This document shows, one piece after another, positions 1 through 64,000 of a DNA stretch of 64,000 nucleotides. The notes under the pieces are model-generated. The model made no database searches and had not been told where the DNA came from. It saw nothing but the letters and a program-made list of their open reading frames with translations. Location of the stretch: NCBI GenBank assembly GCA_963968165.1, contig CAXAFE010000012.1, positions 3,964 to 67,963 on the forward strand, in the 5' to 3' direction. Positions within the stretch are counted from its first letter, which is position 1, and each line of letters starts with the position of its first letter. A program made the position numbers and the translations under genes. The DNA is from an uncultured Candidatus Poseidoniales archaeon (GTDB taxonomy: Archaea; Thermoplasmatota; Poseidoniia; Poseidoniales; Thalassarchaeaceae).

Positions 1-1395
1 ATTCAAAATGGTCAAAATTCCCATAACAAATTCCCAGACTCCAACAACAATTGAAACGTAAACTCCATATTTTGGAGAAATTAAACCAAGTGTATTGAAT
101 AATGCTCCATAGGCAGTCAAAACTAAAAAGGTAGCAAAACCTATTCCTAGCCAAACGGGAATATCCGATATTCGTATTAATTGATCACCAGGACCCAATA
201 ATGCTGTAATTATACCAATAAAAAATGATAGTAAAATCACATAACTTCCGGTAACTGATAAATAACCAAGTAATCGGTAAAGGATGAATTCTCCCCGATG
301 TATTGGTTTTGATAGTAGATAATGTAAAGTTTCATTTTCAGTTTCATCTCTAACAAGTCCCAATGCTAAAAAGAGAGGTAAAAATAAACCAAGCAGTATG
401 ACAAAAGCCATTTTACCAACTCCGATGATAAAAGTTCTATGACTTGATTCACCCATATATTTCTCATCATCAACATCTTCATCTACATTTGAATCAGGAT
501 CGATGGATGCAATTTGATTTCCATTTGCATCAACCTCCCATAAAACATCACAAATTATGCCATTTTTATTCTTATCATTATCAAAATAATCTCCCTCATA
601 GTCAAAATATATTGAGGCTTGATCTTCATTAAAAACCCAATTTTCCCTGAGACAATCTCCATCATCATCGAAACCTTGACTCGATTGTAATAAATTTCCA
701 TTCCAATCTATATCGTCTTCATTGATATACATTGACTTTGGGTCAGGCTCAACAAAAAATGGTTCTGAAAAAATGCCCCATTGCATGGTTCTATCTGAAG
801 GAACATTTATTGCTCCATCTGCTTTAAATTCTCCATATAGAAAATATACATCATCATCATGTAAACATCCATATCCCCAACGTTCAGGATACCATTCGTC
901 GAAAACCTCTCCAGAAGGGCAAATAGTATTATTTACTATATCCCAATCTATAATTCCAGAAAATTCAGAACCTCGGTACTCTGAATCAATCCATGTTGAA
1001 TTCAAATAGCCTGTTCCAGTCCATGTATAATTTCCAGATACTTGTCGATTTGGATCGTTGAAATCAATTTCGCTTATCCCAATATATTCACTAGCACCAG
1101 GATAGGATTTTTTATCATAATCACTGTGACCGAATTTTATTTCTTGCCCTAACGGATATCCATCTCCATCGATATCATTTGAATCTCCATCATTGTCGAT
1201 AGAATCAAAACCTTCCCTTACCGAATCTACATAGAATGCTAGTAATAACGCCATTAGTAGTATTCCTACGCCAAGAACGACCCAAGTAGAAATTCGGTTT
1301 CTTAGTTGCCTTACTGTTAGTTCGATTATTGCTCCTGCTTTACGATCTAATTGGGACCAAACTGTCCCTCTCAAAGATAGGCCCTTTTCATCCAT
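1..1395 (-). CDS. ABC-2-type transporter permease, partial (C-terminus beyond window), with ~300-aa acidic extracytoplasmic insert
   Basis: Absent from ORF track because no stop lies inside the window. Reverse-strand ATG at 1395-1393 overlaps the upstream ATPase gene by 8 nt. My translation is MDEKGLSLRGTVWSQLDRKAGAIIELTVRQLRNRISTWVVLGVGILLMALLL. A D/N/W-rich segment follows (DNDGDSNDIDGDG, DDDGDC), then several hydrophobic helices to position 1. Confidence 0.7.
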   Translation of the reverse strand, partial: MDEKGLSLRGTVWSQLDRKAGAIIELTVRQLRNRISTWVVLGVGILLMALLLAFYVDSVREGFDSIDNDGDSNDIDGDGYPLGQEIKFGHSDYDKKSYPGASEYIGISEIDFNDPNRQVSGNYTWTGTGYLNSTWIDSEYRGSEFSGIIDWDIVNNTICPSGEVFDEWYPERWGYGCLHDDDVYFLYGEFKADGAINVPSDRTMQWGIFSEPFFVEPDPKSMYINEDDIDWNGNLLQSSQGFDDDGDCLRENWVFNEDQASIYFDYEGDYFDNDKNKNGIICDVLWEVDANGNQIASIDPDSNVDEDVDDEKYMGESSHRTFIIGVGKMAFVILLGLFLPLFLALGLVRDETENETLHYLLSKPIHRGEFILYRLLGYLSVTGSYVILLSFFIGIITALLGPGDQLIRISDIPVWLGIGFATFLVLTAYGALFNTLGLISPKYGVYVSIVVGVWEFVMGILTILN

Positions 1396-2341
1396 TATCT
1401 ATTCCCCCCAATAAGTAGCCAATCAATGAATCTAAATTATCATCTGGATTCTCTATTGAAGTTATTTTCTGACCTGATTTTACGATAGTAGCAGGCAGAA
1501 TACTATGGGCTTCAGACAGATTGTTAGTCTGAATCTCCAATATGCCTTCGTCTGGAAAACGGACTCCATAAACTGGATCTGAGGTTATGAATAATCCAGC
1601 TAAATCTCTTGGATTCTCGCATTTAATTAAAATTCTATGAGGATGTTGGTCTAATAAATCTCTAATCGCATGGAGATTTCCTATTGCAAGTAATTTACCG
1701 TTGTGTAAAATTACAATTTGTTCAGTTATACGTTCAATCTCTTCCAAAATATGACTTGAAATTAGTACTGTCTTACCTTGTGAACCAAGCTCCCTAACTA
1801 CACTCATTATACTTGTTCTTGCAATTGGATCACAACCATGTAAAGGTTCATCTAAAATTATTAAATCAGGATCATGAACTAACGCATGTGCTATTTTTAC
1901 TCTCTGCCTCATGCCTTTACTATATTTTCCAATTTCTTTATGAAAAACATCTCCAAGCCCTACAAATTCCAAAACATGTTTGGACCTTTCAGTAGCTTCA
2001 TCTCTAGACATACCATGGAGCCTAGCTAATGTTGAAATGAAGTCTAAAGCTGTCATCCAATCATACATTCTTTCTGACTCGCTAACATATCCAATACGCC
2101 GATATGGAGAGGTACTTTTCCATGGATCTATGCCAAATAATCTTACTGTTCCTTGACTTGGTTTAAGACGGCCCATTAGTAATTTAAAAAGAGTAGATTT
2201 TCCTGCACCGTTTGGCCCTAAAATTCCCGTTACACCCCCTTCTATAGCCAATGATATATTATTTATTCCGATAACTTCTCCGTACCATTTAGATACATTC
2301 TCGAGTAATACCGAAGGAGTTTTGGAGTTATTTTCATTCAT
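1388..2341 (-). CDS. ABC transporter ATP-binding protein
   Basis: Walker A GPNGAGKST, signature YSKGMRQRV, Walker B LIILDEPLHG. It overlaps the upstream membrane gene by 4 nt. Confidence 0.9.
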   Translation of the reverse strand: MNENNSKTPSVLLENVSKWYGEVIGINNISLAIEGGVTGILGPNGAGKSTLFKLLMGRLKPSQGTVRLFGIDPWKSTSPYRRIGYVSESERMYDWMTALDFISTLARLHGMSRDEATERSKHVLEFVGLGDVFHKEIGKYSKGMRQRVKIAHALVHDPDLIILDEPLHGCDPIARTSIMSVVRELGSQGKTVLISSHILEEIERITEQIVILHNGKLLAIGNLHAIRDLLDQHPHRILIKCENPRDLAGLFITSDPVYGVRFPDEGILEIQTNNLSEAHSILPATIVKSGQKITSIENPDDNLDSLIGYLLGGIDNG

Positions 2342-3309
2342 TCTCTAGTAACCTCCATAGAGCTAATGCGCGAAACTAATATTCCCATCGAAATGGCATT
2401 CATAATTATTAGAGAAACGATAGAAAAGGATAGTGGATGACCATAATTTAAATCAATTCCAAGTAAAAATTGACCAAGATGAGCTAAGCAATCATATGGG
2501 CTCAGAATATACATTATTGAGGTGTCAAATTGTAAGTCGACTAAAAGGGCAACCATTTTTGTTCCATAAATTACGCTCAGGAACCCTATGGCGGCAAAAA
2601 ATCTACTTTGACTTATGCTCGATAATGCTAAACCAATCGAAGTATAGGTCAATATCAAGAATAATCCTGCAATCATTCCTCCCAAAAATAGTGGTAATGT
2701 ATCTATCAAATATGCCCATCCTTCTCCTCGGAATACTATTGCTGATGTATAATATGCAAAATAGGAAAATAATATAACGAAGCCGAGAATAACAGAGACG
2801 CTCACATATTTCATAGCAGTGTAATCAAAACGATTAATTGGTCGAGAAAAATAAATTGCGCTTGTTCCGTTCCTTCGATCATCTGATATCATTCCACCAA
2901 CTACTAATGCAGTTAAAAGAGGCCACATACATAGATTTCTTGGAAAGTATCCCAATACCTGGCCCCAAAGATTGTATCTATTAATTCCCCACATTTTTGA
3001 TATAAAATCACCATCCTGGCCAGGTAGCAATGAAGAGAGGAATAACATCGGAATAGGAGTTAAGGAAGCTAGAAATATTACTAAAATTGTTAATCTCACA
3101 AATGGGTGATAATATCTATGTCCCTTGCTAGTGAATAAGCCATATACGTGGTGACGATATATAGAATAATTACGCATCCATCGAGGACCTAGTGCTCCAT
3201 CCCATGTCTTGTAAGATTGATCAAAAATAGCTCCTAAATTAGCTTCTTTTTTTGCTACTATAGCCGTCATTTCCTGATCTCCATCTCCGGAACCATAGGC
3301 AACTTCCAT
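2338..3309 (-). CDS. Polytopic membrane protein, probable ABC-2-type permease partner
   Basis: About 6 hydrophobic segments. Sits between two ABC ATPase genes with overlapping stop/start. The start may be the internal Met (MTAIVAKK). Confidence 0.6.
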   Translation of the reverse strand: MEVAYGSGDGDQEMTAIVAKKEANLGAIFDQSYKTWDGALGPRWMRNYSIYRHHVYGLFTSKGHRYYHPFVRLTILVIFLASLTPIPMLFLSSLLPGQDGDFISKMWGINRYNLWGQVLGYFPRNLCMWPLLTALVVGGMISDDRRNGTSAIYFSRPINRFDYTAMKYVSVSVILGFVILFSYFAYYTSAIVFRGEGWAYLIDTLPLFLGGMIAGLFLILTYTSIGLALSSISQSRFFAAIGFLSVIYGTKMVALLVDLQFDTSIMYILSPYDCLAHLGQFLLGIDLNYGHPLSFSIVSLIIMNAISMGILVSRISSMEVTRE

Positions 3310-3349
3310 CCTAGTTTTAGTGCCTCCAATATCAATATCATTAGACAGA

Positions 3350-4339
3350 TTATTCGTCCCCCTTATGTTCTGAGGTCATTAAATCGGATGTCCCTTTTAT
3401 TTCCTCACCTAATTTATCCATAATTAGTAAGAATATATCTTCTAAGTCAGGTTGATACTCTTTAAGTTGGCGAACTTGTACTTTACAATCTGCTGCGATT
3501 TTTAAAATTCCACCAATAGTATTGGAATCTATAAGGGTTATTCTTAGGACGCGCCCCAGCCTTCTAACTTTATATCCATTTTTTAGAAGATTTGTTTCCA
3601 TATTTGATGCGCCCCCCCATATAGTTACTTCAATTTCTTTTTCTACTTGTTTAACTAGTTCATCAATACTTTTTTGCAAAACTACTTGCCCTTTGTATAT
3701 CATCAATATACTACTGCATACTTCTTGGACATCTTCCATAACGTGGCTACTTAATAATACAGTTCTACCTCCTTCTTGGGCAGTTCTCTTGAGTGTGTCT
3801 AACATGAATTTTCTTGCTCTCTTATCTAGACCATTTGTTGGTTCATCGCATATCAAAATTTCTGGATCGTGAATTAGTGCACATGCCAACTTAGTAGCTT
3901 GTTTCATACCGGTACTGAAAGTATCTATTTTTCTATATCTTTGATCTTTGAGCCCGACATATTCTAGAACTTCATGAGCACGTTGGATAGCCACATCAGT
4001 ATTCATTCCAAGTATTTCACCTGAATATCTCACTTGATCGATTGCTGATAATCCGGGATCTAATGCATCATATTCTGGCATATAGCCAATTCTTGAGCGA
4101 ATTTTATTACCTTCTTTTTGTATATCATAACCCAACACATGGCCACTGCCTGAGGTAATCTGTATTAGCCCAAGTATGCATTTGAAAAGTGTAGATTTGC
4201 CAGCACCATTGGGGCCGAGTACTCCGACTGCTCCTCTGGGAATTCTTAGATTTATATTATCTAATGCCAAATGAGGACCATACATTTTACTAAGATTTTT
4301 GGTCTCTATGGCCCAGTCATATTCCATATCTTCAGCCAT
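3350..4339 (-). CDS. ABC transporter ATP-binding protein
   Basis: Walker A GPNGAGKST, signature FSTGMKQATKLA, Walker B ILICDEPTNGLD. An AAGGTGA Shine-Dalgarno-like sequence lies upstream of the ATG on the minus strand. Confidence 0.9.
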   Translation of the reverse strand: MAEDMEYDWAIETKNLSKMYGPHLALDNINLRIPRGAVGVLGPNGAGKSTLFKCILGLIQITSGSGHVLGYDIQKEGNKIRSRIGYMPEYDALDPGLSAIDQVRYSGEILGMNTDVAIQRAHEVLEYVGLKDQRYRKIDTFSTGMKQATKLACALIHDPEILICDEPTNGLDKRARKFMLDTLKRTAQEGGRTVLLSSHVMEDVQEVCSSILMIYKGQVVLQKSIDELVKQVEKEIEVTIWGGASNMETNLLKNGYKVRRLGRVLRITLIDSNTIGGILKIAADCKVQVRQLKEYQPDLEDIFLLIMDKLGEEIKGTSDLMTSEHKGDE

Positions 4340-4370
4340 ATTAGTCTCACCTTGTTGCTAACTATTGTAA

Positions 4371-4383
4371 ACGCCTTCGGCGT
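4371..4383 (-). terminator. Short perfect hairpin between tgtA stop and ABC operon start (possible terminator or processing element)
   Basis: acgcc-ttc-ggcgt forms a 5-bp GC-rich stem in an AT-rich spacer. No long T-run follows, so the function is uncertain. Confidence 0.25.
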
Positions 4384-4418
4384 AAGTCATATCAAATAAT
4401 CCCTAAATTGTGTTATAA

Positions 4419-6578
4419 TTAATCATTTATTTTTAAAGCACCATCTCTTACTTTTACTGCTATACCTTTCTTCATTGATTGCATTTCAATTGAGTTTGTC
4501 AATGCTATTCCATGTGCTACAAGATTTCCTTTAGAATCTACTACTAGGCATGGTAGACCGGGAATTATGTGTTCATCTGCGCCAGAAATATATCCATGCA
4601 TAACATTCCTTCCTATCCCAACAAAAGGTATTGCATCATCTATTATGCATATTTTGGGAATGCCAAGAAAATCAATATCTTCATCTTCTAAATCAAAAGT
4701 AGGGATTTTAGGGTACATAGAAGATAGGATTTTAGCCCCTTCAACAGTTAACGAAATTCCTCCATCAGATAGGCGGGGAGAAAGTATATGTTTTTCATTT
4801 GAGTATACATTAACCATACGATCCGTATTTGATCGTCTACTGGTCATATTCTCGGTAAATTTGCAACCATCATTAGGATTAATACAACATAATAGCGCAA
4901 GTTTATCGACTATTGAGCATCTATCTAACCAATTCCTAATTTTTTGATAATTATCAGGTTTTTCTTCTGAAGATTTCTCATGATTAATAGTAATATAAGG
5001 TATTTTTTCTAATCCTAAATCAGATAAAAATTCATATATTTCATCATCATCATATTCAATATTCCACATCTCATCTGAACCATCTAAGTGGCACCAAGGA
5101 GATAAGTCTTCTATTGAAAATGGAATTATTCCAAGTGGAGTCATTATTAGGGGAATACTATTTGGGACTTCGATGAGATATTTGACTATAGAGTCTATTG
5201 AGGATATTCTCCAAGGTGGTGAAGTTTTATTGATGATTATCAGCCTCTTTGGTTCAATAATTGAACCATCCCACCATGAACCCGGATATCTCCATCTTAT
5301 TGCTAAAAGTGCTTGAAGATGTAAAATGTGAGGCCTTAATTCTATGTCATGACTTATAGATTCCCCGCCTTTTCTTATCGGATTAGTAGAGGAAATGATG
5401 TCAAGCACGGACTCTCCAATAGGACCTTCATCAGGATCGGCTAGTTGGTCCAGGACCCAAAGAAATGCCGTACGTAATTGTGGTGAACAATGACTTCTCT
5501 GCTCGGCTAATTGCCAAATCTTTCCATCCCTCACTGCTTCTCGGCATCGTGATAGTTCAGATTGTGTAATTTCTAAATTATGTCGTGCTAATATAGATGT
5601 AACATCGTTCTTACTCATTTTCTTTAATTGCTCGGGAGTGGTGCCAAATAATGCCCTAGACGAAATAGGCCATTCTTTGATATCAGATAATTTTACAGTT
5701 CCTGTTGGCGTAAGTAGTCTGCCATCTCTTGCAAATAATACGTAGGCGGCGCTATCAAAAATATCAACGCCCAAAGCTATCGAAAGTGGAAATAAAATTG
5801 GATGCCCGCACCCAAAGAAATGAATTGGCTTACTTGGAGGTATTTGTGACTTTGATGAAAGCAAAATTTGGAACAATTCCTTATATCTTTGATTTTCCAT
5901 TAGTGGTACTATTCCTCCAATCGGATGGATTGTAAATTTACGATATTTACCTTCAATTGAAGACATTTTAGAGCTAGATAATGCCCTTAAATCTTCATAT
6001 AAACCTCCTTGTATGGGCCCATTTAGAAGTAAATCTTTACCAGCAATTTCAAGAGATTTTGGTGCTCTATTTGCAGTCTCTTCCACAGCATATTCTAATT
6101 CTTCTCTAGACATATCTGGACGGCCAAAGATATCCAACATAGTTCCTATATCTACTCTAATATCTTTTTGGAATTGTACTATTTCAGAAACGCCTACTTC
6201 GACATCGCCATAAATGTAAGATTGAAAAGTACCAGAATCAGTAACTATGACTCCTGGAAATTCTAAAAGCTCATGAACTCCTTTTTTTAGGGTTTCTTCT
6301 TTTAAGTCGTTGTGTTTCCAAATTATGTAAGAATTTGTAATTATTCCTTCAACTCCAAAATCTTCCCACATCTCTTTAGGTTCAATTGTCCTAATATTTG
6401 GATTAATTACCGGCAGTAACATTGGAGTATTTAATATTCCATGTTTGGTATGTAGTCTACCAATTCTTGAGTTTCCATCTCGTACCAATATCTCAAATTT
6501 TCCTAAATCATAATCTTTGCAAGGAATAGGAGTTGGAGGAGCAGGCACAATGTTCGAGAGAGGGTTTTGGGTCATCAA
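4419..6578 (-). CDS. tgtA: Archaeosine tRNA-guanine transglycosylase (ArcTGT) with C-terminal PUA domain
   Basis: N-terminal TGT barrel motifs RIGRLHTKHGILNTPMLLPVINPN, VIVTDSGTFQ, FFGCGHP and DIFDSAAY. The C-terminal PUA-like end is ...VVDSKGNLVAHGIALTNSIEMQSMKKGIAVKVR. At 719 aa it is longer than typical. Confidence 0.85.
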   Translation of the reverse strand: MMTQNPLSNIVPAPPTPIPCKDYDLGKFEILVRDGNSRIGRLHTKHGILNTPMLLPVINPNIRTIEPKEMWEDFGVEGIITNSYIIWKHNDLKEETLKKGVHELLEFPGVIVTDSGTFQSYIYGDVEVGVSEIVQFQKDIRVDIGTMLDIFGRPDMSREELEYAVEETANRAPKSLEIAGKDLLLNGPIQGGLYEDLRALSSSKMSSIEGKYRKFTIHPIGGIVPLMENQRYKELFQILLSSKSQIPPSKPIHFFGCGHPILFPLSIALGVDIFDSAAYVLFARDGRLLTPTGTVKLSDIKEWPISSRALFGTTPEQLKKMSKNDVTSILARHNLEITQSELSRCREAVRDGKIWQLAEQRSHCSPQLRTAFLWVLDQLADPDEGPIGESVLDIISSTNPIRKGGESISHDIELRPHILHLQALLAIRWRYPGSWWDGSIIEPKRLIIINKTSPPWRISSIDSIVKYLIEVPNSIPLIMTPLGIIPFSIEDLSPWCHLDGSDEMWNIEYDDDEIYEFLSDLGLEKIPYITINHEKSSEEKPDNYQKIRNWLDRCSIVDKLALLCCINPNDGCKFTENMTSRRSNTDRMVNVYSNEKHILSPRLSDGGISLTVEGAKILSSMYPKIPTFDLEDEDIDFLGIPKICIIDDAIPFVGIGRNVMHGYISGADEHIIPGLPCLVVDSKGNLVAHGIALTNSIEMQSMKKGIAVKVRDGALKIND

Positions 6579-8359
6579 TCCTCGCTATTTCTTACTAAAA
6601 CTTTCAATGTAGTAATGCCATCTTTCAAGGACATTTCAATTTCATCTCCAGAATTTATCAGAATTGTTGGGTCAGAATCAAAACCATAAGAATAAGGTAA
6701 GTTGAGAAGGGAAGTTGCAGGTAACGTTAGTGGGCAAACATCAGTATTGACTATTGCTTTGGGACCCTTATTAGTATAGATTAAACCCATCAATACAAAG
6801 GGTGCAACAGTAGAGCCTGAACCTTTTGGATAAATTAGGATAGTATCTTCCATTAAAGCTCCATTCAAAGGGTGCCCAGCTTCTTCAATTTCTCCAGTAT
6901 CTCTATTTACATAACCAAGATACGTAATTGGAACATCTGTTACTAGTGCTTTACCCGTAACCGTCCATTCATTCTGACTTGGTAAGCCTTGGCCAGAAAT
7001 AATTAGTTCTGAATTTTGATGAGTTTTCATTGTCGCGATAGTTTTCGCAGATTTTGAATCAATAGTAGGCCTTGGAGCAGTAATTAATTTGTCATCAAAT
7101 GCATTGGCTACGCAGTCATATATATTTGCAACACTTGTTGGCATACGGTTTAGACCACTTGTTAAGTAATGTTCTGCTTTCAGTGAGTTAGTTAGAATAT
7201 GATTGTAATGTTTCCTATTATATGGAGTGACTTCTGGGCAAGTATCTCTTAGGATTAATGCTCCTGCTTCTTCCAATATTCCTACAGTACCATCGGCATC
7301 TAAAATGTCATAGTTGTGTTTACTTGTAAACAGCCATAGACGATTGTTAACAATTCTTTCACCAAGTTCCATCCGAGCTCTTGCGGCTGCTGCTGTTGCC
7401 CTTGCTTCTCCTACGCTTGCTTGAGGGCACCCTATTACAATAAGATCGACGATGCCTTTTGGCGATAGTTCAATATATCTTTTAGATAATTCATTATCGT
7501 CAAAAATTATTTCTGCCTGATAATTATTTGAGACAGGATTTTGAGTATGCCCTTCTATCCACAACATTGGACAACCATAGTTAGCAGCAGAAGCAGTAAG
7601 TGCTTTTCGCATTTCAAAAGATATATTTTTTGGCAATCCCATAATATGGGGCATCGGGCCCCATGGTAAATGCCAATCGGGCTTTATTTGCTTCCCTATC
7701 CAATCTCCCAATATACTCCAATCAGTAGTATCTGCCATTTCGCATGTTACTCTAACAAGAATATTTGGAGTTCTATTTTCGGGGATATGCAATCCCCAGT
7801 ATGGAGCCCACCCCGTGAGTGCAGTTGCAATAGCCGACAATCCAGATTCTCTATTTGTTATCAATGAAGTATATGAATTAGAGAAACAGACTGCATTAGA
7901 TTCTGCCCATGAACCTATTCCTTTGCTTGTATCGATTCCTTGGTCATATGGCGTACAAGAAAGTGTTGCTTCAATTCCTAGCTCCGAATATGCACGTACA
8001 ATCTCGAACTGATACTTTAAAAAATCAGGATAGTCGATATCCATTTCTTCAATTTTTTCTAAATCACAACCAGCAGAATTTAGAGTAGTTGGTATTACGA
8101 CTCTACCTTGTGGATCGCCAGATAAATCTGATAAAAAACGGCGTAATCCATGTCCTCCGGTTATTACGCTGACGCCCGAAACATGAGAATTGTCACATCT
8201 GACAAATTTAGTAGCAGAAGCGGTCGCTGCCAAGTCTATGACTAATCTAGCTGCTTTTTGTTTCGTTGGACCTGAGAGTCCATCTAACATAGAAGTGAGC
8301 TCATCAGGTATCTCCACATAGCCACGATGTAGTAGAGTACCATCAATATTGGGGGTCAA
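6575..8359 (-). CDS. Aconitase X family protein, fused large (DUF521-like) and small (DUF126-like) domains
   Basis: The large-domain pattern is TLSCTPYDQG, WAESNAVCFSNS, TGWAPYWGLH and VIGCPQASVGE. The C-terminal ~130 aa show ITYLGYVNRDTGEI and LIYPKGSGSTVAPFVL, typical of the small subunit. TTG start. Overlaps tgtA by 4 nt. Confidence 0.75.
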   Translation of the reverse strand: MTPNIDGTLLHRGYVEIPDELTSMLDGLSGPTKQKAARLVIDLAATASATKFVRCDNSHVSGVSVITGGHGLRRFLSDLSGDPQGRVVIPTTLNSAGCDLEKIEEMDIDYPDFLKYQFEIVRAYSELGIEATLSCTPYDQGIDTSKGIGSWAESNAVCFSNSYTSLITNRESGLSAIATALTGWAPYWGLHIPENRTPNILVRVTCEMADTTDWSILGDWIGKQIKPDWHLPWGPMPHIMGLPKNISFEMRKALTASAANYGCPMLWIEGHTQNPVSNNYQAEIIFDDNELSKRYIELSPKGIVDLIVIGCPQASVGEARATAAAARARMELGERIVNNRLWLFTSKHNYDILDADGTVGILEEAGALILRDTCPEVTPYNRKHYNHILTNSLKAEHYLTSGLNRMPTSVANIYDCVANAFDDKLITAPRPTIDSKSAKTIATMKTHQNSELIISGQGLPSQNEWTVTGKALVTDVPITYLGYVNRDTGEIEEAGHPLNGALMEDTILIYPKGSGSTVAPFVLMGLIYTNKGPKAIVNTDVCPLTLPATSLLNLPYSYGFDSDPTILINSGDEIEMSLKDGITTLKVLVRNSED

Positions 8360-8389
8360 ATTTATTTAATTTACTAAAAAATAGAAAAT

Positions 8390-9106
8390 TTATATTGTCC
8401 GTTGTCGTTGTGCTTCAGCAGCAACAATGGCCATTGGGGCCTGAAGATTAAATGATGGTACAAAACCAGTCATAGGAATTCGTAAAATACTATCTGATTT
8501 TTCTAATATCGACTTTGAAATTCCAGATCTTTCGCCTCCAATAATAAGCATTATATTTCCAGTTAAGTCTTCATCCCAAGGTGATTTTTGACCGACATCT
8601 TCTATTGAGATAATCTTGAAGTTATATGATTTGGCCTTATTAACTATTTTTTCACTATCTACCCAATGTATAGGTATAAATCGATGAGCTTTCATAGATG
8701 CTCTTAGAGCACCTTTTCTTTCAGTATTACTCATGTCGCTATCGATAAATACTGCGCTGGAACCACTAACTTCAGCAGTCCTTATGGTGAATCCTATGTT
8801 TACAGGATACTTGGCACCTGCTAGTAGCCATACAATTCCCCCATTTACGAAAACCTCATCGATTCCCGCATCAGGATTTCTACCAACAAGGGCAAGGATA
8901 TTATGATGTATGGGGCCTTTATTATCTCTAGCCATCCTCCATAAGTCTCTTTCAGAACCTTCTTTTATTGGAATATTTTTATCATTAGCCAAATCTAGTA
9001 ATTTCAGAATCTCTTTATCTTTAGAATCTCGAAGAACAAGTACTAATGAAATAGGTTCATTATTCAAAAAAGCAAGTCCGACTTCCTTAACTCCACACCT
9101 TTGCAT
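8390..9106 (-). CDS. SpoU/TrmH-family (SPOUT) RNA 2'-O-methyltransferase
   Basis: The C-terminal SPOUT knot motifs are LIIGGERSGIS, LRIPMTG and SFNLQAPMAI. Confidence 0.8.
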   Translation of the reverse strand: MQRCGVKEVGLAFLNNEPISLVLVLRDSKDKEILKLLDLANDKNIPIKEGSERDLWRMARDNKGPIHHNILALVGRNPDAGIDEVFVNGGIVWLLAGAKYPVNIGFTIRTAEVSGSSAVFIDSDMSNTERKGALRASMKAHRFIPIHWVDSEKIVNKAKSYNFKIISIEDVGQKSPWDEDLTGNIMLIIGGERSGISKSILEKSDSILRIPMTGFVPSFNLQAPMAIVAAEAQRQRTI

Positions 9107-9177
9107 TGTCCTTGCGGTGCATCATTAGATAATTTGCTTTGGGATTATTTTAGGAAAATATACGATTGATATTATCA

Positions 9178-10401
9178 CTATTTATCATTATGTTGCCAGT
9201 GGTGCATTTCATTTAGAGACTTGGTAACATTAGTTACATCTCCGTCTTCCCAAAAATCAACTGCTATGAAAGTTGGCCTATTATTAGTCTCTGACCAGCA
9301 TTGAATAGCTCTTTCTAGTAATACTTCATAGTTATTTACTTCTTCTGAACGAACAGGATCTGCAAAACCATAGATACTGCTAAGCCAATTATTCATATGC
9401 CAAACTGGTTGATTGTTATCACCACGATTTAATCTACAAGACATTTCAGATTGTTCATTTTCTCCATAAGGATTATCCCAACTAAAGGTCCATGCGTGGT
9501 GCAACCAAGGATATTGTTCGTCATACTCCCAATCCCAAAAAATAACTAGTCTTTTATTGGACATGACCATTTCTCCCAATGACGGCCATGGATCATTTAA
9601 ACTATGGATGTAAACCAGGTCTAAGAGTCCACTTTTTATGAATAATGAATAGAGGTGGTCCGCGGGTATGTAATTTTCTAGTAAAATTGATACGACATCT
9701 CCAGAACTGTTATTCATCAAAGAGTGTAATTTACTTAGCCAAATATTTGCATCTACTTCAGAATAAGAGCAAGGATGTAAGAAGTCAGAATTTGGATCGC
9801 CATGGCAAAAGCGAACATCAGAGGACTGGTTTTGTTCTTTCGAGAGATGGTGAGTATCCAGCATAAAAGACCTAATTCCTCCTTCCCACTGTGCTTCTAA
9901 GGCAGTCATATGATTTACTGCCATCCAGACTCCATCTTCAACTGTGGAGAACGAATTATGAGTTTCTGCAAATGTAAAATTATCATAGGATCTTAAGCAA
10001 TACTTTGCTTCATCGTGACATATTAGTTTATCTTCATAATCATAAGGGTCGAAGCCGTTGTTAATTTCCCAAAGGTTAGGCAACTCGTCACCATCGATAT
10101 CAGAATCTAATTCATCACAAATATCATCCCCATCTTGATCAGCAGGAATCGAAGAGTAATTTGATGGTTCGGATTTACATTCGATTTCATACAAGTCTAA
10201 GAAACCATCATCATCATCATCATTATCAGAATTATCACCAATTCCGTCACCATCACCATCAATCCATTCATCGGGATTTTTTGGAAAATCATCATTTTCA
10301 TCCAAATATCCATCATTATCTTTATCATTGTCTAAGATTCCCGTACAACCAGCCAATGAGATAATTAATATTATAAATAATGAATGAAGTCTGTCTTTCA
10401 T
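9178..10401 (-). CDS. Secreted lipoprotein: acidic DxDxDG repeats plus PLC-like phosphodiesterase domain
   Basis: I prefer the internal ATG at 10401 (MKDRLHSLFIILIISLAGC, signal peptide plus lipobox Cys), which removes the overlap with ppk2. It has thrombospondin-type-3-like Ca-binding repeats (DKDNDGYLDENDD, DGDGDGIGDNSDNDDDDDG) and PI-PLC-X-like blocks FAETHNSF and RSFMLDTHH. Confidence 0.65.
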   Translation of the reverse strand: MKDRLHSLFIILIISLAGCTGILDNDKDNDGYLDENDDFPKNPDEWIDGDGDGIGDNSDNDDDDDGFLDLYEIECKSEPSNYSSIPADQDGDDICDELDSDIDGDELPNLWEINNGFDPYDYEDKLICHDEAKYCLRSYDNFTFAETHNSFSTVEDGVWMAVNHMTALEAQWEGGIRSFMLDTHHLSKEQNQSSDVRFCHGDPNSDFLHPCSYSEVDANIWLSKLHSLMNNSSGDVVSILLENYIPADHLYSLFIKSGLLDLVYIHSLNDPWPSLGEMVMSNKRLVIFWDWEYDEQYPWLHHAWTFSWDNPYGENEQSEMSCRLNRGDNNQPVWHMNNWLSSIYGFADPVRSEEVNNYEVLLERAIQCWSETNNRPTFIAVDFWEDGDVTNVTKSLNEMHHWQHNDK

Positions 10402-10417
10402 ATTATCACCGGCAGAT

Positions 10418-11245
10418 TTAATCCAGGAATTTTTGATGATAATTTGGAACAAATGTCTGTTCATCTTCAGGAGGTCTGATATATCCTCTAGATTTTTTCC
10501 TACTAGGGAGTTCTATTTTTGCAGGTGTCAAATCCTCATAGGAGATTTGCGATAAGAAGTGATTAATGCAATTAAGATGTGCATGTTTTTTAATATCTGA
10601 ATTTACAACATGCCATGGTGCTTTTTTAGTATCTGTATATGCAAACATATTATCTTTAGCCTTTGAATATTCCTCCCACCTTGTAAGTGACTCTAAATCC
10701 ATTGGACTTAGTTTCCATCTTTTATGCGGTTGGGCCAATCTAGCCTCGAATCTTTTCAATTGTTCCTCATCAGATACGGAAAACCAATATTTAATCAAAA
10801 TAGTATCAGATCTAATCAGCATTCTTTCAAATGTAGGGCATGCCCTAAGGAAACTTTCATATTCTTTTTCAGTACAAAATCCCATGACTTTTTCCACTCC
10901 TGCCCTATTATACCAACTTCTATCAAAAAGAACTATTTCGCCTGCTGCAGGAAGATGGTCGACATATCTTTGAAAATACCATTCAGTTTTTTCTCTTTCT
11001 GTTGGTGCAGGCAAGGCTGCTACTTTGACTACCCTAGGATTTAGATATTGAGTTATTCTTTTTATTACTCCGCCTTTGCCCGCAGCATCCCTTCCTTCGA
11101 ATATTACAACTACTTTCAGTCCCTTGACCCTTACCCATTCTTGTAACTTTATAAGTTCTAATTGTAACCTAAACAATTCATTATCATATGATTTCTTATT
11201 TATTTTTTTAGTCTTCTTTTCGGCGGCAGCACACATGATATTCAT
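10418..11245 (-). CDS. ppk2: Polyphosphate kinase 2 family protein
   Basis: Walker-A-like FEGRDAAGKGG, followed by FDRSWYNRAGVE and WKLSPMD blocks typical of PPK2. Confidence 0.85.
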   Translation of the reverse strand: MNIMCAAAEKKTKKINKKSYDNELFRLQLELIKLQEWVRVKGLKVVVIFEGRDAAGKGGVIKRITQYLNPRVVKVAALPAPTEREKTEWYFQRYVDHLPAAGEIVLFDRSWYNRAGVEKVMGFCTEKEYESFLRACPTFERMLIRSDTILIKYWFSVSDEEQLKRFEARLAQPHKRWKLSPMDLESLTRWEEYSKAKDNMFAYTDTKKAPWHVVNSDIKKHAHLNCINHFLSQISYEDLTPAKIELPSRKKSRGYIRPPEDEQTFVPNYHQKFLD

Positions 11246-11335
11246 TACTCGTATGACGATATAGACAAAAGCACTGCGGTTTATTCAGGAGATTTTAAAT
11301 GGAGAAGTGATTAATCTTCTTCATTGGCGGCAAAG

Positions 11336-12061
11336 ATGTACGACTCAGATATTTTAAAAACACTACCAGTTAATTTGATATTAAGTATAATCGTTGGCTT
11401 GCTAGTTGGTTTTATTGAAGAAGTCCCAATCAATTTGATTCCAGATGCTTTGATATTTTGTTTAGCAGGAGGTTTAGTATTACAGGAAGTTTGGTTAGTT
11501 CAATGGCAAGGAAGACTTGGTGGGCCATATGAAAAGGAATTGCGTAGTTACACTAATAGAATGTTGAAGTTTTTTGATAATAAATTATTTTGGTTAATAG
11601 GGATATTCCTGATATTTTTTGTATTAGGATTAATTCCGCTTTTGATTTCAGACAAAGATATCGAACTAGTTTCAATCATTAGAATATTTTGTGTTTCAGT
11701 GATACTGACACTTGGAGTAGATCCAATACTCGGGACTTTACCAAAAAGGGACGGTACGACTACAGTTGGGGCATTTGTTATTTATGGTTTAGTCATTCAT
11801 TCAGGATTGAGTGGGTATCCAGAATTAGCATTGGAGCTTAATAATTACATAAGTTCTTTTTCTGCCGTTACTTGTTCATCAATTGTTTTGACTTATCTAC
11901 TATTATCAACGAGATGGGCGTATATTCGAAACCTATGTTATTTGATGGCTGATGGCTGGGAAAGTTTTACTCCGAGAATAGGAATACCTCTCTTGATTAT
12001 TTTAGCACCTGAGATTCCAAATTTCTTAGAAATAGTTGCTAAGATTTATTTAGGCTCCTAA
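11336..12061 (+). CDS. Polytopic membrane protein, unknown function
   Basis: The ORF track starts at TTG 11324; the first ATG is at 11336. There are 6-7 hydrophobic segments and no recognisable motif. Confidence 0.55.
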   Translation: MYDSDILKTLPVNLILSIIVGLLVGFIEEVPINLIPDALIFCLAGGLVLQEVWLVQWQGRLGGPYEKELRSYTNRMLKFFDNKLFWLIGIFLIFFVLGLIPLLISDKDIELVSIIRIFCVSVILTLGVDPILGTLPKRDGTTTVGAFVIYGLVIHSGLSGYPELALELNNYISSFSAVTCSSIVLTYLLLSTRWAYIRNLCYLMADGWESFTPRIGIPLLIILAPEIPNFLEIVAKIYLGS

Positions 12062-12066
12062 GATTT

Positions 12067-12522
12067 TTATAATTCAATACCTAATTCAGAAAATGGATTA
12101 ACTTCAGTTTTTATAATTGCATCGAGTTCATCGGTTGCATTCACGGAAAAGAGGCCGAAGTCGATATCTTGTCTAAGTTCTTCCAATAAATCTGGAAATT
12201 CAAAACCTTCCATAGCCATGACTTCTAAAAGATTTTTTTCCAAAGAAGTAGATATATATGCATTTAGTACAGGTTGACTGGATGCGAGGTCTAATTTAAA
12301 ACTATTAATTGCTTCCTTTGCTTTATCATTTTTCCCTCTGGAAAGTAGTCTATCTGCTTTTCTAGCATTATCTTTCGCATATGATATTCTAGAGTCAAGA
12401 ATTTTCCTTTGTTCGGCGAATTGTTCATCAAGACTAGATTTTATCTTATTTTGCTTTTTTGTCGAAAGTTTGACAAATGAACGTATTCTACTCTGAGAAA
12501 ACCATGCTATAATATTACACAC
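12067..12522 (-). CDS. Small coiled-coil protein, possible ESCRT-III/Snf7-like (third of three)
   Basis: 151 aa. Basic helical N-half (ARKADRLLSRGKNDKAKEAINSFKL) and acidic C-terminus (FPDLLEELRQDIDF...ELDAII). Overlaps the upstream gene by 8 nt. Confidence 0.35.
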   Translation of the reverse strand: MCNIIAWFSQSRIRSFVKLSTKKQNKIKSSLDEQFAEQRKILDSRISYAKDNARKADRLLSRGKNDKAKEAINSFKLDLASSQPVLNAYISTSLEKNLLEVMAMEGFEFPDLLEELRQDIDFGLFSVNATDELDAIIKTEVNPFSELGIEL

Positions 12523-13003
12523 CTCCTATAGTTGAGTCTATTTCAGACTTTAAATCACTTAAAATTCCGTCCATATTGGTGGAGAGAATGGATTCCTCAA
12601 TAATTTCTGAAAATTCTAAGGGTATTAAGTTCTTAACTTTATCTGGATCATATTGCACTCCTGCTTTGGTATCTTGAATTAGCATGACCATAAATCTATG
12701 ATAAAATTGATTTGAACGTAATAAAGTCAAGACACTTTTTGAAATGAGTATTTCAGCTTTTATTTGCCTCATCTCCATAGCAGTACCTAGTACCCTGGGT
12801 ACAGAAACTTCAATTTCCTTTTTTGCTTTATCTTTTAATTTTGAATACTTTTTTTCCATTGATTGAATTTCTTCACTCTTGCCATCTTTGGCATTGCTAA
12901 ACCTAACGAGGTGCAGTTGATGATCGTATTCGAGTTTATCGAGGTTTTTCTTTGACATTTTCGCTAAACGATCATATATTGGACGGCTCATTAAATCCCT
13001 CAA
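12515..13003 (-). CDS. Small coiled-coil protein, unknown (second of three)
   Basis: 162 aa with K/E-rich helices. Its start directly abuts the stop of the upstream gene (13003/13004). Confidence 0.4.
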   Translation of the reverse strand: MRDLMSRPIYDRLAKMSKKNLDKLEYDHQLHLVRFSNAKDGKSEEIQSMEKKYSKLKDKAKKEIEVSVPRVLGTAMEMRQIKAEILISKSVLTLLRSNQFYHRFMVMLIQDTKAGVQYDPDKVKNLIPLEFSEIIEESILSTNMDGILSDLKSEIDSTIGGV

Positions 13004-13540
13004 TTATTCTTCATTATCTAATATATCCGAATTATTAATATCTGTAGCTCTCGGTAAATTATCTCGGATGTCTTCTAGGTGATCACCCGATGCCCAAATA
13101 GGACTCTGAACAAGTTGTGCAGGATTCATGACGTTTTTATTTTGAATCATTTGTAGCATCTTTATTGTTTCATTTGTATTGTCGATTACCTGTTCAAATT
13201 TTATCTTTTCAGCACTTAATCTATCTATTATTCCAGTAGATAGTTCTATTTCTGCTGTTATTCTTTGTAACTCTTGACTATGTTTTGCATCTTCACGGGA
13301 CTTTAATTCATTTTGCTGACTTGTGAGTCTAGCTTTCTTTAATTCATTCTCCCTGATTTGAGAATCATGATCAGAAACGCTATTTTCAGAATCTGATAGT
13401 TTTTCCTTATTTCTATTTATTTCCATTTTTAAATTTTTATTCTTTCTATTAAAAGCATCTCTATATTCTTGAGGTATACCTTTTTCACGTAGCCACCTAT
13501 CATCAATCAGATCAAATGCCTTCTTCCCGAATGGCCACAT
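13004..13540 (-). CDS. Small coiled-coil protein, possible ESCRT-III/Snf7-like (first of three)
   Basis: 178 aa. The N-terminus MWPFGKKAF resembles the MxxFGK start of CHMP/Snf7 proteins. A long charged helical hairpin region follows, then FEQVIDNTNETIKMLQMIQ (compare CHMP4 ...ENANTNTEVLKNM) and an acidic tail DINNSDILDNEE. Confidence 0.4.
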   Translation of the reverse strand: MWPFGKKAFDLIDDRWLREKGIPQEYRDAFNRKNKNLKMEINRNKEKLSDSENSVSDHDSQIRENELKKARLTSQQNELKSREDAKHSQELQRITAEIELSTGIIDRLSAEKIKFEQVIDNTNETIKMLQMIQNKNVMNPAQLVQSPIWASGDHLEDIRDNLPRATDINNSDILDNEE

Positions 13541-13588
13541 ATGAACATTCTGTAAGTTGATCGATATATTAGTATATCTAATTAGATA

Positions 13589-14251
13589 TTATATTTTTGA
13601 TACTAAATCTTCTATGGATAATTTTGGATTATCAGACTTTGTGACTCCACTGGCTAGTAAAACCCCAGAAGTCCCAAGTTGTAGTGCCATTGCCACATCA
13701 TTACCATTTTTTACTCCTGCACCACATAATATTCCAACATCTTCAGAAATTCCTTTAACTACTTTCACAGTTTCTAAAACAATATTCGGATCTGCATTAG
13801 TTACTGAAATATCTCCTCCGATTAATTCAGGGGGCTCTACCGCGACGAAAGTTGGACCTAATGCAGATAGAGATTGGGCTTCTTTTATATCAGCAGCACA
13901 TGCACAAACAGTAAAATTTTCTGGAACTTGGTCTAATAGCATTGCGACGTGTTCGATAGAAACTTTGTGTTCTGCATGATTGATTAATGTTCCCTTAGCA
14001 CCACGTTCTACAGCAGTTTGGGGGTGTAGCCAACCAGTATTAGAACCGAAATTAATGGGGTCAAGGTGTTGGGTCCACACTTCTAGTTCTGGCGCTATTG
14101 TAACAACTGAATTCAAATCGAAAGGTGAAACAACAGCGATTAAGCGAGCCGTTGTCTTAACATTCGCCAAGATTAACGCTAGTTCTTCTGCAGATTTCCC
14201 ATGCGCCGACTCATATGTTTTGAAATTTACAACAATAAGATGTTTGTTCAT
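13589..14251 (-). CDS. tpiA: Triosephosphate isomerase (short archaeal type)
   Basis: 220 aa. Motifs are VVNFKTY, GTLINHAEH, AVEPPELIG and GAGV. Confidence 0.85.
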   Translation of the reverse strand: MNKHLIVVNFKTYESAHGKSAEELALILANVKTTARLIAVVSPFDLNSVVTIAPELEVWTQHLDPINFGSNTGWLHPQTAVERGAKGTLINHAEHKVSIEHVAMLLDQVPENFTVCACAADIKEAQSLSALGPTFVAVEPPELIGGDISVTNADPNIVLETVKVVKGISEDVGILCGAGVKNGNDVAMALQLGTSGVLLASGVTKSDNPKLSIEDLVSKI

Positions 14252-14297
14252 ACTAACGCGTAACTACTCACCGATTTTATTATGTCGCTTTAATTCT

Positions 14298-15257
14298 TTA
14301 ATATGTGGCTTTGTGCCCTATTACTACATCTGAAAGTACAGTTCCTTCAGATATCACTGCTCCTTCTCCAATAAGGCATCTTTGTAAATTAGAATTTTTA
14401 CCAATTTTTGCATCTTTTAAGACTACACAATCTATCAATTTAGAAGTCTTATCAATTGAGACATTAATTCCCAATGCCGACCTTTCGACTAATTCTAATT
14501 GTTGCATTTCTCTTCCATACCATGAATTTTTTATCCTCATACCGGAAGTAAATCTATTATTTTCTATACAAGTTTGTACTGCATCGATAAAGGATTTAGG
14601 AGTGCCTGCATCTACAAAATAGCCACTGAAAGCAAGACCTGCCATCTGCCCTGCTTCTGCTATAGGAGGGAATACTATTCGTTCCATACTATGTCTTTCC
14701 GTGGAAAAATTATCTAATATCTCTTTTTCAAAAACAACACAACCTGCATTTATATAATTAGAGAATTCTGTACCAGGTTCAGGCTTTTCTTGAAATCGTC
14801 TAATTAATCCATCCAGATCTAAATCACATACTCCAAATCTGCTTGGATCTTCAACTTCCCAAAGTGAAAGTGTGACTTTGGCTTCTTTTTCCTTATGGTG
14901 TTGTAAAAGTGCAGGGATATCAACACTTGAAATAAGATCGCCATTTAGTACTAGTACGGGGCCATTATGAATTAATTGCTTACTTGCTAGGCCGACTGCC
15001 CCCCCAGTTCCTAATGGTTCATTTTCAACTGAAATAACTACTTCATAACTCATATTTTTTTTAGAAAAGAAATCTTGAATTTGATCTACCCCATAGCCTG
15101 CCGCAATGATTACTCGAGATATTGTATCCTCCGGGATTACTTCAATTACTCTCTCGAGTAATGTTTTATCCAAAATGGGAAGTAACGGTTTTACCCTATC
15201 TTCTGTCCAAGGCCTCAGCCTGGTTCCAAATCCACCTACCAAAACTATTGCTTCCAT
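14298..15257 (-). CDS. Sugar-1-phosphate nucleotidyltransferase (NDP-sugar pyrophosphorylase) with C-terminal left-handed beta-helix
   Basis: N-terminal LVGGFGTRLRPWT signature. The C-terminus has hexapeptide-like repeats. Confidence 0.8.
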   Translation of the reverse strand: MEAIVLVGGFGTRLRPWTEDRVKPLLPILDKTLLERVIEVIPEDTISRVIIAAGYGVDQIQDFFSKKNMSYEVVISVENEPLGTGGAVGLASKQLIHNGPVLVLNGDLISSVDIPALLQHHKEKEAKVTLSLWEVEDPSRFGVCDLDLDGLIRRFQEKPEPGTEFSNYINAGCVVFEKEILDNFSTERHSMERIVFPPIAEAGQMAGLAFSGYFVDAGTPKSFIDAVQTCIENNRFTSGMRIKNSWYGREMQQLELVERSALGINVSIDKTSKLIDCVVLKDAKIGKNSNLQRCLIGEGAVISEGTVLSDVVIGHKATY

Positions 15258-15359
15258 AATTAACTCCCGTATATGATTGTGATTTGAGACCTTCTATTTG
15301 TATAAGATATCTAAAGCAACAATCGCATCTTTCAAACATAAAGAGCGAGTCGCCGCGTC

Positions 15360-16571
15360 ATGAATATTCACGAATACCAAGCCAAAGCTATTTTTCATGA
15401 TTCAGGAATTAAAGTTGTCAAGGGAATTCATTGCCTTACAGTTGATGATGCAATCAATGCATATGAAGAATTAAATTCTGAAGTTGTGGCTGTGAAAAGT
15501 CAAATACATGCCGGAGGGAGAGGTAAAGGAAACTTGTATAATCCCTCCTCAGGCGAATTAATAATGGAAGGAGGAGTAAAGATTGCTTTTTCGAGAGAAG
15601 AAGTTGAAGAATATTCTAAGGCAATAATTGGTAATAGATTAGTAACCAAACAAACAGGATTAGAGGGGAAAATAGTAAATAATCTGTACATAGAATCTGG
15701 ATGTAAAATCGAGCATGAGTATTATTTAGCACTTTTAGTAGATAGAGAAAATAAATCAGTTCTAATAATGGCCTCAACAGAAGGGGGAATGGATATTGAA
15801 GAAGTTGCAGAGAATAATCCGGAAGCCATCCATAAAATATGGGCAGATCCTTTGGAAGGATTATCAAAGGAAGATTCTAACTCACTTGCAACATCATTAG
15901 GATTATCAGGAAATTCTAAAGAAGAATTAGTTACAATGCTAGATTTGTTATATAAAATGTTCACAGAAAGAGATTGTTCGATGATTGAAATCAATCCACT
16001 AGTAAGAAGTGAATCGGGTGAAATTATAGCCTTGGATGGCAAGGTAGGATTTGATGATAGTGCAGATTTTAGACATCCCTGGAGAGCCCAACTGCGTGAT
16101 TTATCAGAAGAAGAGGAAGTAGAAATTAGAGCTGACGAATATGGTTTATCGTACGTTAAACTAGATGGCAATATTGGTTGTTTGGTCAATGGTGCGGGCT
16201 TAGCAATGGCATCGATGGACGTGATAAAACTCTACGGAGGTGAGCCAGCTAATTTCTTAGATATAGGAGGGGGGGCTACTAAAGAGTCGATTACTGCAGC
16301 TTTTGAAATAATTCTAGAAGATAAGAATGTAGAAGGAATTTTAGTAAATATATTTGGAGGAATAATCCAGTGCGACATGGTGGCTAGAAGTGTAATTGAG
16401 GCTTCTGAAGATATAGGACTTGATGTGCCTCTTGTAGTAAGATTTTCTGGAACAAATCATATAGAAGGAAAGGCAGTTTTAGATAATAGTGATTTGAATG
16501 TTTATACAACAAATACTCTCGCAGAGGGTGCTGAAAAAATAGTTTCTCTGACAAAAAGGAGTGATGCTTAA
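15360..16571 (+). CDS. sucC: Succinyl-CoA synthetase beta subunit
   Basis: Begins MNIHEYQAK, has an ATP-grasp region, and carries [15 protein letters not shown]. Its stop overlaps the sucD start. Confidence 0.95.
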
Positions 16572-17491
16572 TGTCAATATGGATTAATGAGGATAGTAAG
16601 ATTTTGATTCAAGGAATTACAGGTAATCAGGGTACTTTTCATGGAACAATGATGGTTGATTACAAAACAAAAGTTGTAGGTGGAGTCACGCCCGGCAAAG
16701 GAGGTCAAAAAATAATATTATCCGATAAGGAGGTAGATGTTTACAACACTATGTCTGAAGCAATTGAGGACACTAATGCAGATGTTAGTGTAATATATGT
16801 TCCTGCACGCTTTGCTGCCGCTGCAATAATCGAAGCTGCCGACGCATTCCAAAAAAATAATGGAGGATTAATAGTGTGCATTACTGAAGGAATTCCGATT
16901 TTGGACATGGTAAATGCAGTTGCAAAGATTGGTAAATGTCCAGATGTAAGACTGATAGGTCCGAATTGTCCTGGCATAATTACCCCAGGGGAAGAGGGAG
17001 GCTGTAAAGTAGGAATAATGCCAGGATTTATACATGCAAAAGGAAGAATTGGAATTGTTTCAAAAAGTGGTACATTGACTTACGAAGCAGTAGCTCAAAC
17101 TATGAGTGTTGATGAGGGGCAGTCAACCTGTGTCGGAATAGGAGGAGACCCTGTCAATGGGACTGGATTTATTGATTGTCTTGAGGCGTTTGAAAATGAT
17201 CCTCAAACCAAAGCTATAGTGATGATTGGAGAAATTGGTGGGACGGCTGAAGAAGAAGCTGCAGAATGGGCTGCTAAAAACATGAGTAAGCCAATCGTAG
17301 GATTCGTAGCAGGATCTACAGCACCTCCAGGTAAAAGAATGGGGCATGCTGGAGCCATAATTTCAGGAGGAAAGGGTACTGCTGAAGAGAAATTTTCGGC
17401 TTTTGAAAATGCAGGAATTTATGTTGCAAGGGATCCTTCAGAGATTGGTAACGTATTAGTTAAAGCTCTGAAAGATGCTGGACTGAGATAA
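16571..17491 (+). CDS. sucD: Succinyl-CoA synthetase alpha subunit
   Basis: Motifs are [20 protein letters not shown] and the phosphohistidine loop RMGHAGAII. Confidence 0.95.
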
Positions 17492-17537
17492 GCGAATAAA
17501 GCGAGAGTCTTAGAGGAAGAGCATTCTCACATGGTTA

Positions 17538-18701
17538 ATGGGGAATCATGGCAATCAGTTGCAGTTACTATTAACTGAGGAACAGCAAAGATTTGATATT
17601 CTCCTAGAAGGTACTTCGAGATCTTTTTTTTTGAGCCTCAGAGTTCTTCCGAAAAAAATACGTAGACATATTGGTTTAACATACTTATTGGCACGTTTGG
17701 CAGATACTATTGCTGATTCTAAGGTCGGCAAGAATAGTCTATTAATTGAATTCCTAAGGGCCTATGATAATAGAATACAGGATCCAAAAAAAGAATTACC
17801 CAATTTTGAAGAATTGGCTTTGATTCAAGAAGATAAGGCAGAATCAGAATTATTATTAAATGCAATAATACCAATAAGTTATTTGGATGGAGATGTAAAT
17901 TTAACTAATCGGGAAATTAAAAGATTGTCTTTTTTATTAGAGAGTAAGAAATTTTCAAATATTCAAATGGAAGTTATAAGAGATTATAGTTTAGAAAAAA
18001 GTAGAAAATTTTCTAATACAGATCGGGAAAAAATAAGAATTTGTCTAGGCATAATAATAAGTGGGCAATCCTTAGATTTACAACGTTTTACAGATGCAAG
18101 TGGCGATAAAATAGTATCCCTAGATAATGAAGTGGAATTGGATGATTATACATACAGAGTAGCAGGGAGCGTAGGAGAATTTTGGACGCATATGTCATTG
18201 GATCATCTTTTTACTGTAGGAGTTGAAGATAGGAAAATTCTTTTCAAAAAAGCAATAAACTTTGGAAAATCATTGCAAATGATAAATATTCTCAGAGATT
18301 TACCCGAAGATTTGAAAATGGGGCGATGCTATTTACCAAGAGAGACTTTGGCTGATCATAACCTCAGGCCCGAAGACTTATTAAATCTTGAAAATATGGA
18401 AAGATTCAAATCTTTATACGATAATTATTTAAAAAAAGCAAGTACTTACCTAGATGATGCTATAACTTATGTAAATATGTTACCAAGAAATCAATATCGA
18501 CTTAGATTATCATGTATGTTACCTATATTAATTGGTCAGAAAACATTAATTCTACTTAAAGAAGGGAATATCTTGGATCCAAATAATAGAATAAAAATTA
18601 GTAGAACTGAAATAAAAAATATTCTCCGTAAAGCGGCTATTACATCAATATCTAAAAAAATGAGTATAAGGCTACTAAATAAAAATAGATTAATTATTTG
18701 A
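17538..18701 (+). CDS. Squalene/phytoene synthase family protein, squalene-synthase-like
   Basis: Motifs are TSRSFFLSLRVLP...LLARLADTIAD (compare eukaryotic SQS TSRSF...LDTxED), YTYRVAGSVGEF and INILRDLPEDLKMGRCYLP. Confidence 0.75.
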   Translation: MGNHGNQLQLLLTEEQQRFDILLEGTSRSFFLSLRVLPKKIRRHIGLTYLLARLADTIADSKVGKNSLLIEFLRAYDNRIQDPKKELPNFEELALIQEDKAESELLLNAIIPISYLDGDVNLTNREIKRLSFLLESKKFSNIQMEVIRDYSLEKSRKFSNTDREKIRICLGIIISGQSLDLQRFTDASGDKIVSLDNEVELDDYTYRVAGSVGEFWTHMSLDHLFTVGVEDRKILFKKAINFGKSLQMINILRDLPEDLKMGRCYLPRETLADHNLRPEDLLNLENMERFKSLYDNYLKKASTYLDDAITYVNMLPRNQYRLRLSCMLPILIGQKTLILLKEGNILDPNNRIKISRTEIKNILRKAAITSISKKMSIRLLNKNRLII

Positions 18702-18756
18702 GATAAATAATCTAAATTATTCTGATTTAAAATGATAGGAAAGGAAACAATCTATA

Positions 18757-20049
18757 GTGAAGTTCAAGTTAACTTCTAGACCGGAGGTGGTGAGAGTCAT
18801 GACAGAAAGGCAAGTTTCTGAGATCGAAATTTTCAATGGAGGATTTCAAAAACAGACTTTAGCATTGTTAGAAGCTGAAGATGAGCCAAAAAGAATAGAG
18901 CTCGTTCGTGCAGCTGTTGATCTTACAAAGGAAGCGACTAGAGCGATTAGTATCACTGCCTTAGAAACAATAAGAGAGGGGGCTATTTTCATGGGAGCAA
19001 TTGGTTCCAGAAGCGATTTAGTAAATCCTTTCAGATACATCGATGCTCCGATTTGGAAAGAATCTGAGGTTCCACCACATATGATAAAAACTGCATATGA
19101 ATATTGTGAAGAGTTGACTCGTAGAGAAGCTGGTAATTTCTATCATTCTTTCAAGTATCTTCCAGACTTGGAACGCAAATCTATTTGTGCGTATTATGCA
19201 TTTTGCCGCAGAGCAGATGATATTGCAGATGGAGATTTTATTGATATCTTTCCCGGAGGTTCATCAGATGATCCAGAGTCTATTGAATACAGATCAACTA
19301 TTGAAAATCTTAGTAAAGGAAAAGCAGTTTTAGATAGGAGTTCATATAATGATAAAATGTCACAATTATTCTATTACAGGAAGAAACTTTCCACAGCATA
19401 TGGAGATGTAACTTCCACAGACCCCATATTTATGGCAATCAAGGATACAGTCAATTCTTTTGGAATACCTAGGCAGTTGCTTGATGACATGGTTAGTGGC
19501 ATGGAAGATGATTTTCACATGAATCGGTATCAGAATTTTGAAGATTTGTATGCTTATTGCTACAGAGTTGCATCTACGGTTGGATTAGTTTGTATAGAAA
19601 TTTATGGATATGACAATATTAAAGCTAGAGAATATGCAGAATCTTGGGGTATTTTTATGCAATTAGTCAATATTCTAAGAGATGTAGCTGAAGATGCAAA
19701 GAGGAATAGAATATACTTACCTCTTGATGATTTATCAAGATATGGCATTGAAGCAGAAGATATACTGAATAATAATGATGTTGTTAATCACCCTGGATGG
19801 AGACCATTTGTTGAGGAATACATAGAAAGAGCAAATTCATACAGAGATAAAGCATTCAAATTACTTCCTCTATTAGATAAATCATCTAGATATTCTCCTG
19901 CTGCTATGGCTGCTTTTTACAGCTCAATTCTCAAAAAGATAAAGAAGAAGAATGGTGATGTATTTACTAGCAGAATACAATTATCAAAAACTGAGAAAAT
20001 TACACTTGCAGGTTATGTGTATATTAGATACAGATTTCTTGCAATCTAA
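18757..20049 (+). CDS. Squalene/phytoene synthase family protein, phytoene-synthase/HpnD-like, with ~100-aa N-terminal extension
   Basis: Motifs are AGNFYHSFKYLP...YAFCRRADDIADG, YCYRVASTVG and NILRDVAEDAKRNRIYLP. GTG start at 18757, with an alternative ATG at 18799. Confidence 0.8.
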   Translation: MKFKLTSRPEVVRVMTERQVSEIEIFNGGFQKQTLALLEAEDEPKRIELVRAAVDLTKEATRAISITALETIREGAIFMGAIGSRSDLVNPFRYIDAPIWKESEVPPHMIKTAYEYCEELTRREAGNFYHSFKYLPDLERKSICAYYAFCRRADDIADGDFIDIFPGGSSDDPESIEYRSTIENLSKGKAVLDRSSYNDKMSQLFYYRKKLSTAYGDVTSTDPIFMAIKDTVNSFGIPRQLLDDMVSGMEDDFHMNRYQNFEDLYAYCYRVASTVGLVCIEIYGYDNIKAREYAESWGIFMQLVNILRDVAEDAKRNRIYLPLDDLSRYGIEAEDILNNNDVVNHPGWRPFVEEYIERANSYRDKAFKLLPLLDKSSRYSPAAMAAFYSSILKKIKKKNGDVFTSRIQLSKTEKITLAGYVYIRYRFLAI

Positions 20050-20124
20050 AACATAGGTATCGAGATTAAACCCCAAAGAGATATAAAAATACTAAAATGA
20101 GGTGAGCTTATTAGAATTGCTGTT

Positions 20125-21879
20125 TTGATACAAGAAAGATGTAAGCCTAATAGTTCCGCATTTAACTATCTCCAAAAATACGCTGGCATGTGTGGAGGAG
20201 AATGTATTCAGGTTGAAGATAATAAATGTAAAATTCTTGAAGAAGCATGCCCCGTATGCTTTACACGAGCTAAGTTATGCCCCGGTGATGCTGTCAAAGT
20301 AATTAATCTTCCAGAAGAACTTGGTGCAGATATGACTCATAGATATAGTTTGAATGGATTTAGATTATTCAGACTTCCTACTCCAAGGCAAGATTCCGTA
20401 ATAGGAATACTTGGTCCAAATGGAATTGGAAAGTCTACCGCGATCAATCTTCTTTCTGGCGCAATTATGCCAAATTTAGGAGAATGGTTTGACCCTCCCG
20501 AGGATTGGGAAAGTATCATCCCAACATTTCCCCGTGGAGAATTGAGAGATTATCTCACTTTAGTATCTGAAGGTGAAATTAATATAGCAGTTAAGCCACA
20601 ATATATAGATAAATTACCAAAATTATGGGACGGAAAGGTAAGTGGACTATTAGCCAGAGTAAATGACGTGGGAGAATTAGAAAAATATGCGAAAATTACA
20701 GGAATAGAACATCTTCTTGAGCGAGAATTGAAAGATTTATCTGGAGGTGAATTACAAAGAGTAGCCATATGTGCTACAATTTTGAAAGATGCAGAAGTTT
20801 ACTTTTTTGATGAGCCCTCTTCATATCTAGACATTTATGAAAGGATGAGAATGGTAGAAATCATCCAAGATTTAGCTAATAGAGGAAAAAGAGTACTGGT
20901 AGTAGAGCATGATTTGGCCATTTTAGATGTTTTATGTGATATGTTACATATAATTTATGGAGACAGGGGTGCTTATGGAATATTCACTCCCTCAAGATCA
21001 ACAAGGGGGGCTATTAATGCATATCTTGATGGATTTCTACATGAAGAAAATGTACGTATAAGAGATAAACCAATTCAGTTCCTAAGGGGAAGGACACGCG
21101 GAGAAGAGATCGGACAGCCAATTATTCAGTGGGGAGATATGGAAAAAACATTAGGAGAATTTAAATTGATTACTGGAAAAGGCGAAGTAAAATCTGCAGA
21201 AGTTGTAGGAGTAGTTGGTCCAAATGCTACGGGTAAAACAACCATGGCTAAGTTGATTGCAGGGGAAATCGAACCAGATCAAGGATGGTGCACGACAGAT
21301 GCCAAAATATCCTATAAGCCTCAACATGTGAATACAGAATTTGAAGGCAGCGTTCAGAATTGGTTAGATACAGAAATAGGAATGAAATGGAGATCTGGAG
21401 AGTTCAATACTCAGGTAATAAGACCTTTGAAGATAGATAAAATGTTAGAATTGCAGGCACGAAGGCTATCAGGAGGAGAGTTGCAAGCAGTTAGTATAGC
21501 CATATGCTTAGGAAAGGAAGCAGATTTGTATTTATTTGATGAGCCGAGTGCACATCTTGATGCAAATGCTAGGATGGAAACTGCTAAGGCCATAAGAAGG
21601 ACTATGGAAAGTAATGAAAAGGCTGCATTTGTAATTGACCACGATATTTACTTCATAGATATTGTGAGTGATTCATTATTGGTTTTTGATGGCGTTGGGG
21701 GCAAAGAAGGGAATGCATTGGGGCCCTTGAGTCTAAGAAAGGGAATGAATAAATTTTTATCTAATGTCGACATAACATTCCGAAGAGATCATGATTCTCA
21801 TAGGCCAAGAATCAATAAACCAGGTAGTCGGAAGGATCGCGAACAGAAAATTGCCGGAGAGTACTTCTATGTTGAATAA
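20125..21879 (+). CDS. abce1: ABCE1/RLI ribosome-recycling ATPase
   Basis: Cys-rich N-terminal FeS domain. Two NBDs (GPNGIGKST and GPNATGKTT; LSGGELQRV and LSGGELQAV). The conserved N-terminal RIAV lies upstream of the annotated TTG, so the true start is probably 20107-20113 (non-ATG). Confidence 0.9.
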   Translation: MIQERCKPNSSAFNYLQKYAGMCGGECIQVEDNKCKILEEACPVCFTRAKLCPGDAVKVINLPEELGADMTHRYSLNGFRLFRLPTPRQDSVIGILGPNGIGKSTAINLLSGAIMPNLGEWFDPPEDWESIIPTFPRGELRDYLTLVSEGEINIAVKPQYIDKLPKLWDGKVSGLLARVNDVGELEKYAKITGIEHLLERELKDLSGGELQRVAICATILKDAEVYFFDEPSSYLDIYERMRMVEIIQDLANRGKRVLVVEHDLAILDVLCDMLHIIYGDRGAYGIFTPSRSTRGAINAYLDGFLHEENVRIRDKPIQFLRGRTRGEEIGQPIIQWGDMEKTLGEFKLITGKGEVKSAEVVGVVGPNATGKTTMAKLIAGEIEPDQGWCTTDAKISYKPQHVNTEFEGSVQNWLDTEIGMKWRSGEFNTQVIRPLKIDKMLELQARRLSGGELQAVSIAICLGKEADLYLFDEPSAHLDANARMETAKAIRRTMESNEKAAFVIDHDIYFIDIVSDSLLVFDGVGGKEGNALGPLSLRKGMNKFLSNVDITFRRDHDSHRPRINKPGSRKDREQKIAGEYFYVE

Positions 21880-21921
21880 AATAACCATCGAATTCTTGAA
21901 TGAAACGGTTGACGCAGTGTC

Positions 21922-22440
21922 ATGTCAGATGACTCTGAAGACATAGTTATGGAAAAGGAAGAAGAGCTTATTGAAGAGGAAATTGATCCCTTGGTTTCAA
22001 TGGCAGAAAAAATAAATGATTTGGAAAAGGAGTTACAATATTCTGCAGCAGAAATTATTAACATAAGACAAAGGTCAATCAGAGATAAAAACGAATTAAA
22101 TAAATATAGAAGTAGTACCTTGGCTATAAGATTATTCCCAATAATTGATAATTTAAAAAGGGCGATTAAAAGTACAATAAATGGAAAAAATATTTCTGAC
22201 TCCCTTATCGAGGGACTAAAGATGACATTGGATGGAATGGAAGATATACTCAAGGCGGAAGGAGTTGAGAAAATTAATATCGAAGATGATAAGTTTGATC
22301 CATCATATATGGAATCAATAGCATCAATATCTTGCCCCGAAGGCAAAAATCCAGGAGATGTTATTGAAATAATCGAAGAAGGTTATAAACTTCATGATAG
22401 AGTGTTGCGTGCGGCGAAGGTCATAGTTGCTGAAGGGTGA
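21922..22440 (+). CDS. grpE: Nucleotide exchange factor GrpE
   Basis: Acidic N-terminus and a coiled coil. C-terminal FDPSYMESI...GYKLHDRVLRAAKVIV matches the GrpE beta-domain pattern. Confidence 0.8.
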   Translation: MSDDSEDIVMEKEEELIEEEIDPLVSMAEKINDLEKELQYSAAEIINIRQRSIRDKNELNKYRSSTLAIRLFPIIDNLKRAIKSTINGKNISDSLIEGLKMTLDGMEDILKAEGVEKINIEDDKFDPSYMESIASISCPEGKNPGDVIEIIEEGYKLHDRVLRAAKVIVAEG

Positions 22441-22949
22441 AATTATTGTTAAAAATTATGAATTCAATTAGAGTTAAAGGTGTTTTATTTACTTTATTTA
22501 TTTATATTACCGCAATTATATCAATTCAATTAATTGCTCCTGATTCAGTAATTTATCCAGCTGAGTTTCCGGATAGTTGTCCTGAAAATTCCATGAATTG
22601 TACATACATAGGCTCTGTACCACATAGAGGAGATGGGAAAACTGAATTACGTTTTGATTCTAATTTTGATGAAGTAATTAATGGTGTAAAAGATTGGATA
22701 AATTTGCAACCTAGGACAGAAATTTTAGGAGAATGGGATAATCAAATTCATGCTGTTTTCAAGACATTGATTTGGAGATTTCCCGATGATTTTGCAATCA
22801 ATTTAAATTGTGAAAACGGTATTACTGTGATGTCCGTATATTCAAAATCAAGACTTGGTACTAGTGACCTAGGCGTAAATAATGATAGAGTAGAGGATTT
22901 CTCGGAACATATGTCAAATGTAGAATTATCTCCCTCGGAATGTAATTAA
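22437..22949 (+). CDS. DUF1499-like membrane-anchored protein
   Basis: N-terminal TM segment. WRFPDDF...SKSRLGTSDLGVNNDRVEDF resembles the DUF1499 signature. The GTG start overlaps the grpE stop. Confidence 0.5.
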   Translation: MKLLLKIMNSIRVKGVLFTLFIYITAIISIQLIAPDSVIYPAEFPDSCPENSMNCTYIGSVPHRGDGKTELRFDSNFDEVINGVKDWINLQPRTEILGEWDNQIHAVFKTLIWRFPDDFAINLNCENGITVMSVYSKSRLGTSDLGVNNDRVEDFSEHMSNVELSPSECN

Positions 22950-23008
22950 TTTATTTTGGAGATGATGAAATCGGAATAATCCATAGAGATATAACTAGAG
23001 CCAAGACT

Positions 23009-24028
23009 TTGCCTTCTGAATATTATACTGATGATACGATTTTTAAAAAAATAAAAGGACGAATGATGGAGGAATGGCATTTTTCAATTCACAAAAATGA
23101 GATATCAAATAATAATATAATCCCTATGAAAAATTCTCTGGAAATAATGGGGGAATCTATTGTTTTAGTGAAAGATGATGATATAAGAGCAATGTCTAAT
23201 GTTTGTACCCACAGGGGCATGATACTCAATACTGAAAATAATAATAGTAAAAATATGAAATGTAAATATCATGGTCGGAGTTTTACTTTGAAAGGTTGTA
23301 TACTTAATATGCCTGAATTTAAAGAGGTATTGGACTTTCCCAGTGAGATGGATAATTTAATTAATTTTCCAGTTCATATGTGGAAGGGTTTGTTATTTAT
23401 ATCTAGAATTGAAAAAGAACTTCCTCGGTGGTTAATAGAACTAGAAGATAGGTTAAGTTGGATGCCAATAGAGTCATTTAGATATGATAATTCTTATTAC
23501 AGGTCATATGATATTAAATCTAACTGGGCACTTTATGTTGATAATTATTTGGAAGGTTTTCATATACCATATGTTCATTCAGATCTTAATAAAATATTAG
23601 ATTATAATAATTATGAAACTGAATTATTTGAAGGAGGAGTTTTACAAATTGGAATTGCTAAAAAAGGAGAATCAATATTTAATTTGCCCCCAGAATCAAA
23701 GGATTATGGCAAGAATATAGCAGCATATTATTATTGGTTATTTCCAGGGATAATGATGAATTTCTATCCTTGGGGATTATCAGTAAATTTTGTTATTCCA
23801 ATGAGTATTGATAGTACAAAAATTGTTTATAAACGGTACATTTGGGATGAGGAATTGATTGGTAAAGGAGCAGGGGGAGATTTGGATAAAGTCGAAAAAG
23901 AGGATCAGGATATAGTAGAAGCTGTACAAAGGGGTGTATCGAGTAAATCATACACAAGAGGGAGATATTCTCCAACAATGGAAAAGGGAATTCATCACTT
24001 TCATAGGATTTTGACAAATTCTTTTTAG
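23009..24028 (+). CDS. Rieske [2Fe-2S] non-heme-iron oxygenase, alpha subunit (choline-monooxygenase-like)
   Basis: Rieske motif CTHRG...CKYHGRSF. The catalytic-domain block is NWALYVDNYLEGFHIPYVH. The frame stays open upstream to 22946, so the start is uncertain (TTG 23009). Confidence 0.8.
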   Translation: MPSEYYTDDTIFKKIKGRMMEEWHFSIHKNEISNNNIIPMKNSLEIMGESIVLVKDDDIRAMSNVCTHRGMILNTENNNSKNMKCKYHGRSFTLKGCILNMPEFKEVLDFPSEMDNLINFPVHMWKGLLFISRIEKELPRWLIELEDRLSWMPIESFRYDNSYYRSYDIKSNWALYVDNYLEGFHIPYVHSDLNKILDYNNYETELFEGGVLQIGIAKKGESIFNLPPESKDYGKNIAAYYYWLFPGIMMNFYPWGLSVNFVIPMSIDSTKIVYKRYIWDEELIGKGAGGDLDKVEKEDQDIVEAVQRGVSSKSYTRGRYSPTMEKGIHHFHRILTNSF

Positions 24029-24033
24029 AGTAT

Positions 24034-24291
24034 TTATCTTATTTTTATTACTCCAATTATGACCATCAATATGCATACTAATGCAGATATATTAGATATT
24101 ATTATTGCATAGGAAGAAACTAAGATACCATAAATAAGCCATAATAAAAGTGCTGCGGCTACTAACCAAAAAGTAGGTAGAGAAATGCCATCATGAGATT
24201 TATCTAACCATACCTTTCTAATTTGAGGTATCCATGCTATTACACCTAAAAAGCCCGCAAACAGGCCTATGGCTTCTATTGCAAAAGACAA
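24034..24291 (-). CDS. SemiSWEET / PQ-loop small membrane transporter
   Basis: 85 aa with three TM helices and the PQ motif (WIPQIRKVW). Confidence 0.7.
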   Translation of the reverse strand: MSFAIEAIGLFAGFLGVIAWIPQIRKVWLDKSHDGISLPTFWLVAAALLLWLIYGILVSSYAIIISNISALVCILMVIIGVIKIR

Positions 24292-24300
24292 TTAAATTCC

Positions 24301-25224
24301 TCATATATCATTTCTATCAACTTTTTTTCCTGAAGACCAATCATATATTCCAATATTAGTCTTTTTTCCAAGTTGACCTTTTCTTACTAAATTTTGAAGT
24401 AGAGGATGGGGCAAATATCCATCATCAGAAAATGACTTTGATAAGTTAGATAAAATGTCTGCCCTCACATCTAGACCAACTAGGTCAGATAGTTCCAGGG
24501 GCCCCATGGGGTGCCTATAGCCAAGCATCATTGCGGTATCGATATCACTAGCAGATGCAACGCCCTCTGCTAACATACGTATCGCTTCATTTCCCAGAAC
24601 TACGCCCAATCTACTTGTTGCAAATCCGGGAACATCATTGACCAATATTGTTTTTTTACCCATTTTTTTTCCAATCAATTCGGCAATTTTTATAGTTTCT
24701 TGGGAACAATCATCATGATGAACTATTTCTAAAAGTTTCATAATTGGAACAGGATTGAAAAAATGCATACCTATTACTCTATTAGGACAATTTGTACTAC
24801 TAGCTATTTCCGATATTGATAAACTTGAAGTATTGGTAGCTAAAATAGAATTTTTTGGTGCCAAACCCTCTATTTTGGAAAATAATTCTTTTTTTAAATC
24901 CATAATTTCTGGAATTGCTTCGATTATTAAATCGGATCCATCGACAGCGGTTGCAAGGTTGCTATGAGCTATCAAATTAGAATTCCATCTGATTTTTTCA
25001 TCTATGGATGTTTTGCCTAAAGTTATTCCTTTATCCCAAAAAGAGTTTATCCTAGAAATAGCACTTGTAAGACTTTTTTCATACGAGTCGAAAATTCTAG
25101 TCTCCCACCCGCACTGAGCAGAAATTTGGGCTATACCTGCCCCCATAGTTCCGGCTCCGATTACTGTGACCACTCTGACGTCCATATGCCTGACTTGGTA
25201 CTGTGGTCCATATGCATTACTCAA
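24301..25224 (-). CDS. 3-hydroxyacyl-CoA dehydrogenase (3-hydroxybutyryl-CoA dehydrogenase type)
   Basis: Rossmann VIGAGTMGAGIA, plus NTSSLSI, HFFNPVP and the C-terminal dimerisation domain pattern. Confidence 0.9.
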   Translation of the reverse strand: MSNAYGPQYQVRHMDVRVVTVIGAGTMGAGIAQISAQCGWETRIFDSYEKSLTSAISRINSFWDKGITLGKTSIDEKIRWNSNLIAHSNLATAVDGSDLIIEAIPEIMDLKKELFSKIEGLAPKNSILATNTSSLSISEIASSTNCPNRVIGMHFFNPVPIMKLLEIVHHDDCSQETIKIAELIGKKMGKKTILVNDVPGFATSRLGVVLGNEAIRMLAEGVASASDIDTAMMLGYRHPMGPLELSDLVGLDVRADILSNLSKSFSDDGYLPHPLLQNLVRKGQLGKKTNIGIYDWSSGKKVDRNDI

Positions 25225-25784
25225 TCTTGACGACCATAGGCGGCAAGGGCGGCTTGAAACAGTCTTTGTCTTGGAACATCATGTTCTAAGAAGCAAGTAA
25301 AGGGCGCAACATCCTTGAGTAATTCGATGGCACTTACGTATGCTCCATATATGAATGGGTCTGCGATATCTGTTGGAGGTATACTTATGCCTAATTTAAC
25401 AAGTCCTTTGCGCGTATCTTCATCCCATATCGCATAAGTATGATGTGTGAAATGTAAATAAGAAGATAATCTGTGAATATCAGATCTTGCATTTGATGTA
25501 AAACTATCGATTAATAATGTGTCAGGATATTTAATTGCATATAATGCTAGTTTTACTTCCCTTGTAGTTTCATCTTTCCATTCCCTATTTCCAAGTCCCA
25601 TCCAATTATCTATCATATCCAGCATATTATTATCATATGGCCTTTTAACCATATAAAGCAGCTTTTCATACTCATCAGGATTCTGTTGCTCAGAGTGATG
25701 ATGCTCGTAAAATAAATCTGTTAGATTATCAAAAAAGGGTTTACATTTTTCTTTATTAAAGGCTAGAAGCGATATATGTTGCAT
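25221..25784 (-). CDS. Hypothetical protein (His-rich), operonic with BoxB-like oxygenase
   Basis: 187 aa with no motif recognised. Overlaps the downstream dehydrogenase gene by 4 nt and lies 16 nt after the oxygenase gene. Confidence 0.5.
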   Translation of the reverse strand: MQHISLLAFNKEKCKPFFDNLTDLFYEHHHSEQQNPDEYEKLLYMVKRPYDNNMLDMIDNWMGLGNREWKDETTREVKLALYAIKYPDTLLIDSFTSNARSDIHRLSSYLHFTHHTYAIWDEDTRKGLVKLGISIPPTDIADPFIYGAYVSAIELLKDVAPFTCFLEHDVPRQRLFQAALAAYGRQD

Positions 25785-25800
25785 TTGCTCACCTTATCCC

Positions 25801-26952
25801 TTATTTTCCTTTCCATTCTCTATATTGAATCCAATCCTTTTTCATATAGTCATTCATGAGTTTTTCTTCATCTTCATCAGTCGGTAATACACTAATTAGA
25901 TAGTTTCCATATTCTTCATCTGTGCCCTCAAAACTTTCACCAGTTATAGTGTATTTTTCACCAGCATACATTCCTATTCCGCGATTAAATTTATCTGAGG
26001 GTATAAATAATTCGGGCTCTCCTTCTTTTCTTGCTGAGCTAATTCTACGCATTTCATCTCTTAATTCCTGGAAATATAAGTCTCTACTGGCTTCATTTAG
26101 ATGTTCTCTATCGGCGTCTATTTCACTCTCTCTTTCATCATACCTTCCCTTGACACCATAGACATAAGCCCATTGTGCACTAGTAGAGTCATCTGTTCCA
26201 AATAAATCTAATCCTGTGCTAATCCACTTATTCAAATATTTTTGGAGTAAAGCGCATGGTATTACTCCCTGCTTAACGATTCTCCTTAGCCCGTTTGCGC
26301 CTGTTCCAAGGTGGAATGATTCTTCCTTCAACATGGGACCCATTGAGGCAGCTAGGGGTTTGAAAGATGAGGTGCTCAGCATTTTTAGTTGGTATTTTCC
26401 ATCTCTATCTATGAAGTGAGTAAAGCAAAAGAAATCTAGCCAGTGATCTATCGGTGCATTGAAAGATCCTAGTATCCTAGTTCCCTCTTGCGCATTTCTC
26501 TCTAACAATTTGGAGGCTTCTCTAACTCCCTGTTCTCCAAAATATGTACAGAGGACATAGGCCATTTGCCATCCGTGGCGTTGCTCCTCGCACATAATTC
26601 GCAGGGCAGATTTTTTGTCGTATTCAGTAGGTGCTGTGTCAAGGAGGTGATTTTGTTGTTCTACGCTAGCAAACTCAGTATCCCCTTGTACTGATATCAT
26701 ACTAATTATTGCATCTCTAATATTTTGTTGGGGAATTTGCATGCGCCTTTCCCATTTCGGCATTCCTTCGAAGTCACCAAATTCGATTTGATTACCTGCT
26801 GTATCCCAGTCGAATTTGATATCAAATTTGTAATCTCCTAACCAAGACGGGTCAAAACCAATTCTTGTTTGCCAGTCATTAAAGTCATTAATCCATGCTT
26901 CAAAGTTGGTTGAATAATCTTCAACAATGTCTGTACGTGCCATCAGTTCCAC
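25801..26952 (-). CDS. Diiron (ferritin-like) oxygenase related to benzoyl-CoA oxygenase component B (BoxB) / PaaA family
   Basis: VQGDTEFASVEQQNHLLDTAP closely resembles the BoxB block TQGDTEPASVEQQRHL as I recall it. There are two ExxH-type diiron motifs, CEEQRHGW and KEESFHLG. At 383 aa it is shorter than BoxB as I recall it (~470 aa). Confidence 0.65.
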   Translation of the reverse strand: MELMARTDIVEDYSTNFEAWINDFNDWQTRIGFDPSWLGDYKFDIKFDWDTAGNQIEFGDFEGMPKWERRMQIPQQNIRDAIISMISVQGDTEFASVEQQNHLLDTAPTEYDKKSALRIMCEEQRHGWQMAYVLCTYFGEQGVREASKLLERNAQEGTRILGSFNAPIDHWLDFFCFTHFIDRDGKYQLKMLSTSSFKPLAASMGPMLKEESFHLGTGANGLRRIVKQGVIPCALLQKYLNKWISTGLDLFGTDDSTSAQWAYVYGVKGRYDERESEIDADREHLNEASRDLYFQELRDEMRRISSARKEGEPELFIPSDKFNRGIGMYAGEKYTITGESFEGTDEEYGNYLISVLPTDEDEEKLMNDYMKKDWIQYREWKGK

Positions 26953-27006
26953 CGAATAGTGATTAGTATAAAAATAAGTGTATGGAATGAGGAATAATAA
27001 ATTTTA

Positions 27007-27867
27007 TTATTTGCCCTTAAACCTGGGAGTTCTACGCTCAACATAGGAAGCTATGCCTTCCTTCGCATCCTCGGATTGGAATAAGTCTGATTGCAGTTCT
27101 CTCTCAAGGGCTAGGTGGGATTCTAAAGGAATTTCAATGCCACTTTGAACGCTTCTTTTGATATTACCGATTGCTTTTGCTGCAGCCAAGGGAAGTGTGA
27201 ATTGCCCAGCATAATCCAATACATCTGTTCTGAAGTCATCCAATCCTACGCTATCATAAATATCGTGAACTAAATCCATATCTCTCGCTTCTTCAAATGA
27301 AAATTTTCTACCGGTAACCATAATTTCCATGGCTCTTGCTTTACCAACTAAACGCGCTAATCTTGCTGTACCTCCAGTTCCAGCAAGAACTCCTAATGAG
27401 ACCTCAGGTAAACCAATTTGAAAATTTCCTTTATGTGCAATTCTTATGTCTGCAGCCATTGCAATTTCAAGTCCTCCGCCGACAGTATGGCCATTTAGAG
27501 CTGCAATGACTAATTTTGGAGTCTGTTCGAGCCTAGACAGAGTTTCATTTGCATGTAAACAAAAGAAATATTTGTATCTTGGAGATAGGGTATTGAGATA
27601 ATTTATACTAGCACCTGCTGAGAAAAATTTCTCACCATGCCCGGTGAGTAGAATTACTGAAACGTTTCCATCAAATCTAGCATCTAATATAGCATGATCT
27701 ATATCTTCCCACATCTCCCTAGTGTAAGTGTTAACGGGTGTTCTGGATTCGCTTAATGGTTTACCATCTGTATCTGATATGAGCTCAATAATTGCAATAC
27801 CATTATCGGTAACACCATAATTTACTAAATTATTAGGCATTGATTTTAGTTCGGGCCAAGATGTCAT
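27007..27867 (-). CDS. Enoyl-CoA hydratase/isomerase (crotonase) family protein
   Basis: Motifs are FFSAGASINYL, ALNGHTVGGGLEIAMAADIR and GLPEVSLGVLAGTGGT. I prefer ATG at 27867 over the track's TTG at 27900. Confidence 0.85.
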   Translation of the reverse strand: MTSWPELKSMPNNLVNYGVTDNGIAIIELISDTDGKPLSESRTPVNTYTREMWEDIDHAILDARFDGNVSVILLTGHGEKFFSAGASINYLNTLSPRYKYFFCLHANETLSRLEQTPKLVIAALNGHTVGGGLEIAMAADIRIAHKGNFQIGLPEVSLGVLAGTGGTARLARLVGKARAMEIMVTGRKFSFEEARDMDLVHDIYDSVGLDDFRTDVLDYAGQFTLPLAAAKAIGNIKRSVQSGIEIPLESHLALERELQSDLFQSEDAKEGIASYVERRTPRFKGK

Positions 27868-27921
27868 ATATGCGCCAGTATGATAAGTTATTTTAATCAA
27901 ACGGAAGATAGAGTACTGATA

Positions 27922-29148
27922 TTATGCATCAGTTTCGTTGAATGACAAGTTTGCCCCAGATTTTCTTACTTTATCCCATTGTTTCCCAATCTCAACAGCC
28001 TTAGCGCTTGGTTCCCATGAATCTCGCTTAAGGGCTTGTCTGAATGGCATTCGATTAACGGTACGGCCATCCGAAAGTTGTTTTTTCCTAAGCATTCCTC
28101 GCTTTACAAATGGCCATAATAATTTTCTAAAAATACCTGGAGAGTATAGCCAACGCATGAATGCTAAACCATCACCTTTACGTTTTTGATCCCACATCCA
28201 ATATCTTGCTGCTAATTTGAATCCTCTATCTCCCACTCGATTTAGAATAAAGCGATTAATGGCACTAGATTTAACCAAAGGAATTAGTCGTTTACGAATT
28301 TCAAATTCATAATTACATTCTCCGAGAATACCTTTTGCAGCAAGTACTCCACTAGTAATTGCATATCTCATTCCGAAGCCCCACATGAAATCTTGTAAAC
28401 CTCCGGCTTCCCCAACATAATATCGACCTTCATGAATATATTTTTCGGGTAAAGAAAAGTCACCTTTTCCTCCGACTCTCTTTATTGGACGGCGATTTAA
28501 ATCGTAATTATCTTCATACCAGGCGATAGTTTCATTCAAATATCTTCCACTCTTTTTTTGCTTACGCCAAAGACATGTGCAAATTAATCCAATTCCATCG
28601 ATTATTATCAAATAAGAATATGCTCCAGGCGCTAATTTATCATTTAATTGAAGAGTTACGTGATTTGGATGATCTGTGTGGAAAATTTCACCAAATGCAA
28701 CAGCGCTAGAATCTTTAGGGCCTGCAGCGATAATATCGCACTCTTCGGGATTTTTTCTTTCTCCATAGTGTATTTTCACGCCTGCTTCGACGGCCATACG
28801 CTTCATCCCTTGGTCTATGCAGTGTTCATCAGTACCTCTTTCTACGACTCTAAATGCTATTGATTCGGACCTTGGTTGAGTTATTTCACCATCTGGATGT
28901 GCTAAGTCAACTACATTAAATCCATCAGATTTGAAATAATCTGGATTTAGGCCCCAATCTCTCATTTCATCGAAAAAATCTGGTGAAGATGTCCAATTTT
29001 CAATTCCCTGAAAATCTCCATCAAAACGTGCACCACTATCCTTGCGAATATCATATACGTGTACTTCTTTTCCTGCATTAGCCAAAACTGTAGCTGCAGA
29101 AAGGCCTGACAAACCAGCCCCCAAAATATGAAGGGTATCTTGTGCCAT
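27922..29148 (-). CDS. FAD-dependent oxidoreductase, geranylgeranyl-reductase-like
   Basis: N-terminal dinucleotide fold ILGAGLSGLSAA...VHVYD, plus a basic C-terminal extension. Confidence 0.6.
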   Translation of the reverse strand: MAQDTLHILGAGLSGLSAATVLANAGKEVHVYDIRKDSGARFDGDFQGIENWTSSPDFFDEMRDWGLNPDYFKSDGFNVVDLAHPDGEITQPRSESIAFRVVERGTDEHCIDQGMKRMAVEAGVKIHYGERKNPEECDIIAAGPKDSSAVAFGEIFHTDHPNHVTLQLNDKLAPGAYSYLIIIDGIGLICTCLWRKQKKSGRYLNETIAWYEDNYDLNRRPIKRVGGKGDFSLPEKYIHEGRYYVGEAGGLQDFMWGFGMRYAITSGVLAAKGILGECNYEFEIRKRLIPLVKSSAINRFILNRVGDRGFKLAARYWMWDQKRKGDGLAFMRWLYSPGIFRKLLWPFVKRGMLRKKQLSDGRTVNRMPFRQALKRDSWEPSAKAVEIGKQWDKVRKSGANLSFNETDA

Positions 29149-29216
29149 GTCAAATGGGACGAAGTTCTGAACTTCAACATTGGGTAATTTCCGCTGTATT
29201 CAAGTCAGAGTAGCCT

Positions 29217-29651
29217 GTGGGGTTGTTTGTGACTAAAGTCATCGTTTCCGTAGAATCAATTAAATTAGATCCTGATGAACTAAGGAAAATGATTGATTCC
29301 GAAAAATGTGGAAGCATAGTGTCATTTATCGGTTTGACTAGAGGGATTGACGAAGGTAAAAAAATAAAAGAATTGGTTTTCGATGCATGGGAGGAAAAAT
29401 TACCAATTATTCTCAGAAAAATAGGTCTAGAAGCAATTGAAATGTTTGAGATTAAGCAGGTAATAATTTCGCATCGTATTGGAAATGTTAAACCAAAGGA
29501 GCCAATTGTTTGTATTCACGTTGCCTCCATACACAGAGCAGAGGGTTTTTCTGCATGTAGTTGGCTAATTGATGAATTGAAAAAGCAGGCACCATTATGG
29601 AAGAAAGAAGTCCGTCCGGATGGTTTTACTTGGAAAAGTGGTTTGGGCTAG
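29217..29651 (+). CDS. moaE: Molybdopterin synthase catalytic subunit MoaE
   Basis: Motifs are GSIVSFIGLTRG, VASIHRAEGF and APLWKKEV. GTG start. Confidence 0.75.
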   Translation: MGLFVTKVIVSVESIKLDPDELRKMIDSEKCGSIVSFIGLTRGIDEGKKIKELVFDAWEEKLPIILRKIGLEAIEMFEIKQVIISHRIGNVKPKEPIVCIHVASIHRAEGFSACSWLIDELKKQAPLWKKEVRPDGFTWKSGLG

Positions 29652-29721
29652 CGTTATGAATGAGTGGAAAAAATTCATTCCATAAATAGTCAAATAAATA
29701 CTCCCCTCCCTTGCGGTATCA

Positions 29722-30180
29722 ATGACGAATAGTTTAGAGGGGATTACAGACATAAGTTCTAAAGAAAATGTGAAAAGGTTAGCAGTTGCTAAAGGAACTC
29801 TTATTCTTAACAAAAAATCAATCTCTTTGATTAGACAAGGAGGTATTAGTAAAGGTGATGTACGGGAAGCATCGACTATTGCAGCAATACAGGCTGTTAA
29901 GGAAACTCCTAGAATGATTCCTCACTGCCATAACATACCAATAGAGGGGTGTAATGTTGAGTGGGAAATTGATGGAAATAAATTAAATTGTACTGTTACA
30001 GTAAAAACTAATTGGAAAACAGGGGTTGAGATGGAAGCACTTTGTGGAGTTAGTAGTGGTTTATTATGCGCTTGGGATATGTTAAAGTCTAATGAAAAAG
30101 ATCAAGATGGACAATATCCGGAAACTAAAATTATTGATATTAGAGTGCTCGAAAAAATCAAAGATCGACCGCATGATTGA
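29722..30180 (+). CDS. moaC: Cyclic pyranopterin monophosphate synthase MoaC
   Basis: Motifs are KGDVREASTIAAIQAVKET, MIPHCHNIPI and TGVEMEAL. Confidence 0.85.
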   Translation: MTNSLEGITDISSKENVKRLAVAKGTLILNKKSISLIRQGGISKGDVREASTIAAIQAVKETPRMIPHCHNIPIEGCNVEWEIDGNKLNCTVTVKTNWKTGVEMEALCGVSSGLLCAWDMLKSNEKDQDGQYPETKIIDIRVLEKIKDRPHD

Positions 30181-30204
30181 ATTCCTAGTTGCGTTGCGGG
30201 AGGC

Positions 30205-31152
30205 ATGGCAACAAAAGATTTGGAAAAATATTTCCTAGATGCAACTGAATCTGCGGCAATAGCTGCTGCAGCATGGATTGGCCTCAATGATGGTAAAGCA
30301 GCAGATGGGGCTGCTGTTCATGCAATGAGAAAGGTCTTTGATAACGTACCATTTGATGGAAGGGTAGCAATAGGAGAAGGAGAAAGAGATGATGCCCCTA
30401 TGCTCTGGATCGGTGAGCCACTGGGATCAATGCAAGGCGATCCGTTAGCAATGTCGATTGATATTGCTGTTGATCCATTAGAATGTACCAATCATGTGGC
30501 AAATGATTTGCCTAATGCAATGGCAGTATTGGCAGCAGCACCGAGAGGCAAATTACTCCATGCACCTGATTGTTATATGAATAAAATTGCTGGTTCCAAA
30601 GATTTGATTGGAGAAATAAGTTTAGAGGCAGATGTTGCATACAATATTGAAGCAGCAGCTTCAGTATTAGGAAAGAATACAAAAGATTTGACGGTAATAG
30701 TCATGGACAGACCTAGACACAAAGAACTAATTAAAGATTTAAATGAGTATAAAGTCGACATAAGATTGATTGGCGATGGTGATGTCTCTGCAGCACTTGA
30801 TGCTGCTGATCCTAGTTCTGAAATTGATATGTTAATGGGAGTTGGAGCTGCGCCTGAAGGAGTAATTACTGCTGCAGCATTAAGGGGACTTGATGCCTCA
30901 TTCGAAGGCAGGTTAGTATTCAAAAATGATGGGCATAGAGAAAGGGCTGAATCTATGATAGATGGAGATATTGAAAGAATTTGGTCCCGCGATCAATTAT
31001 GCGCCTCGGAAGATGCAATATTTATTGGAACTGGAGTATGTAAAGGTCGAACGGATGGAGTCAAAGTAGATGAAAATGGAAAATACACAGTCCATTCGGA
31101 AGTTATAGATGTAAAAAATAAAATACATAAATTTTTGACAACTGAGAGATAA
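30205..31152 (+). CDS. glpX: Fructose-1,6-bisphosphatase class II (GlpX type)
   Basis: Motifs are ATESAAIAAAAWIG, DGAAVHAMR, IGEGERDDAPML and DPLECTN. Confidence 0.9.
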   Translation: MATKDLEKYFLDATESAAIAAAAWIGLNDGKAADGAAVHAMRKVFDNVPFDGRVAIGEGERDDAPMLWIGEPLGSMQGDPLAMSIDIAVDPLECTNHVANDLPNAMAVLAAAPRGKLLHAPDCYMNKIAGSKDLIGEISLEADVAYNIEAAASVLGKNTKDLTVIVMDRPRHKELIKDLNEYKVDIRLIGDGDVSAALDAADPSSEIDMLMGVGAAPEGVITAAALRGLDASFEGRLVFKNDGHRERAESMIDGDIERIWSRDQLCASEDAIFIGTGVCKGRTDGVKVDENGKYTVHSEVIDVKNKIHKFLTTER

Positions 31153-31214
31153 ACGTTTACTTAACTATCGATGGATTCATTTCCTAGGTCCATTTCCATA
31201 GCTTTGGAGATAGT

Positions 31215-32228
31215 ATGGATAAAATTAGTCTTGAAAAAATTGCAAGAGATTTAGTTGCCAAAGGAAAAGGCATTTTAGCCGCAGATGAAAGTAATGGCAC
31301 CATGTCAAAACGCTTAGAATCAGTTGGCCTTAAGGCAACAGAAGAGAATAGACGTGCATACAGAGTTAATTTATTTTTATCAAAGAACTATCAGCAATCC
31401 ATTAGCGGAGTAATACTGTATGATGAAACTATTAGGCAAAATATGGATGATGGAGGATCAGTTCCAGAAGCAATGACACAGATAGGAGTTTACCCCGGAA
31501 TTAAAGTTGATACAGGAGCTAAAGAACTAGCCAATCATAGTGGTGAAAAAGTCACTGAGGGCTTAGATGGTTTAAGAGATCGATGTTTTGAGTATTATCA
31601 ATTAGGTGCTAGATTCGCTAAATGGAGAGCAGTGATAACAATTAATGATGAATTACCAAGTGAGACCTGCATGAAAGTAAATTCTCATGCACTCGCAAGG
31701 TATGCGGCAATATGTCAGGAACAAGGCCTAGTACCAATAATCGAGCCTGAGGTTTTGATGGAAGGAGATCATTCTTCGGAAAGGTGTTTTGAGGTAACAT
31801 CTAAAATGCTTAGTTATACTTTTTCGGAATGTATATCTCAAGGCGTTTACCTTCCAGGAATATTATTAAAACCCAATATGATATTACCGGGAAATAGTAG
31901 TGTGGAGAAAATTACAAGGGAAAAGGTAGCTGAATTGACACTAAAATGTTTAATAGAAAATGTACCTGAACAAATTCCAGGAATTGTTTTTCTTTCAGGT
32001 GGCCAATCAGATGAAGATGCGACTGCACATCTTAATATCATGAATAACATGGAAACACCCAAGCCGTGGGAATTGTCATATTCTTATGGAAGAGCATTGC
32101 AGGCTGCAGCATTGGAGGAATGGGCAAATGGCACTCCGAGCACTAGTCAAAATGCATTCTTAAAGAGAGCTAAAATGAATCATAAGGCCAGAAGTGGAGA
32201 ATGGGATTCCTCATTAGAAAGTTCTTGA
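31215..32228 (+). CDS. fba: Fructose-bisphosphate aldolase, class I (eukaryote/bacterial type)
   Basis: Motifs are GILAADESNGTMSKRL, IEPEVLMEG, the Schiff-base region LLKPNM, and FLSGGQS. Confidence 0.9.
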   Translation: MDKISLEKIARDLVAKGKGILAADESNGTMSKRLESVGLKATEENRRAYRVNLFLSKNYQQSISGVILYDETIRQNMDDGGSVPEAMTQIGVYPGIKVDTGAKELANHSGEKVTEGLDGLRDRCFEYYQLGARFAKWRAVITINDELPSETCMKVNSHALARYAAICQEQGLVPIIEPEVLMEGDHSSERCFEVTSKMLSYTFSECISQGVYLPGILLKPNMILPGNSSVEKITREKVAELTLKCLIENVPEQIPGIVFLSGGQSDEDATAHLNIMNNMETPKPWELSYSYGRALQAAALEEWANGTPSTSQNAFLKRAKMNHKARSGEWDSSLESS

Positions 32229-32239
32229 AAAAAATAGAA

Positions 32240-32500
32240 TTAAATTTTATTTTCTGAATCTAAAGTTCCTGGTCTTAGTTGCCAGACGCATATCTCGTAT
32301 CTTCCTGATAAGGCCCCACCTCTCTTTGTTGTAGCTATTTTTAAGATGTCTTTATCCTTTGATAAAACATTACCAAGTTGTTGTGGAGTAGTTCCATGCC
32401 TCATAGTTGAATTCACATGTTCTAATATTTCTGTAGTATTGGCTTCTCCTCTTAAATCTAAAAATTTTTTTATTTTTTGTCTTAATCTTGTTGTTCTCAT
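32240..32500 (-). CDS. Small putative winged-helix DNA-binding protein (paralog A)
   Basis: 86 aa. It shares with its neighbour the pattern I(K/R)KFL...(N)T(T/A)EI...(D)K(D/S)I(L/V)(K/R)I. Separated from the upstream paralog by 1 nt. Confidence 0.45.
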   Translation of the reverse strand: MRTTRLRQKIKKFLDLRGEANTTEILEHVNSTMRHGTTPQQLGNVLSKDKDILKIATTKRGGALSGRYEICVWQLRPGTLDSENKI

Positions 32501-32501
32501 A

Positions 32502-32777
32502 TCAATAACCTCCGTTGAAACCTTCGCTCATTTGCCGCCCATGATGACTTGCCCATTCTTTGGTGGCCCACTCTGAAAGTGCTTTGGAAGGATCGAAGAC
32601 GCCGCTGCTTCGAATTTCCCCTATACGAACAATTGATTTATCCGATTCAAGAAATTCTGCAATATTAAGATTTGTTGCTATATTCATTTTAGAAAGCCAG
32701 AAAGAAATTTCCGCAGTATTCCTAGGTTTATTTACCAAGAATTTTCTTATACTACTACGTATATTTTCTTCTAACAT
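32502..32777 (-). CDS. Small putative winged-helix DNA-binding protein (paralog B)
   Basis: 91 aa with the same layout as the 86-aa neighbour. Divergent from the 852-aa gene across a 257-bp AT-rich spacer. Confidence 0.45.
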   Translation of the reverse strand: MLEENIRSSIRKFLVNKPRNTAEISFWLSKMNIATNLNIAEFLESDKSIVRIGEIRSSGVFDPSKALSEWATKEWASHHGRQMSEGFNGGY

Positions 32778-32821
32778 ATTAATTACCTAATCAACAATCT
32801 AAGTCCGCGTAATCGAACCTC

Positions 32822-32841
32822 GTTTCACAGGAGAGCGGGGG
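32822..32841 (+). promoter_or_regulatory. Origin-recognition-box-like element with G-string
   Basis: TTTCACAGGAGAGCGGGGGG, compared with the remembered ORB pattern TTCCA-N2-3-GGAAA-N-GGGGG (two mismatches). It is a GC island in an AT-rich spacer. Confidence 0.3.
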
Positions 32842-32946
32842 GTAATATAATGCTTCTGTATATTATTACGATTATTAGTTACATATTGTTGCCAAAAAAG
32901 GATGATTTTTTGAAGAAGTTTATATTAAATGAATACAGCACTAAGT

Positions 32947-32958
32947 TTTCCACTAGAA
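32947..32958 (+). promoter_or_regulatory. Mini-ORB-like dyad
   Basis: TTCCACTAGAAA resembles the TTCCAGTGGAAA mini-ORB core. No G-string follows. Confidence 0.2.
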
Positions 32959-33034
32959 ATGTGTAACTTATTGTAACTATAATAGTAAATATTATACATA
33001 TAATTGATTTAGATTAATACGGAGGAGTATTCTA

Positions 33035-35593
33035 GTGTCTAATCATTTCAGTGGTAACTCTACAGGAGATGCAATTAATACACCAAAAAAGATCCGGAGT
33101 AAACATAGATTGAGAATGATGTTGAGGCTGTCTGAAGGAGAGGAGACAGTCAGTGATTTGGCTAAGTTAGTAGGATTAAGAGTGCCTCATGCATCAGCTG
33201 AAATAAGGAAAATGAGAGAAGAAAGTTTGGTAACAAGTGACCTACCAGTAGGATCTAGGGGTGCAAAAATGAGTTTAACAGATAATGGTTGGAATGTTTT
33301 GCAAACTGATGAATGGTCTAAAGCATTAGTAGCACTTCCTCTTCCACGTGAGATTGACAAATATACTATTTTATATCGTGATAAAACAGATATATTATTT
33401 GCATTTTTGGATAAACCAAACGAACCAATGATAATGATACCCGACCGCATGCCGGGTTCCACTGGAAATGATGGGGTTTCATGGAGTTGGGCCAGCCTTA
33501 ATGAATCCGGGCCTAGGTGGTTTAATTTGGATAGTATGGAAATAAGTTTGGAATCTCCCGTAAAGCCGGATCCCCAAAGTATTGATGCATATTCCAAACG
33601 ACCTCGAATAATAGGAATAATTAGAGGAAAAGTACTGAATAATAAAGCGGCAATAACAGCCTCAGTAGGTAAGTGGTTTAGCGCTCCTAGCGATAGGCAT
33701 GGAACTCCACTAACAGAAACCTCTTACCATAGAGGAATTTGGAAATTAGGTAAGAGTCATGAAATGATTCCATTGATAAAACCAAAAAACCCCATAGTAG
33801 GAATTATGAAAGATAGTTTGTATAAATCGATGCTACTAAGAACTGCCAAGAGAAATGCTTTGGTGATAGGAGATTTGAGAGGTTTGGATTCCGGAGGGAC
33901 AATGTATCCATTAGATGTACTGGAATACTGGATAGAAATTTCTCATCCGAGAATAACTATACAAGATAGAAAGAGAAGGTTAACAGCGCTAAAGGATAAA
34001 ATAGTAAGAAATAAACGTGTTAGAGTCTCAGATTCCACTTGGAGGAAATTCAGAAAAGATTGGGGGGCAAGTTCCTTTTCTCAAGAAAAATATTCAAAAA
34101 ATATAGATATTAGGGGGCTCAACAGGATTCCAATAGAGTCCCTGATTCGCTGGTCGATAGAAAATGAGAGTCATGTACCATTGGTTCTAGAAATTAAAAA
34201 TAAAATATCTGAAAGTACACTATCTCTAATCACATCTCACTCAAATTTGAGACTGATAATACTTGAGAATATGATATCAGGATTTGAAAATTATGACATA
34301 TTAGAGATGAATAAATTTAGACCATTGCCTTGGTTAAATTTCAGAACAAAAGATGGTACATTGCCATTAAAATTAATTGAAAGTCAGTATGAAGATGAAG
34401 AATATCAAAGTAAAGTTAAACTCACTGTAACGCCATGGGAAATAAGAAATATAGAAATGAAGAGTGATTTCATACCTGAAGAGTTAAATGAAGATTATTA
34501 TTCAATGGTAAAATCATCGATATCTCAATATCCCCTTGGCGATGAAGAATGGGCAAATCAAATAGAGGCCAAATATCCTTTAGCATCATGGATAGCATCA
34601 CCCCCCTCTGGTAGATGGCCAAGGTGGCAAAGATTGAGAAATAGACTTGATTCAGAATGGTTAGCACTACTTGATCTGGATCATTTGCCAATTGAAAGAT
34701 TGGTTGAAGTGGCTAATGAAGCGCCTATTTCTGTTCTAAATATATTTTCTGAAGAAATGAAATACAAATTAAGGGAAGATTCAGATATTTTTTTACGATC
34801 TAGGCCTGCAATAGATTCCAATAGCGCGTCGCCTGGCGTTTCATGGATAGCAGGTCAATTCCTTTCCAGTGTTGCTTGGATGCCGGAAAATATACATAAT
34901 GACATTCTAGAATGGGCAATAAATGCTTGGGTTAAAAATCCACCAATTGACTCTCTTCAAGCAATTAAAGGCATTTATTGGCTTTACAACAAAGAACAAA
35001 AAAATAGAATTAAATTAGATGAGATGATGATGAAATTTAAAAATAAAAATAAAGATATATCTGATGATAATATATTAAAAATTTGGTCAGATATGATTGA
35101 TATGATAGTCGAAAAAAAGGAATTAAAAAAACAGGATTTACAATTGGTTGTAAAAAGATTACCTCCAGATTGGTGGGCGATACATGCTCAAAATTTACTG
35201 CGAAAGGCGTTGAAGAATGAGAATATGAAATGGTTATTAAGCATGGATCTACCTTGGTGTTCAACGATAATGAGAAGGAAGGGGGAGGAGGTGGATGTCC
35301 CGGGAATTTCTTCAAAAAATCACCCAGGTTGTGATTTTTCCATATATGATGATTTGAAGATGGAGATATCTAATATTGAAAATAATTCTATTCTTGATTT
35401 ATTTGAATCTTTACATTCCTCAATTAATATGGTCAAACCCAAGATAGGCAGGACTCATGAGTTAGTTGGATGGCTTGCCCAACCTATCGAAAAATGGCCT
35501 GATTTTACTCAAAAGGAAATATCAAATGGAGAAGTTGATATTATGAAGAGAATTATGCTTAGAAAGACTAGTTTTTCATATAAAAAAAATTAA
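33035..35593 (+). CDS. Large orphan protein with N-terminal ArsR/MarR-like winged HTH
   Basis: GTG start 8 nt after GGAGGA. Residues ~25-70, RLRMMLRLSEGEETVSDLAKLVGLRVPHASAEIRKMREESLV, fit an HTH. The remaining ~780 aa are W-rich and helical toward the C-terminus, with no motif I recognise. Confidence 0.6.
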   Translation: MSNHFSGNSTGDAINTPKKIRSKHRLRMMLRLSEGEETVSDLAKLVGLRVPHASAEIRKMREESLVTSDLPVGSRGAKMSLTDNGWNVLQTDEWSKALVALPLPREIDKYTILYRDKTDILFAFLDKPNEPMIMIPDRMPGSTGNDGVSWSWASLNESGPRWFNLDSMEISLESPVKPDPQSIDAYSKRPRIIGIIRGKVLNNKAAITASVGKWFSAPSDRHGTPLTETSYHRGIWKLGKSHEMIPLIKPKNPIVGIMKDSLYKSMLLRTAKRNALVIGDLRGLDSGGTMYPLDVLEYWIEISHPRITIQDRKRRLTALKDKIVRNKRVRVSDSTWRKFRKDWGASSFSQEKYSKNIDIRGLNRIPIESLIRWSIENESHVPLVLEIKNKISESTLSLITSHSNLRLIILENMISGFENYDILEMNKFRPLPWLNFRTKDGTLPLKLIESQYEDEEYQSKVKLTVTPWEIRNIEMKSDFIPEELNEDYYSMVKSSISQYPLGDEEWANQIEAKYPLASWIASPPSGRWPRWQRLRNRLDSEWLALLDLDHLPIERLVEVANEAPISVLNIFSEEMKYKLREDSDIFLRSRPAIDSNSASPGVSWIAGQFLSSVAWMPENIHNDILEWAINAWVKNPPIDSLQAIKGIYWLYNKEQKNRIKLDEMMMKFKNKNKDISDDNILKIWSDMIDMIVEKKELKKQDLQLVVKRLPPDWWAIHAQNLLRKALKNENMKWLLSMDLPWCSTIMRRKGEEVDVPGISSKNHPGCDFSIYDDLKMEISNIENNSILDLFESLHSSINMVKPKIGRTHELVGWLAQPIEKWPDFTQKEISNGEVDIMKRIMLRKTSFSYKKN

Positions 35594-35619
35594 TTAAAAC
35601 ATAAAAGGAACCGAGATGT

Positions 35620-35917
35620 TCTTTAGTGGCTATTCTGTGGGTTTATTGCCCATACGGCAACACCGTCATGACGAAATCACCACGCCGGAGGTTTAGGATG
35701 AATGACGGTACCACGTTTTGGGAAACCACTTGTCGAAGACCATAGTGACTGAAAAGAATGAGCTATGGAGCAAAACAAGTGGCCGGATTGTGATAGGTCC
35801 CCAGAGGACTGAAAGGAATGAATCAAGGGACTACCGCACAGTCCGACAGACGTCCCGGGGTGGGTCAGGCGCCAGAGTTAACACAATGAAGGTGACCGTT
35901 ACACCCCGGGGTACAGC
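35620..35917 (+). ncRNA. GC-rich structured RNA of unassigned family (divergent RNase P/SRP RNA or novel)
   Basis: GC jumps here (37/60 in 35821-35880). At least six hand-drawn helices are present, including a 9-bp CCCGGGGUG/CACCCCGGG and nested CCACUUGU/ACAAGUGG plus CCAUAG/CUAUGG. G-U pairs favour the + strand. An A/T-rich TATA-like tract at ~35586-35600 lies upstream. Ends are approximate. Confidence 0.6.
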
Positions 35918-35946
35918 AAATATAATCGAAAAATTATAGTGATAGT

Positions 35947-36987
35947 ATGCATGAACTTGGCCTAATTGGAGGGACTTTTGATAGATTTCATATCGGCCAT
36001 AAGAAATTAATAACTACTGCATTAAAGAAGTGTCAAAGATTAGAAATATGGATATTATCAGATTCTATAGCTAAGAGTAAAAATTTTAATATAAATAATT
36101 GGGATACAAGAAAAAATGAAATTATAGACAACCTTGATTCTAATCTAATAGATAGAATTGAGTTTGGAATATTAAATGATGACTATGGGCCAGCTCCATC
36201 TCATCCAAAGGCTACAGCAATAATATGTAGTGAAGAGACTTTGGAAATTTGTATAAAAATTAATAAAATAAGAAAAAATAAGTTATTGAACGCCTTGGAC
36301 ATTATTGAAGTTGGACATGCATTAGCATGGGATAAACGACCAGTTTCAAGTACAAGAATTAGAAATGGAGAAATTGATAGAAATGGTGACCATTGGAAAA
36401 TTAAATTAAAAAGGGGTGATACAATTTCTTATTGGAATGATGAATTATTAAAAATGACAAAAGAGGTTGAATATCTACTCAAGGAACCATTCGGAGAGTT
36501 GTTTGAAGGGCCGGAAGATAATCCAGAAATTGCAATGAATAAGATTATCAAGAAGTATGGTAATTTTGAATCCCAATTAATTGCAGTCGGCGATGTATCT
36601 GTATTGACTTTAGAAAAATTAAATCGGCCACCAGATATAGCAATTATAGATGGTAAAACAAAAAGAATAAAATGGATTGATTCCGAACTAATTAAACATA
36701 AAAATTATGATAGGGTGGTTTATTGCATTAATCAACCAGGGGAAATAACAAAATCATTATTTAATCAATGTAGGGAATCAATAAAATATTATATCGAAGA
36801 AGAAAAGACTAGTCTAATAATAATTGATGGAGAGGAAGATCTAGCCCCACTACTAATTCATCTCCTAGCTCCATTAAACACCATAGTTTTGTATGGGCAA
36901 CCGGACCGAGGAGTAGTTGTTAGAATCACAACAGAAGATGTAAAAAAGAGCTGTAAACAGATATTAGAAAAATTTGAGATAAAATAG
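35947..36987 (+). CDS. Fusion of phosphopantetheine adenylyltransferase (archaeal PPAT) and GTP-dependent dephospho-CoA kinase (DUF359-type)
   Basis: The N-terminal nucleotidyltransferase signature is GGTFDRFHIGH. The C-terminal half carries LIAVGDVSVLTL...PPDIAIIDGKTKR, typical of the DUF359/archaeal DPCK family. Confidence 0.7.
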   Translation: MHELGLIGGTFDRFHIGHKKLITTALKKCQRLEIWILSDSIAKSKNFNINNWDTRKNEIIDNLDSNLIDRIEFGILNDDYGPAPSHPKATAIICSEETLEICIKINKIRKNKLLNALDIIEVGHALAWDKRPVSSTRIRNGEIDRNGDHWKIKLKRGDTISYWNDELLKMTKEVEYLLKEPFGELFEGPEDNPEIAMNKIIKKYGNFESQLIAVGDVSVLTLEKLNRPPDIAIIDGKTKRIKWIDSELIKHKNYDRVVYCINQPGEITKSLFNQCRESIKYYIEEEKTSLIIIDGEEDLAPLLIHLLAPLNTIVLYGQPDRGVVVRITTEDVKKSCKQILEKFEIK

Positions 36988-37551
36988 TTAATTGTTTGAA
37001 TCATCTAATATGTTGAGGCCAATTCCGAATGCAACAAATGTAATCATTACTGAGTAAACGCCCGGGTCAACCCATGTATTGTATAATGAGCACCATGCAA
37101 CATAAAAGATAATTCCCATTATTATTAACCAACAAGATAGGGCTTTCATAATACCATTTTCAAGAGTAGTGGAGTTATTTCTGAAAGCAATTAAATTAGA
37201 TTGGAGGAAAACTATTAAGGAGATATTGTCTCCTTTTTCTCTCTTTTCCATGGAATTACGAATACCCATTATACCCAATGCACACAATAAAATATTGACT
37301 ACCAAAAAAAGTATATCGCCCGATACAATATCCATAACTTCCGTGTTAGAATCTCCGGATTTGAAAAGAAAACCTGGCCAAAGAACTTTTCTTCCTGGAG
37401 AATATGCACCAAATATCAGATTGATAAAAGATAGTAGTATGCCCCACAATCCGATTAATGTTGCAGATAAGGACAGTGGCATACTAGGCCTTTTCAAAGT
37501 AGACCTCCAGTCATCAGCATCGGTCTTCATTATACCTACCCAATTGCCCAC
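36988..37551 (-). CDS. Membrane protein, unknown function
   Basis: 187 aa with four or five hydrophobic segments. Its stop directly abuts the convergent coaD-like gene end. Confidence 0.5.
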   Translation of the reverse strand: MGNWVGIMKTDADDWRSTLKRPSMPLSLSATLIGLWGILLSFINLIFGAYSPGRKVLWPGFLFKSGDSNTEVMDIVSGDILFLVVNILLCALGIMGIRNSMEKREKGDNISLIVFLQSNLIAFRNNSTTLENGIMKALSCWLIIMGIIFYVAWCSLYNTWVDPGVYSVMITFVAFGIGLNILDDSNN

Positions 37552-37584
37552 TTGGTATAATGATTATCGAGAGTCGAGATTACT

Positions 37585-38829
37585 CTACAATTGTGATTGA
37601 AGTTTATATTTGCCCATAGATGCTTCATTGACCAACGGTTCATGTTCACTCATCAGCGATATAGCATCGATTGCTTTTGGTATTGCTGAATTCACTTGTT
37701 TGCTTCTTCCCCCACGGCCCTTACTGACATTTCTAGCCATTATTAGTCCTAATGTATCCAGTTCGTTCAGGAGTGCTGAAACCCTCCTAGTTGTGAGTGG
37801 ATCTACTTGAATCTTGAAGCAAGCATCTGAATATGTACGATATATATCTCCAGTTATTATATTTCGTAAACCATTTTGTTCATTGAGACATACCGAAAAT
37901 AAAACTAATTTCTGATGTAATGGTAATGTTTTGAGGACTGGAGTTACTTGATCATATTCAAGTTGACTTTGTGCCATCTTAACGTGTCTAGTATCTACCT
38001 TGATCTGAGAACTTTGTTCCGCTTTTTGTACTGAAATACGTAGGAGATCTAATGCCCTTCTTGCATCGCCGTGTTCTTGTGCGGCCAGTGCGGCACATAA
38101 ATCAACTACCCCGGTTTTTAATACCTCTAATTTTAACCCAGTCTCTACTCTCTCGGAGAGTATATTTTTTATTTCTAATGCTCCATAAGGATGAAAGACA
38201 ATGTCTTCTTGACTTAATCTTGATGTCACCCTTGGATCTAATTGTTGAGTAAAATTCAAATCGTTACTTATTCCAATTATACAACATCGAGCATTTTTTA
38301 ATCTAGTGTTAAGATTTGTTAAATTATACAGCAACCCATCGCCGGCCCTCGAAACTAAATTATCGATTTCATCAAGGACTATTATGTGGACTCCTCCGAG
38401 TCTATCCATTCGATGTATTAGAGTGTCTAGGACGCGATCGGTTGGCCATCCAGTGAATGGAATTACTTGGTCTCCTCTTTCATTAAGTTGGGACGCCATA
38501 TATTGGACAACTCTGTATTTAGTATCAATACTTCTGCAATTAATTTCATAGGTGCAGACATTCTGATTTAACTCACTACCTTTCTCTCTGAGTTGCGCCA
38601 ATACATACCTTGTTACTACGGTCTTACCAGCCCCTGGTACACCATATAGTAGCATATTTGAAGGAATATGCCCTTGTAATGCATCCACTAGATTTTTTAC
38701 TAGTGAACCAACTTCGTGTTCACGGTGTGGAAGACGTGAGGGTTCGAAGCCGTGTTCGAATGCTTTTCTATCAACAAACAAGCTTTCTTGTCCGAGAATT
38801 TTTTCAAAAATATTCCCATCCATAATCAA
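37585..38829 (-). CDS. cdc6: Orc1/Cdc6 replication initiator
   Basis: AAA+ Walker A YGVPGAGKT, Walker B IIVLDEIDNL, sensor regions, and a C-terminal winged helix (...LNELDTLGLIMARNVSKGRGGRSKQ). Confidence 0.95.
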   Translation of the reverse strand: MIMDGNIFEKILGQESLFVDRKAFEHGFEPSRLPHREHEVGSLVKNLVDALQGHIPSNMLLYGVPGAGKTVVTRYVLAQLREKGSELNQNVCTYEINCRSIDTKYRVVQYMASQLNERGDQVIPFTGWPTDRVLDTLIHRMDRLGGVHIIVLDEIDNLVSRAGDGLLYNLTNLNTRLKNARCCIIGISNDLNFTQQLDPRVTSRLSQEDIVFHPYGALEIKNILSERVETGLKLEVLKTGVVDLCAALAAQEHGDARRALDLLRISVQKAEQSSQIKVDTRHVKMAQSQLEYDQVTPVLKTLPLHQKLVLFSVCLNEQNGLRNIITGDIYRTYSDACFKIQVDPLTTRRVSALLNELDTLGLIMARNVSKGRGGRSKQVNSAIPKAIDAISLMSEHEPLVNEASMGKYKLQSQL

Positions 38830-38995
38830 TCAAAGCCGTTATTATTATACTATAAAGCACATATTTATCTTACCTAGTAAATTGCGCGCAAGCATATGTC
38901 TTCAAGCGAGTAAGTCAAAGATAATAAGTGTGACTTAGGAGATTGAATTATGAACAATTTTTATGCACCTTAAATAGGAAAAAAAAACATATTAA

Positions 38996-39793
38996 TTAAA
39001 ATAATTTTTTACAAATTTTAAAGGTACCATCATCAGATAAATCAAGAAAATCCCCATCTTCCAATTGATGAACGCTATTTGGAAGATTTGGAATTATGAA
39101 TCCATTGTCACTGGCAATTCCACGTGCATAGGAATGAGTTACTAGAATTGATTTACCTGGAAATCTTTTGGAAAAGGATATGACATCTTTTGGAGTATGA
39201 TGGTATGGAAAATCACCAATATCGGGCATACCCATTTCCAATATTATGACGTCTGCTGATTTAGCCCTAACTTCTATTTCATTGCAGGGTCCTGAGTCAC
39301 CACAATGTAGTACAGAAAAACCATTTTTATGAGTTAGCAAATAACCATGAGGATCTGTTTCTGGAGTATGGCAAACTGAAAATCTCTCGTATTTCCAATC
39401 AGTACCTGAAATTATAGATTTTTCATCTTCATTCCAATTTATCATGGAATCATAATCATTCTCTAAACTCCCAGGGAATCCAAGATTGCATAGAGTGGTC
39501 AGGAAATTTTTACCATTTGGCCTAAGATGCAATGTTAATTTATTTCCTTCTTTTGACGTAGGAATATACTTTCTTTCAAGTAAGAAAAATGGAAAACCGA
39601 AAGTATGGTCAGCGTGCCAATGAGTGAATAGTATGTGAGTAATAGCTGAAGGTTCAATCCCACTACATCGTAACTGATAAATGAGACTAGGGGGCGCGTC
39701 AATTATTATTTTTTTATCTATGACGGCTAGAGCATGAAGTCTTCCAGGAGGACTGAATGCATTACCGGTACCAAGAAAGTCGATACGGGCCAT
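38996..39793 (-). CDS. Metallo-beta-lactamase-fold hydrolase
   Basis: HWHADH metal-binding motif, with later conserved H/D positions (HCGDSG, THSY). Confidence 0.75.
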   Translation of the reverse strand: MARIDFLGTGNAFSPPGRLHALAVIDKKIIIDAPPSLIYQLRCSGIEPSAITHILFTHWHADHTFGFPFFLLERKYIPTSKEGNKLTLHLRPNGKNFLTTLCNLGFPGSLENDYDSMINWNEDEKSIISGTDWKYERFSVCHTPETDPHGYLLTHKNGFSVLHCGDSGPCNEIEVRAKSADVIILEMGMPDIGDFPYHHTPKDVISFSKRFPGKSILVTHSYARGIASDNGFIIPNLPNSVHQLEDGDFLDLSDDGTFKICKKLF

Positions 39794-39918
39794 GGTTCTC
39801 GACTAAGGGCTTATGACTTTACTTAATCGCTTGCAATAGTGTAATTTGTCTAATCTTTCCTTGCATCCATTGATAAACTGGTTTCATCTCGGTCGACTCA
39901 AGAAAAAGGTGTGTCAAA

Positions 39919-41754
39919 TTGTCTGAAACTCGTTCAATACTAATTCTCTATGGGTCCCAATCTGGTAACTCTGAAGATATTGCAATGCAAACTGGTAATC
40001 AATCTAAGAATCACAACTTAGAACCCGTCATTAGGTCAATGGATGAGATAACAATCTCGGATTTGACTAATCAAAAAAGAGTTCTTATTTGTTGTAGCAC
40101 ATGGGGAGATGGAGAGCAACCGGATAATGCAGAAGATTTGTGGGAGGAAGCCAACAATTCTTCCATCAGTTCCTTGGAGGGACTTCATTTTTCAGTGCTT
40201 GCACTCGGAGATTCTTCCTATGATCTATTTTGTGAATCTGGAAAAGAATGGGATAAATGGTTAGAGTCAAAGGGTGCCACAAGAATACACGATCGTGTAG
40301 ATTGTGATGTAGATTTCGAAGAGCCAGCTCAAGAATGGTCAAATGCTGTTCTAGAAAAAATGGAAAAAATTGAAAATGATAAACTTGTTATTGATAATGA
40401 TGTAATAAACGACATACCGGTTATCGAAGATAAAATAGAAAAAGTAGTTCCTGAAAAAAAGGATATAGACAAAAAAATGCAATGGAGCGCTAAAAACCCA
40501 TTTATATCCAAACTTACAGAAAATTATGTTTTAAATGGTGAAAATTCAGGTAAAGAAACTCGCCATATAGTTTTCAATTTAGGAGATTCAAAATTAGAAT
40601 ACAAAGCAGGTGATGCATTGGGAGTGATACCTATCTGTCCACCCGAAATTGTAGACAGGCTTCTATTATTGTGTAATTTTCATGGAGATGAGGAAGTTGA
40701 GACAAATTTAGGCATTTGTACAATAAGAGAGGCATTATCCACTAGATATGAAATTCATAGAGTATCCAAAAAATGGATTAATATGTTAGGAAATCATATA
40801 AACAGTGATTCTGAGAAAATAGAGTTTAAAATTGTGAAAAGACAACGAACTTCAGAAGAAAGTGGTGCATTAATGATTGATTGGGAAGGCACAGGGAATG
40901 GAGAAGATACCCCTCCGGATTATTTGGAGATCGGGGCTATAAGTAGTCCTAGTTCTGAACTTTGGAATAAACTGACCACCGAGGTTGATGCGATGGAAGA
41001 TTATATGTGGACCAGGGATTATGTAGATGCACTTGAAGATTTCAATGAAATTATATTCACTCCTCAAGAATTTATTAATGGGATGGATAGATTGAAACCT
41101 AGATTATATTCCATCGCGAGTAGTCCTGACTTTGAGCCAGGTACGGTTCATTTAACTGTAGGAATTGTAAGATATAGTTATCATGATAGAGATAGAGCAG
41201 GCCTAACTACCGGATATCTTTCCGACCGGTGTGAAGTTGAAGATACACCTATTGGAGTTTTCATGTCTCCAACTAGATCATTCATTCTTCCAAAAAATGG
41301 AGATGATGATTGCATAATGGTTGGACCCGGAACAGGGATTGCACCATTTAGAGCATTTCTTCAACAGCGTGACATAAATAATGACAAAGGTAGAAATTGG
41401 TTATTCTTTGGAGATTGGACAGAAGAAGGAGAAAATTACTACAAAGAAGAAATGGATGATTGGAAGCAACGAGGAGTCCTTACCAAACATGATCTTGCAT
41501 GGTCCAGAGATGGTTCGGAAAAAGTCTATGTGCAACATCTAATGGAAAAAAATGGTAAAGAAATATGGAACTGGATAGATAATGGTGGTTATTTTTATGT
41601 CTGTGGAGATAAATCTAGAATGGCTAAAGACGTACATAAAACTTTGATTAGAATATGTGAAAATCATGGTAATATGACAAATACCGATGCCATAGAATAC
41701 GTCGAAACGACCCTAATGAAATCAGAAAAAAGATATCTTAGAGATGTATACTGA
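39919..41754 (+). CDS. Diflavin reductase (CysJ / cytochrome-P450-reductase-like: flavodoxin + FAD/NADPH domains)
   Basis: TTG start. FMN domain ILILYGSQSGNSE...LGDSSY. FAD-binding RLYSIASSP. NADPH-binding MVGPGTGIAPFRAF. The C-terminus is RYLRDVY. Confidence 0.85.
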   Translation: MSETRSILILYGSQSGNSEDIAMQTGNQSKNHNLEPVIRSMDEITISDLTNQKRVLICCSTWGDGEQPDNAEDLWEEANNSSISSLEGLHFSVLALGDSSYDLFCESGKEWDKWLESKGATRIHDRVDCDVDFEEPAQEWSNAVLEKMEKIENDKLVIDNDVINDIPVIEDKIEKVVPEKKDIDKKMQWSAKNPFISKLTENYVLNGENSGKETRHIVFNLGDSKLEYKAGDALGVIPICPPEIVDRLLLLCNFHGDEEVETNLGICTIREALSTRYEIHRVSKKWINMLGNHINSDSEKIEFKIVKRQRTSEESGALMIDWEGTGNGEDTPPDYLEIGAISSPSSELWNKLTTEVDAMEDYMWTRDYVDALEDFNEIIFTPQEFINGMDRLKPRLYSIASSPDFEPGTVHLTVGIVRYSYHDRDRAGLTTGYLSDRCEVEDTPIGVFMSPTRSFILPKNGDDDCIMVGPGTGIAPFRAFLQQRDINNDKGRNWLFFGDWTEEGENYYKEEMDDWKQRGVLTKHDLAWSRDGSEKVYVQHLMEKNGKEIWNWIDNGGYFYVCGDKSRMAKDVHKTLIRICENHGNMTNTDAIEYVETTLMKSEKRYLRDVY

Positions 41755-41765
41755 ATAATTAAATG

Positions 41766-41791
41766 TCTCCTTACATTCCAGTGTAAGGAGA
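41766..41791 (+). terminator. Perfect 10-bp hairpin downstream of the reductase gene that also sequesters the accC Shine-Dalgarno
   Basis: TCTCCTTACA-ttccag-TGTAAGGAGA. The 3' arm contains AAGGAGA, 7 nt before the accC ATG (41798). Confidence 0.5.
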
Positions 41792-41797
41792 TATTAG

Positions 41798-43141
41798 ATG
41801 TTTCGACGTGTGCTAATCGCAAATAGAGGAGAAATAGCTCTTAGAATATTAAGATCTCTTCGTTCTATGAATGTCGAAGTAGTTATGATTTATGGCAAAG
41901 ATGATAGGTTATCTTTACCAGTCAGATTGGCAGATGAAGCAATATATATTCCACATAGCGATCCTTTGGCATCGTACTTAGATATAGAGAAAATAGTGCA
42001 AATAGCAGTAAATATTGGCGCTGATGCTGTGCACCCTGGTTATGGCTTTTTGGCCGAGAATCCTACATTCGCCAGAAGATTAGATGAAGAAGGTATAAAA
42101 TTTATTGGACCGAATGAAAAAGTCCTTAGACTCTTAGGAGATAAAATTTCCGCAAGGGAACTAATGAGTAAAGCCGGTCTGCCAATCGCCAAAGGGACTA
42201 ACAAGCCAGTAGAAAGTCTGGAGCAGGCACTCGGGGCTGCAAGAGACATAGGTTTTCCACTAATAATCAAAGCAGCTGCCGGAGGAGGAGGTATTGGAAT
42301 GCAAATAGTAGAATACGAAAATGATTTTGAGAGTGCTTTGAATCTCTGCCAGGGTAGGGCTTTGTCTGCATTTGGAGATGATAGAGTATTCATAGAGAAA
42401 TTTATTGAGGGTGCGCAGCATATAGAATTTCAAGTTTTAGCAGATGGTAAGGATGCAATATATTTTGGAGAACGATGTTGTTCAATCCAGAGGCGGCACC
42501 AAAAAATTATTGAAGAGGGGCCATGGTTATCGGAAGATGTCAGGAGAAAAATTGGAGAAATCGTTGTTCAAGGTGCAAAGTCTGTCAATTATGAAGGCCT
42601 GGCTACATTTGAATTTCTAAGAGATAAAAATGAAGATTTTTATTTTTTAGAAGTCAATCCAAGAGTACAAGTCGAGCACACTGTAACAGAAATGATTGCA
42701 GGGGTTGACCTCGTTGCGTTAGGTGTAAGAATTGCTGCAGGAGAAAAAATATCTCTCAAACAAGATGATATTTCGCTGAATGGGCATGCTATCCAAGTAA
42801 GAATTAATGCAGAAAATTCCTCCACATTGGAACCTTCTCCTGGTAAAATTTGGGAATGTATTTGGCCTGGAGGGCAAGGTGTTAGAATAGATTCACACGT
42901 ACATACTGGATACAATATACCCTCGTCATTTGATTCCTTAATTGCAAAAATAATATGTTGGGGGCCAACAAGAAATGATGCCATAAATAAAATGAGGGCC
43001 GCACTTGATGAGGTGATTTTGACAGGTGTAGATACATTAATTCCTTTACATAAAAATATATTAAACGAAGTAGATTTTAATAATCGTGATATAACAATTA
43101 ATTACTTAGAAGAACACCCAGAACTAATGGAGAGAAAATAG
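41798..43141 (+). CDS. accC: Biotin carboxylase (AccC / PycA-type)
   Basis: Motifs are RVLIANRGEIALRI, the ATP-grasp KAAAGGGGIGMQIV, and EVNPRVQVEHTVTE. Confidence 0.95.
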   Translation: MFRRVLIANRGEIALRILRSLRSMNVEVVMIYGKDDRLSLPVRLADEAIYIPHSDPLASYLDIEKIVQIAVNIGADAVHPGYGFLAENPTFARRLDEEGIKFIGPNEKVLRLLGDKISARELMSKAGLPIAKGTNKPVESLEQALGAARDIGFPLIIKAAAGGGGIGMQIVEYENDFESALNLCQGRALSAFGDDRVFIEKFIEGAQHIEFQVLADGKDAIYFGERCCSIQRRHQKIIEEGPWLSEDVRRKIGEIVVQGAKSVNYEGLATFEFLRDKNEDFYFLEVNPRVQVEHTVTEMIAGVDLVALGVRIAAGEKISLKQDDISLNGHAIQVRINAENSSTLEPSPGKIWECIWPGGQGVRIDSHVHTGYNIPSSFDSLIAKIICWGPTRNDAINKMRAALDEVILTGVDTLIPLHKNILNEVDFNNRDITINYLEEHPELMERK

Positions 43142-44107
43142 ATGGAATTAGTTATTGTTGGAAGTATTGGATATGATGACCTAGAAACTCCTAAAGAAAC
43201 CGGATCTGATATTTTAGGAGGTTCGGCGGTTCATTCAAGTATATCTGCAGTTTTTCATTTGCCTAAACTTCCAGGATTACCAGCAAGAGTTGGAATCATG
43301 GGCCCAATTGGAATTGATTTCCAAGATGAAGATTCGAAAATAATGGAAGATAAAGGATTAAATATTGCTGGAATAGAAAGACTCAATGGTAAAACATTTA
43401 GGTGGTCTGGAAAGTATGAGGGTTCTATGGAAAATGCAGAAACTATTTCTACAGAAGTAAATGTTTTGGGAGATTATGTGCCAAAGATACCAGTTATATG
43501 GAAGAATCCTGAAATATTGTTCTGTGCTAATATGCACCCATCATCTCAGATTTCAGTATTAGAACAATGTAGTGATGTGCACATATCAGCATTAGATACA
43601 TTCATGTTGTGGATAGATAATGAATTTGAAGAGTTATCGGCAGCATTAAGAAAAGTCGATATAGCAATATTAAATGAAGAAGAAGTTTGTGCAATAGCAA
43701 ATGAAGGCATACTGACATTGGCTGCTGAAAAAATAATATCGGGTGAAGCATTACATGGAAGTAAGATTGCTGGAAAAGGACCTAGGGGCCTAATAATAAA
43801 AAGAGGCAGTTCAGGAGTTCTCGCATATATGCCATGTGGTATTATCGTATTACCTGCATACCCCACTAAGAAAATAATTGATCCTACGGGCTGTGGAGAT
43901 TCATTTGCAGGTGCATTTTTGTCGAATATTATTGGAAGCTCGGGAGTAATGGAAGATAGAGATATCTTGAGAAATGCATTGATTCATGCTACTATAACTG
44001 CGTCATTCGCAATAGAGGGATTGGGTTCAAAAAATATAATTAATCTACAAAGAGGTATTTATCATGCAAGAATGGATGAATATAGAAGAATGGTCGGCCT
44101 ACAATAA
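43142..44107 (+). CDS. PfkB/ribokinase-family carbohydrate or nucleoside kinase
   Basis: N-terminal VGSIGYD...GGSA and C-terminal DPTGCGDSFAGAF motifs. The ATG directly follows the accC stop. Confidence 0.8.
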   Translation: MELVIVGSIGYDDLETPKETGSDILGGSAVHSSISAVFHLPKLPGLPARVGIMGPIGIDFQDEDSKIMEDKGLNIAGIERLNGKTFRWSGKYEGSMENAETISTEVNVLGDYVPKIPVIWKNPEILFCANMHPSSQISVLEQCSDVHISALDTFMLWIDNEFEELSAALRKVDIAILNEEEVCAIANEGILTLAAEKIISGEALHGSKIAGKGPRGLIIKRGSSGVLAYMPCGIIVLPAYPTKKIIDPTGCGDSFAGAFLSNIIGSSGVMEDRDILRNALIHATITASFAIEGLGSKNIINLQRGIYHARMDEYRRMVGLQ

Positions 44108-45688
44108 TTTCTTTATTCCAGGCATAATATTGCCACTAGATTTAGAGTTTGATGAACGAAGTTGGTTGAATCTAAGATCAGAATGTTTTTCAATCTGGTG
44201 CCCACCATTCAAAACTCTTGAGGTTATCTGATTTAAGGCTTTTTTTGCAGATTCATTAGAATTATTATTACGCTGTAATCTTCTAACTCTAATTCCCACA
44301 TCTGACTGATGCTCTTGATCTGATCTAAGTCTTAGATGTTGGGATGTTTGGAATCTAGCATCCGGATCCGCCAAATAGTTTGAGGAGTCTTTAAATTTTA
44401 ATTTATTATTTTGAGAAGATGGTCGTAATAATCTGTCAATCCAACTTATTTTACTATTCAAAGTACTGTTTAAATTTAGTTTAATTCTAGAATCTGCCCT
44501 TTTGTAAGCCAAATTTCTTAGTGCAGGGTACTCTTCTAGATTTGATGTTCTTAGAGTATAATTCAATTCATTATTTTTTATTTTTAATTCTTGAGTTGCT
44601 CTTGCTTGATTTACAATCCCTGGTTTACATTCTTCTCTTACTGCAGCTTTATTTGGACTTGGTAATTTATATGATATTCCATAATCATCATCCGGTTCCC
44701 CATGCGACTCATATGCTCTTTTAATCATCTGAGAACTAGAAATTGAAGATTCAGTTTCGTCGGTAATTATTGGAAAATTCATATTGATATCATTTTCTAC
44801 AACCATATTGTTATCCTCATATGAGTCAGAGTCAAAAAGGCCACCAAACATATCTGTTTTTGAGCCAAACATATCTAATTGATCAGCAGCTTCTGTTAAA
44901 ACAGAATCTATGCGAGTATGTCCTTCGGCTTTATCTTCCTTTTCTGAGTACCAAGGAGGAGGGGTGCGCCCACCCCACGCTGCCTCATATGCAGATTCAT
45001 TGTTTAATATGGAGTCAGAATGGAATTTAGAATTTTCAGATTCCTCAATATCTTTTTCTAGGGTGTTATTATGTTTTATTTGATGTTGATTACCATTATT
45101 TAATGGGAAAACATTATTCTGATTTAATTGTAGTTGTGATATACTGTCTTTACTATTTTCAAGATCTACTCCCTGTATATTTGAAATAGAAGGGTATTTT
45201 GGTATTTCATTATCTAAATTTTCAAGACCTAGTTTTGCTTCATTGATATCAAGGCCGCTGGAGATTCTAGAAATCATAATTGCAAGCCTCAATAGTACAC
45301 CATTACTTCCAGATATGAGATGTCTATTTCCAGAGAATGTTTCAATCGCCATTATGGGATATCTGGAATAAGTATGAAGAGAAATAGCAAATATCCCTAG
45401 AAAAATAGGAATTAAAGCGAATGGTAATGTCATAGCAGAGATTCCGAGACCGATTGAGATTATACCAAGAGGTACGAGCCCGTTAGGGAGATATGGAATT
45501 TTTAGAGCCCTAGTTTCATTAATACTTGCTAAGTTTAATCTAAGTCCTTTTCCATCTATCCTCTCAAGTGTTAATTGCTTCTCAGAAAGTACAGCGCAAA
45601 AGTTTCCTTTAACCCCGACGAGGGAAAGGTTCCCGATTAACTCGGTTTTCCCCTCCCCAGTCGGGCTGTTAAGCCCAGCTGAATACAT
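44099..45688 (-). CDS. Hypothetical membrane protein with long low-complexity cytoplasmic/extracellular tail
   Basis: 529 aa. Two to three TM segments at about residues 70-125, followed by an N/S/Q/D-rich tail without motifs. Confidence 0.45.
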   Translation of the reverse strand: MYSAGLNSPTGEGKTELIGNLSLVGVKGNFCAVLSEKQLTLERIDGKGLRLNLASINETRALKIPYLPNGLVPLGIISIGLGISAMTLPFALIPIFLGIFAISLHTYSRYPIMAIETFSGNRHLISGSNGVLLRLAIMISRISSGLDINEAKLGLENLDNEIPKYPSISNIQGVDLENSKDSISQLQLNQNNVFPLNNGNQHQIKHNNTLEKDIEESENSKFHSDSILNNESAYEAAWGGRTPPPWYSEKEDKAEGHTRIDSVLTEAADQLDMFGSKTDMFGGLFDSDSYEDNNMVVENDINMNFPIITDETESSISSSQMIKRAYESHGEPDDDYGISYKLPSPNKAAVREECKPGIVNQARATQELKIKNNELNYTLRTSNLEEYPALRNLAYKRADSRIKLNLNSTLNSKISWIDRLLRPSSQNNKLKFKDSSNYLADPDARFQTSQHLRLRSDQEHQSDVGIRVRRLQRNNNSNESAKKALNQITSRVLNGGHQIEKHSDLRFNQLRSSNSKSSGNIMPGIKKLL

Positions 45689-45769
45689 CCAATTATTGCA
45701 GGGTGACTCTTATGGTATAAAATAAACCTAAGACTACGCTATAAATTATGGATTTGTAATACTTTCATA

Positions 45770-46753
45770 TCATTCCGAAATAAAGTTTGAAGCAGTACCA
45801 ATAATTCTCATTGGAAAGGCATCTAATTGAACAATTAAAATCTTATTATTTTGATTTTTACGTATCCATACTGGATTATCCCATTCGACAATTAATTCAT
45901 GCCCAATTATATTCTTAATTCTGCCCACATTAAATTGTAAATCTGAAGAAATATGAATAATATCATCTTTCTTTAAAATTTTTTTCTGAAAGGGAGTGAT
46001 GTCTAATGTCAATTTTGAAATACTAAATTCCTGCATTACTTCGGATTTATTGTGGACTATGATACATCCTTTCTCTAAAGCTTCTTCCCTCATATTCCTA
46101 ATTGCTAAACCGACTCTATCGCCAGATTTAGCGTATGAAACATCGTCATCCATAACTTGTAAACTTCTAACCACACCTTCTTCACCTAAAGGCATGGCCT
46201 GAATTGAATCATGCTTCCTTATTATTCCTGATTGGACGTAACCTATACCTACTAAACCTATTCCTTGAACTACGAAATGTTGATCTATTGGGATTATTAA
46301 TGGTTCTTCTGCATCAGAATAATCATCGAACATATCAAAAATTAACGACCTTATTTCATTGGAGTCGATCATAGATGGAGATATTTGCCATGGTAGTCCC
46401 GATTGTTCTAAAATCAGTTTAATTTGCTCCTCATCTATCCAAGTTCCTTCTTCAGGATTTATTATTATCAGACCTTTATTTATGCCTGCACATGCAAATG
46501 CCACAATTATTTCTCCCAGGGCAGCATCAATTTTAGAAACTTCAATTATGCCTGCCTTGGCAACATTAAGGACGGATAGTAGTGGCCTGATACTATCAGG
46601 ATGTTTTAATGGCCTAAGGAAAGAAATTATCCTTGACTCTTCGCCAGTTCCTTCCTTAAACACATACGACTCGATATCCCTAACATCGCTCCTTTTTCCG
46701 ACGCTTCTAGCAAAATTTTCTGATCCCAATAATGCTACATTGAGTACCGGCAC
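45770..46753 (-). CDS. EF-Tu/SelB-like translation-factor paralog with degenerate GTPase motifs
   Basis: The domain-II beta-barrel pattern is VVQGIGLVGIGYVQSGIIRKHDSI...GDRVGLAIR. The N-terminal region aligns positionally with a G domain but lacks GxxxxGK[ST], DxxG and NKxD. Confidence 0.6.
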   Translation of the reverse strand: MPVLNVALLGSENFARSVGKRSDVRDIESYVFKEGTGEESRIISFLRPLKHPDSIRPLLSVLNVAKAGIIEVSKIDAALGEIIVAFACAGINKGLIIINPEEGTWIDEEQIKLILEQSGLPWQISPSMIDSNEIRSLIFDMFDDYSDAEEPLIIPIDQHFVVQGIGLVGIGYVQSGIIRKHDSIQAMPLGEEGVVRSLQVMDDDVSYAKSGDRVGLAIRNMREEALEKGCIIVHNKSEVMQEFSISKLTLDITPFQKKILKKDDIIHISSDLQFNVGRIKNIIGHELIVEWDNPVWIRKNQNNKILIVQLDAFPMRIIGTASNFISE

Positions 46754-46800
46754 GCCAATGCCAGAATAATTACCTTGTTGAATTAACTGGTTGGAGATAT

Positions 46801-47250
46801 CTATTTCATAGCTTCTCTAGCATATTTTGCTAAATTCCACAATTTCTTTTCTTCATCAGAATTAGGATTAAATTGTGGTATTTCTATAGCATTCATAGAT
46901 TCATCTATTGCAACCATGAAAAAGAATCCTGAGCATATTTCATCGCCCTCCCATTCTGACCGCGACATCCTGCATGAAGTGACATGAATTCCTGCCGTAC
47001 GAGGAGAAGTCCACACTACTCTTGCAGTTGTCCTAATTATATCTCCTTGATATGCTGGTTTCCTAAATTTTAAAGCATCTACGGATATAGTAACGAATTC
47101 TCTATGAGCGAACTTGGAAGCTGCCATTCCTGCACCAGTATCCATGATGCTCATTAGATGTCCTCCAAAAAGTGTATTGAGTGCATTTGTGTGACCTGGA
47201 AATACTTCATTGAGAAGTACTACTGGCTCAAGTGAGTACGGGCTTTCCAT
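46801..47250 (-). CDS. Acyl-CoA thioesterase (hotdog fold)
   Basis: HTNALNTLFGGHLMSIMD matches the acyl-CoA hydrolase hotdog signature. 149 aa. Confidence 0.8.
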   Translation of the reverse strand: MESPYSLEPVVLLNEVFPGHTNALNTLFGGHLMSIMDTGAGMAASKFAHREFVTISVDALKFRKPAYQGDIIRTTARVVWTSPRTAGIHVTSCRMSRSEWEGDEICSGFFFMVAIDESMNAIEIPQFNPNSDEEKKLWNLAKYAREAMK

Positions 47251-47359
47251 GTTATCAATAATCCACGTGCAGTCATCCTCCTTGAATATTACAGTATAAT
47301 TTTTTCAAAAATACTCTTTTCAACAGTTTATTTGAATCGGGGTAGCCCTTCCGCGAACT

Positions 47360-48148
47360 GTGGATAATTCTAAATTGACGTGGGAGGCAATAAATTATGA
47401 TGATCCTCTTGGTGGAAAAATAATTTTATGGCCTCACTTGCCATGCATAATGATGCCTACAAAAATGAGAGTAAAAAATTGGGATGGATTAGCATTGTTA
47501 TATTCATCGGATGATATCGCAGTACTTAGGAAAGAGGATGAATTAGAAATAAAAAATCCAGGAGTAAATGTTCAAGCTGTTATGGCTTCGGGATCAAGTA
47601 TGAATATGTTATTGAAGGATATTCAAGTTTTGGATGTTGAAGGGCCGAAAATTCCTGATCCGGAACCAACAAGGCTATTACATCATGCTGAGAATTCAAG
47701 AAATAGGCCTATCTATCCCATAATACCAAATATTGATGATAAAAAATGGGAAGAATGGTATATAGGATGCGCAGATAATCAAGTAAAGGTATCAAACCTA
47801 CTAGGGACCTTGACGCGTTCCCGTAGATTTAATAAGAATAAATTAATTACGATGAAAAATATTCAGAAATCAAAATATGTAAATTCACATTTAGGCGCTG
47901 CATCTGCATCTTGTGCCTCCTGGTGGATTGAAGATCATAGAGGACTTACTGATTATTTAATTAACGAGCGAGATAAAAGGTTTGCCTCAAGAATAAGAGG
48001 GGCATTGTCTGATTTAAGGAATAGAAGAGTTGATTTAAGTTTGGTCTCTGAGCCAATATTATTAGTACCAGTACATCAAGCACATTTGTCTACATTGGCT
48101 AATGCTGTGAATGAATGTAATAAAATTGAAGAAATTAATAGGATATGA
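47360..48148 (+). CDS. Hypothetical protein, weak TraB/PrgY-like C-terminal similarity
   Basis: GTG start. The C-terminal NERDKRFASRIRGAL...LLVPVHQAHL resembles the ERD...GxxH end of the TraB family, but the N-terminal half does not. Confidence 0.35.
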   Translation: MDNSKLTWEAINYDDPLGGKIILWPHLPCIMMPTKMRVKNWDGLALLYSSDDIAVLRKEDELEIKNPGVNVQAVMASGSSMNMLLKDIQVLDVEGPKIPDPEPTRLLHHAENSRNRPIYPIIPNIDDKKWEEWYIGCADNQVKVSNLLGTLTRSRRFNKNKLITMKNIQKSKYVNSHLGAASASCASWWIEDHRGLTDYLINERDKRFASRIRGALSDLRNRRVDLSLVSEPILLVPVHQAHLSTLANAVNECNKIEEINRI

Positions 48149-48152
48149 AAAT

Positions 48153-48680
48153 ATGAGTATAAAAGAGGATTCATTTAGTATAGAAACACAAACTTTCAAA
48201 TTTACTCCTCATAGAAATATTAATCATGAAGATGTAATTTTGTCAGGCAAGGGAATTAAAAATGGAGATTATGTTATAGTCGCTAATGAAAGTCCGAAGT
48301 CAACTTTGGTCATAGAACCCACAGGAGGAATAATTGTTCATAATATTTCAAGACAAGAAGTTGCTAGAATAATAGTTCAGAAGTTCCTTTTAAGTATTGG
48401 AATGTCTGAAGAAAATTTAAAGTTGGAAAGAGGAGAAATTTTACTTAAGTTTTCACTCGGGAAATCAGTTTTACTGGAGTTGGCAGAAGATAGGTTTGTA
48501 GACATAGAGTTGGATGAACAAATCAGTGCTCTCAGAATAAATGCAAAAAGACATAATTGTAGGATAATTTTATTTAATAATGGCAAAGGTGTTGTTTTGG
48601 GCCAATCTTCAAAGAGAGTTGCAGAATTAGCAACTAACTACTGGCTTGAACAGCTTGAAAAAGAAGGCGCATTGGCTTGA
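48153..48680 (+). CDS. Hypothetical protein with two TBP-like pseudo-repeats
   Basis: I prefer ATG at 48153, 5 nt after the upstream stop. The internal repeat GGIIVHNISRQEVARIIVQKFL / GKGVVLGQSSKRVAELATNYWL is reminiscent of the TBP-fold pattern GKIVxTGAKS. Confidence 0.35.
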   Translation: MSIKEDSFSIETQTFKFTPHRNINHEDVILSGKGIKNGDYVIVANESPKSTLVIEPTGGIIVHNISRQEVARIIVQKFLLSIGMSEENLKLERGEILLKFSLGKSVLLELAEDRFVDIELDEQISALRINAKRHNCRIILFNNGKGVVLGQSSKRVAELATNYWLEQLEKEGALA

Positions 48681-48684
48681 GAAT

Positions 48685-49563
48685 ATGCTGGATGATGGTG
48701 TTTGGAAGGGCCGAATAATTGATCAACATATCCATTTAGATATTAAGAATAGATTCTTATCCGCCATAGATGAATTTTGTAATTCAGGGGGTACTGATAT
48801 AAATTTGGTGCATAAGCCTGATTTTAATAATCTTCCAAGAAGTATAAAAGAATATCAGGTAGCTTATAATTCTACTTTAGAGATGGCAGAGATAGTTAGG
48901 AGTAAATATGATATTGGTGTAAATGCTATACTTGGGCCGCATCCAGTTGCATGGGAAAAGCAATTGAAATCACTGGGTATTGAACAATCTACAAACCTAC
49001 ACATCGAAGCAGTAGAACTAGCCATAGATCACATAAAAGAAAAAGATGCTGTTTGTCTCGGTGAAGTAGGTAGGCCACATTATCCCGTTGATGAGAATAC
49101 ATGGAGATTAGCAAATAAATTACTTTTGAAAGTTATGAAAAGAGCTGCAGTTGACAAAATTAGTATTCAACTTCATGTAGAAAATAATGGTATCGAAACA
49201 TATTCTGATTTATCAAAAATGTGTAAAATATCAGGTTTGCCCAAAGAAAGAGCAATACGGCATTTTGCTCCTTCGGACTTAAGATTTAGCTTTACTCATG
49301 GAATTAGTTCGACCATAAATGTAGGCAAGGGAAGCATAGCAAAAATCATTGAAACAATTTCCAAATCGGATTCTTACTGGGGGATGGAAACTGACTATTT
49401 AGATGACCCTGTACGCCCTGGTGCGGTTCTTGGTCCAAGAACAGTTCCAAAAAGGACACAGGAGTTAACAAGAGAGCTTTGGAAATCTGATTACTCCGAT
49501 AATGAGATTAATAAAATATTACAAGACATTCACATAAATTGGCCTAATAAATTGTATTCATAA
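48685..49563 (+). CDS. TatD-related metal-dependent hydrolase
   Basis: I prefer ATG at 48685, 5 nt after the upstream stop. N-terminal IIDQHIHLD metal motif, with later GEVGRPHYP and QLHVE blocks. Confidence 0.65.
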   Translation: MLDDGVWKGRIIDQHIHLDIKNRFLSAIDEFCNSGGTDINLVHKPDFNNLPRSIKEYQVAYNSTLEMAEIVRSKYDIGVNAILGPHPVAWEKQLKSLGIEQSTNLHIEAVELAIDHIKEKDAVCLGEVGRPHYPVDENTWRLANKLLLKVMKRAAVDKISIQLHVENNGIETYSDLSKMCKISGLPKERAIRHFAPSDLRFSFTHGISSTINVGKGSIAKIIETISKSDSYWGMETDYLDDPVRPGAVLGPRTVPKRTQELTRELWKSDYSDNEINKILQDIHINWPNKLYS

Positions 49564-49749
49564 TTTTAATTTAGGAGTGAAGGTCATAATACCACCAGTA
49601 ATGAACATCAAAATACAGAACCCAAAAAAGTAAAATTCCCCAATTGGAAGAGATAAATCAAAACTTTCCAAGATCATTCTTAAGAGTGGACCATTTATTG
49701 GGAGAAATGATATCATTAGTAAGATTCCAAGCCTTTGTCTTAGCAGCAT
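49558..49749 (-). CDS. Possible small two-TM membrane protein
   Basis: This is the part of the 104-aa track ORF that does not overlap the tRNA gene. Starts at the internal ATG (MLLRQRLGILLMISF...). Weak support. Confidence 0.25.
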   Translation of the reverse strand: MLLRQRLGILLMISFLPINGPLLRMILESFDLSLPIGEFYFFGFCILMFITGGIMTFTPKLKL

Positions 49750-49828
49750 ATGTTTACCGAGATGGTTGGAGCATTTGAATAAATGTGACCGAATTAGTTT
49801 TGAAAGAACAATCCTTGGATGCACATAA

Positions 49829-49903
49829 GCGCCTGTGGTGAAGGGGTTATCACCTGAGGTTTCCAACCTCATGTCCTGGGTTCAAATCCCAGCGGGCGCA
49901 CCA
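49829..49903 (+). tRNA. tRNA-Gly: tRNA-Gly (anticodon UCC), CCA encoded
   Basis: Manual cloverleaf: acceptor GCGCCUG/CGGGCGC, D stem GUGA/UCAC, anticodon stem UGAGG/CCUCA with loop UUUCCAA, T arm CUGGG-UUCAAAU-CCCAG, discriminator A plus CCA. A T-run follows at ~49916. Confidence 0.95.
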
Positions 49904-49961
49904 TAAAAAAATGAAGTTTTTCATCTGATGTATTGAAACACCTTTCGCCCTCCGACATCAT

Positions 49962-51848
49962 ATGTCTGAGCAGCAAGGTACCCAGAAGACCGAGACAATA
50001 GGAATAAGTAAGGATGATTCAGACCTTCTTGACGAAAAGCAAATAGTTGGAAGAAAAATTTGGAGAATTGTGCCTTATCTCAAAACATATTGGAGAAGGG
50101 CACTTGGTGGAGTGATTACTAATGGCATAGCTAGAGCATTTGACCTAATACCATTTATCGCAATAGGTATGGCTGCGGATTATTACAGAGATAAAACTTT
50201 CACAGATAGTACGATTGAAAAGTTTGTGACATGGGATGTTTTGCCTTCACTGGGGCCGATGAGTTCGATAGAATTTGGTTTTGGTTTCTTGATTCTTATT
50301 TGTTTTACCTTTCTAGCTATTTTCCAGGGGCTTAGTAATCAGCTTTGGCAATCAACTGCATATATGGCTCAACATGATATTAGAATGGATGCAACAGATT
50401 CATTAATGGCCATGGAAGCTTCCTATTTTGAAAATAGGCAAACTGGTAATTTAATGTCTGTTTTATCTGCTGATGTGGCTCAATTAGAGGACATAATATC
50501 TGATGCTAGCACAAGTATGATTCGACTAATAATGACATTCGCGACCGCTTTCGGCATAATGTTTTGGATGTCACCAACTTTAGCATTGATATTATTCGTT
50601 CCCCTTACATTGATAATACCCATGGTAGTTTGGTTTTCAACTCGTGTTCAACGTAAATACCGGAGAACTAGAGAGAGTACAGGAGGAATAGTCGCAATTT
50701 TGGAAAATGTATTATCCGGCATCACTGTTGTTCAAGCATATAATGCTACAAGTTTTGAAAGTTCTAGAATAGGCAGACAAAGCGGAGATTACCGTGATCA
50801 ATCAATTTCTGCTGCATCTGTGAGAAATCGGTTTATCCCTGGAATCTATATTGTGGCAGGAATATCATTTGGACTCCTAGTTTCAGCAGGAGGTTGGGTC
50901 ATGGAGTCTGGCGAGATTACGGTAGGTCAGTTTGTAACATTCCTTCTTATTTCTACAAGAATGACTATGCCGATGTTCATTTTAGGGATGTTACTAAATC
51001 AACTTCAAAAGGGCGAGGCTGCATCTAAGAGAGTATTTGCGTTAATAGATCTAGAACCGTCCATATATGATAAAAAGGGTGCTATAGAGTTAGATGGCCC
51101 TATAACGACTATTTCTTTTGATAACGTAACTTTTTCATATCCATCTTCGGAGGGAAATGTTCTAAGCAGTATTTCTTTTGAAGCTGTATCTGGAGATTTT
51201 TTAGGAGTTATGGGGCACACAGGTGCAGGAAAAAGTACTATTCTAAAATTATTAGAAAGATTTTATGAACCTCAAAATGGAAATATTTTAATTAATGGTG
51301 TTGATATAAATGAATATGCGATAAAATCCATCAGGAAAAGGATTGGATTTGTGTCCCAAGAGCCATTTTTGTTTTTTGGGACTCTTCGAGAAAATATAGC
51401 ATATGCTCGACATGCAACCGACCAAGAAATAAGGGCCGCACTAGAAACCGCGGGTGCGTGGGAATTTACTTCAAAACTTCCACAGGGAATTGATACCATG
51501 GTTGGAGATCGGGGAGTAATGCTATCTGGGGGGCAGAGAGCGCGGATAAGTCTAGCAAGAGCTTTGCTGAACAATCCTGATCTACTTATTCTAGACGAGG
51601 CAAGTGCTGCTTTGGATGCTGAGACAGAAAAAAGGATTCAACAATCACTATTTGGCGGATCTGAGGGAGATAAAAAGAGAATAACGATTGCAGTTGCGCA
51701 TCGATTGGCCACCATTAGAAATTCAGATGAAATAATAGCACTTGTTGATGGTGCAATTGTAGAAAGGGGTACGCATAATTCCTTGATATCTAATAATAAT
51801 GTTTATGCGTCTCAGTGGTCTATCCAAACAGGAGAACTTGATAGTTAG
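49962..51848 (+). CDS. ABC exporter, fused transmembrane and ATPase domains (MsbA/multidrug type)
   Basis: Six-TM N-half. NBD motifs are GHTGAGKST, LSGGQRARISLARAL and LILDEASAALD. Confidence 0.9.
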   Translation: MSEQQGTQKTETIGISKDDSDLLDEKQIVGRKIWRIVPYLKTYWRRALGGVITNGIARAFDLIPFIAIGMAADYYRDKTFTDSTIEKFVTWDVLPSLGPMSSIEFGFGFLILICFTFLAIFQGLSNQLWQSTAYMAQHDIRMDATDSLMAMEASYFENRQTGNLMSVLSADVAQLEDIISDASTSMIRLIMTFATAFGIMFWMSPTLALILFVPLTLIIPMVVWFSTRVQRKYRRTRESTGGIVAILENVLSGITVVQAYNATSFESSRIGRQSGDYRDQSISAASVRNRFIPGIYIVAGISFGLLVSAGGWVMESGEITVGQFVTFLLISTRMTMPMFILGMLLNQLQKGEAASKRVFALIDLEPSIYDKKGAIELDGPITTISFDNVTFSYPSSEGNVLSSISFEAVSGDFLGVMGHTGAGKSTILKLLERFYEPQNGNILINGVDINEYAIKSIRKRIGFVSQEPFLFFGTLRENIAYARHATDQEIRAALETAGAWEFTSKLPQGIDTMVGDRGVMLSGGQRARISLARALLNNPDLLILDEASAALDAETEKRIQQSLFGGSEGDKKRITIAVAHRLATIRNSDEIIALVDGAIVERGTHNSLISNNNVYASQWSIQTGELDS

Positions 51849-51859
51849 GAGGCATACTA

Positions 51860-52543
51860 GTGGGAATCACTTGGGAAAAGGTAACACCTGGAACTATAAT
51901 TTTAGGCTCAAATGATAGATCGGTATTATTTGGAGGGATTGGCCCTAGGCATGAAAATGTTATAAAATATAATTATGAAATATCACATTTCCCCATTGAG
52001 AAGAATAAAGCAAACGAATTAATCGATTTAGAAGAATATTTTTTAGCATCTGAGGCTGAATGGGAATTAGCAAAAAAACAAAATAGAATATTTGGCGATA
52101 ATGAAGTAGAAGAATTAGGAGATAAGATTAGAAGTTCTTATTGGAATAAACAATGCGATGGGCGGATATTTATAGATGACAATTGGGTGATGAAGGTTGG
52201 ACGTGAATGGAAAAATGGAGTTTCGAAGCCAGTATATCTTGGAAAGGATGAAGATACTCAGGATTTTGTCAGAATTGTAAAGAAAAAAAAATGTGATACA
52301 AATACTCATAAAGTTCTTCCCAAAAATAGAGATATATCTAGGTTGTTAATTGAAGAAATTGTAATTTCATTGGTATTTGGAATATTACCTTCATTCATAT
52401 GGGCATATTTTAATGCTAGTGGAAATTACATAATAGAGGGATGGTTGAATCTAACATTTGGGGGAATTTTTATTGGATTTTTCACCATAATTTTCTGGAG
52501 ACCTAAGACTAAAACATATAAAATAAATGATTTCAATATTTAG
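51860..52543 (+). CDS. Hypothetical protein with C-terminal TM anchors, weak FGE/SUMF1-like motif
   Basis: GTG start. LASEAEWELAKK resembles the FGE-sulfatase LPTEAEWEYAAR block. There are two C-terminal hydrophobic helices. Confidence 0.3.
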   Translation: MGITWEKVTPGTIILGSNDRSVLFGGIGPRHENVIKYNYEISHFPIEKNKANELIDLEEYFLASEAEWELAKKQNRIFGDNEVEELGDKIRSSYWNKQCDGRIFIDDNWVMKVGREWKNGVSKPVYLGKDEDTQDFVRIVKKKKCDTNTHKVLPKNRDISRLLIEEIVISLVFGILPSFIWAYFNASGNYIIEGWLNLTFGGIFIGFFTIIFWRPKTKTYKINDFNI

Positions 52544-52550
52544 CTAATTA

Positions 52551-53675
52551 TTAACGCACCCTATCATCAACTTGGAGTCCAGGCTTTCCCCTGAATATTC
52601 TAAGTCTCCCATATAAGAATCCCATTCCATAATTCCAATGAAGTATGTAGGCTATTAAAGGAGAAAAGAATATAGTTGTCTTTAATTTTGATGGTGAATG
52701 GCCTTTCCATGAGCCATACCATGCAATTAAAATATATACAATAATCAAAGTTGGTAACAGATGGGCGCTTATTCGTGGACCCGCTAGGGGGATTCTGGAT
52801 AGTCGTATATCCCAAAAGTCTGGCCATGCTATTCCTCCACTTAGGGCCCCCCAGAAAAAAAGTATAAATGAAAATACCACAATTGGAGGGAAAAATGATA
52901 CTGCTGTATGCATGGGAGATTTTAACTCTGGATATTCATGGCTTGCTAAGGCTCTAACCATTCCATAATTTCTTATTTGTTTTTTTACTCTAGAGATATT
53001 TCTTCTTCTGTGCCATATTATAGCATTTTTGTCAGTCCATAATTTATTGCCATTCTTACATATCCTATAATCTAACATCACATCTTCAGCACCAATCGCG
53101 CCTTCATCGAAACCTCCAACTTCTTCAATAACTGACCTTCTATAGCTACTATTTACTCCGGGTAATTGATTTGTTTCTTCTAATTCTTCACTCCCAAAGT
53201 TTCCATAATTAGTTCCTGATGTAAAAATTGTACTACAAAAAGTTACATCAATTACTTTTTGCCAAAAAGTTGACTCTTCGATGGGCGCAAAATTTGGACC
53301 ACCAACGCCAGCTACATCATCATCAGAGTACCATTTTAGAATTGACTCTGCCCAATTTTTTGGAACTATTACATCATCATCAGTAAATAGTATTATATCA
53401 GAATTAGTTTTTTCTATTGCTACATTACATGCATCCGCTCTATTTTTGGATCCATCATCATCTATAAATCTTATACCTTTGTCTTCTGTGATTGATTGCC
53501 CGGGGTCATTTTTTGGGCCTACTACCACAATTTCATCTATTTTCATAGTTTGATTCAGAAGCCCGTCTAACACTACACCTAATTCTACAGGATTATTTAC
53601 ACTGGGAATAATCACACATGTAGTGGATTTCATTGATAACGCCATCCGGTACTCATTCAAGAGTTCACGGGTCAT
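52551..53675 (-). CDS. Family 2 glycosyltransferase with C-terminal membrane domain
   Basis: VIIPSVNNP start of the GT-A fold, acidic FTDDDV motif, and four C-terminal TM segments. Confidence 0.8.
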   Translation of the reverse strand: MTRELLNEYRMALSMKSTTCVIIPSVNNPVELGVVLDGLLNQTMKIDEIVVVGPKNDPGQSITEDKGIRFIDDDGSKNRADACNVAIEKTNSDIILFTDDDVIVPKNWAESILKWYSDDDVAGVGGPNFAPIEESTFWQKVIDVTFCSTIFTSGTNYGNFGSEELEETNQLPGVNSSYRRSVIEEVGGFDEGAIGAEDVMLDYRICKNGNKLWTDKNAIIWHRRRNISRVKKQIRNYGMVRALASHEYPELKSPMHTAVSFFPPIVVFSFILFFWGALSGGIAWPDFWDIRLSRIPLAGPRISAHLLPTLIIVYILIAWYGSWKGHSPSKLKTTIFFSPLIAYILHWNYGMGFLYGRLRIFRGKPGLQVDDRVR

Positions 53676-54414
53676 TTGTTACCCTAGGAGCCAAGAAATA
53701 TGTCCAACTTGCGCCTCCTTGATTACTATTCCAGGTTAACCTTAAGGGATACTTTTCCTGAAATTCTAATGTAACATTTTCTGTTAGCCCACCTGCTAAT
53801 TTTCTTGTCAAGGGGTCTAAAAATTGTAAAGAATATGATGATTGAGTTGGCGACGAGCATACTAATTCGCTTAATTCACCGGATTCGAATCTAACATTAA
53901 CGCCCTCTCCCGCTTCCACTGTTATTGATACTGTCATATGCGTTTGATCGAGACTGAGGTCGACTATTTCGCCAACAAATTTCGCAGCCCTTAGTGAGCG
54001 TGAAAGTCGATCTGATCCAATGGTGGCCTTAGATTTGAAATCTAAACTCGGAATATTGGGATTATTCATAGTTGCTGGATCGACTCCTCGAAGTATTCTA
54101 TGCACTTCTCCAACTCTGACATTTATGGCGCCAAAGGACTCATCATAATCAAGTTCAACTAAGTCGTTAGGCCCCGCCAGAGTCAATAAATCGCGCATTT
54201 TTCCTAACTCAAGGCCGATTTCAACTTGTTCAACTTCATATGTTTCGAAGCATTCGTCTGCTATTGTTGCGGACAGGAGTGCGACGTGTGAACCATCGAC
54301 CACAGTCACATGCAGTCCTTTTTCACCCCAAACTAATTTTGCCTCTTCAGTTAGTACTGAAAGTAGTTCTACAATCTCTCGCATTAATTGTTGTTTAGCA
54401 GTAACTCTTAGCAT
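53665..54414 (-). CDS. pcn: DNA polymerase sliding clamp PCNA
   Basis: I start at Met-69 of the track ORF (MLRVTAKQQLMREIVELLSVL...), which gives 249 aa, the usual PCNA size. That removes the overlap with tfs. The two-domain beta-clamp pattern is present. Confidence 0.85.
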   Translation of the reverse strand: MLRVTAKQQLMREIVELLSVLTEEAKLVWGEKGLHVTVVDGSHVALLSATIADECFETYEVEQVEIGLELGKMRDLLTLAGPNDLVELDYDESFGAINVRVGEVHRILRGVDPATMNNPNIPSLDFKSKATIGSDRLSRSLRAAKFVGEIVDLSLDQTHMTVSITVEAGEGVNVRFESGELSELVCSSPTQSSYSLQFLDPLTRKLAGGLTENVTLEFQEKYPLRLTWNSNQGGASWTYFLAPRVTNDP

Positions 54415-54481
54415 ACACACACCTACTTTTGCTGGTACAAGTCGGAGGTTATTGATAGTTCTTGAAGTTTGTAGTAAGAAA

Positions 54482-54862
54482 TCACTGATATTCTCGCCAT
54501 TTCTTCCCACATTTTTCACAAGTACACATTTTAGTTTCGGGCTCATCAGAGGATCTTGTTTGCTGCATCCAAACATAAACTCTGTTCTCCTCACAAGTTG
54601 GACAGATGTAATCTCCAACCCTTAAAGTTCCTCTTGCAACTTCTTCTTCTACTACTTCTGTTAAGTGCTTTAATGATTTGGTAGCATTTTTTGCTGTGGC
54701 ATTTGTTAAATCAATTTCTTCTCCCGTCATAGGATCAATGAATTTTCCACCTTTACCGTCGGGACCTGATAGAGGGCCTTCATAACCACATTTATAATCG
54801 GGACATTTTATATTATTCTTTGAATCAGGAAAAGATAGGGCACCACATATTGGACAAAACAA
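54482..54862 (-). CDS. tfs: Transcription factor S (TFS) / RpoM-like
   Basis: The N-terminal Zn ribbon is CPICG...CPDYKC. The C-terminal TFIIS-type ribbon is CPTC...QQTRSSDEPET...CEKCG, with the acidic loop. Confidence 0.85.
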   Translation of the reverse strand: MFCPICGALSFPDSKNNIKCPDYKCGYEGPLSGPDGKGGKFIDPMTGEEIDLTNATAKNATKSLKHLTEVVEEEVARGTLRVGDYICPTCEENRVYVWMQQTRSSDEPETKMCTCEKCGKKWREYQ

Positions 54863-54953
54863 TTAAATCAAAACTCCTTTCTATTACTATAACCATACTT
54901 CCGTCCATAGAATGATTATTCAATGATTCGATTGAAAGTGCTTAAATCTGTAC

Positions 54954-55328
54954 TTAAGATGAAATTTGAATCATTACTGAATAACCTAGCCAAGATAAAA
55001 AAATGCTTCCCATAATTGTGATTAGAATATATGATAATCCGGAAATATAATTTATTTGTGTAGCCTCTAAGGCTTGAAATGCAAATGTAGACATAGTTGT
55101 AAATGAACCCAGGATTCCTGTACCTAACAGTAAAACTAATTCCTCACTCAAATCTAATCCTGAAGCCAATAAACCAAATAATATTCCTAAAAGTAAGGAC
55201 CCAAGTAAATTGATACTAAGGGTACTTAATATTGTATTATCTCCTGGTATAATAAATGGCAAAATATATCTTAATACGGAACCAATTGCCCCCCCGATGG
55301 CAACTATCGCAATCAACTTGTTTTCCAT
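54954..55328 (-). CDS. crcB: Fluoride ion channel CrcB/FluC
   Basis: I start at the internal ATG (MENKLIAIVAIGGAIGSVLRY), giving 124 aa and four TM helices. The second half carries GSFTTMSTF. Confidence 0.85.
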   Translation of the reverse strand: MENKLIAIVAIGGAIGSVLRYILPFIIPGDNTILSTLSINLLGSLLLGILFGLLASGLDLSEELVLLLGTGILGSFTTMSTFAFQALEATQINYISGLSYILITIMGSIFLSWLGYSVMIQISS

Positions 55329-55407
55329 GTTTACCGATAAGGTATAGTTTTTCATTACTTCGACTAAAATATATTTTCCGTACGGTTCAAGCCTCATAAC
55401 TCCTCGC

Positions 55408-56418
55408 GTGAATGTGCGATTATACTTTGATTGGAGGTTAGCCCGTATTTTAGATGAAAATGATAATATAATCGACCAAATTAATTGGAATGCTGAGAAA
55501 AGTGTATCTTCTGTTGCTAAAAGGTTATTTGATATAAAAAAAGATAGATTTACTAATGAAGCTAGAATTTTATATGATAGATTTGACGAAGTAAATATAC
55601 TTCAATATGGCCATTTGAATGATCCTGATTGGCCAGAATATACTGAAGAAGAAAGAGTTTTATTTGAATCGGCGGTTTTGAGTATGGTAAAATTTGAGGT
55701 TGCTGAGTCTGCAGGGAATATGGATAGAAGATTGGATATGTTAGTTGCATCTACAAAGGAGATGAGATCTTCATGGACAACAAGTGAATCTCGTTGCATA
55801 GAATGGATTGGTTTATTTTTGACAGAATTGAATCTGGACATTGATAGAAATAAAATAATTAAAACAATAGTCTCATCTAACTCATTAAAAGAAGCTGCGG
55901 ATAAATTAGATACTTCAATATCCAAGTATGAACCATCAGATAATGAATGGCCATCTCTAAAAAGTCATTGTAAATCAGTAGTTGAGTTAGATATTAGAAT
56001 AAGAAATAATGAGGAAGCAATTAGAATTATGGCATTTGATTATGTTCCATCTTTGTCTGCACTATTAGGGCCATTAAGTGCTGCAAAGCTTATTTGTTTA
56101 GCAGGCAGTAGGGAAAGGTTGGCAAGAATGCCATCAGGATCACTGCAAGTCTTAGGTGCTCATGCCGCAATGGCCGCTCATAGAAATGGAGCACCTCCTC
56201 CCAAGCATGGGTCAGTTTTATTTTCAATCCCACAAATTAGTAAGTCTCCCAGATGGGTGAGAGGCAAAATAGCTAGATTTATAGCTGGTAAAGCAAGTAT
56301 TGCTACAAGAATAGACCATTTTAATGGACAACAATGGGGAGAAAATGAGGTCTCTAAAATCTATGATGATGTATCTAAAATAATTGATAAATTCCCAAAG
56401 CCACCCAGAAGGAAATGA
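55408..56418 (+). CDS. nop5: Nop5 (Nop56/58) C/D box sRNP core protein
   Basis: GTG start. The C-terminal Nop domain is RLARMPSGSLQVLGAHAAMAAH...PKHG...RGKIARFIAGKASIATRID. Confidence 0.85.
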   Translation: MNVRLYFDWRLARILDENDNIIDQINWNAEKSVSSVAKRLFDIKKDRFTNEARILYDRFDEVNILQYGHLNDPDWPEYTEEERVLFESAVLSMVKFEVAESAGNMDRRLDMLVASTKEMRSSWTTSESRCIEWIGLFLTELNLDIDRNKIIKTIVSSNSLKEAADKLDTSISKYEPSDNEWPSLKSHCKSVVELDIRIRNNEEAIRIMAFDYVPSLSALLGPLSAAKLICLAGSRERLARMPSGSLQVLGAHAAMAAHRNGAPPPKHGSVLFSIPQISKSPRWVRGKIARFIAGKASIATRIDHFNGQQWGENEVSKIYDDVSKIIDKFPKPPRRK

Positions 56419-56422
56419 TTTA

Positions 56423-57124
56423 ATGAAGAGAAAAACACTATCTCTGGGATGGGGCATCAGACGCGAAGGAAGAAATATATGGACAAGAAATGCAGTTAAG
56501 GGAGTTTCTGTTCGAAAGGAAAGACGGAAAAGGGATGGAAAGAATGAGTGGAGATATTGGGATCCAACTAAGTCTAAGGTTGCTGCATCACTGCACAGAA
56601 CAAAAAGGAATCCAATTCATTTATTACCGAAAATAGGACAAAGTTGCTTATATCTTGGTGCATCAATAGGAGGGACACTTAGTCATATTCATGATTGTGT
56701 ATGTGGTTCGGGAAATCATCACAAAGGGAACATAGTAGCGGTCGATATATCTCCAAGAATGATGAGAGACCTCGTTCAATTGTGCCATAGAAGGCCTGGG
56801 ATAATTCCGTTATTGGCAGATGCAAGAAAAGTTGAAGGTTTATCTCCATTCATAAATAAGAAGGTAGATTGGCTACACCAAGATTTGAGTATTGCTGATC
56901 AGGCGAAGAATTTCGTGAAAATATCGAATGTTTTTCTTAAATCTGGAGGGGTCGGCCTCCTCAGTCTAAAGGGCGATAGTGAAAGAATATCAGAGGGAGA
57001 TTTAGAAATTAGATTTCAAAATGCAGAAAGAGTATTAGAAGGTTCAAATTTGGAGATAATAGAAAGAATAGATCTAAAAGGTTTGGAGGAGAATCACATC
57101 TTGTTTCATTGTATAATGAAATAA
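56423..57124 (+). CDS. flpA: Fibrillarin rRNA/tRNA 2'-O-methyltransferase
   Basis: I prefer ATG at 56423, 5 nt after the nop5 stop. SAM-binding CLYLGASIGGTLSHIHD, followed by AVDISPRMMRDL, IIPLLADAR and VDWLHQDLS. Confidence 0.85.
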   Translation: MKRKTLSLGWGIRREGRNIWTRNAVKGVSVRKERRKRDGKNEWRYWDPTKSKVAASLHRTKRNPIHLLPKIGQSCLYLGASIGGTLSHIHDCVCGSGNHHKGNIVAVDISPRMMRDLVQLCHRRPGIIPLLADARKVEGLSPFINKKVDWLHQDLSIADQAKNFVKISNVFLKSGGVGLLSLKGDSERISEGDLEIRFQNAERVLEGSNLEIIERIDLKGLEENHILFHCIMK

Positions 57125-57180
57125 TTAAATTTATCAATTATGAGTCAATATTATATTTTAACAACTTATGTTGAGTATAT

Positions 57181-58074
57181 ATGCCTGAGTTGCCAGAAGT
57201 AGAAACTGTCCGAAGGGGGCTGGAGAATCACCTTATAGGTAGGAGGATTTTATCTGTCCAACTAAAAAGAAAGGATTTAAGATTCCCATTCCCTAATGAT
57301 TTTCAGTCTAATTTGGAGGGTCAAAAGATAGTTCAAATAGGTAGGCGAGCAAAATACTTGCTCATAAGGTTAGAAAATAATATTACATGGATTTGCCATC
57401 TTGGTATGACTGGAAGATGGACTTTATTGGGAGAAGGTAGGGCAGCCATACCAGGAAAATTTGCTTATGGAGCAGAACTTGGAAGTGGAGACGGACCCCA
57501 TGATTGGGTAATTATCAATCTAGATGATGGAGGAAAGGGAGTTTACTCAGATCATAGACGATTTGGAATTATGGATACAGTTTATTCAGAAGATGAGGAG
57601 GAGCATAAACTACTGAGAGATATAGGTCCGGAACCTATGCCAGGACAATTAACGCCTGAAATACTTACTAAAAAATTAAGAAATCGTAAAATGAATATGA
57701 AAAGTGCATTACTAAATCAAAAAATAATTGCTGGTCTTGGTAATATATATGTCAGTGAAATACTTAATAGAGCCAAAGTTTCTCCTATAAAAATTGCTAA
57801 TAGAGTTACCGGAAAAAAGGGGATAAGCAAACAAATTGAAAGAATAGTTTTTCAAACACATGCAGTAATGACAGAGGCGATTGATGCAGGAGGATCTACA
57901 CTACAAGATTTTAGAGGAGTGGATGGCGATGAGGCATTGGGTTACTTTCCGAATTCTTTTGTAGCCTATGGGAGAGAGGGCAAGAATTGTTTAAATGATA
58001 ACTGTAATGGAACTATTAAGAGGATTGTTCAATCGAATAGATCCACGTTTTATTGTATAAAATGTCAGAGATAA
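57181..58074 (+). CDS. fpg: Formamidopyrimidine-DNA glycosylase (Fpg/Nei family)
   Basis: N-terminal MPELPEVE, an H2TH region (LLNQKIIAGLGNIYVSEIL), and a C-terminal zinc finger CLNDNC...CIKCQ. Confidence 0.9.
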   Translation: MPELPEVETVRRGLENHLIGRRILSVQLKRKDLRFPFPNDFQSNLEGQKIVQIGRRAKYLLIRLENNITWICHLGMTGRWTLLGEGRAAIPGKFAYGAELGSGDGPHDWVIINLDDGGKGVYSDHRRFGIMDTVYSEDEEEHKLLRDIGPEPMPGQLTPEILTKKLRNRKMNMKSALLNQKIIAGLGNIYVSEILNRAKVSPIKIANRVTGKKGISKQIERIVFQTHAVMTEAIDAGGSTLQDFRGVDGDEALGYFPNSFVAYGREGKNCLNDNCNGTIKRIVQSNRSTFYCIKCQR

Positions 58075-58082
58075 TTATTTCA

Positions 58083-59033
58083 CTAATCTATTTTAGATGA
58101 GTTTTCTATTCCTTTGACTAGCGTTAAAAGCATTGAATTAAGTGGAGTGGGTATGCCTAAATTTTCCCCTCTATTAACAATTTCTCCACATAAAGAATCT
58201 ATTTCTGTTGGCCTATTTGCCATTACGTCCTGTAACATTGAGCAACGATTATTGGATGTCAATAATACAACATCTTTGAGTAAGTAATCAAAATCGACAT
58301 CATAAAGATCAACTCCGTATGAATAAGCAATTTGGGAAGCCTCATCCATAGAAGCTCTGGATTGATCCCATAAACTTGAATCAGATAAAATTGCACCATT
58401 TTTAAGTCCAGTAATTGCACATAATGGATTTATTCCAATATTAATTAATAATTTAATCCATATATCTTTATTAATATTCTCGCTCCAAACCGCAGATAGG
58501 TTTGATTTATTTAATAATTTGAGGAAATTTGAAGTTAAAACAGATGGTGGACTACTATTCAAATTACCAATTTTGATAGTTCCTCTTCCTTCCCAATGAA
58601 ATGAGTTTTCAGAATGCCATGCACCGTGCGTCACAGTTGAAGTAAGGACTCGATTCATACCAAATTTAGTGGAAAGGTATTCAGAATTACCTAGTCCATT
58701 TTGGATACTCATCACCATGCCATAATCTGATAATAAATCACCCGCTAATTTACTCAATACTGGCATATCATTTGATTTACCACAAATAATTACTATATCG
58801 CAGGATTTTCTTATATTTTCTGGAATTAATCCTGATTCACTATCTAGGAGTGTGAATAAATCTGGAGGAATATTCTCAATTGACCCTTCTGGACTGTATA
58901 CAATAACTCCGTCATTAGATATGATTTGAAATTTTACACCCCTGGTAACGACCACTATTTCAGCCCCAGAATCTATAAGTCCAGATAAGAAAATTCCACC
59001 AATTGATCCCAAGCCTAAGATTACCACTTTCAA
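58083..59033 (-). CDS. panE: 2-dehydropantoate 2-reductase (PanE/ApbA family)
   Basis: N-terminal VVILGLGSIGG Rossmann fold. The C-terminal block is SMLQDVMANRPTEIDSLCGEIV. Confidence 0.8.
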   Translation of the reverse strand: MKVVILGLGSIGGIFLSGLIDSGAEIVVVTRGVKFQIISNDGVIVYSPEGSIENIPPDLFTLLDSESGLIPENIRKSCDIVIICGKSNDMPVLSKLAGDLLSDYGMVMSIQNGLGNSEYLSTKFGMNRVLTSTVTHGAWHSENSFHWEGRGTIKIGNLNSSPPSVLTSNFLKLLNKSNLSAVWSENINKDIWIKLLINIGINPLCAITGLKNGAILSDSSLWDQSRASMDEASQIAYSYGVDLYDVDFDYLLKDVVLLTSNNRCSMLQDVMANRPTEIDSLCGEIVNRGENLGIPTPLNSMLLTLVKGIENSSKID

Positions 59034-61447
59034 TTATAACACCCATCTGTTAGGCATCTCGCAGCAAGATGGATAATTATTTCATCATCCATCACTTGAA
59101 CCCACGAAGTATGATGTAGATTATCTGAGTTTTTTGGATATATTGATATATTCGTACTACCATTAGATTCAACAAAATTTGGAATCGATAATTCCCATAT
59201 ATCCGTATTTATGGAATCTCCATGCCATTCAATCGATATAGGAATTATTTCTTCGCCCCTATTATAAATTGTAAAGTTAGGATTGGTGATATTTTCACCA
59301 ATAGAACCATTATTCATGATAATATCTATTCCCTCCATTATTGAGTACTTCATCACCATATTTATGCCATTGCAAACAATTAGCCATCCTGAAATTGGCA
59401 TTATTAAAGTACCATTTATAATTTCGCCTTCTCTGAATTGAATAGGAGAATATGGTTCCATCAACCATGTCCAATTTGAATCAACTTCTGTAATTGAGTT
59501 TGATGTTTTACAAAATGTTGGGTTATTTGGAGTATGAAGGATGGAGTAGTTTGAATTATCAGAATTGAACCAACTGGGTATCTGCCATTCAGTACCGGAT
59601 AACATCACTTTTGGGTTTGTATTATCTATTGGCATTAACCAATTCAAAGAAGTATTATTTACTCTGCTAAATTCTATGGAAGGACCATATTTTCTAAATT
59701 CTTCATCAATATAATTTGTAGAAATTATGGCACCCATATGGCCACGAAGACACAAGTCATTTACGCCCGTAACTGGAGATGTATAATTTATTATATCCCA
59801 ATAAGGACTTATAATTGACAAATTGCCATAATCGCCAGATAGGATATTTATTTTGGTACAAATAAGTGGAGTATCGGTATCTTGGACTAAATCCCAAAAG
59901 ACCTGCGTGGGACCAGAATAATTATCATTAGATAACATGATAAGATGTTCTTCTTCATTTCCATGAATATCTACAACAATCTTCAGATATAGTTTTTCTT
60001 CAATTATTATATTTGGAGGATTTAAAATAATTTTAACATGCGACTGTTTATCATGTGTGACATTATTAAATTTACACATTATTACAAAATCACAGCTAGA
60101 ATTAATTTGCCATAATTCGGATTGACTTCCGGCAATACTAAATTGTAAATATCCAGATATGGGTAAAATTCCATCTGGTTTCAGATTAAGATCAATAATT
60201 ATTTCCTCATTACTTTCAAAATATATTTCCTCGACCCATTCCTCAGTTGAAAGTCCTGAGTCATAATCCTCCAATATTGAAAGTGGGGTTGCCCCAGGAA
60301 AACCTAACGTTCCAAATAGTATAATGATTACTACCAGTCTAGTTTTGAAAATTTGAGTTAATTCTTGACTTTTGTCAATAATAAATGGATCTATGACATT
60401 TTCTGGACTAAAGCGTTGCCATGCTGCAAATGCAGATAAAAATAGCCATGGCAGATAGTCTAATGTGGCAAAAATAAAGATCATTAAAATTAGTGAGATT
60501 AGAAATAATGATGTCTGTTGGGTACTCGAGTTCATCTTAGATGGACCTATGAAAGAGTATAGGATTCTATCACCAGGAAAACCAGGGATTGGAAGTAATA
60601 GAATCCATCCTATAATAGATAGTCCGGTACCAGAAATTCCAATTGGATGCAACCATTGCAGCCTTAATTCAGCCATATCTCCGAAAAGAATTGAGGAAAC
60701 TAATTTTAGAAAAAGGTTGGAGGTAAAAACAATAGGGGACTCGGCGATATTGGGAGGTTCATTTGAGGTTAAGAAAACTCCATAAATTGTTAAAAATGAA
60801 CCAAACAATATGAGCGTTAATGGAATTATTGATTCTATAATAATTAATTTTCTCCTGTTTGGAAATGGCAAGTGATCCATTCTTTTTTGTGAAAGTAATC
60901 CTGCGATCCCAAATGGCCATATTGGATATAAGATTGGGAATATTATCGGTATTGCATAGCCAGTTTCGACATTATATCTACTAGCAATATAAGACCTAAG
61001 ATAGCTTGCTAATAATAAGGTTAGAATTATCGGAACTGTGAATATTGAGAAAGAGTCCTGCATCGAATCTAAATTCATAACGCCTATTGACGAGTCGTAC
61101 CTCGATAGCCATTCTGAACCCACTATGGTTAAGAAAAGTGACATCAATGACCAAATCAAAATTTGTTGCCATTTCTTAAGAATATCATTTGAAGGTGGTA
61201 ATGAAGTAATAGTGAGAATAGGAATTATTCCATCGCTTAGTGTACCTATCATTCCAAGCGAATGAAGGTGAGCGTTTAACATCAATAATGATTCACTTGC
61301 GTCTTTATTATTCGCTCCTTTTACTTCCCATGACGCAATTTTTGAAGATTGATTGCCAAGAACAAAATATCTTGAAGAAATTACTTCATATAATTCTTGA
61401 TTACTCCATGTTTCTAAATCTATAGAAATAGGTCTAGGGTTGTCCAT
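59030..61447 (-). CDS. Site-2-protease (M50)-like polytopic membrane protein lacking HExxH, with ~420-aa C-terminal extracytoplasmic domain
   Basis: LLLASYLRSYIASRYNVETGYAIPIIFPI aligns by eye with the M50 pattern HExGHxxAARRYGV...PYFIP. LLLPIPGFPGDRIL aligns with NLLPxxPLDGG. The catalytic H-E-x-x-H positions read A-S-x-x-R. Confidence 0.5.
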   Translation of the reverse strand: MDNPRPISIDLETWSNQELYEVISSRYFVLGNQSSKIASWEVKGANNKDASESLLMLNAHLHSLGMIGTLSDGIIPILTITSLPPSNDILKKWQQILIWSLMSLFLTIVGSEWLSRYDSSIGVMNLDSMQDSFSIFTVPIILTLLLASYLRSYIASRYNVETGYAIPIIFPILYPIWPFGIAGLLSQKRMDHLPFPNRRKLIIIESIIPLTLILFGSFLTIYGVFLTSNEPPNIAESPIVFTSNLFLKLVSSILFGDMAELRLQWLHPIGISGTGLSIIGWILLLPIPGFPGDRILYSFIGPSKMNSSTQQTSLFLISLILMIFIFATLDYLPWLFLSAFAAWQRFSPENVIDPFIIDKSQELTQIFKTRLVVIIILFGTLGFPGATPLSILEDYDSGLSTEEWVEEIYFESNEEIIIDLNLKPDGILPISGYLQFSIAGSQSELWQINSSCDFVIMCKFNNVTHDKQSHVKIILNPPNIIIEEKLYLKIVVDIHGNEEEHLIMLSNDNYSGPTQVFWDLVQDTDTPLICTKINILSGDYGNLSIISPYWDIINYTSPVTGVNDLCLRGHMGAIISTNYIDEEFRKYGPSIEFSRVNNTSLNWLMPIDNTNPKVMLSGTEWQIPSWFNSDNSNYSILHTPNNPTFCKTSNSITEVDSNWTWLMEPYSPIQFREGEIINGTLIMPISGWLIVCNGINMVMKYSIMEGIDIIMNNGSIGENITNPNFTIYNRGEEIIPISIEWHGDSINTDIWELSIPNFVESNGSTNISIYPKNSDNLHHTSWVQVMDDEIIIHLAARCLTDGCYN

Positions 61448-61518
61448 TATCTATCCCTCCTATATCTCCCCGGATAATGCTAGATGATAAGATACCTCGT
61501 ACTAGAGATTATCGAGTA

Positions 61519-62136
61519 TTACTTATTCTTAAATCTCTTTAATCTGAATGTTTCTTCTCTTTCCATTTCCTCTAAACGTAACTGGATAAATGTCTGTGCT
61601 TCTTTCATTTCCGGTATTACCACAAATTCTAGTGCATTCACTCTTCTTTTCGTTGCTTCTATTTCTTCTAACAATCTTTTCAATGTTGCTTCCATCTCTG
61701 CTGCTTTGACTATTTTAGAAATTAAAACAGAATAAGAATCAGCAGATTCATCTATATATGGTGATCCTCCAATAATTCCAGTCGGCCTAGTCTCGACAGT
61801 AGTTGTTAAATTGGTTCCTTCTACTTTTGGAACTACAACTCCCATTATATTTCTTCGTGAAACCATTACTTCCGGGCCGGAGGTAGCCGCTATTGCTGCA
61901 CTTTTAACTGATAAACCTCCTTCGATAGAGGATGCCAGGGCGATTGATTTTAATGCATCCCTGTATGTTCCAACAAGTTCTTCTCTTGCTTTAATCATCT
62001 CTGCAAGTAGTGTCCTAAATTCAAAAAATAACCCATCTCTTTTCATTTTTAATAGATTATAGCCACTGGAGGTTTGTTTTATCCTCCTTTTGAGATTAAT
62101 TAACTCAGAACGAGTCGGTTTTATATCCAGCACCAT
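61519..62136 (-). CDS. atpD: A/V-type ATP synthase subunit D
   Basis: The N-terminus is KPTRSELINLKRRIKQTSSGYNLLKMKRDGL. Its position follows atpB. Confidence 0.9.
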   Translation of the reverse strand: MVLDIKPTRSELINLKRRIKQTSSGYNLLKMKRDGLFFEFRTLLAEMIKAREELVGTYRDALKSIALASSIEGGLSVKSAAIAATSGPEVMVSRRNIMGVVVPKVEGTNLTTTVETRPTGIIGGSPYIDESADSYSVLISKIVKAAEMEATLKRLLEEIEATKRRVNALEFVVIPEMKEAQTFIQLRLEEMEREETFRLKRFKNK

Positions 62137-62170
62137 ATCTAATTTCTCCTATATAATATTGTGTAGATTT

Positions 62171-63556
62171 TCATTCCTTCTTTTCCGATGGATGATATTT
62201 ATCAATCCATTTTTGGTCTAAACGGACAAGGTATTTTGTATCGATATTTGAGAGTAATTCCCATGCATAATCAAGGGTACCTTCACTAATTGAACGATCT
62301 TCGTCTCGACTTTGTCTCAAAAATTTATTTTCAAAAATATCTGCAAATTTCAATAATTGTAAGTCACGCTCATTTAATGCGTCCTCGCCAACAATAGCAA
62401 CTAATCCTCTTAATTCCCTTCCTTGAGCGTATGCAGCATAGAGTTGGTCAGAAACAGACTTATGATCTTCTCGAGTCTTACCCTCTCCTATTCCAGCATT
62501 CATTAAACGGGATAGAGATGGGAGTACGTTGATTGGAGGATATATTCCTTTTTGATGTAATTCACGAGAGATAACAATTTGCCCTTCCGTAATATATCCA
62601 GAAAGATCTGGTATGGGATGAGTTATGTCATCACCAGGCATTGTTAAAATTGGGAATTGAGTGATAGATCCTTTCTTCCCTTTTACTAATCCTGCTCTTT
62701 CATACAACATTGCTAAATCAGTATACATGTAACCGGGATATCCTCGTCTTCCTGGAACTTCTTCTCTTGCAGCACCAATTTGACGGAGCGATTCACAGTA
62801 ATTTGTCATATCCGTATATATTACTAATACGTGATAGTCTTTTTCGAATGCAAGATATTCAGCAGCTGTGAGTGCTAATCTAGGCGTAATTAGCCTCTCT
62901 ACTGCTGGATCATCTGCTAGATTTACGAAAAGGCATGCATTCTCCAATGCCCCGGTTCTTTCTAAATCATGTACAAAGAAGTTATATTCTTCGGCCGTAA
63001 TTCCCATTGCACAGAAAACTACTACGAAATCATCATCGCTGTCCACTAATTTAGCTTGTCTAGCTATTTGTAGTGCAATATCATTGTGAGGAAGTCCTGA
63101 TGCACTAAAAATAGGTAGTTTTTGCCCACGAACTAATGATGTACATGCATCGATTGCCGATATTCCAGTTTGAATAAATGTATCTGGGCTTTTTCTAGAG
63201 TAAGGGTTAATAGCAGCACCAATGATATCTGCCATTTCATCTGCAACGATATCTGGCCCTCCGTCTCTAGGCCTTCCTGCACCATCAAGAATACGTCCAA
63301 TCATGTCCGTACTAACGGGAAGTTTGAATACATCGCCAAGAAATTTAATTCCGGTTTGCTTATCTATTGAAGCGGTACCTTCGAAAACCTGAACGATAAC
63401 TTGGTCATCGGACGTATCTAGAACTTGTCCATTTTTCAAAGTACCATCAGTTAATCTTAATTCAACAATCTCGCCAAATGCAACTGGTTCCGTCTTATTT
63501 AAGAATACCAAAGGCCCTTTTACATCTGTTATAGTTCTATATTCTTTTCCTGACAT
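62171..63556 (-). CDS. atpB: A/V-type ATP synthase subunit B
   Basis: Motifs are [31 protein letters not shown] and [14 protein letters not shown]. Confidence 0.95.
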
Positions 63557-64000
63557 CTAGTTAACCTCCATAGTTTTAGAAATCTGTTGATTCATGTTCT
63601 CCAACAATTGATCTATGTTATCCTCGTATCCTGCTTCAAATCTTCCTCTCATTAAATCTGTACGTGCTGGAACATTTACTACGTCCTCGAGTAAAGCACC
63701 TCCAGCAAGCGCCTTCTTTGATTCTTCTTGGAATGATAATATGGCTTTTGCCATGGTATATTGTAGTTTTAAATCACTGTAAGTATCAACATCATGGAAT
63801 GCATTTTGTTGTAAGAAGAATTCCCTAATCATGCGTGCTACCTCGAGAGTAAGTTGTTGGTCTACAGGCAACGCATCAGATCCAACTAATTGGACAATTT
63901 CTTGTAATTCTGCTTCTACTTGTAATAATGCACTAATTTCTGTTCTAATCTCAGGGAAATCACTTTTGATATTGTCTCTATACCATTTGTCTAAAGATGG
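63557..64000 (-). CDS. atpA: A/V-type ATP synthase subunit A, C-terminal part (N-terminus beyond window)
   Basis: The frame is open to position 64000. My translation is PSLDKWYRDNIKSDFPEIRTEISALLQVEAELQEIVQLVGSDALPVDQQLTLEVARMIREFFLQQNAF, the typical A-subunit tail. The track shows only the part from an internal Met. Confidence 0.9.
   Translation of the reverse strand, partial: PSLDKWYRDNIKSDFPEIRTEISALLQVEAELQEIVQLVGSDALPVDQQLTLEVARMIREFFLQQNAFHDVDTYSDLKLQYTMAKAILSFQEESKKALAGGALLEDVVNVPARTDLMRGRFEAGYEDNIDQLLENMNQQISKTMEVN

Follow-up and report, generated by a model that had tools for sequence, protein, structure and literature searches.

Gene content and organisation of the locus

The window, a 64,000-nucleotide stretch of contig CAXAFE010000012.1 of an uncultured Candidatus Poseidoniales archaeon, carries three consecutive minus-strand open reading frames (ORFs), here designated A, B and C. 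They are followed in convergent orientation by a fourth gene, which encodes a polytopic membrane protein and was absent from the original prediction for this locus. The three predicted ORFs (178, 162 and 151 aa) were all recovered at the coordinates given below, and the sequence strings quoted from them (MWPFGKK, FEQVIDNTNETIKMLQ, DILDNEE and ARKADRLLSRGKNDKAKEAINSFKL) were all present in their translations. High charge had also been claimed, and K, R, D and E residues indeed account for 30–35% of A, B and C. The following features were delimited:

13541..13588, minus strand: AT-rich 48-bp spacer from the stop codon of the triosephosphate isomerase (TIM) gene to the start of gene A; left edge of the insertion, presumably containing the cassette's promoter
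13004..13540, minus strand: gene A, 178 aa (ORF call)
12515-13003, minus strand: gene B ORF, 162 aa counted from the ORF opening
12515..12991, minus strand: gene B as supported by orthologs, 158 aa from ATG 12991
12067..12522, minus strand: gene C, 148–151 aa depending on the start
11336..12061, plus strand: convergent polytopic membrane protein, ~241 aa from ATG 11336 (the ORF opens at TTG 11324)
11246..11335, no strand assigned: divergent intergenic region from the membrane-protein gene to PPK2; right edge of the insertion

Genes A and B had been described as abutting. The start of B is, however, most likely ATG 12991, located 12 nt past the TAA of A, with a GAGGG motif lying just upstream, so that A and B would not be strictly contiguous. 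The start of C is ATG in orthologs, and the same codon is ATT in the window; translation would begin either at GTG 12522, giving an 8-nt overlap with B, or at the non-canonical ATT 12513. The upstream GTG candidate directly abuts a GGAGG motif (window 12513-12522). In orthologs the B/C overlap is of the classic 4-nt ATGA type, as is that between A and B on contig L071, and tight coupling of the three genes is thus conserved, in keeping with that part of the original description.

The stop codons of C and of the membrane-protein gene are 5 nt apart. The membrane protein, with ~6–7 hydrophobic segments, belongs to an orphan family unrelated to PspB/C, LiaI or other known PspA partners. Conservation of the triplet in related metagenome-assembled genomes had been proposed as a check, and A-B-C was indeed kept as a set down to 22–29% identity. 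On every sufficiently long contig, with a single exception (L067), a convergent gene for a multi-TM protein of ~240 aa came after the triplet. Gene order was the same even in the divergent sets on contigs L069 and L071, where the soluble proteins are 22–42% and the membrane protein 31–38% identical to those of the window. Gene A itself has 19 homologs at 56–92% identity, in addition to divergent orthologs at 22–38%. In one divergent lineage (L067) the place of the polytopic protein is taken by a non-homologous protein of 375 aa, anchored at its C-terminus. Its N-terminus is rich in Cys and its C-terminal part contains hydrophobic segments, and the same region (L067:4492-7611) contains an additional 126-aa coiled-coil gene upstream of A.

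Collectively, all four genes were intact in dozens of independent contigs spanning 22–93% protein identity. Comparison with genus-mates gave dN/dS ratios of 0.04–0.08 for all four cassette genes (A, 0.04; B, 0.05–0.08; C, 0.06), calculated at saturated dS. A, B and C are genuine genes under strong purifying selection.

Distribution and chromosomal sites of the cassette

Homologs of each protein were found only in sequences of Poseidoniales (Marine Group II), mostly labelled Thalassarchaeaceae. Within the genus of the window the cassette was carried by five of 13 genomes and missing from the remaining eight. At the level of the order it was detected in 5 of 201 Poseidoniales genomes, the same five being matched by the profile of C and by the membrane-protein sequence. 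Among 401 genomes sampled from the phylum, gene C was present in one, the window's own. Searched exhaustively with HMMER, 1.84 billion representatives yielded 29 clusters in all and no link to a larger family.

The insertion site was empty in five genus-mates, where TIM is followed by PPK2 ~85 bp further on. A AAACCGCAG(N)GCTTTTGTCT motif at 11263-11282 on the minus strand, ~30–40 bp upstream of the PPK2 start, was found in all members of the genus, at filled and empty sites alike, and possibly serves in the regulation of ppk2.

Genera other than the window's carry the block between genes '396' and '508-563', with a PP2C phosphatase and a MORN-repeat Ser/Thr kinase as neighbours; in the window's genome the '396' and '508-563' genes are adjacent, without the block, at C12:41-3657. 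The genes for the 396-aa protein, the 508-563-aa protein, the PP2C phosphatase and the MORN-repeat kinase (~840 aa) form a conserved cluster, also seen at L007:4751-12549. The copy at C12:41-3657 lies just upstream of the window start and is intact, with the cassette missing. The 508-563-aa protein consists of a globular N-terminal domain and a long E/K/R/Q-rich coiled coil. It was considered as a possible SPFH/flotillin-like protein, a known partner of PspA and ESCRT; neither Pfam at E ≤ 10 nor PDB profiles supported this, and the idea was dropped.

The block was thus found at two chromosomal sites, and a clean empty version of each exists. A-B-C together with the membrane protein is a discrete accessory cassette that has been relocated as a block. 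No direct or flanking repeats, integrase or transposase were seen at the insertion junctions, and the family was not found in two scans of IMG/VR viral contigs. A defence or phage origin was further pursued with PADLOC and PHROGs, likewise with negative results (no significant match; the best was a 2TM effector model at E = 0.015).

Sequence features, predicted folds and tests of kinship with ESCRT-III and PspA

The N-terminus of A is conserved as MWPFGKK..DDRWLREKGIP.EYRDAFN, and a further segment, QLVQSPIWASGD, is conserved as well; the tail of the protein is acidic. Its M-x-x-F-G-K-like beginning, which we take to resemble the N-termini of ESCRT-III proteins, served as a lead only. In B the second hairpin arm is highly conserved (LGTAMEMR...RSNQFYHR..LIQD.KAGV.YDP). 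Conservation in C covers an N-terminal MI(S/P)WF motif and the post-hairpin motifs EGFEFPD, DIDFGLFS and DPFxELGI; the most conserved parts of both A and C lie outside hairpin arm 1. The C-terminal motif of C, DPFxELGI, located where an MIM-like tail had been proposed, was unlike any verifiable motif. Net charge per 20 aa falls from +4..+3 to -4,-3 in B and from +3..+2 to -5,-4,-2 in C, so that these two proteins, as in ESCRT-III, are basic in their N-terminal core and acidic towards the C-terminus. The asymmetry is weaker in A, apart from its acidic tail. Such a charge layout is suggestive of ESCRT-III, without being diagnostic for it.

AlphaFold2 (AF2) models were built from shallow alignments and reached moderate confidence (pLDDT 68–71); for A and B a single model was made of an artificial fusion, obtained by reading through the stop codon (TAA = Q), with an unpaired alignment. 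All three proteins were predicted to share a common plan, namely a short N-terminal helix, a hairpin with arms of 41–47 and 41–47 residues, and short C-terminal helices. The models match the earlier expectation of all-helical proteins and give each of them a helical hairpin with additional short helices, as opposed to a plain coiled coil. In the model of A, helices 6-19 and 24-31 precede the hairpin (H34-80/H89-133), which is followed by short helices and the disordered acidic tail. The hairpin of B (~14-59/64-110) is followed by two shorter helices. The model of C (pLDDT 70.8) contains a short helix at 10-16 and a hairpin formed by H21-61 and H65-105, with the basic segment (RGKND) at the hairpin tip, in line with the basic hairpin read from the sequence earlier. 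The most conserved motifs of C fall in the short, low-confidence helices past the hairpin, a location which fits partner-binding motifs.

Alignment of deepened profiles with hhalign linked B and C over nearly their full length, with a score of 29.4 (P = 5e-4); column-shuffled controls scored 12.4 ± 2.1 and the reversed control 15.3. The two proteins also have a common N-terminal motif, R-x-I-x-x-(F/L)-x-K-(L/M)-S-x-K-K, and are probably distant, ancient paralogs, as judged from these alignments. No comparable hhalign link to B or C was obtained for A.

Kinship with the ESCRT-III/PspA superfamily was the central proposal of the original prediction. Searches of Pfam and NCBIfam gave no significant match for A, B or C. 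No match to Snf7 (PF03357) was returned by Pfam hmmscan of the window's proteins and 50 aligned family members at E ≤ 10, or by a six-frame search of the window's genome with PF03357. The window's A did match PspA_IM30 (PF04012) at E = 0.048, with residues 32-102 aligned to profile positions 91-162. This match was rejected as typical coiled-coil noise, being out of structural register and non-recurrent (none of the 11 other A members matched, i.e. 1/12 overall). Sequence profile searches of the PDB with A, B and C produced coiled-coil noise, including Snf7 for C at E ≈ 9 and out of register.

The hhalign comparison was made with reference profiles of two to three sequences each (Snf7 and Shrub; two Vipp1 and one archaeal PspA). 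The positive control, Snf7 against PspA, scored 27.3 (15.8 with a reversed profile), as compared with 12–22 for A, B and C against either reference, where reversed-profile noise reached 20. Scores against Snf7/Shrub (12–15) equalled shuffled or reversed noise, and those of B and C against PspA/Vipp1 (16–18) were likewise at noise level. The highest value, 21.8 for A against PspA/Vipp1 (reversed, up to 20), came from a gappy alignment out of structural register. Profile searches that yield no ESCRT-III/PspA relationship had been named in advance as an outcome that would refute the prediction; this is what Pfam, NCBIfam, PDB, HMMER and HMM-HMM searches, the last with a working control, produced.

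Structural searches with Foldseek were more suggestive at first sight. Snf7 was the top PDB match for C (E = 0.25, TM 0.46), and the ESCRT-III superfamily made up ~20 of the top 50 PDB matches, including Snf7, Loki CHMP4-7, Asgard ESCRT-IIIB, Vipp1, PspA, CdvB, Ist1 and CHMP2A-3. Snf7, CHMP4-7, Vipp1 and CdvB were found at E values of 0.25–3, with none better than 0.25. In a control search of viral models (BFVD), uncharacterised helical proteins matched C equally well (E = 0.3, probability up to 0.97). We therefore rejected the enrichment as evidence of kinship, since arbitrary viral helical proteins score alike, and C resembles ESCRT-III only at the level of a helical hairpin of 40+40 residues. 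The A+B fusion model was usable for secondary structure, and in Foldseek it retrieved generic long-helix proteins only.

Genomic partners pointed the same way. The reported lack of a Vps4/CdvC gene in the window was confirmed and extends to the whole genome. A Vps4-like AAA ATPase with an MIT domain, suggested earlier as something to look for in the genome, was not found there: no protein matched MIT (PF04212), and nothing rose above the cut-off for this domain in 21 relatives. Vps4_C matches, in the genome and its relatives, were confined to Cdc48-type proteins of ~750 aa. No Snf7 or PspA was detectable in the window's genome, and PspA was found in just one of 201 genomes of the phylum. The genome's best PspA_IM30 match (E = 2e-5, 23.8 bits, below the cut-off) spans profile positions 51-148 and belongs to a 553-aa ORF at C30:3614-3955 (L020), probably a coiled-coil protein. 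On two contigs with divergent cassettes an AAA ATPase of >700 aa lies ~4 kb downstream of the cassette (L071:11313-12471 and L072:11097-12255), after two uncharacterised genes of 335 and 285 aa. It was considered as Vps4-like and set aside, the N-terminal 386 aa available on the contig having no Pfam match.

FtsZ is present in the window's genome (C4:15285-16218, a short protein of ~302 aa with Tubulin and FtsZ_C domains and a GGGTGTG signature). The lineage-wide conservation of Cdv-type systems was not observed for the cassette, given its occurrence in 5/201 genomes of the order and 1/401 of the phylum sample, and its absence from 8/13 genus-mates. The presence of FtsZ and this patchy distribution suggest that the cassette is not core division machinery.

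Interpretation and comparison with known systems

At present the cassette is a well-delimited orphan operon whose resemblance to ESCRT-III and PspA is structural only. Of the two possibilities raised originally, an unrelated new coiled-coil system is currently better supported than a divergent ESCRT-III/PspA set. We tentatively favour, short of real confidence, a lineage-specific, membrane-associated scaffold of hetero-oligomeric hairpin proteins, analogous to PspA-type systems. A, B and C would assemble into a scaffold lying against the membrane, to which the membrane protein and N-terminal aromatic motifs (MWPF.. in A, MI(S/P)WF.. in C) could recruit or anchor it, the N-terminal helix of A and C being aromatic or amphipathic. 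Its role might be the conditional maintenance or shaping of membranes, in the manner of PspA-PspBC, LiaH-LiaI or ESCRT-III, with Vps4 not acting as the driver and no part played in cell division. The membrane association, hetero-oligomerisation and physiological role that we infer here draw on an analogy in architecture and context, namely several small hairpin subunits, the conserved N-terminal aromatic residues, the charge asymmetry, the conserved C-terminal motifs that probably bind partners, and the adjacent, co-occurring polytopic protein, which recalls the dedicated membrane partner in PspA-type neighbourhoods by analogy only. The scaffold reading is weakened by the fact that the helical hairpin is a common fold used by many unrelated functions, and by the non-homologous replacement of the membrane protein on L067.

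Several alternatives compete with such a scaffold. In one of them the function is unrelated: the membrane protein would act as effector, with the hairpin proteins as regulators, sensors or adaptors, and the module might for example counter viruses, mediate abortive infection, or form a channel or transporter under regulation. Small partner proteins do accompany a membrane effector in some defence systems, and a compact, relocated block with clean empty sites and a patchy presence within the genus is what cassettes for defence or niche adaptation typically look like; in genera other than the window's the block moreover adjoins the PP2C phosphatase and the MORN-repeat Ser/Thr kinase. Given this accessory and mobile character, we regard an effector module as a serious rival, somewhat less likely than the scaffold. 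Against it, PADLOC and PHROGs gave no significant match, no nuclease, ATPase or other enzymatic domain is present in the module, its flanks are housekeeping genes and not a defence island, and it is found neither on viral contigs nor next to an integrase, transposase or flanking repeats. The suspicion that A, B and C are chance ORFs or mis-annotated non-coding sequence might draw on database annotations that go no further than 'hypothetical protein' and on the spurious ORFs which AT-rich genomes yield; it is hardly credible for four genes that remain intact in dozens of contigs down to 22% identity with dN/dS of at most 0.08 at saturated dS.

A, B and C might instead be extremely divergent true members of the ESCRT-III/PspA superfamily, forming a Vps4-independent remodelling polymer that the membrane protein nucleates or anchors. 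Their plan matches the alpha0 helix, alpha1/alpha2 hairpin and short alpha3-5 helices of that superfamily, with arm lengths like those of Snf7. The superfamily supplies some two-fifths of C's leading PDB matches, headed by Snf7, B and C show the charge asymmetry, and the subunits are tandem and, for B and C, probably paralogous. Furthermore, archaea are documented to contain derived proteins of ESCRT-III/PspA type which sequence comparison barely detects (PMC10936438). True membership is nonetheless distinctly improbable in our view: no Foldseek match fell below E = 0.25 and unrelated viral helical proteins scored equally, Pfam, HMMER and HMM-HMM searches (12–22 versus 27.3 for the control) lent no support, MIT and Vps4 are missing from genome and genus, and of 201 genomes of the phylum all but one lack PspA. 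A broader formulation embraces both descent and convergence, with A and the paralogous pair B and C forming polymers on a dedicated polytopic receptor as a new Vps4-independent membrane-shaping or repair machine, either an ultra-divergent ESCRT-III/PspA system or an independent invention; this we regard as unlikely.

Marine Group II are uncultured and, among the planktonic archaea of surface seawater, the most abundant; very little is known of their cell biology. If the scaffold interpretation is true, the cassette would represent a compact new Vps4-free membrane scaffold made of hairpin subunits and a dedicated membrane partner. It would then inform estimates of how frequently the ESCRT-III/PspA solution has arisen anew, or has changed so far that kinship can no longer be seen. 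Being present in some members of a genus and absent from others, the cassette is a candidate trait for niche adaptation or stress that could be tracked in ocean metagenomes. For now its value lies in offering a defined target for predicting the structure of the complex and for heterologous expression.

Archaeal ESCRT systems are defined by Vps4 and ESCRT-III, and Poseidoniales are not mentioned in the survey of these systems (PMC10936438). The minimal system described in Thermoplasmata consists of Vps4, ESCRT-III and the beta-barrel protein arCOG07400 (Makarova et al. 2024, PMC10936438). It shares with the present cassette the phylum, Thermoplasmatota, and the nature of a compact set proposed to act on membranes; it differs in its Vps4 and recognisable ESCRT-III, both undetected in the window's genome.

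Compared with ESCRT-III proteins more broadly (Snf7/CHMP4, CdvB, Asgard ESCRT-IIIB; PF03357), the cassette proteins are similarly small and all-helical, with a ~40+40 hairpin followed by short helices and an N-terminal motif that would face the membrane. They likewise combine a basic core with an acidic C-terminus, in B and C, and several subunits, probably paralogous in the case of B and C, are encoded together. Unlike ESCRT-III, they lack sequence or profile similarity in tests able to detect the Snf7-PspA relationship, are shorter (148–178 aa versus roughly 200–240), are encoded in a genome without Vps4 or an MIT partner, and, in A and C, are most conserved outside hairpin arm 1. The cassette is also patchy and accessory instead of lineage-wide.

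With respect to PspA, Vipp1 and LiaH (PF04012) and their partners PspB/C, LiaI and YdjG/H/I, the cassette differs in having three distinct subunits instead of one, no recurrent PspA_IM30 match, and hairpin arms of 41–47 residues, those of PspA/Vipp1 being roughly 55–70 residues long. The likeness lies in the arrangement, a hairpin protein encoded beside one or more dedicated membrane proteins. The PspA/Vipp1/LiaH systems are accessory, stress-linked and Vps4-independent, and together with their membrane partners they would provide the best functional analogy for the cassette.

Follow-up and report, generated by a model that had tools for sequence, protein, structure and literature searches.

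The DNA analysed here, called the window, is a 64,000-nt stretch of contig CAXAFE010000012.1 from an uncultured Candidatus Poseidoniales archaeon. A first-pass annotation had described four tightly packed minus-strand genes in it, encoding a crotonase, a diiron protein resembling BoxB or PaaA, a 187-aa protein with no recognisable motif and a 3-hydroxyacyl-CoA dehydrogenase. The spacings that it gave (gaps of 54 and 16 nt, and a 4-nt overlap between the dehydrogenase and 187-aa ORFs) follow from the ORF coordinates. Its family calls stand as well: PF00378 for the crotonase, PF05138 for the diiron protein, PF02737 and PF00725 for the dehydrogenase, and none for the 187-aa protein. The same-strand run is longer than first noted, with a flavoprotein gene 21 nt upstream of the crotonase gene and a SemiSWEET gene 9 nt downstream of the dehydrogenase gene. 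The features are as follows.

24034..24291, minus strand: SemiSWEET (PQ-loop) transporter, 85 aa (PF04193 and NF037968)
24301..25224, minus strand: 3-hydroxyacyl-CoA dehydrogenase, 307 aa (PF02737, 186 bits; PF00725, 101 bits; NF006722, 312 bits)
25221..25784, minus strand: orphan 187-aa all-helical partner, 'unk187', without Pfam, NCBIfam or PDB sequence matches
25801..26952, minus strand: short BoxB-family diiron acyl-CoA oxygenase, 'BoxBL', ORF of 383 aa (PF05138, TIGR03225, PDB 3PER)
26953..27006, minus strand: spacer with the TATA-like box TTATTTTTATAC at 26977-26966, the probable BoxBL-unk187 promoter
27007..27900, minus strand: enoyl-CoA hydratase (crotonase), 297 aa (PF00378, 159.8 bits)
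27922..29148, minus strand: FAD flavoprotein of PHBH/geranylgeranyl-reductase (GGR) fold, 408 aa (N-terminal Rossmann and weak TIGR02032 matches; AF2/Foldseek)
39919..41754, plus strand: CysJ/CPR-type diflavin reductase, 611 aa (TIGR01931, 501 bits, cut-off 668; flavodoxin and FNR domains)

On sequence grounds, BoxBL is a real BoxB-family diiron protein. It matched the Pfam family PF05138 (PaaA_PaaC) with 52.8 bits over residues 75-262, above the gathering threshold of 28.5 bits, and the VQGDTEFASVEQQNHL, CEEQRH and KEESFH motifs noted at the outset were all found in its translation. BoxB is the closer of the two proposed relatives: the BoxB model TIGR03225 scored 208.9 bits over profile positions 63-328 of 471, below its 499.1-bit equivalog cut-off, and the PaaA model TIGR02156 gave 43.8 bits and did not reach its cut-off of 280 bits. 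The nearest solved structure is BoxB (PDB 3PER; E = 2.3e-46, residues 36-276). In the alignment, all six Fe ligands of BoxB are kept in BoxBL (E93, E123, H126, D182, E211 and H214), in the same order as their equivalents in Azoarcus BoxB (E120, E150, H153, D211, E240 and H243).

The benzoyl-pocket residues of BoxB are Gln116, Thr119, Ser123, Phe193, Phe203, Phe206 and Thr210 (PMC5489048). Six of the seven are kept in BoxBL, the one change being Thr210, which is Ile here. The six Fe ligands together with Q116, T119, S123, F193, F203 and F206 (BoxB numbering) are unchanged in every one of the 39 tabulated Thalassarchaeaceae copies, and at the same ligand and pocket positions the Poseidoniaceae copies (n = 37) differ solely by F206Y. 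Position 210 is Ile or Val in each of the 76 Poseidoniales copies tabulated and Thr in canonical-length BoxB representatives. Since this position lies beside the ligand Asp211, the substrate or the chemistry may differ from that of BoxB.

JGI and KEGG label BoxBL as benzoyl-CoA 2,3-dioxygenase component B. This label, and a catalytic core very similar to that of BoxB, would fit a role as the oxygenase in a conventional BoxABC pathway for benzoyl-CoA, the genes for BoxA, BoxC and the benzoate-CoA ligase then lying elsewhere in the genome. However, the BoxB profile score (209 bits) compares poorly with the 499-bit equivalog cut-off, and in the tree BoxBL falls in a Thermoplasmatota clade apart from canonical BoxB. 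BoxBL lacks parts of BoxB at both ends (the N-terminal segment and the C-terminal tail) as well as two internal insertions; the length difference, originally put at ~90 aa, is indeed about 90-95 aa. Furthermore, BoxA/PaaE-like matches occurred in 0 of 80 loci, and a different, lineage-specific partner gene is fixed beside the oxygenase. We consider an ordinary BoxABC oxygenase very improbable, and the database label 'boxB' over-assigns function.

The partner gene, unk187, is the next gene after BoxBL in 78 of 80 loci, or 78 of the 79 informative ones, one exception being a truncated contig. Sequence searches of unk187 against Pfam (tried on all 22 family members), NCBIfam and the PDB yielded no match, and a profile search against the PDB gave nothing significant. 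Its AF2 model (pLDDT 80) contains 12 helices, and Foldseek comparison of this model with the PDB was without a fold match (best E = 0.63). Thus, the initial remark on the absence of a recognisable motif is borne out by sequence, profile and Foldseek searches, and the protein is predicted to be all-helical. unk187 has evolved far faster than its neighbours: between MGIIa and MGIIb it is 26-30% identical, versus 56-66% for the oxygenase, crotonase, dehydrogenase and flavoprotein, a pattern that fits an accessory protein. Descent from PaaB, PaaC or PaaD, or from a split-off piece of BoxB, was rejected (hhalign probabilities of 0.1-2%). A metalloenzyme, suggested by His-rich motifs, was judged unlikely, as Poseidoniaceae do not conserve the candidate metal ligands H115, H168 and D169. 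The Thermoplasmatota-specific unk187 may be an accessory subunit of BoxBL.

The flanking crotonase and 3-hydroxyacyl-CoA dehydrogenase are ordinary enzymes. The crotonase fold was correctly recognised in the first-pass annotation, but the suggested analogy with BoxC did not hold. The protein has 297 aa, compared with roughly 550 aa for the two-domain BoxC; it belongs to ECH_1, shows both catalytic Glu motifs (GGGLE and GLPEV) and has the generic hydratases 2PPY (E = 6e-62) and 5ZAI as its best PDB matches. BoxC was not among its 25 best NCBIfam matches or its 40 listed PDB matches at E <= 1e-20. The AF2 model of the FAD flavoprotein (pLDDT 82.7) gave GGR-like Ta0516, flavin halogenases and monooxygenases, and FixC as top Foldseek matches. 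A role for this protein as a substitute for BoxA found no support, its fold being of the PHBH/GGR type and neither that of an FNR nor that of an Fe-S reductase.

Conservation of the cluster is twofold. The neighbourhood is kept across Poseidoniales, but the strictly conserved unit consists of the oxygenase and the 187-aa protein only. The dehydrogenase gene is found downstream of this pair in most loci of both families. The flavoprotein gene always accompanies the crotonase gene in both MGII families; the two adjoin BoxBL in Thalassarchaeaceae only and are displaced in Poseidoniaceae. Many Thalassarchaeaceae loci carry the SemiSWEET gene, in place of which Poseidoniaceae have an EamA transporter gene between unk187 and the dehydrogenase gene. 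A second crotonase, paired with an aldehyde dehydrogenase (ALDH), is also encoded 1-6 kb downstream in the majority of Poseidoniaceae loci and in roughly half of those from Thalassarchaeaceae; the best NCBIfam match of this crotonase is 'oxepin-CoA hydrolase, alternative type' (158 bits, cut-off 300). This pair is absent from the window. The operon of a Gemmatimonadota homologue encodes PaaG-like and PaaF-like crotonases, a PaaH-like dehydrogenase, an ALDH and a thiolase that scored 558 bits with the 3-oxoadipyl-CoA thiolase model, below the cut-off of 605.

These surroundings bear on the nature of the substrate. The oxygenase might act on a non-aromatic acyl-CoA, for example by hydroxylation or desaturation of a chain that is branched or derives from an isoprenoid (phytanoyl-like) or an alkane. 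It would feed the hydratase and dehydrogenase, and the GGR-like flavoprotein would reduce an unsaturated isoprenoid acyl chain. The flanking genes do encode generic beta-oxidation enzymes, the upstream flavoprotein has a GGR/PHBH fold, the residue in place of Thr210 is the hydrophobic Ile or Val, and the neighbourhood showed neither an aromatic CoA ligase nor BoxA or BoxC. Lipid degradation by MGII, which are described as lipid and protein degraders, would also be in keeping with such a substrate, as would their response to cyanobacterial pentadecane, which is cited in a preprint. On the other hand, of the seven residues that hold the benzoyl ring in place in BoxB, six are retained, three Phe among them, and in Poseidoniaceae the flavoprotein and crotonase genes do not adjoin the oxygenase gene. 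Moreover, the Gemmatimonadota and most Poseidoniales homologues are linked to lower-pathway enzymes of the Paa/Box type (the oxepin-hydrolase-like crotonase, ALDH and 3-oxoadipyl-CoA thiolase). A non-aromatic substrate therefore seems somewhat unlikely to us.

The most probable start codon of BoxBL is the ATG at 26943, which gives 380 aa: BoxBL homologues have 380-381 aa, and an RNA contig (run X1) ends at 26944. The TATA-like box lies ~27 nt upstream of this ATG and of the apparent transcript start, and a similar box at the same distance was present in most Thalassarchaeaceae loci examined. This box probably drives a leaderless BoxBL-unk187 transcript with an inferred, unmapped start. Assembled RNA contigs (not reads) of at least 99% identity spanned the BoxBL-unk187 junction in three runs, and at least one of the two genes was detected as assembled contigs in each of the eight metatranscriptome runs (the oxygenase in seven, unk187 in X9). 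Among assembled RNA contigs, its transcript was far better represented than those of the neighbours. The core of the locus is thus a two-gene module, the oxygenase (25801-26943) and the Thermoplasmatota-specific helical protein (25221-25784), forming one transcription unit with its own probable promoter. MG-II boxB has been listed among highly expressed genes in an mdRNA-seq study (PMC5069720), the only, passing mention that we found in the literature on MGII boxB. The earlier view of the route as undescribed consequently applies to its biochemistry only; the gene was already labelled boxB in databases and its high expression had been published.

The pair might also stand apart from CoA-ester catabolism altogether. 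It could be, for example, a biosynthetic or protective diiron enzyme whose position reflects inherited synteny without shared function. The probable promoter, the abundance of the transcript relative to its neighbours and the displacement of the crotonase and flavoprotein genes in Poseidoniaceae would be expected in that case. In addition, the examined neighbours of the pair in two non-MGII Thermoplasmatota loci (L073 and L076) are not beta-oxidation enzymes; these contexts are uninformative, but the link to the flanking enzymes may be lineage-specific synteny. Three points speak against an independent function. The dehydrogenase gene, whose ORF shares 4 nt with that of unk187, comes after the pair in most loci of both families. 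Apart from Thr210, the pocket is conserved, including Gln116, the residue that grips the CoA thioester in BoxB. Finally, the bacterial homologue (L080) resides within a CoA-ester operon. We regard it as distinctly unlikely that the pair is unrelated to CoA esters.

The electron donor of BoxBL may be one other than BoxA. Searches with tblastn of the window and the 80 loci found no BoxA- or PaaE-type reductase and no PaaB, PaaC or PaaD, in line with the initial observation that no BoxA adjoins BoxBL; nor was a PaaE/FNR-type match found beside the gene in the 80 loci. The genes examined in the window and the locus neighbourhoods likewise included no aromatic CoA ligase and no two-domain BoxC. In two runs from one sample, the diflavin reductase gene at 39919-41754 is, like BoxBL, one of a small number of coding genes for which transcripts were assembled; the reductase gene was not detected in five other runs. 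It lies near BoxBL in four Poseidoniaceae loci, because it is part of a conserved Cdc6-reductase-accC block. As this block explains the nearness and the RNA co-detection comes from one sample, we rejected the reductase as a linked partner and retain it as a candidate donor only.

From its sequence, it is reasonable to infer that BoxBL carries out epoxidation or hydroxylation of a CoA thioester, as the first-pass annotation had proposed. The module probably marks an uncharacterised O2-dependent breakdown route for a CoA-linked, likely aromatic, acid. We give even chances to the more specific reading that BoxBL and unk187 form a module for aryl-CoA epoxidation, in which unk187 is a new accessory subunit and the electrons come from a donor other than BoxA. 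The acyl-CoA bound by BoxBL would most likely be an aroyl-CoA similar in shape to benzoyl-CoA, and Gln89 would contact its thioester. A non-BoxA donor, either a general ferredoxin/flavodoxin system or the candidate CysJ-like diflavin reductase, would reduce the diiron centre, which would then activate O2 and epoxidise or hydroxylate the substrate. The 187-aa protein would serve in assembly, docking or as an effector, and not as a catalyst. The product might pass to crotonase-family enzymes and an aldehyde dehydrogenase, encoded beside the module in most relatives and elsewhere or absent here, after which the neighbouring enoyl-CoA hydratase and 3-hydroxyacyl-CoA dehydrogenase would carry out steps of the beta-oxidation type.

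Surface oceans hold very large numbers of Marine Group II archaea, which are uncultured and whose carbon substrates have been deduced almost entirely from genomes; Poseidoniales are among the most abundant planktonic archaea. A conserved and transcribed enzyme, predicted to be an O2-dependent CoA-ester oxygenase, offers a testable handle on the MGII diet, possibly on phytoplankton aromatic acids. A BoxB-type catalytic subunit that has a fixed replacement of Thr by Ile or Val next to an iron ligand, does without BoxA and is joined to an obligate partner without a fold match would widen the known architectures of soluble diiron oxygenases. A bolder proposal, possible but on balance doubtful, is that Poseidoniales run a minimal BoxA/BoxC-independent aryl-CoA epoxidase as a core, strongly transcribed function, built from a short BoxB and a 187-aa subunit of new fold and served by a general flavin reductase. 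If this is true, aromatic dissolved organic matter would have an archaeal sink that had gone unrecognised, and the two subunits would represent a new architecture for soluble diiron oxygenases.

Comparison with known systems places BoxBL nearest to BoxB of Azoarcus/Aromatoleum evansii (PDB 3PER and 3PM5; TIGR03225). Both share the ferritin-like diiron fold with its six Fe ligands and the Gln, Thr, Ser and three Phe residues of the pocket, and a BoxB-sized representative homologue is 39% identical to BoxBL of the window. BoxB works with the BoxA reductase and the BoxC lyase, usually encoded together (boxABC), whereas the trimmed BoxBL is paired with an unrelated 187-aa protein and has neither gene nearby. 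The phenylacetyl-CoA 1,2-epoxidase PaaABCDE of E. coli (PaaA, PDB 3PVR; TIGR02156) shares Pfam PF05138 with BoxBL. There, too, a catalytic diiron subunit needs non-catalytic partners, a multi-subunit logic to which BoxBL-unk187 may be likened, and relatives of BoxBL have similar downstream genes (the 'alternative oxepin-CoA hydrolase'-like crotonase and ALDH). In contrast, hhalign comparison of the unk187 profile with PaaB, PaaC and PaaD showed no similarity (probabilities of at most 2%), and a PaaE-like reductase was not found. Finally, PDB 4MUD, a 235-aa uncharacterised 'ring oxidation complex / phenylacetic acid degradation related protein', is a short member of the same family; it matches BoxBL residues 63-227 (E = 5e-20) and is much shorter and silent on partners.

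The first-pass annotation described four tightly packed minus-strand ORFs, and both their coordinates and their spacings (54 nt, 16 nt and a 4-nt overlap) matched exactly. The same-strand run proved to be longer, with a flavoprotein gene upstream and a SemiSWEET gene downstream. By the names of near-identical proteins, the window belongs to Poseidoniales (Marine Group II, MGII), family Thalassarchaeaceae.

Genes of the minus-strand run (window positions)
27922-29148, minus strand: 408-aa FAD flavoprotein, ending 21 nt upstream of the crotonase
27007-27900, minus strand: crotonase (ECH), ORF
25801-26952, minus strand: ferritin-like oxygenase, ORF
25221-25784, minus strand: 187-aa protein (unk187), ORF
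24301-25224, minus strand: 3-hydroxyacyl-CoA dehydrogenase, ORF
24034-24291, minus strand: 85-aa SemiSWEET gene, beginning 9 nt past the dehydrogenase

Genes for a Rieske oxygenase alpha subunit (23009-24028, plus strand) and a 170-aa protein (22437-22949, plus strand) converge on the SemiSWEET gene. They occupy this position only in a subset of close relatives; in other relatives, a crotonase–aldehyde dehydrogenase (ALDH) pair comes after the cluster instead.

We scanned synteny in one genome per species and obtained 80 loci. The oxygenase–partner pair was kept across relatives: a homologue of unk187 lay directly downstream of the oxygenase gene in 78/80 loci. The two exceptions were a contig ending inside the oxygenase gene (without this truncated locus, 78/79) and a Gemmatimonadota locus (L080), in which a glycerophosphodiester-phosphodiesterase (GDPD)-family gene (9103-9771) sits in the archaeal partner's slot. 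The Gemmatimonadota operon runs from TetR, a crotonase, ALDH, 3-oxoadipyl-CoA thiolase and a PaaG-like crotonase to the oxygenase, followed by GDPD, the dehydrogenase, a PaaF-like crotonase, an amidohydrolase and a transporter, and resembles a Paa/Box-type lower pathway. Between the two MGII families, Poseidoniaceae and Thalassarchaeaceae, unk187 shared only 26-30% identity, whereas the oxygenase, crotonase, dehydrogenase and flavoprotein shared 56-66%.

In most loci the dehydrogenase lies downstream of the pair, with an EamA transporter gene in between in Poseidoniaceae. The crotonase–flavoprotein pair adjoins the oxygenase only in Thalassarchaeaceae, and in Poseidoniaceae it lies on the opposite strand, 3-5 kb away. 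A second crotonase, paired with an aldehyde dehydrogenase, is encoded 1-6 kb downstream in the majority of Poseidoniaceae loci and in roughly half of those from Thalassarchaeaceae; this pair is absent from the window. NCBIfam ranked 'oxepin-CoA hydrolase, alternative type' first for this crotonase, at 158 bits against a cut-off of 300. No beta-oxidation enzyme was found among the neighbouring ORFs scanned in two non-MGII loci, L073 and L076. The latter, titled 'Proteobacteria', clusters with a Thermoplasmatota MAG (L079). Likewise, the oxygenase, partner, HTH_10 and EamA genes of L040, L046 and L074 (titled Salinimicrobium, Rhodobiaceae and Deltaproteobacteria) are of the Poseidoniaceae type and show MGIIa-level identities, so that these three are probably archaeal contigs that were mis-binned. 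Poseidoniaceae have a duplicated, conserved palindrome, AACATGTTCG-N3-GAACATGTTCG, upstream of the oxygenase ATG (L063, ~7945-7975; also L035, L039 and L065), in the interval that separates the oxygenase gene from that of an HTH_10 regulator. The palindrome is likely to be an operator of this regulator, which suggests that the module may be inducible in Poseidoniaceae.

The 187-aa partner had been described as lacking any recognisable motif. This was borne out by Pfam, NCBIfam and PDB sequence searches, which gave no match with either the single sequence or a 22-sequence profile. An AlphaFold model was all-helical (pLDDT 80, pTM 0.75) and had no Foldseek match in the PDB (lowest E-value 0.63). 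Profile comparisons ruled out PaaB, PaaC, PaaD and the BoxB family itself as relatives. The family is small (313 clusters versus 5130 for the oxygenase). Ten residues are invariant in the wider alignment (F17, Y39, P87, H111, F112, L128, G132, K157, E167 and R174). Since H115, H168 and D169 of the Thalassarchaeaceae proteins are lost in Poseidoniaceae and the family alignment has no conserved Cys pattern, the protein is unlikely to hold a site for a metal or Fe-S cofactor.

The ECH–oxygenase spacer carries TTATTTTTATAC (26977-26966), centred ~27 nt upstream of an in-frame ATG at 26943, and most Thalassarchaeaceae loci examined have a similar box at equal distance. In marine metatranscriptome assemblies, whose contigs are evidence of presence and continuity and carry no quantities, 25372-26944 was covered at ≥99% identity. 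Contigs crossed the oxygenase/unk187 junction in three runs, and one contig stops at 26944. Among coding regions over 61 kb of the window, none other was covered as fully in the runs with junction-spanning contigs. At least one gene of the pair was detected in 8/8 runs (the oxygenase in seven, unk187 in X9); the crotonase, flavoprotein and dehydrogenase were also detected, as single pieces. We read the pair as a leaderless transcript from its own putative promoter, the extent shown being the pair. The RNA contigs agree with PMC5069720, which remarks on high expression of MG-II boxB in the Red Sea. The deepest-covered feature of the window (a contig depth of 186 in run X1, 58 in X3, 14-16 in X5, X7 and X9) was a GC-rich intergenic stretch of ~200 nt in this AT-rich genome (35657-35866, between ORFs 33035-35593 and 35947-36987). 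It contains two similar segments, GACTGAAA(A/G)GAATGA, matched no Rfam family at E≤0.01, holds no tRNA, and probably represents a small RNA, abundant and unclassified.

The window crotonase is, by its sequence matches, an ordinary hydratase: its top PDB matches were 2PPY and 5ZAI, it has the two catalytic Glu motifs, and no BoxC signal was found among the NCBIfam and PDB matches listed. The flavoprotein has a predicted PHBH/geranylgeranyl-reductase fold, not that of a known diiron reductase, which lends no support to it as a substitute for BoxA. The lack of an adjacent BoxA gene, seen at first pass, held more widely: neither the window nor any of the 80 loci gave a BoxA- or PaaE-like gene. An ordinary BoxABC pathway would have its partners encoded far off in the genome, which we consider unlikely. 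A CysJ-type diflavin reductase gene lies 13 kb from the oxygenase; the two were co-detected in RNA in two runs, both from one sample, and the reductase was not detected in five other runs. It is near the oxygenase in four Poseidoniaceae loci because of a conserved Cdc6–reductase–accC block, and is only a candidate for the electron donor. In the window, this block (37585-43141) comprises Cdc6, a metallo-beta-lactamase-fold gene, the CysJ-like diflavin reductase and biotin carboxylase; the Cdc6–reductase–biotin carboxylase order is kept in Poseidoniaceae L037, directly before the HTH_10–oxygenase module.

The oxygenase matched PF05138 in Pfam (52.8 bits). At first pass it had been likened to BoxB or PaaA; NCBIfam profiles favoured BoxB (TIGR03225) at 208.9 bits, with PaaA a long way behind at 43.8 bits, and each score is well below its equivalog cut-off (499 and 280 bits, respectively). 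The closest solved structure was Azoarcus BoxB (3PER, E=2.3e-46, residues 36-276 aligned). The diiron ligands of BoxB (PMC5489048) align to E93, E123, H126, D182, E211 and H214, in keeping with the diiron site proposed earlier. Pocket residues from the same source (Q116, T119, S123, F193, F203 and F206, BoxB numbering) are all kept, the sole change being Thr210, beside ligand Asp211, to Ile, which is residue 181 of the window protein. In a 122-sequence alignment, position 210 is Ile in 39 Thalassarchaeaceae copies, Val accompanied by F206Y in 37 Poseidoniaceae copies, and Thr in canonical-length BoxB representatives. One short-form family member, the library protein P0286 (367 aa), has all six iron ligands replaced (QADCH, QENVTS, VNLCAK, QQHGEH) and may be a non-catalytic, PaaC-like derivative.

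The intact ligands, a benzoyl pocket that is nearly complete, and lower-pathway genes of the Paa/Box type near homologues lead us to favour, at roughly even chances, an aryl-CoA epoxidase/hydroxylase with the 187-aa protein as a fast-evolving accessory subunit and a non-BoxA reductase. A non-aromatic acyl-CoA substrate is possible but rather doubtful; it would fit the fixed change at Thr210, the generic adjacent enzymes and a neighbourhood in which no CoA ligase, BoxA or BoxC was seen.

The route had been called undescribed. Databases already label the gene boxB or 'phenylacetic acid catabolic protein'; the claim stands insofar as literature searches on MG-II boxB found no study of the gene past a single passing mention (PMC5069720). 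New here are the position-210 signature, the count of the oxygenase–partner pairing (78/79), the rate contrast between partner and neighbours, the finding that the partner is no relative of PaaB, PaaC or PaaD, and the promoter and RNA continuity evidence for the pair.

Compared with BoxB, the oxygenase has neither the N-terminal segment nor the C-terminal tail, and two internal insertions are missing as well. A maximum-likelihood tree placed the Poseidoniales and a few other Thermoplasmatota sequences in one supported clade (99/99). Canonical BoxB formed a separate clade (100/99), and further proteins of ~365-390 aa did not group firmly with either. On the strength of the scores, ligands and pocket, missing segments and tree, the oxygenase is, as judged from sequence, a genuine, ligand-complete BoxB-family protein, but no BoxB equivalog.

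Follow-up and report, generated by a model that had tools for sequence, protein, structure and literature searches.

The analysed stretch of DNA (the window, 64,000 nucleotides) spans positions 3964-67963 of contig C12 in a 1.6-Mb, 48-contig assembly of 36% GC from an uncultured Marine Group II archaeon belonging to MGIIb (Poseidoniales, Thalassarchaeaceae). The relatives of its Orc1/Cdc6 initiator protein, at 76-91% identity, are all Marine Group II archaea (Poseidoniales, Thalassarchaeaceae). Positions 32778-33034 form a true non-coding spacer of 257 bp, with divergent genes on either side. The preliminary description had listed this gap as one of the two longest non-coding ones of the window; the other, larger "gaps" contain ORFs. 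The surrounding genes, and the region upstream of orc1/cdc6 that was compared with the gap for origin recognition boxes (ORBs), are as follows.

Positions 32240-32777, minus strand: a tandem pair of DUF3860 genes, of 86 aa and 91 aa, which point away from the gap.
Positions 32502-32777, minus strand: DUF3860a, the gene of the two that adjoins the gap.
Positions 33035-35593, plus strand: gene for an orphan 852-aa protein with a GTG start and an N-terminal ArsR/MarR-type winged helix.
Positions 37585-38829, minus strand: orc1/cdc6 initiator gene (Pfam Cdc6_C, Cdc6_lid and AAA; NCBIfam TIGR02928, E=6.5e-116).
Positions 38830-38995, no strand assigned: region upstream of orc1, without ORB-type boxes, its sole conserved block being CTTATTACC..TCGC.

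The DUF3860 pair (Pfam PF12976, E=8e-39 and 3e-15) matches PDB entry 2OD5, a "hypothetical protein" (E=1e-28), and its placement beside the gap is kept order-wide. Together with the 852-aa gene on the other side, three genes of winged helix-turn-helix (wHTH) type thus flank the gap. The 852-aa gene, which follows a Shine-Dalgarno sequence GGAGGAG at 33021-33027, was found in 41 of 41 relatives. Residues 23-67 of its product match Pfam HTH_5, and an AlphaFold model of the protein has a mean pLDDT of 85 and a pTM of 0.54. Beyond the N-terminal wHTH, no match was found in Pfam, in NCBIfam, among PDB sequences, or in a Foldseek search of the AlphaFold model against the PDB. Thirteen tryptophans of the protein are invariant across the order.

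Within Thalassarchaeaceae, the loci long enough to show it share the gene order CysJ-MBL-Orc1-g187-PPAT/DUF359-g73-852aa-[gap]-DUF3860-FBA-GlpX, and the synteny between orc1 and the gap is conserved in those orc1 loci long enough to reach it. The gap itself measures 239-258 bp in 42 family loci, although the flanking 852-aa protein drops to ~42% identity. Directly upstream of orc1, where the preliminary description had seen no comparable boxes, we likewise found none in this genome or in 52 syntenic loci; TCCANTGGA occurs neither at 38830-38995 nor in any of these loci. This MBL-orc1 gap is 166-221 bp long in the same genus and close relatives. In most other Thalassarchaeaceae it extends to ~385-420 bp, with a ATTATATATA box at its start and without a long ORF, and may there contain a small RNA or a small gene.

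Conserved elements within the gap

In an alignment of 43 distinct family gaps, 64 of the 257 columns are at least 90% identical, and these columns are clustered in blocks. The resulting elements are listed from left to right.

Positions 32823-32843, plus strand: motif 1, TTTCACAGGAGAGCGGGGGG(T), with the family-conserved core AGGA..GCGG..GGT at 32829-32843 (the G-box).
Positions 32845-32860, minus strand: ATATAA box (conserved block 32845-32850) and TTCTG block (32854-32858), a putative TATA/BRE of the leftward (DUF3860) promoter.
Positions 32878-32883, no strand assigned: conserved block GTTACA, inverted relative to the TGTAAC elements at the right side of the gap, which it copies.
Positions 32884-32946, no strand assigned: variable AT-rich spacer, with no conserved columns in the 43-gap alignment and with its length nearly kept.
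Positions 32947-32959, no strand assigned: mini-ORB TTTCCACTAGAAA (conserved block TTTCCA..GAAA), the dyad core of the Orc1/Cdc6 origin recognition box, without a G-string.
Positions 32963-32985, plus strand: GTAAC-N5-TGTAAC followed by TATAATAG, a candidate for the rightward BRE/TATA or for a factor-binding repeat.
Positions 32968-32977: conserved block TAAATGTAAC.

Two strings had originally drawn attention to the gap as a possible displaced replication origin. Both are present, at positions one base off from those first given, with TTTCACAGGAGAGCGGGGGG at 32823-32842 and TTCCACTAGAAA at 32948-32959. The first of them, motif 1, had been read as an ORB differing at two positions from the archaeal pattern. 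As our ORB reference we used the "common" motif of Ori-Finder 2, TCCA[CG]T[TG]GAAA[TC][GA]AAGGGGT (PMC4164010, Table 1), from which motif 1 departs at 7 of 20 positions in its best register; this is chance level, and 3,342 sites in the genome are as good. Its AGGA and GCGG are 98-100% conserved across the 43 family gaps. The core AGGA..GCGG..GG is nevertheless conserved within Thalassarchaeaceae only, and the G-run is kept in a subset of the family and is absent in MGIIa and distant genera, the MGIIa counterpart of this stretch reading ...CGAGGccGCTCATATAACC. Because the match to the consensus is at chance level and the G-run is lost elsewhere, we regard motif 1 not as an ORB but as a lineage-specific element beside a TATA-like box. 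Its AGGANNGCGGNNGGT occurs once in the genome. Motif 1 was also considered as a reversed or degenerate ORB and rejected as such, since a by-eye comparison with the candidate origin on contig C1 (described below) aligned only the G-run and the TATAAT stretch.

The adjacent ATATAA box is 100% conserved in the 43 family gaps, and ATATAAC is retained in most other genera and families examined; together with TTCTG it may constitute the promoter of the DUF3860 genes. GTTACA reaches 99% conservation in the family, and GTTAC(A/C) recurs in MGIIa and most other genera. Towards the 852-aa gene, the family conservation of TAAATGTAAC is 92%, ATGTAACTA(n)TA is retained in MGIIa, and TRTAACTWAWTGTAAC has a single occurrence in the genome. 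Here GTAAC-N5-TGTAAC/TATAATAG is a candidate promoter or factor site, and a conserved putative TGTAAC-TATAAT element, itself ~50 nt ahead of the Shine-Dalgarno sequence and start codon, follows 13-25 nt downstream of the mini-ORB. Judged from the sequence, the parts of the gap that are conserved order-wide fit divergent promoters, with ATATAA(C) as the putative leftward element and TGTAAC-TAnnTA plus the Shine-Dalgarno sequence as the putative rightward one.

The stretch between motifs 1 and 2 (32843-32946) had been called extremely AT-rich and proposed as an unwinding element. At 76.9% AT it is ordinary for this genome, where a 104-bp window of equal or higher AT content occurs in 32% of 175 intergenic gaps; no unusually AT-rich unwinding element was found in the gap, and the inter-ORB spacer of contig C1 reaches 80.5% AT. 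A non-coding RNA in the gap was rejected, as no Rfam match was obtained at gathering score or at E<=10, no tRNA was found, and RNAalifold gave no consensus structure for the conserved left leader. The DUF3860a leader (32778-32830, minus strand) carries in many relatives a short GC-rich hairpin-like dyad, for example GGGCCCAGATTGGGCCC or GTGGCC..GGCCAC, of which the copy in the window is weak. A repeat search within the gap returned one weak 27-nt inverted repeat and nothing else. A sigma-70 promoter scan, which is not applicable to archaea, gave matches at chance level and was discarded. The mini-ORB plus TAAC..TGTAAC pattern had no match in IMG/VR viral contigs, and a mobile-element origin module was rejected.

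Origin recognition boxes at the locus and elsewhere in the genome

Motif 2, the mini-ORB, matches 11 of 12 positions in the 12-nt core of the common ORB (PMC4164010). With 93 sites in the genome at one mismatch or fewer from this core, such a sequence is not rare in itself; what makes us consider the mini-ORB real is its conservation at one and the same place in the alignment. Indeed, it is found there with at most one mismatch in 30 of the 43 distinct family gaps, and its halves TTTCCA and GAAA are 97-99% conserved in the family. Among the other genera and families examined, the majority, MGIIa among them, carry (y)CTCCAsTGGAAAT and then TAACTwwATGTAAC at 55-115 nt ahead of the 852-aa gene; two distant MGIIb genera and the one genome of a third family gave no such element. 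The earlier reading of motif 2 as a mini-ORB-like dyad therefore stands, and with it the claim that a box of Orc1/Cdc6 type lies ~4.5 kb from orc1/cdc6.

A scan for the dyad plus G-string revealed a complete box inside the neighbouring gene.

Positions 33457-33477, plus strand: full ORB TTCCACTGGAAATGATGGGGT, in codons 141-148 of the 852-aa gene, matching the common ORB at 19 of 20 positions.

Apart from this coding ORB, only one site in the genome comes within one mismatch of the common ORB. The coding ORB lies ~500 bp downstream of the mini-ORB (497 bp between them, consisting of promoter and coding DNA). Its polarity is that of the right-hand ORB of the C1 pair described below, and its G-string points away from the palindromic mini-ORB. 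All relatives have, at the DNA level, TCCAnnrGAAnnnAnGGGGT at its position. A codon alignment of 41 of the 852-aa genes provided 133 conserved columns with four-fold or six-fold degenerate codons, and the two columns with the lowest codon entropy were Gly147 and Ser142, ranked first and second. Gly147 is encoded by GGG in 38 of 38 cases (GGG makes up 19% of the gene's Gly codons) and Ser142 by TCC in 39 of 41 (TCC share 16%). The coding ORB also falls within the windows of lowest third-position entropy among 832. It is thus under synonymous-site constraint, that is, purifying selection. In the AlphaFold model, confidence within the N-terminal half is lowest for the block of residues 141-150 (pLDDT 62), which fits a predicted loop with a sequence dictated by the DNA element.

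The search for further boxes was extended genome-wide, with a strict ORB consensus against 41 relatives and a looser one against six genomes in full. Besides the box in the 852-aa coding sequence, canonical ORBs were found at the mcm promoter and as an inverted pair.

Contig C17, 33043-33062: mcm-promoter ORB TCCAGTGGAAACAAAGGGGT, ~60 nt upstream of mcm, matching the consensus at 20 of 20 positions.
Contig C1, 5998-6018, minus strand: left-hand ORB of the inverted pair, CTCCAGTGGAAATTATAGGGT.
Contig C1, 6173-6193, plus strand: right-hand ORB of the inverted pair, TTCCAATAGAAATATAGGGGA.

All six fully scanned genomes have these four canonical ORBs at three loci, and the stricter pattern gave supporting matches in 29 of 41 genomes. 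Reversed-pattern controls gave no matches in the search of 41 relatives, and 2 as against 26 true ones in the six-genome search. The 745-aa ORF beside the C17 box carries MCM Walker motifs, and the single mcm-promoter ORB is conserved in both MGIIb and MGIIa. The C1 pair (region C1:5932-6210) is located between purL and a small 4Fe-4S ferredoxin gene and flanks a 154-bp spacer; the separation of the two boxes is given as 145-175 bp. No initiator gene lies beside this pair. A different array, of (G/A)CGTTAA boxes with several ~11 bp apart, occurs at C19:15700-15870 of the same assembly, upstream of a 605-aa AAA+-like gene, and a second Orc1 paralogue (24% identity) lies 4.5 kb beyond that gene. 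The array near this second Orc-like gene was rejected as a skew-defined origin, the skew being uniform in C19 and in G009:C1:~202-208 kb, a contig of the same-genus relative G009.

These boxes bear on the possibility that the gap is an operator for its neighbouring winged-helix proteins, the 852-aa protein and/or DUF3860, which would regulate their own genes with TTTCCAsTGGAAA and GTTACA/TGTAAC as their sites and without Orc1. Three wHTH-type genes do flank the gap, and GTTACA with the two (T)GTAAC copies forms a conserved inverted arrangement with a separation of ~94 bp, for which ORB biology offers no explanation. The G-box, in addition, is positioned between a putative TATA element and a gene, where archaeal repressors would typically bind. 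The coding site, however, is a complete ORB with a GGGGT G-string, of the same type as the origin and mcm boxes, and the mini-ORB has the same dyad, so that a single shared binder, Orc1, is the simplest account. An operator of this kind is accordingly quite improbable as the explanation of the whole locus.

Strand asymmetry and the chromosomal origin

The raw GC skew of the window only follows gene orientation, and we therefore used a strand-corrected GC3 skew, in which the skew on the coding strand is split into a transcription term (~+0.135) and a replication term, rho. Within the genus the replication term is strong, |rho| being mostly 0.07-0.21 per contig, with one clear sign each. On the contig of the window rho is +0.117 (SE 0.022, n=35 genes) to the left of the gap and +0.134 (SE 0.027, n=27) to the right; it is positive throughout, and no change point was detected. 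At the homologous locus of G009 (contig C2, 364 kb, same genus) the corresponding values are -0.101 (SE 0.012, n=107) and -0.098 (SE 0.010, n=172), and in contig C19 of G002, also of this genus, the skew is uniform over the 160-kb stretch examined around the homologous locus. No switch in strand asymmetry is thus found at the gap in any of these three contigs.

The inverted ORB pair behaves differently. On C1, rho flips from plus to minus at the pair (t=5.7), and in G009:C4 it goes from +0.108 to -0.139 in the 10-kb bin that holds the pair. The same plus-to-minus flip is seen in the 10-kb bin holding the pair in G010:C1, and a weaker one occurs at the pair in G026, a complete 2.06-Mb MGIIa genome. 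No skew switch was found at the mcm ORB (G010:C1 at 260 kb). Genes also diverge from the pair, with +2/-14 versus +13/-4 in G010 and +7/-18 versus +14/-11 in G009, and genome-wide the G-poor strand carries 56.6% of 1,216 genes (p=5e-6). From the flip in rho, the gene divergence and the preference of genes for the G-poor strand, we infer that the switch at the ORB pair marks an origin, with a relatively G-poor leading strand. The inverted pair on C1 is therefore the best candidate for the chromosomal origin. The polarity of the skew, in this genome and in G009, G010 and G026, is opposite to the bacterial rule, as the gene-preferred strand leading away from the pair is G-poor at third positions (rho ~-0.13).

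These data decide against the proposal of the preliminary description, which had itself named a skew inflection elsewhere as its refutation, that the gap is the principal chromosomal origin, displaced 4.5 kb from orc1. Its attraction lay in ORB-type boxes close to orc1, in a non-conserved AT-rich spacer, and in an orc1 upstream region without boxes of its own; proximity to the initiator gene is common at origins, though not obligatory. The skew inflection, however, maps to the inverted pair on another contig, where strand bias and gene direction both turn, and the two sides of the gap have the same polarity in three genomes. Moreover, motif 1 fails as an ORB, the AT content is unremarkable, and two inverted ORBs around an AT-rich element, the layout of C1:5998-6193, are absent from the gap, which has one mini-ORB only. 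That the gap is the main origin is thus extremely improbable.

A minus-to-plus switch was observed in G009:C1 at ~125-135 kb, ~230 kb from the ORB pair. The corresponding region of our assembly is the reversed start of C2 joined to C8:1-13 kb, and in its C2 the counterparts of G009:C1:100-108 kb and 495-524 kb are joined. Such a switch so near the pair means that the replichores are very unequal, that a rearrangement took place, or that a second origin lies in an assembly gap. Any such second origin would not be at the 852-aa locus, because polarity is uniform over the 364 kb in which that locus sits.

Only initiation that is frequent over long times is recorded in skew, and a rarely used origin leaves no mark. 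Could the locus then be a second origin that is dormant, conditional or of low frequency, or an auxiliary locus that titrates or recharges Orc1? Orc1 at both boxes would load MCM under special conditions, or would buffer the initiator near its own gene, much as datA and DARS titrate and recharge DnaA in bacteria. We rate this as possible though unlikely. Canonical ORB elements 4.5 kb from orc1 speak for it, as do the shared polarity of the full ORB and the right-hand ORB of the C1 pair and the replichore geometry of G009, which hints that one origin may not suffice. In Sulfolobus, moreover, the initiator WhiP gives a ChIP peak within its own ORF (PMC3607249). Against it, neither a sign switch nor a step in skew magnitude occurs across the locus in three genomes; as a rough estimate, the missing |rho| step limits habitual firing at the locus to less than ~15-20% of cycles. 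There is also only one ORB with a G-string, no inverted pair surrounds AT-rich DNA, the AT content of the spacer is ordinary, and the 497 bp between the boxes are promoter and coding DNA.

Predicted control of the locus by Orc1/Cdc6 and its relation to known systems

With strand asymmetry not switching at the gap, we favour an initiator-controlled promoter over an origin. Since the mini-ORB sits a short way ahead of the putative rightward promoter and the full ORB follows ~500 bp downstream, we read the locus as a probable Orc1-bound control region of the 852-aa gene and possibly of the DUF3860 pair, comparable to the mcm promoter. On balance, then, the gap is somewhat more probably than otherwise a non-origin control region bound by Orc1/Cdc6. 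The boxes match the published consensus and are under purifying selection, including at synonymous sites, and the locus lies away from the skew switch. That Orc1 is the binder, how and in which direction it regulates, what the intragenic box does and where the promoters lie are predictions drawn from these patterns.

In the proposed mechanism, the gap would be shared by divergent, lineage-specific sets of DNA-binding genes, the two DUF3860 genes to the left and the 852-aa wHTH gene to the right. Orc1/Cdc6, encoded 4.5 kb away, would bind the full ORB, a box of high-affinity type, and have a weaker hold on the mini-ORB. The level or nucleotide state of the initiator would thereby be coupled to how strongly the 852-aa gene, and possibly the DUF3860 pair, is expressed, whether by promoter occlusion, by an intragenic block to transcription, or by a DNA loop that joins the boxes. 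This initiator would also act at the mcm-promoter ORB, and replication would be fired at the inverted pair on C1. The mcm-promoter ORB argues for a second role of the initiator, as a transcription factor, in these archaea. It is unusual for a regulatory site to lie 420 bp into a coding sequence, and the proximity of orc1 together with a nearby AT-rich spacer would give an origin the same appearance. An auxiliary site inside a gene does have a parallel in the lac operator O2 within lacZ. The GTTACA/TGTAAC elements and the family G-box are not explained by Orc1 and may be sites of the flanking wHTH proteins, the alternative first offered for the gap.

This predicted control region can be placed against what is known of archaeal initiators. 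In Sulfolobus, both inverted ORBs around the AT-rich element of oriC1 are required (PMC12141716). Sulfolobus Orc1/Cdc6 proteins also occupy many non-origin sites in ChIP-seq, for which a role in transcription has been proposed (PMC3607249), and Orc1-2 is a DNA-damage regulator (PMC9738581). With oriC1-type origins (Sulfolobus oriC1, Pyrococcus oriC, Aeropyrum) the locus shares box sequences that match at 19/20 in the gene and 11/12 in the core within the gap, a G-string, and an orc1/cdc6 gene nearby; it differs from them in that no inverted pair sits at an unwinding element, one box is intragenic, and the locus is off the skew switch. The non-origin sites of Sulfolobus islandicus (Samson et al. 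2013, PMC3607249) resemble it in that initiator-family proteins act away from origins with a presumed effect on expression. Here, however, the putative sites are canonical ORBs of origin type and not a distinct promoter motif, and the boxes are fixed at mcm and the 852-aa gene across the whole order. Haloarchaeal origins that are dormant or under negative control, such as Haloarcula hispanica oriC2 with its downstream ORB cluster (PMC4010727), provide a further likeness, as ORBs near an orc gene may modulate rather than drive initiation. Haloarchaeal origins, by contrast, have multiple ORBs flanking orc and proven ARS activity, whereas the present locus has one full and one mini box, recognized from sequence. 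A conserved, conditional second origin or an initiator buffer beside orc1, comparable to bacterial datA and DARS, is a possible though unlikely alternative; one Orc1 site would then be kept inside a gene, and Poseidoniales would have separated the start of replication, at the ORB pair, from the control of the initiator, at this locus.

The uncultured Marine Group II archaea rank with the most abundant archaea of the plankton. The literature that we searched contained no description of their replication origin. Three ORB-bearing loci could be mistaken for it, and the inverted pair alone sits on the strand-asymmetry switch; automated origin finders that rely on ORBs near orc1 would therefore misplace the origin in Poseidoniales. 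If our favoured reading is correct, the 852-aa locus and the mcm-promoter box would form a small Orc1/Cdc6 regulon built of origin-type boxes, and this regulon would include a box within a coding sequence that is held intact by selection on synonymous sites.

What the first reader, a model, noticed from the sequence alone, without database searches (positions are those of the whole stretch)
35600..35946. Unassigned ~300-nt GC-rich multi-helix RNA with a duplicated GACUGAAARGAAUGA loop motif
No credible CDS lies between 35593 and 35947; the only ORF is 73 aa with odd composition. G+C rises sharply here (37/60 in 35821-35880) in an AT-rich window.
Helices I can pair by hand:
- GUGGG/CCCAU (35637-41 with 35649-53)
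- ACCGUCAU/AUGACGGU (35662-69 with 35702-09)
- CCACUUGU/ACAAGUGG (35726-33 with 35775-82), enclosing CCAUAG/CUAUGG (35740-45 with 35763-68)
- GGUCCC/GGGACU (35796-801 with 35827-32)
- CCCGGGGUG/CACCCCGGG (35854-62 with 35902-10), enclosing GGUCA/UGACC
Several G-U pairs would be A-C on the other strand, which favours the + strand. Two hairpin loops carry a 15-nt block identical at 14/15 positions (35747-61 and 35807-21). The block contains CUGA...AAUGA, a purine-rich GA-type sequence reminiscent of kink-turn or K-loop L7Ae sites. AAUGA recurs four times at 56-69-nt spacing.
By eye I cannot find the universal RNase P blocks (GAGGAAAGUCC, ACAGAAnCCGGCUUA); only GGGGUACAGCAAAU is reminiscent. I also cannot find the SRP helix-8 motif. 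So this is either a very divergent RNase P or SRP RNA, or a new RNP or cis-regulatory RNA directly 5' of a CoA-biosynthesis gene.
Basis: seen in the sequence. Interest (0 to 1): 0.75.

Follow-up and report, generated by a model that had tools for sequence, protein, structure and literature searches.

The report
Four-hairpin archaeal H/ACA pseudouridylation guide RNA
The GC-rich intergenic stretch is a real, conserved ~305-nt non-coding RNA of Marine Group II archaea that is most likely a multi-hairpin H/ACA guide RNA directing pseudouridine formation in 23S rRNA, so it is a new example of a known RNA class, not a divergent RNase P or SRP RNA.

Summary
Window 35609-35917 (+) is a structured RNA gene. 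It lies directly upstream of the PPAT/DUF359 gene in 79 of 80 Marine Group IIb genomes. Compensatory base changes support the helices strongly, and Rfam 15 has no match.

The interpretation needs revising. The RNA is a linear chain of four hairpins with no long-range helices and no RNase P or SRP core motifs. Each hairpin has a lower stem, an invariant internal loop, a 6-8 bp upper stem, a canonical K-turn and a small cap. The dimensions match published rules for archaeal H/ACA guides. An invariant ACA follows hairpins 3 and 4.

The pocket of hairpin 4 is perfectly complementary (11 Watson-Crick pairs, 0 of 1000 shuffles) to the helix-69 loop of an archaeal 23S rRNA. This places the U1915 equivalent, a conserved H/ACA-made pseudouridine, in the unpaired position. 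Hairpin 3 fits the A loop (2-16 of 1000 shuffles). Hairpins 1 and 2 lack an ANA box and have no identified target.

Verdict: a new lineage-specific, unusually large (four-module) H/ACA sRNA. The Marine Group II 23S sequence could not be obtained, so the targets remain inferred.

The parts
35609..35917 (+). Whole sRNA gene (about 305 nt): 5' leader, four K-turn hairpins and a 3' ACA box.
   Evidence: An nhmmer/HMM match covers 35609-35915. Homologues lie upstream of PPAT in 79 of 80 loci. Conservation starts at AACCG and ends at GGGG(Y)ACA(C). The ends are inferred, not mapped.
35609..35648 (+). 5' leader. It has a conserved ACCG-N4-GUUC(U/A)U block followed by a variable ~25-nt segment. Function unknown.
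   Evidence: Alignment. The proposed small hairpin 35609-12/35617-20 shows no compensatory change (helix 1).
35649..35722 (+). Hairpin A, an H/ACA-like module without a conserved ANA box.
- Lower stem: 35649-56 / 35714-22.
- Pocket: GCAAC 35657-61 / ACCA 35710-13.
- Upper stem: 35662-69 / 35702-09.
- K-turn: G·A pairs 35670-71 with 35700-01, bulge GAU 35697-99.
- Conserved cap: 35672-96, containing the invariant GCCGGAGG.
   Evidence: Covariation is seen in the lower stem (columns 49/119, 52/113, 53/112) and the upper stem (5 of 8 pairs). The pocket is invariant in 74 of 74 sequences. Only this window has AAA after the stem.
35726..35782 (+). Hairpin B, an H/ACA-like module with no ANA box.
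- Lower stem: 35726-33 / 35775-82.
- Pocket: CGAAGA 35734-39 / AGCAAA 35769-74.
- Upper stem: 35740-45 / 35763-68.
- K-turn: GA 35747-48 with GA 35760-61, bulge AAU 35757-59.
- C-stem CU/AG with GAAA tetraloop: 35749-56.
   Evidence: 6 of 8 lower-stem pairs and 4 of 6 upper-stem pairs show compensatory changes. In other genomes the cap is a longer C-stem that gives a textbook K-turn, GA-CC...GG-AAU-GA.
35784..35848 (+). Hairpin C with its ACA box.
- Lower stem: 35784-92 / 35837-45.
- Pocket: AUAGGU 35793-98 / ACUACCG 35830-36.
- Upper stem: 35799-806 / 35822-29.
- K-turn: GA 35807-08 with GA 35820-21, bulge AAU 35817-19.
- Cap: CU-GAAA-GG 35809-16.
- ACA: 35846-48.
   Evidence: 5 of 9 lower-stem pairs covary, while the AGGU and ACUACC segments never do (helix 10). 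ACA is invariant. The best complementarity in H. marismortui rRNA is the A loop, GGUUGU-UC-GCCUAU, reached by 16 of 1000 shuffles (2 of 1000 for the ACAACC variant).
35853..35915 (+). Hairpin D with the 3'-terminal ACA box.
- Lower stem: 35853-62 / 35902-11.
- 5' guide: GGGUCA 35862-67 (G35862 can also close the lower stem).
- 3' guide: GUUAC 35898-902.
- Upper stem: GGCGCC 35868-73 / GGUG(A)CC 35891-97.
- K-turn: GA 35875-76 with GA 35888-89, bulge AAU 35885-87.
- ACA: 35913-15.
   Evidence: Covariation is seen in both stems. Both guide strands and the ACA are invariant in 74 of 74 sequences. The distance to ACA is 15 nt, and 9 nt separate the base of the upper stem from the distal G·A (counted). 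The pocket makes 11 Watson-Crick pairs with H69, GUAAC-UA-UGACCC, of H. marismortui 23S; this match is unique and no shuffle reaches it (0 of 1000).
35947..36987 (+). Downstream neighbour, not part of the RNA: a fusion of phosphopantetheine adenylyltransferase-like and DUF359 domains. An A/T-rich TATA-like AAATATAA at 35918-25 sits about 25 nt before the ATG, which suggests a separate, leaderless mRNA.
   Evidence: Pfam PF01467 plus PF04019. The promoter reading is inferred from the sequence.

Best explanation
The locus encodes a single ~305-nt box H/ACA-type small RNA of Marine Group II (Thalassarchaeaceae) archaea, built from four tandem hairpin modules.

Inferred mechanism, from the established archaeal H/ACA RNP:
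- L7Ae binds the K-turn at the top of each module.
- Cbf5-Nop10(-Gar1) docks on the upper stem, the pocket and the lower stem.
- For modules C and D, the PUA domain of Cbf5 reads the ACA trinucleotide.
- The two strands of the internal loop pair with rRNA on either side of an unpaired U-N, and Cbf5 isomerises that U to pseudouridine.

Module D is predicted to guide the helix-69 loop uridine of 23S rRNA (E. coli U1915 equivalent, perhaps also U1917). Module C is predicted to guide an A-loop uridine (E. coli U2555 or U2554). Modules A and B have the same protein-binding geometry and invariant loops, but they lack an ANA box and have no identified target. They are orphan or atypical guide modules.

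Shown here: conservation, covariation, K-turn sequence signatures, module dimensions, ACA boxes, and complementarity to an archaeal (haloarchaeal) 23S rRNA.

Inferred, not shown: expression and transcript ends, protein binding, the Marine Group II 23S sequence, and actual pseudouridylation.
For: 1. Real and conserved. The RNA lies upstream of PPAT in 79 of 80 genomes, with nhmmer E-values from 1e-11 (loci cut at a contig end) to 1e-74 for 78 of them, while the protein is only 43-60% identical.
2. Structure. 89% of cells are paired, 31 pairs have compensatory changes, 0 of 500 shuffles reach the observed values, and slid controls give 35-49% pairing.
3. Four canonical K-turns. Each has tandem G·A pairs, a 3-nt bulge ending in R-U and a Watson-Crick C-stem, and each sits apically in a hairpin.
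4. Dimensions match published archaeal H/ACA rules. Those rules are: H1 >= 7 bp, H2 5-6 bp, ANA 14-15 (15±1) nt from the target U, and 9-10 nt from the base of P2 to the distal G·A (PMC2377435; PMC7075261). Here the lower stems are 8-10 bp, the P2-base-to-G·A distances are 10, 9, 10 and 9 nt, and the 3' pocket strand plus lower stem measures 13, 14, 16 and 14(+1) nt (counted).
5. ACA is invariant after hairpins C and D, and the conserved sequence ends there.
6. Pocket strands are invariant while the stems covary.
7. The hairpin D pocket makes 11 contiguous-arm Watson-Crick pairs with GUAAC-UA-UGACCC in H69 of H. marismortui 23S. This is the only zero-mismatch site in the operon, and no shuffle reaches it (0 of 1000). 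That uridine is H/ACA-guided in Haloferax (sR-h45 SL2) and in Pyrococcus (Pab40 motif 3).
8. The best site for hairpin C is the A loop, reached by 16 of 1000 shuffles (window type) and 2 of 1000 (ACAACC type). This position was once proposed as the target of Afu4 motif 2 (plus my numbering offset).
Against: - The Marine Group II 23S rRNA could not be retrieved. It is not linked to the 16S gene, so target complementarity was tested only on Haloarcula and E. coli rRNA. E. coli H69 fits only the 3' guide.
- Hairpins A and B have no conserved ANA box. They show no convincing target in H. marismortui rRNA, E. coli rRNA or 77 Marine Group II 16S sequences.
- The hairpin D pocket strands are short (5-6 and 4-5 nt). 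The hairpin C 3' guide has a U·U mismatch opposite U2552 in most genomes, and U2555 is not a documented pseudouridine to my knowledge.
- No archaeal H/ACA family in Rfam matches.
- There are no expression or protein-binding data.
- Known archaeal H/ACA sRNAs have one to three hairpins, not four.
Confidence: 0.82

Rival explanations
1. It is a non-guide L7Ae/Cbf5-type RNP RNA. On this reading the H/ACA-like modules mainly give stability or a scaffold, or act as an rRNA-folding or processing chaperone (as snR30/U17 or the H/ACA domain of telomerase RNA do in eukaryotes), and the H69 match is fortuitous or secondary. A weaker form: only the 5' half (hairpins A and B) has such a non-modifying role.
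For: Hairpins A and B have invariant loops but no ANA box and no rRNA target in the sequences tested. The cap of hairpin A (GCCGGAGG) and the 5' block ACCG..GUUC are conserved without explanation. The four-module size exceeds that of known archaeal guides.
Against: Hairpin D meets every structural rule for a guide and makes a perfect 11-bp match to a site known to be H/ACA-modified in other archaea (0 of 1000 shuffles). Hairpin C also has a significant match in the functional core.
Confidence: 0.1
2. It is a highly divergent RNase P RNA, or an SRP RNA, of Marine Group II archaea.
For: The length of about 300 nt fits. Archaeal RNase P RNAs also carry L7Ae K-turns (my background knowledge). No RNase P or SRP RNA was found elsewhere in the window.
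Against: No Rfam hit to RNase P or SRP appears even at E <= 10, and none in 20 homologues at gathering score. GAGGAAAGUCC, ACAGAA..GGCUUA and the helix-8 GGAA/AGCA motif are absent. The molecule is a string of local hairpins, with no well-supported long-range helix that could be P1, P2, P4 or helix 5. The ACAGACGUCCCGG stretch that resembles CR-V is in fact the ACA box plus the 5' strand of a local, covarying hairpin.
Confidence: 0.02
3. It is a cis-regulatory 5' leader (riboswitch-like) of the downstream PPAT/DUF359 CoA-biosynthesis gene.
For: The RNA keeps a strictly conserved position and orientation 20-45 nt upstream of the gene in 79 of 80 genomes.
Against: Conservation stops at the ACA box. 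Oligo-T follows in 21 of 71 loci, and in this window a TATA-like element sits between the RNA and the ATG. The architecture is four K-turn protein-binding modules, not a ligand pocket. The loops are complementary to 23S rRNA. The adjacency may simply reflect conserved local gene order within one family; that order was not tested here.
Confidence: 0.03

Closest known systems
Afu-4 / Pf7 / Pab40 / Pho40 three-motif H/ACA sRNA of Archaeoglobus and Thermococcales
   Same: It is a multi-hairpin archaeal H/ACA guide with a K-turn in every hairpin. Its last motif guides the conserved H69 pseudouridine (Pab 2016), and the preceding motifs act in domain V of 23S rRNA (PMC2377435). Here hairpin D fits H69. 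Hairpin C fits the A loop, E. coli U2555, which equals Pab 2647 by my offset of 92. That is the position once proposed for Afu4 motif 2. Hairpin B has a weak lead to the 2496 region, where Pab40 motif 1 acts.
   Different: This RNA has four hairpins instead of three and a ~40-nt 5' leader. The two 5' hairpins lack ANA. Rfam detects no sequence similarity, and I could not compare the sequences directly. Homology as opposed to convergence is untested.
Haloferax volcanii sR-h45 (double stem-loop H/ACA sRNA)
   Same: The 3' stem-loop with a terminal ACA guides the H69 uridines 1940/1942, and the 5' stem-loop guides a domain V uridine. K-turns lie in the upper stems (PMC7075261). The unpaired UAUG/UAUA context here would also allow a dual U1915/U1917 modification.
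   Different: sR-h45 has two stem-loops about 56 nt apart, with an H box. Its 5' stem-loop targets the E. coli 2586 equivalent, which hairpin C fits only poorly (rank 33-82 of 994).
Atypical H/ACA-like sRNAs of Pyrobaculum (Bernick et al. 2012, as cited in PMC7991803)
   Same: They set a precedent for archaeal pseudouridine-guide-like RNAs that lack canonical elements such as the ACA box, as hairpins A and B do here.
   Different: From my own knowledge, the Pyrobaculum RNAs are short single hairpins that also lack the lower stem. Hairpins A and B keep a covarying lower stem of normal length.
Archaeal RNase P RNA (types A, M and T)
   Same: It has a similar size, and L7Ae-binding K-turns occur in some helices (my background knowledge).
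   Different: RNase P has universal CR-I to CR-V blocks, a P4 pseudoknot and P1/P2 closure of the two ends. None of these is present here.

Membership tests
Archaeal box H/ACA guide sRNA | A hairpin with a lower stem of at least 7 bp, an internal loop (pocket) and an upper stem. | tested here: met
   All four hairpins meet this. Lower stems are 8-10 bp and upper stems 6-8 bp, both with compensatory changes. The rule comes from PMC2377435. The 3' pocket strands of A and D (4-5 nt) are at or below the 5-11 nt used in that descriptor.
Archaeal box H/ACA guide sRNA | A K-turn or K-loop in the upper stem, with the distal G·A 9-10 nt from the base of P2 (H2 of 5-6 bp). | tested here: met
   Four canonical K-turns are present. 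The distances are 10, 9, 10 and 9 nt for A to D, counted. For C this holds only under the pocket model; with GGUCCC/GGGACU paired it would be 13. Rules.
Archaeal box H/ACA guide sRNA | An ANA (usually ACA) trinucleotide 3' of the lower stem, 14-16 nt from the target position. | tested here: inconclusive
   Met for C (ACA 35846-48, 16 nt) and D (ACA 35913-15, 15 nt), and invariant in 74 sequences. Not met for B (CCG follows). For A, only this window has AAA; most genomes have UGA, UAG or UCA.
Archaeal box H/ACA guide sRNA | Bipartite pocket complementarity (at least 8 bp) to rRNA or tRNA flanking an unpaired U-N. | tested here: inconclusive
   D: 11 of 11 Watson-Crick pairs to H69 of H. marismortui 23S, 0 of 1000 shuffles. 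C: score 10.5-11 of 12 to the A loop, 16 and 2 of 1000 shuffles. A and B: nothing found in H. marismortui rRNA, E. coli rRNA or Marine Group II 16S. The organism's own 23S rRNA was not available.
Archaeal box H/ACA guide sRNA | Assembly with L7Ae, Cbf5, Nop10 and Gar1, and RNA-dependent pseudouridine formation. | not testable with these tools
   This needs biochemistry or pseudouridine mapping. I did not check whether the four protein genes are present in these genomes.
Rfam archaeal H/ACA sequence families (for example the Pyrococcus Hgc families) | A covariance-model match. | tested here: not met
   No hit at gathering score, and none at E <= 10 on 35500-36050. No hit in 20 homologous loci.
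RNase P RNA | Universal conserved regions (GAGGAAAGUCC, ACAGAA..GGCUUA), the P4 long-range helix, and P1 pairing of the two ends. | tested here: not met
   The motifs are absent from the RNA. There is no well-supported long-range helix and no Rfam hit.
SRP RNA (archaeal 7S) | A long helix 5 joining the two ends, and helix 8 with a GNAR tetraloop and conserved symmetric and asymmetric loops. | tested here: not met
   There is no end-to-end helix. The GGUCAGG that resembles helix 8 is the 5' guide plus the covarying upper stem of hairpin D. No Rfam hit.

The most novel reading that the evidence does not exclude
The two 5' modules (hairpins A and B) may be ANA-less H/ACA-type modules with invariant orphan pockets that act on something other than the canonical rRNA sites. 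Candidates are Marine Group II-specific 23S positions, tRNA or mRNA, or a non-modifying role as an rRNA-folding chaperone. If so, this would be the first four-module archaeal H/ACA RNP, combining canonical and atypical modules on one scaffold.
Probability: 0.2. Interest if true: 0.5.

Novelty: new member of a known kind. Interest (0 to 1): 0.35.

Why it matters
- I found no description of an H/ACA guide RNA for Marine Group II (Poseidoniales), one of the most abundant archaeal groups in the surface ocean, and Rfam has no model that finds this one.
- A covariance model built from the 74 sequences would let annotators stop leaving this locus blank or mis-calling the 73-aa ORF.
- It predicts that these uncultivated archaea keep the near-universal helix-69 pseudouridine, and possibly an A-loop one, through RNA guidance.
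- It extends the known size range of archaeal H/ACA sRNAs from three modules to four.
- Its two ANA-less modules bear on the debated need for the ACA box.
- It does not open a new class of biology.

Tried and rejected
- Rfam at gathering and permissive thresholds, on the window and on 20 homologous loci: nothing relevant.
- First genome scan with the single PPAT protein: no relatives found. It worked only with an alignment.
- Search for RNase P and SRP motifs in all 1.35 Mb held. The one GAGGAAAGUCC (L078) lies antisense inside a 694-aa ORF and has no Rfam support. Rejected as chance.
- Naive pairwise covariation scan: swamped by phylogenetic signal. A stacked-helix version replaced it.
- Attempts to obtain Marine Group II 23S rRNA:
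  - An Eury806-probe scan gave 120 loci carrying 16S, but none has a 23S gene nearby.
  - Walking from the window ends showed that the source contig is only ~69 kb and carries no rRNA.
  - A viral-contig scan returned one eukaryotic LSU fragment.
  - I considered searching for spurious ORFs translated from 23S but dropped it as a costly long shot.
- Target searches for hairpins A and B in Marine Group II 16S and its flanks, H. marismortui rRNA and E. coli rRNA: nothing above chance. There is only a weak energy-based lead for B at the 2496 region.
- Reading hairpin C as a guide for the E. coli 2586 equivalent (the sR-h45 SL1 site): poor fit.
- The 5' hairpin 35609-20: no covariation.
- Literature search for RNase P in Poseidoniales: nothing relevant.
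Full report
**What is there.** Window 35594-35946 holds no credible coding sequence, only a 73-aa (+) and a 49-aa (-) ORF. G+C rises to 0.47-0.52, against about 0.26-0.35 in the flanks. The 15-nt blocks at 35747-61 and 35807-21 are 14/15 identical. Both strands fold better than shuffles, with z = -3.9 on + and -3.4 on -, so energy alone does not fix the strand. Rfam 15 finds only a tRNA-Gly in the window. A permissive scan of 35500-36050 finds nothing meaningful.

**Organism and conservation.** The downstream gene (35947-36987) is a fusion of a cytidylyltransferase-like (PPAT) domain and DUF359. Its closest relatives are named Marine Group II / Thalassarchaeaceae. A profile of this protein retrieved 80 species-representative loci. 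nhmmer with the window RNA found a homologue directly upstream of the gene, on the same strand, in 79 of them. E-values run from 1e-11 for loci cut at a contig end (one end fragment 6e-4) to 1e-74, and the one locus without a hit has only 79 nt of upstream sequence. The proteins are only 43-60% identical, so the RNA is under strong constraint. None of 20 homologous loci has an Rfam hit. There is one copy in the window and none in 120 unrelated Marine Group II loci.

**Structure.** In an alignment of 74 distinct sequences, conservation begins at AACCG (35609) and ends at GGGG(Y)ACA(C) (about 35916). On my curated structure:
- 89% of cells are paired.
- 31 pairs carry compensatory changes.
- No shuffle of 500 reaches the observed values.
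- Sliding the 3' partners drops pairing to 35-49%.

Two are not: GUGGG/CCCAU and GGUCA/UGACC. CCC 35649-51 pairs instead with GGG 35720-22, with covariation CCCAA/UUGGG <-> CCCGUG/CACGGG. The helix in the last hairpin is GGCGCC/GGUG(A)CC. A scan for stacked, covarying long-range helices found only the local ones with solid support; its only long-range candidates were a 5-bp and two 4-bp pairings with a single covarying pair each. The molecule is therefore a linear chain: a ~40-nt 5' leader followed by four hairpins (A 35649-722, B 35726-82, C 35784-845, D 35853-911).

**The repeated motif is a K-turn.** Each hairpin carries, above its upper stem:
- GA on the 5' strand;
- a short Watson-Crick C-stem with a cap;
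- a 3-nt bulge ending in R-U;
- GA on the 3' strand.

This is the standard K-turn, with the RUGA signature of L7Ae sites. In this window the C-stems of B and C are only 2 bp long and are closed by GAAA, which produces the near-identical 15-mers. In other genomes the C-stems are longer and differ in sequence (for example GA-CC..GG-AAU-GA), and only GA...RUGA is conserved.

**Module geometry.** Published rules for archaeal H/ACA motifs are as follows (PMC2377435; PMC7075261):
- lower stem of at least 7 bp;
- upper stem of 5-6 bp, with at most one bulge;
- K-turn or K-loop;
- ANA 14-15 (15±1) nt from the target uridine;
- 9-10 nt from the base of the upper stem to the distal G·A.

Counting on the sequence gives:
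- lower stems of 8-10 bp;
- distances from the base of the upper stem to the distal G·A of 10, 9, 10 and 9 nt;
- a 3' pocket strand plus lower stem of 13, 14, 16 and 14(+1 spacer) nt for A to D.

ACA follows hairpin C immediately (35846-48). It follows hairpin D after one nucleotide (35913-15), at the end of the conserved region. Both ACAs are invariant. Oligo-T follows in 21 of 71 loci. The internal-loop strands are invariant while the stems covary. In hairpin C the segments AGGU and ACUACC can pair with each other but never covary (helix 10), which is what guide sequence would look like.

**Targets.** I could not obtain a Marine Group II 23S rRNA. A scan with the Eury806 16S probe returned 120 Marine Group II 16S loci, but none contains a 23S gene. 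None of the 77 usable 16S sequences has a site for any pocket. I therefore used the Haloarcula marismortui rRNA operon (L209) and E. coli rRNA (L201).

- **Hairpin D.** The pocket (5' guide GGGUCA, 3' guide GUUAC) is perfectly complementary, with 11 Watson-Crick pairs, to GUAAC-UA-UGACCC in the loop of helix 69. This is the only zero-mismatch site in 5.1 kb, and no dinucleotide shuffle of 1000 does as well. The unpaired U aligns with E. coli U1915. If I call it H. marismortui 1956, as I remember the numbering, position 2621 falls on the U of GGGUUUAGACC, which supports that numbering. This uridine is one of the most conserved pseudouridines. It is made by H/ACA RNPs in Haloferax (sR-h45 SL2) and, in vitro, in Pyrococcus (Pab40 motif 3). 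E. coli H69 (GUAACUAUAACGG) fits only the 3' guide.
- **Hairpin C.** Read as a pocket (AUAGGU / ACUACCG), its best site is the A loop, GGUUGU-UC-GCCUAU, with the unpaired U at E. coli 2555 (or 2554 if the terminal A-U pair opens). 16 of 1000 shuffles reach this score. For the ACAACC/AUGGGU variant found in 12 genomes, which removes the single U·U mismatch, only 2 of 1000 do. With the offset of 92 that I derive from the Pab35 targets, this is P. abyssi 2647. That is the position originally proposed for Afu4 motif 2 and later questioned.
- **Hairpins A and B.** They have no site above chance. An energy scan only ranks the peptidyl-transferase-centre segment UUGCUACCUCGAUG third to seventh of 994 uridines for hairpin B. 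I treat this as a weak lead.

**Interpretation.** The best explanation is a four-module box H/ACA guide sRNA. The 3' half (C and D) meets the structural definition. It has significant complementarity to two functional-centre sites of an archaeal 23S rRNA, one of which is a documented H/ACA target elsewhere. The 5' half (A and B) has the same protein-binding geometry and invariant loops, but no conserved ANA box and no known target.

ANA-less function has precedent. A single stem-loop guide can work without ACA under typical pairing (abstract of PMC7075261). Atypical H/ACA-like RNAs also exist in Pyrobaculum (cited in PMC7991803). Known archaeal H/ACA sRNAs have one to three hairpins, so four is unusual. 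The order of putative targets resembles that of the three-motif Afu4/Pf7/Pab40 family: B possibly the 2496 region, C domain V, D H69. Homology is untested.

**Rivals.**
- RNase P and SRP RNA fail every defining feature I could test.
- A cis-regulatory leader is unlikely, given the terminal ACA, the oligo-T runs, a TATA-like element between the RNA and the ATG, and the rRNA complementarity. The strict synteny is still worth noting.
- A non-guide scaffold or chaperone role remains possible, mainly for the 5' half.

**Limits.**
- There are no expression, end-mapping, protein-binding or modification data.
- Targets are inferred from a haloarchaeal 23S sequence.
- The pocket strands of D are short.
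- U2555 is not a documented pseudouridine to my knowledge.
- I did not check for the cbf5, nop10, gar1 and L7Ae genes.

**Verdict.** This is a genuine, well-supported new RNA family. It is a lineage-specific member of a known class, not a divergent RNase P or SRP RNA and not a new kind of RNP. Interest is moderate to low (0.35). The most novel reading still open concerns the two ANA-less orphan modules.

Noticed in passing
window 55408-57124 (+): Adjacent genes for Nop5/Nop56-58 (PF01798) and fibrillarin (PF01269), the core proteins of the box C/D methylation-guide RNP. The Pfam calls come from the matching ENA contig. So the other K-turn/L7Ae guide system is encoded about 20 kb from this RNA.
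   Followed up: partly
L081-L200 (120 metagenome loci carrying the Marine Group II 16S probe site): None of the 120 loci has a 23S rRNA motif within the several kb held on either side of the 16S gene. The 16S and 23S genes therefore appear to be unlinked in Marine Group II, as in Thermoplasmatales.
   Followed up: partly
window 37585-38829 (-): An Orc1/Cdc6 replication-initiator gene (Cdc6_C, Cdc6_lid and AAA domains) lies 1.7 kb downstream of the RNA. A replication origin may be nearby; I did not examine the adjacent intergenic regions.
   Followed up: no
window 33035-35593 (+): The upstream neighbour is an 852-aa protein. Its only Pfam match is an N-terminal ArsR-type HTH (residues 23-67, E = 3e-5); the remaining ~780 residues have no match. 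A 694-aa ORF occupies the same position in L078.
   Followed up: no
window 35672-35696 and 35611-35623: Two conserved elements are not explained by the H/ACA model. One is the cap of hairpin A, with the invariant GCCGGAGG. The other is the 5' block ACCG-N4-GUUC(U/A)U, whose putative hairpin shows no covariation.
   Followed up: partly
L071, L080, L068 (hairpin B cap); L057-type loci (hairpin C cap): Lineage-specific insertions extend the K-turn C-stems: about 28 nt in hairpin B of three genomes, and 12 nt (ACGGAAGAGACC) in hairpin C of 11 genomes. Everything below the K-turn is unchanged.
   Followed up: no
L078 about 1780-1817 (- strand): An exact GAGGAAAGUCCGGG (RNase P CR-I-like) string occurs antisense inside a 694-aa ORF just upstream of the RNA. 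It has no Rfam support and I judged it a chance match.
   Followed up: yes
window 49829-49903 (+): tRNA-Gly(UCC), the only Rfam or ARAGORN hit in the 64-kb window.
   Followed up: no
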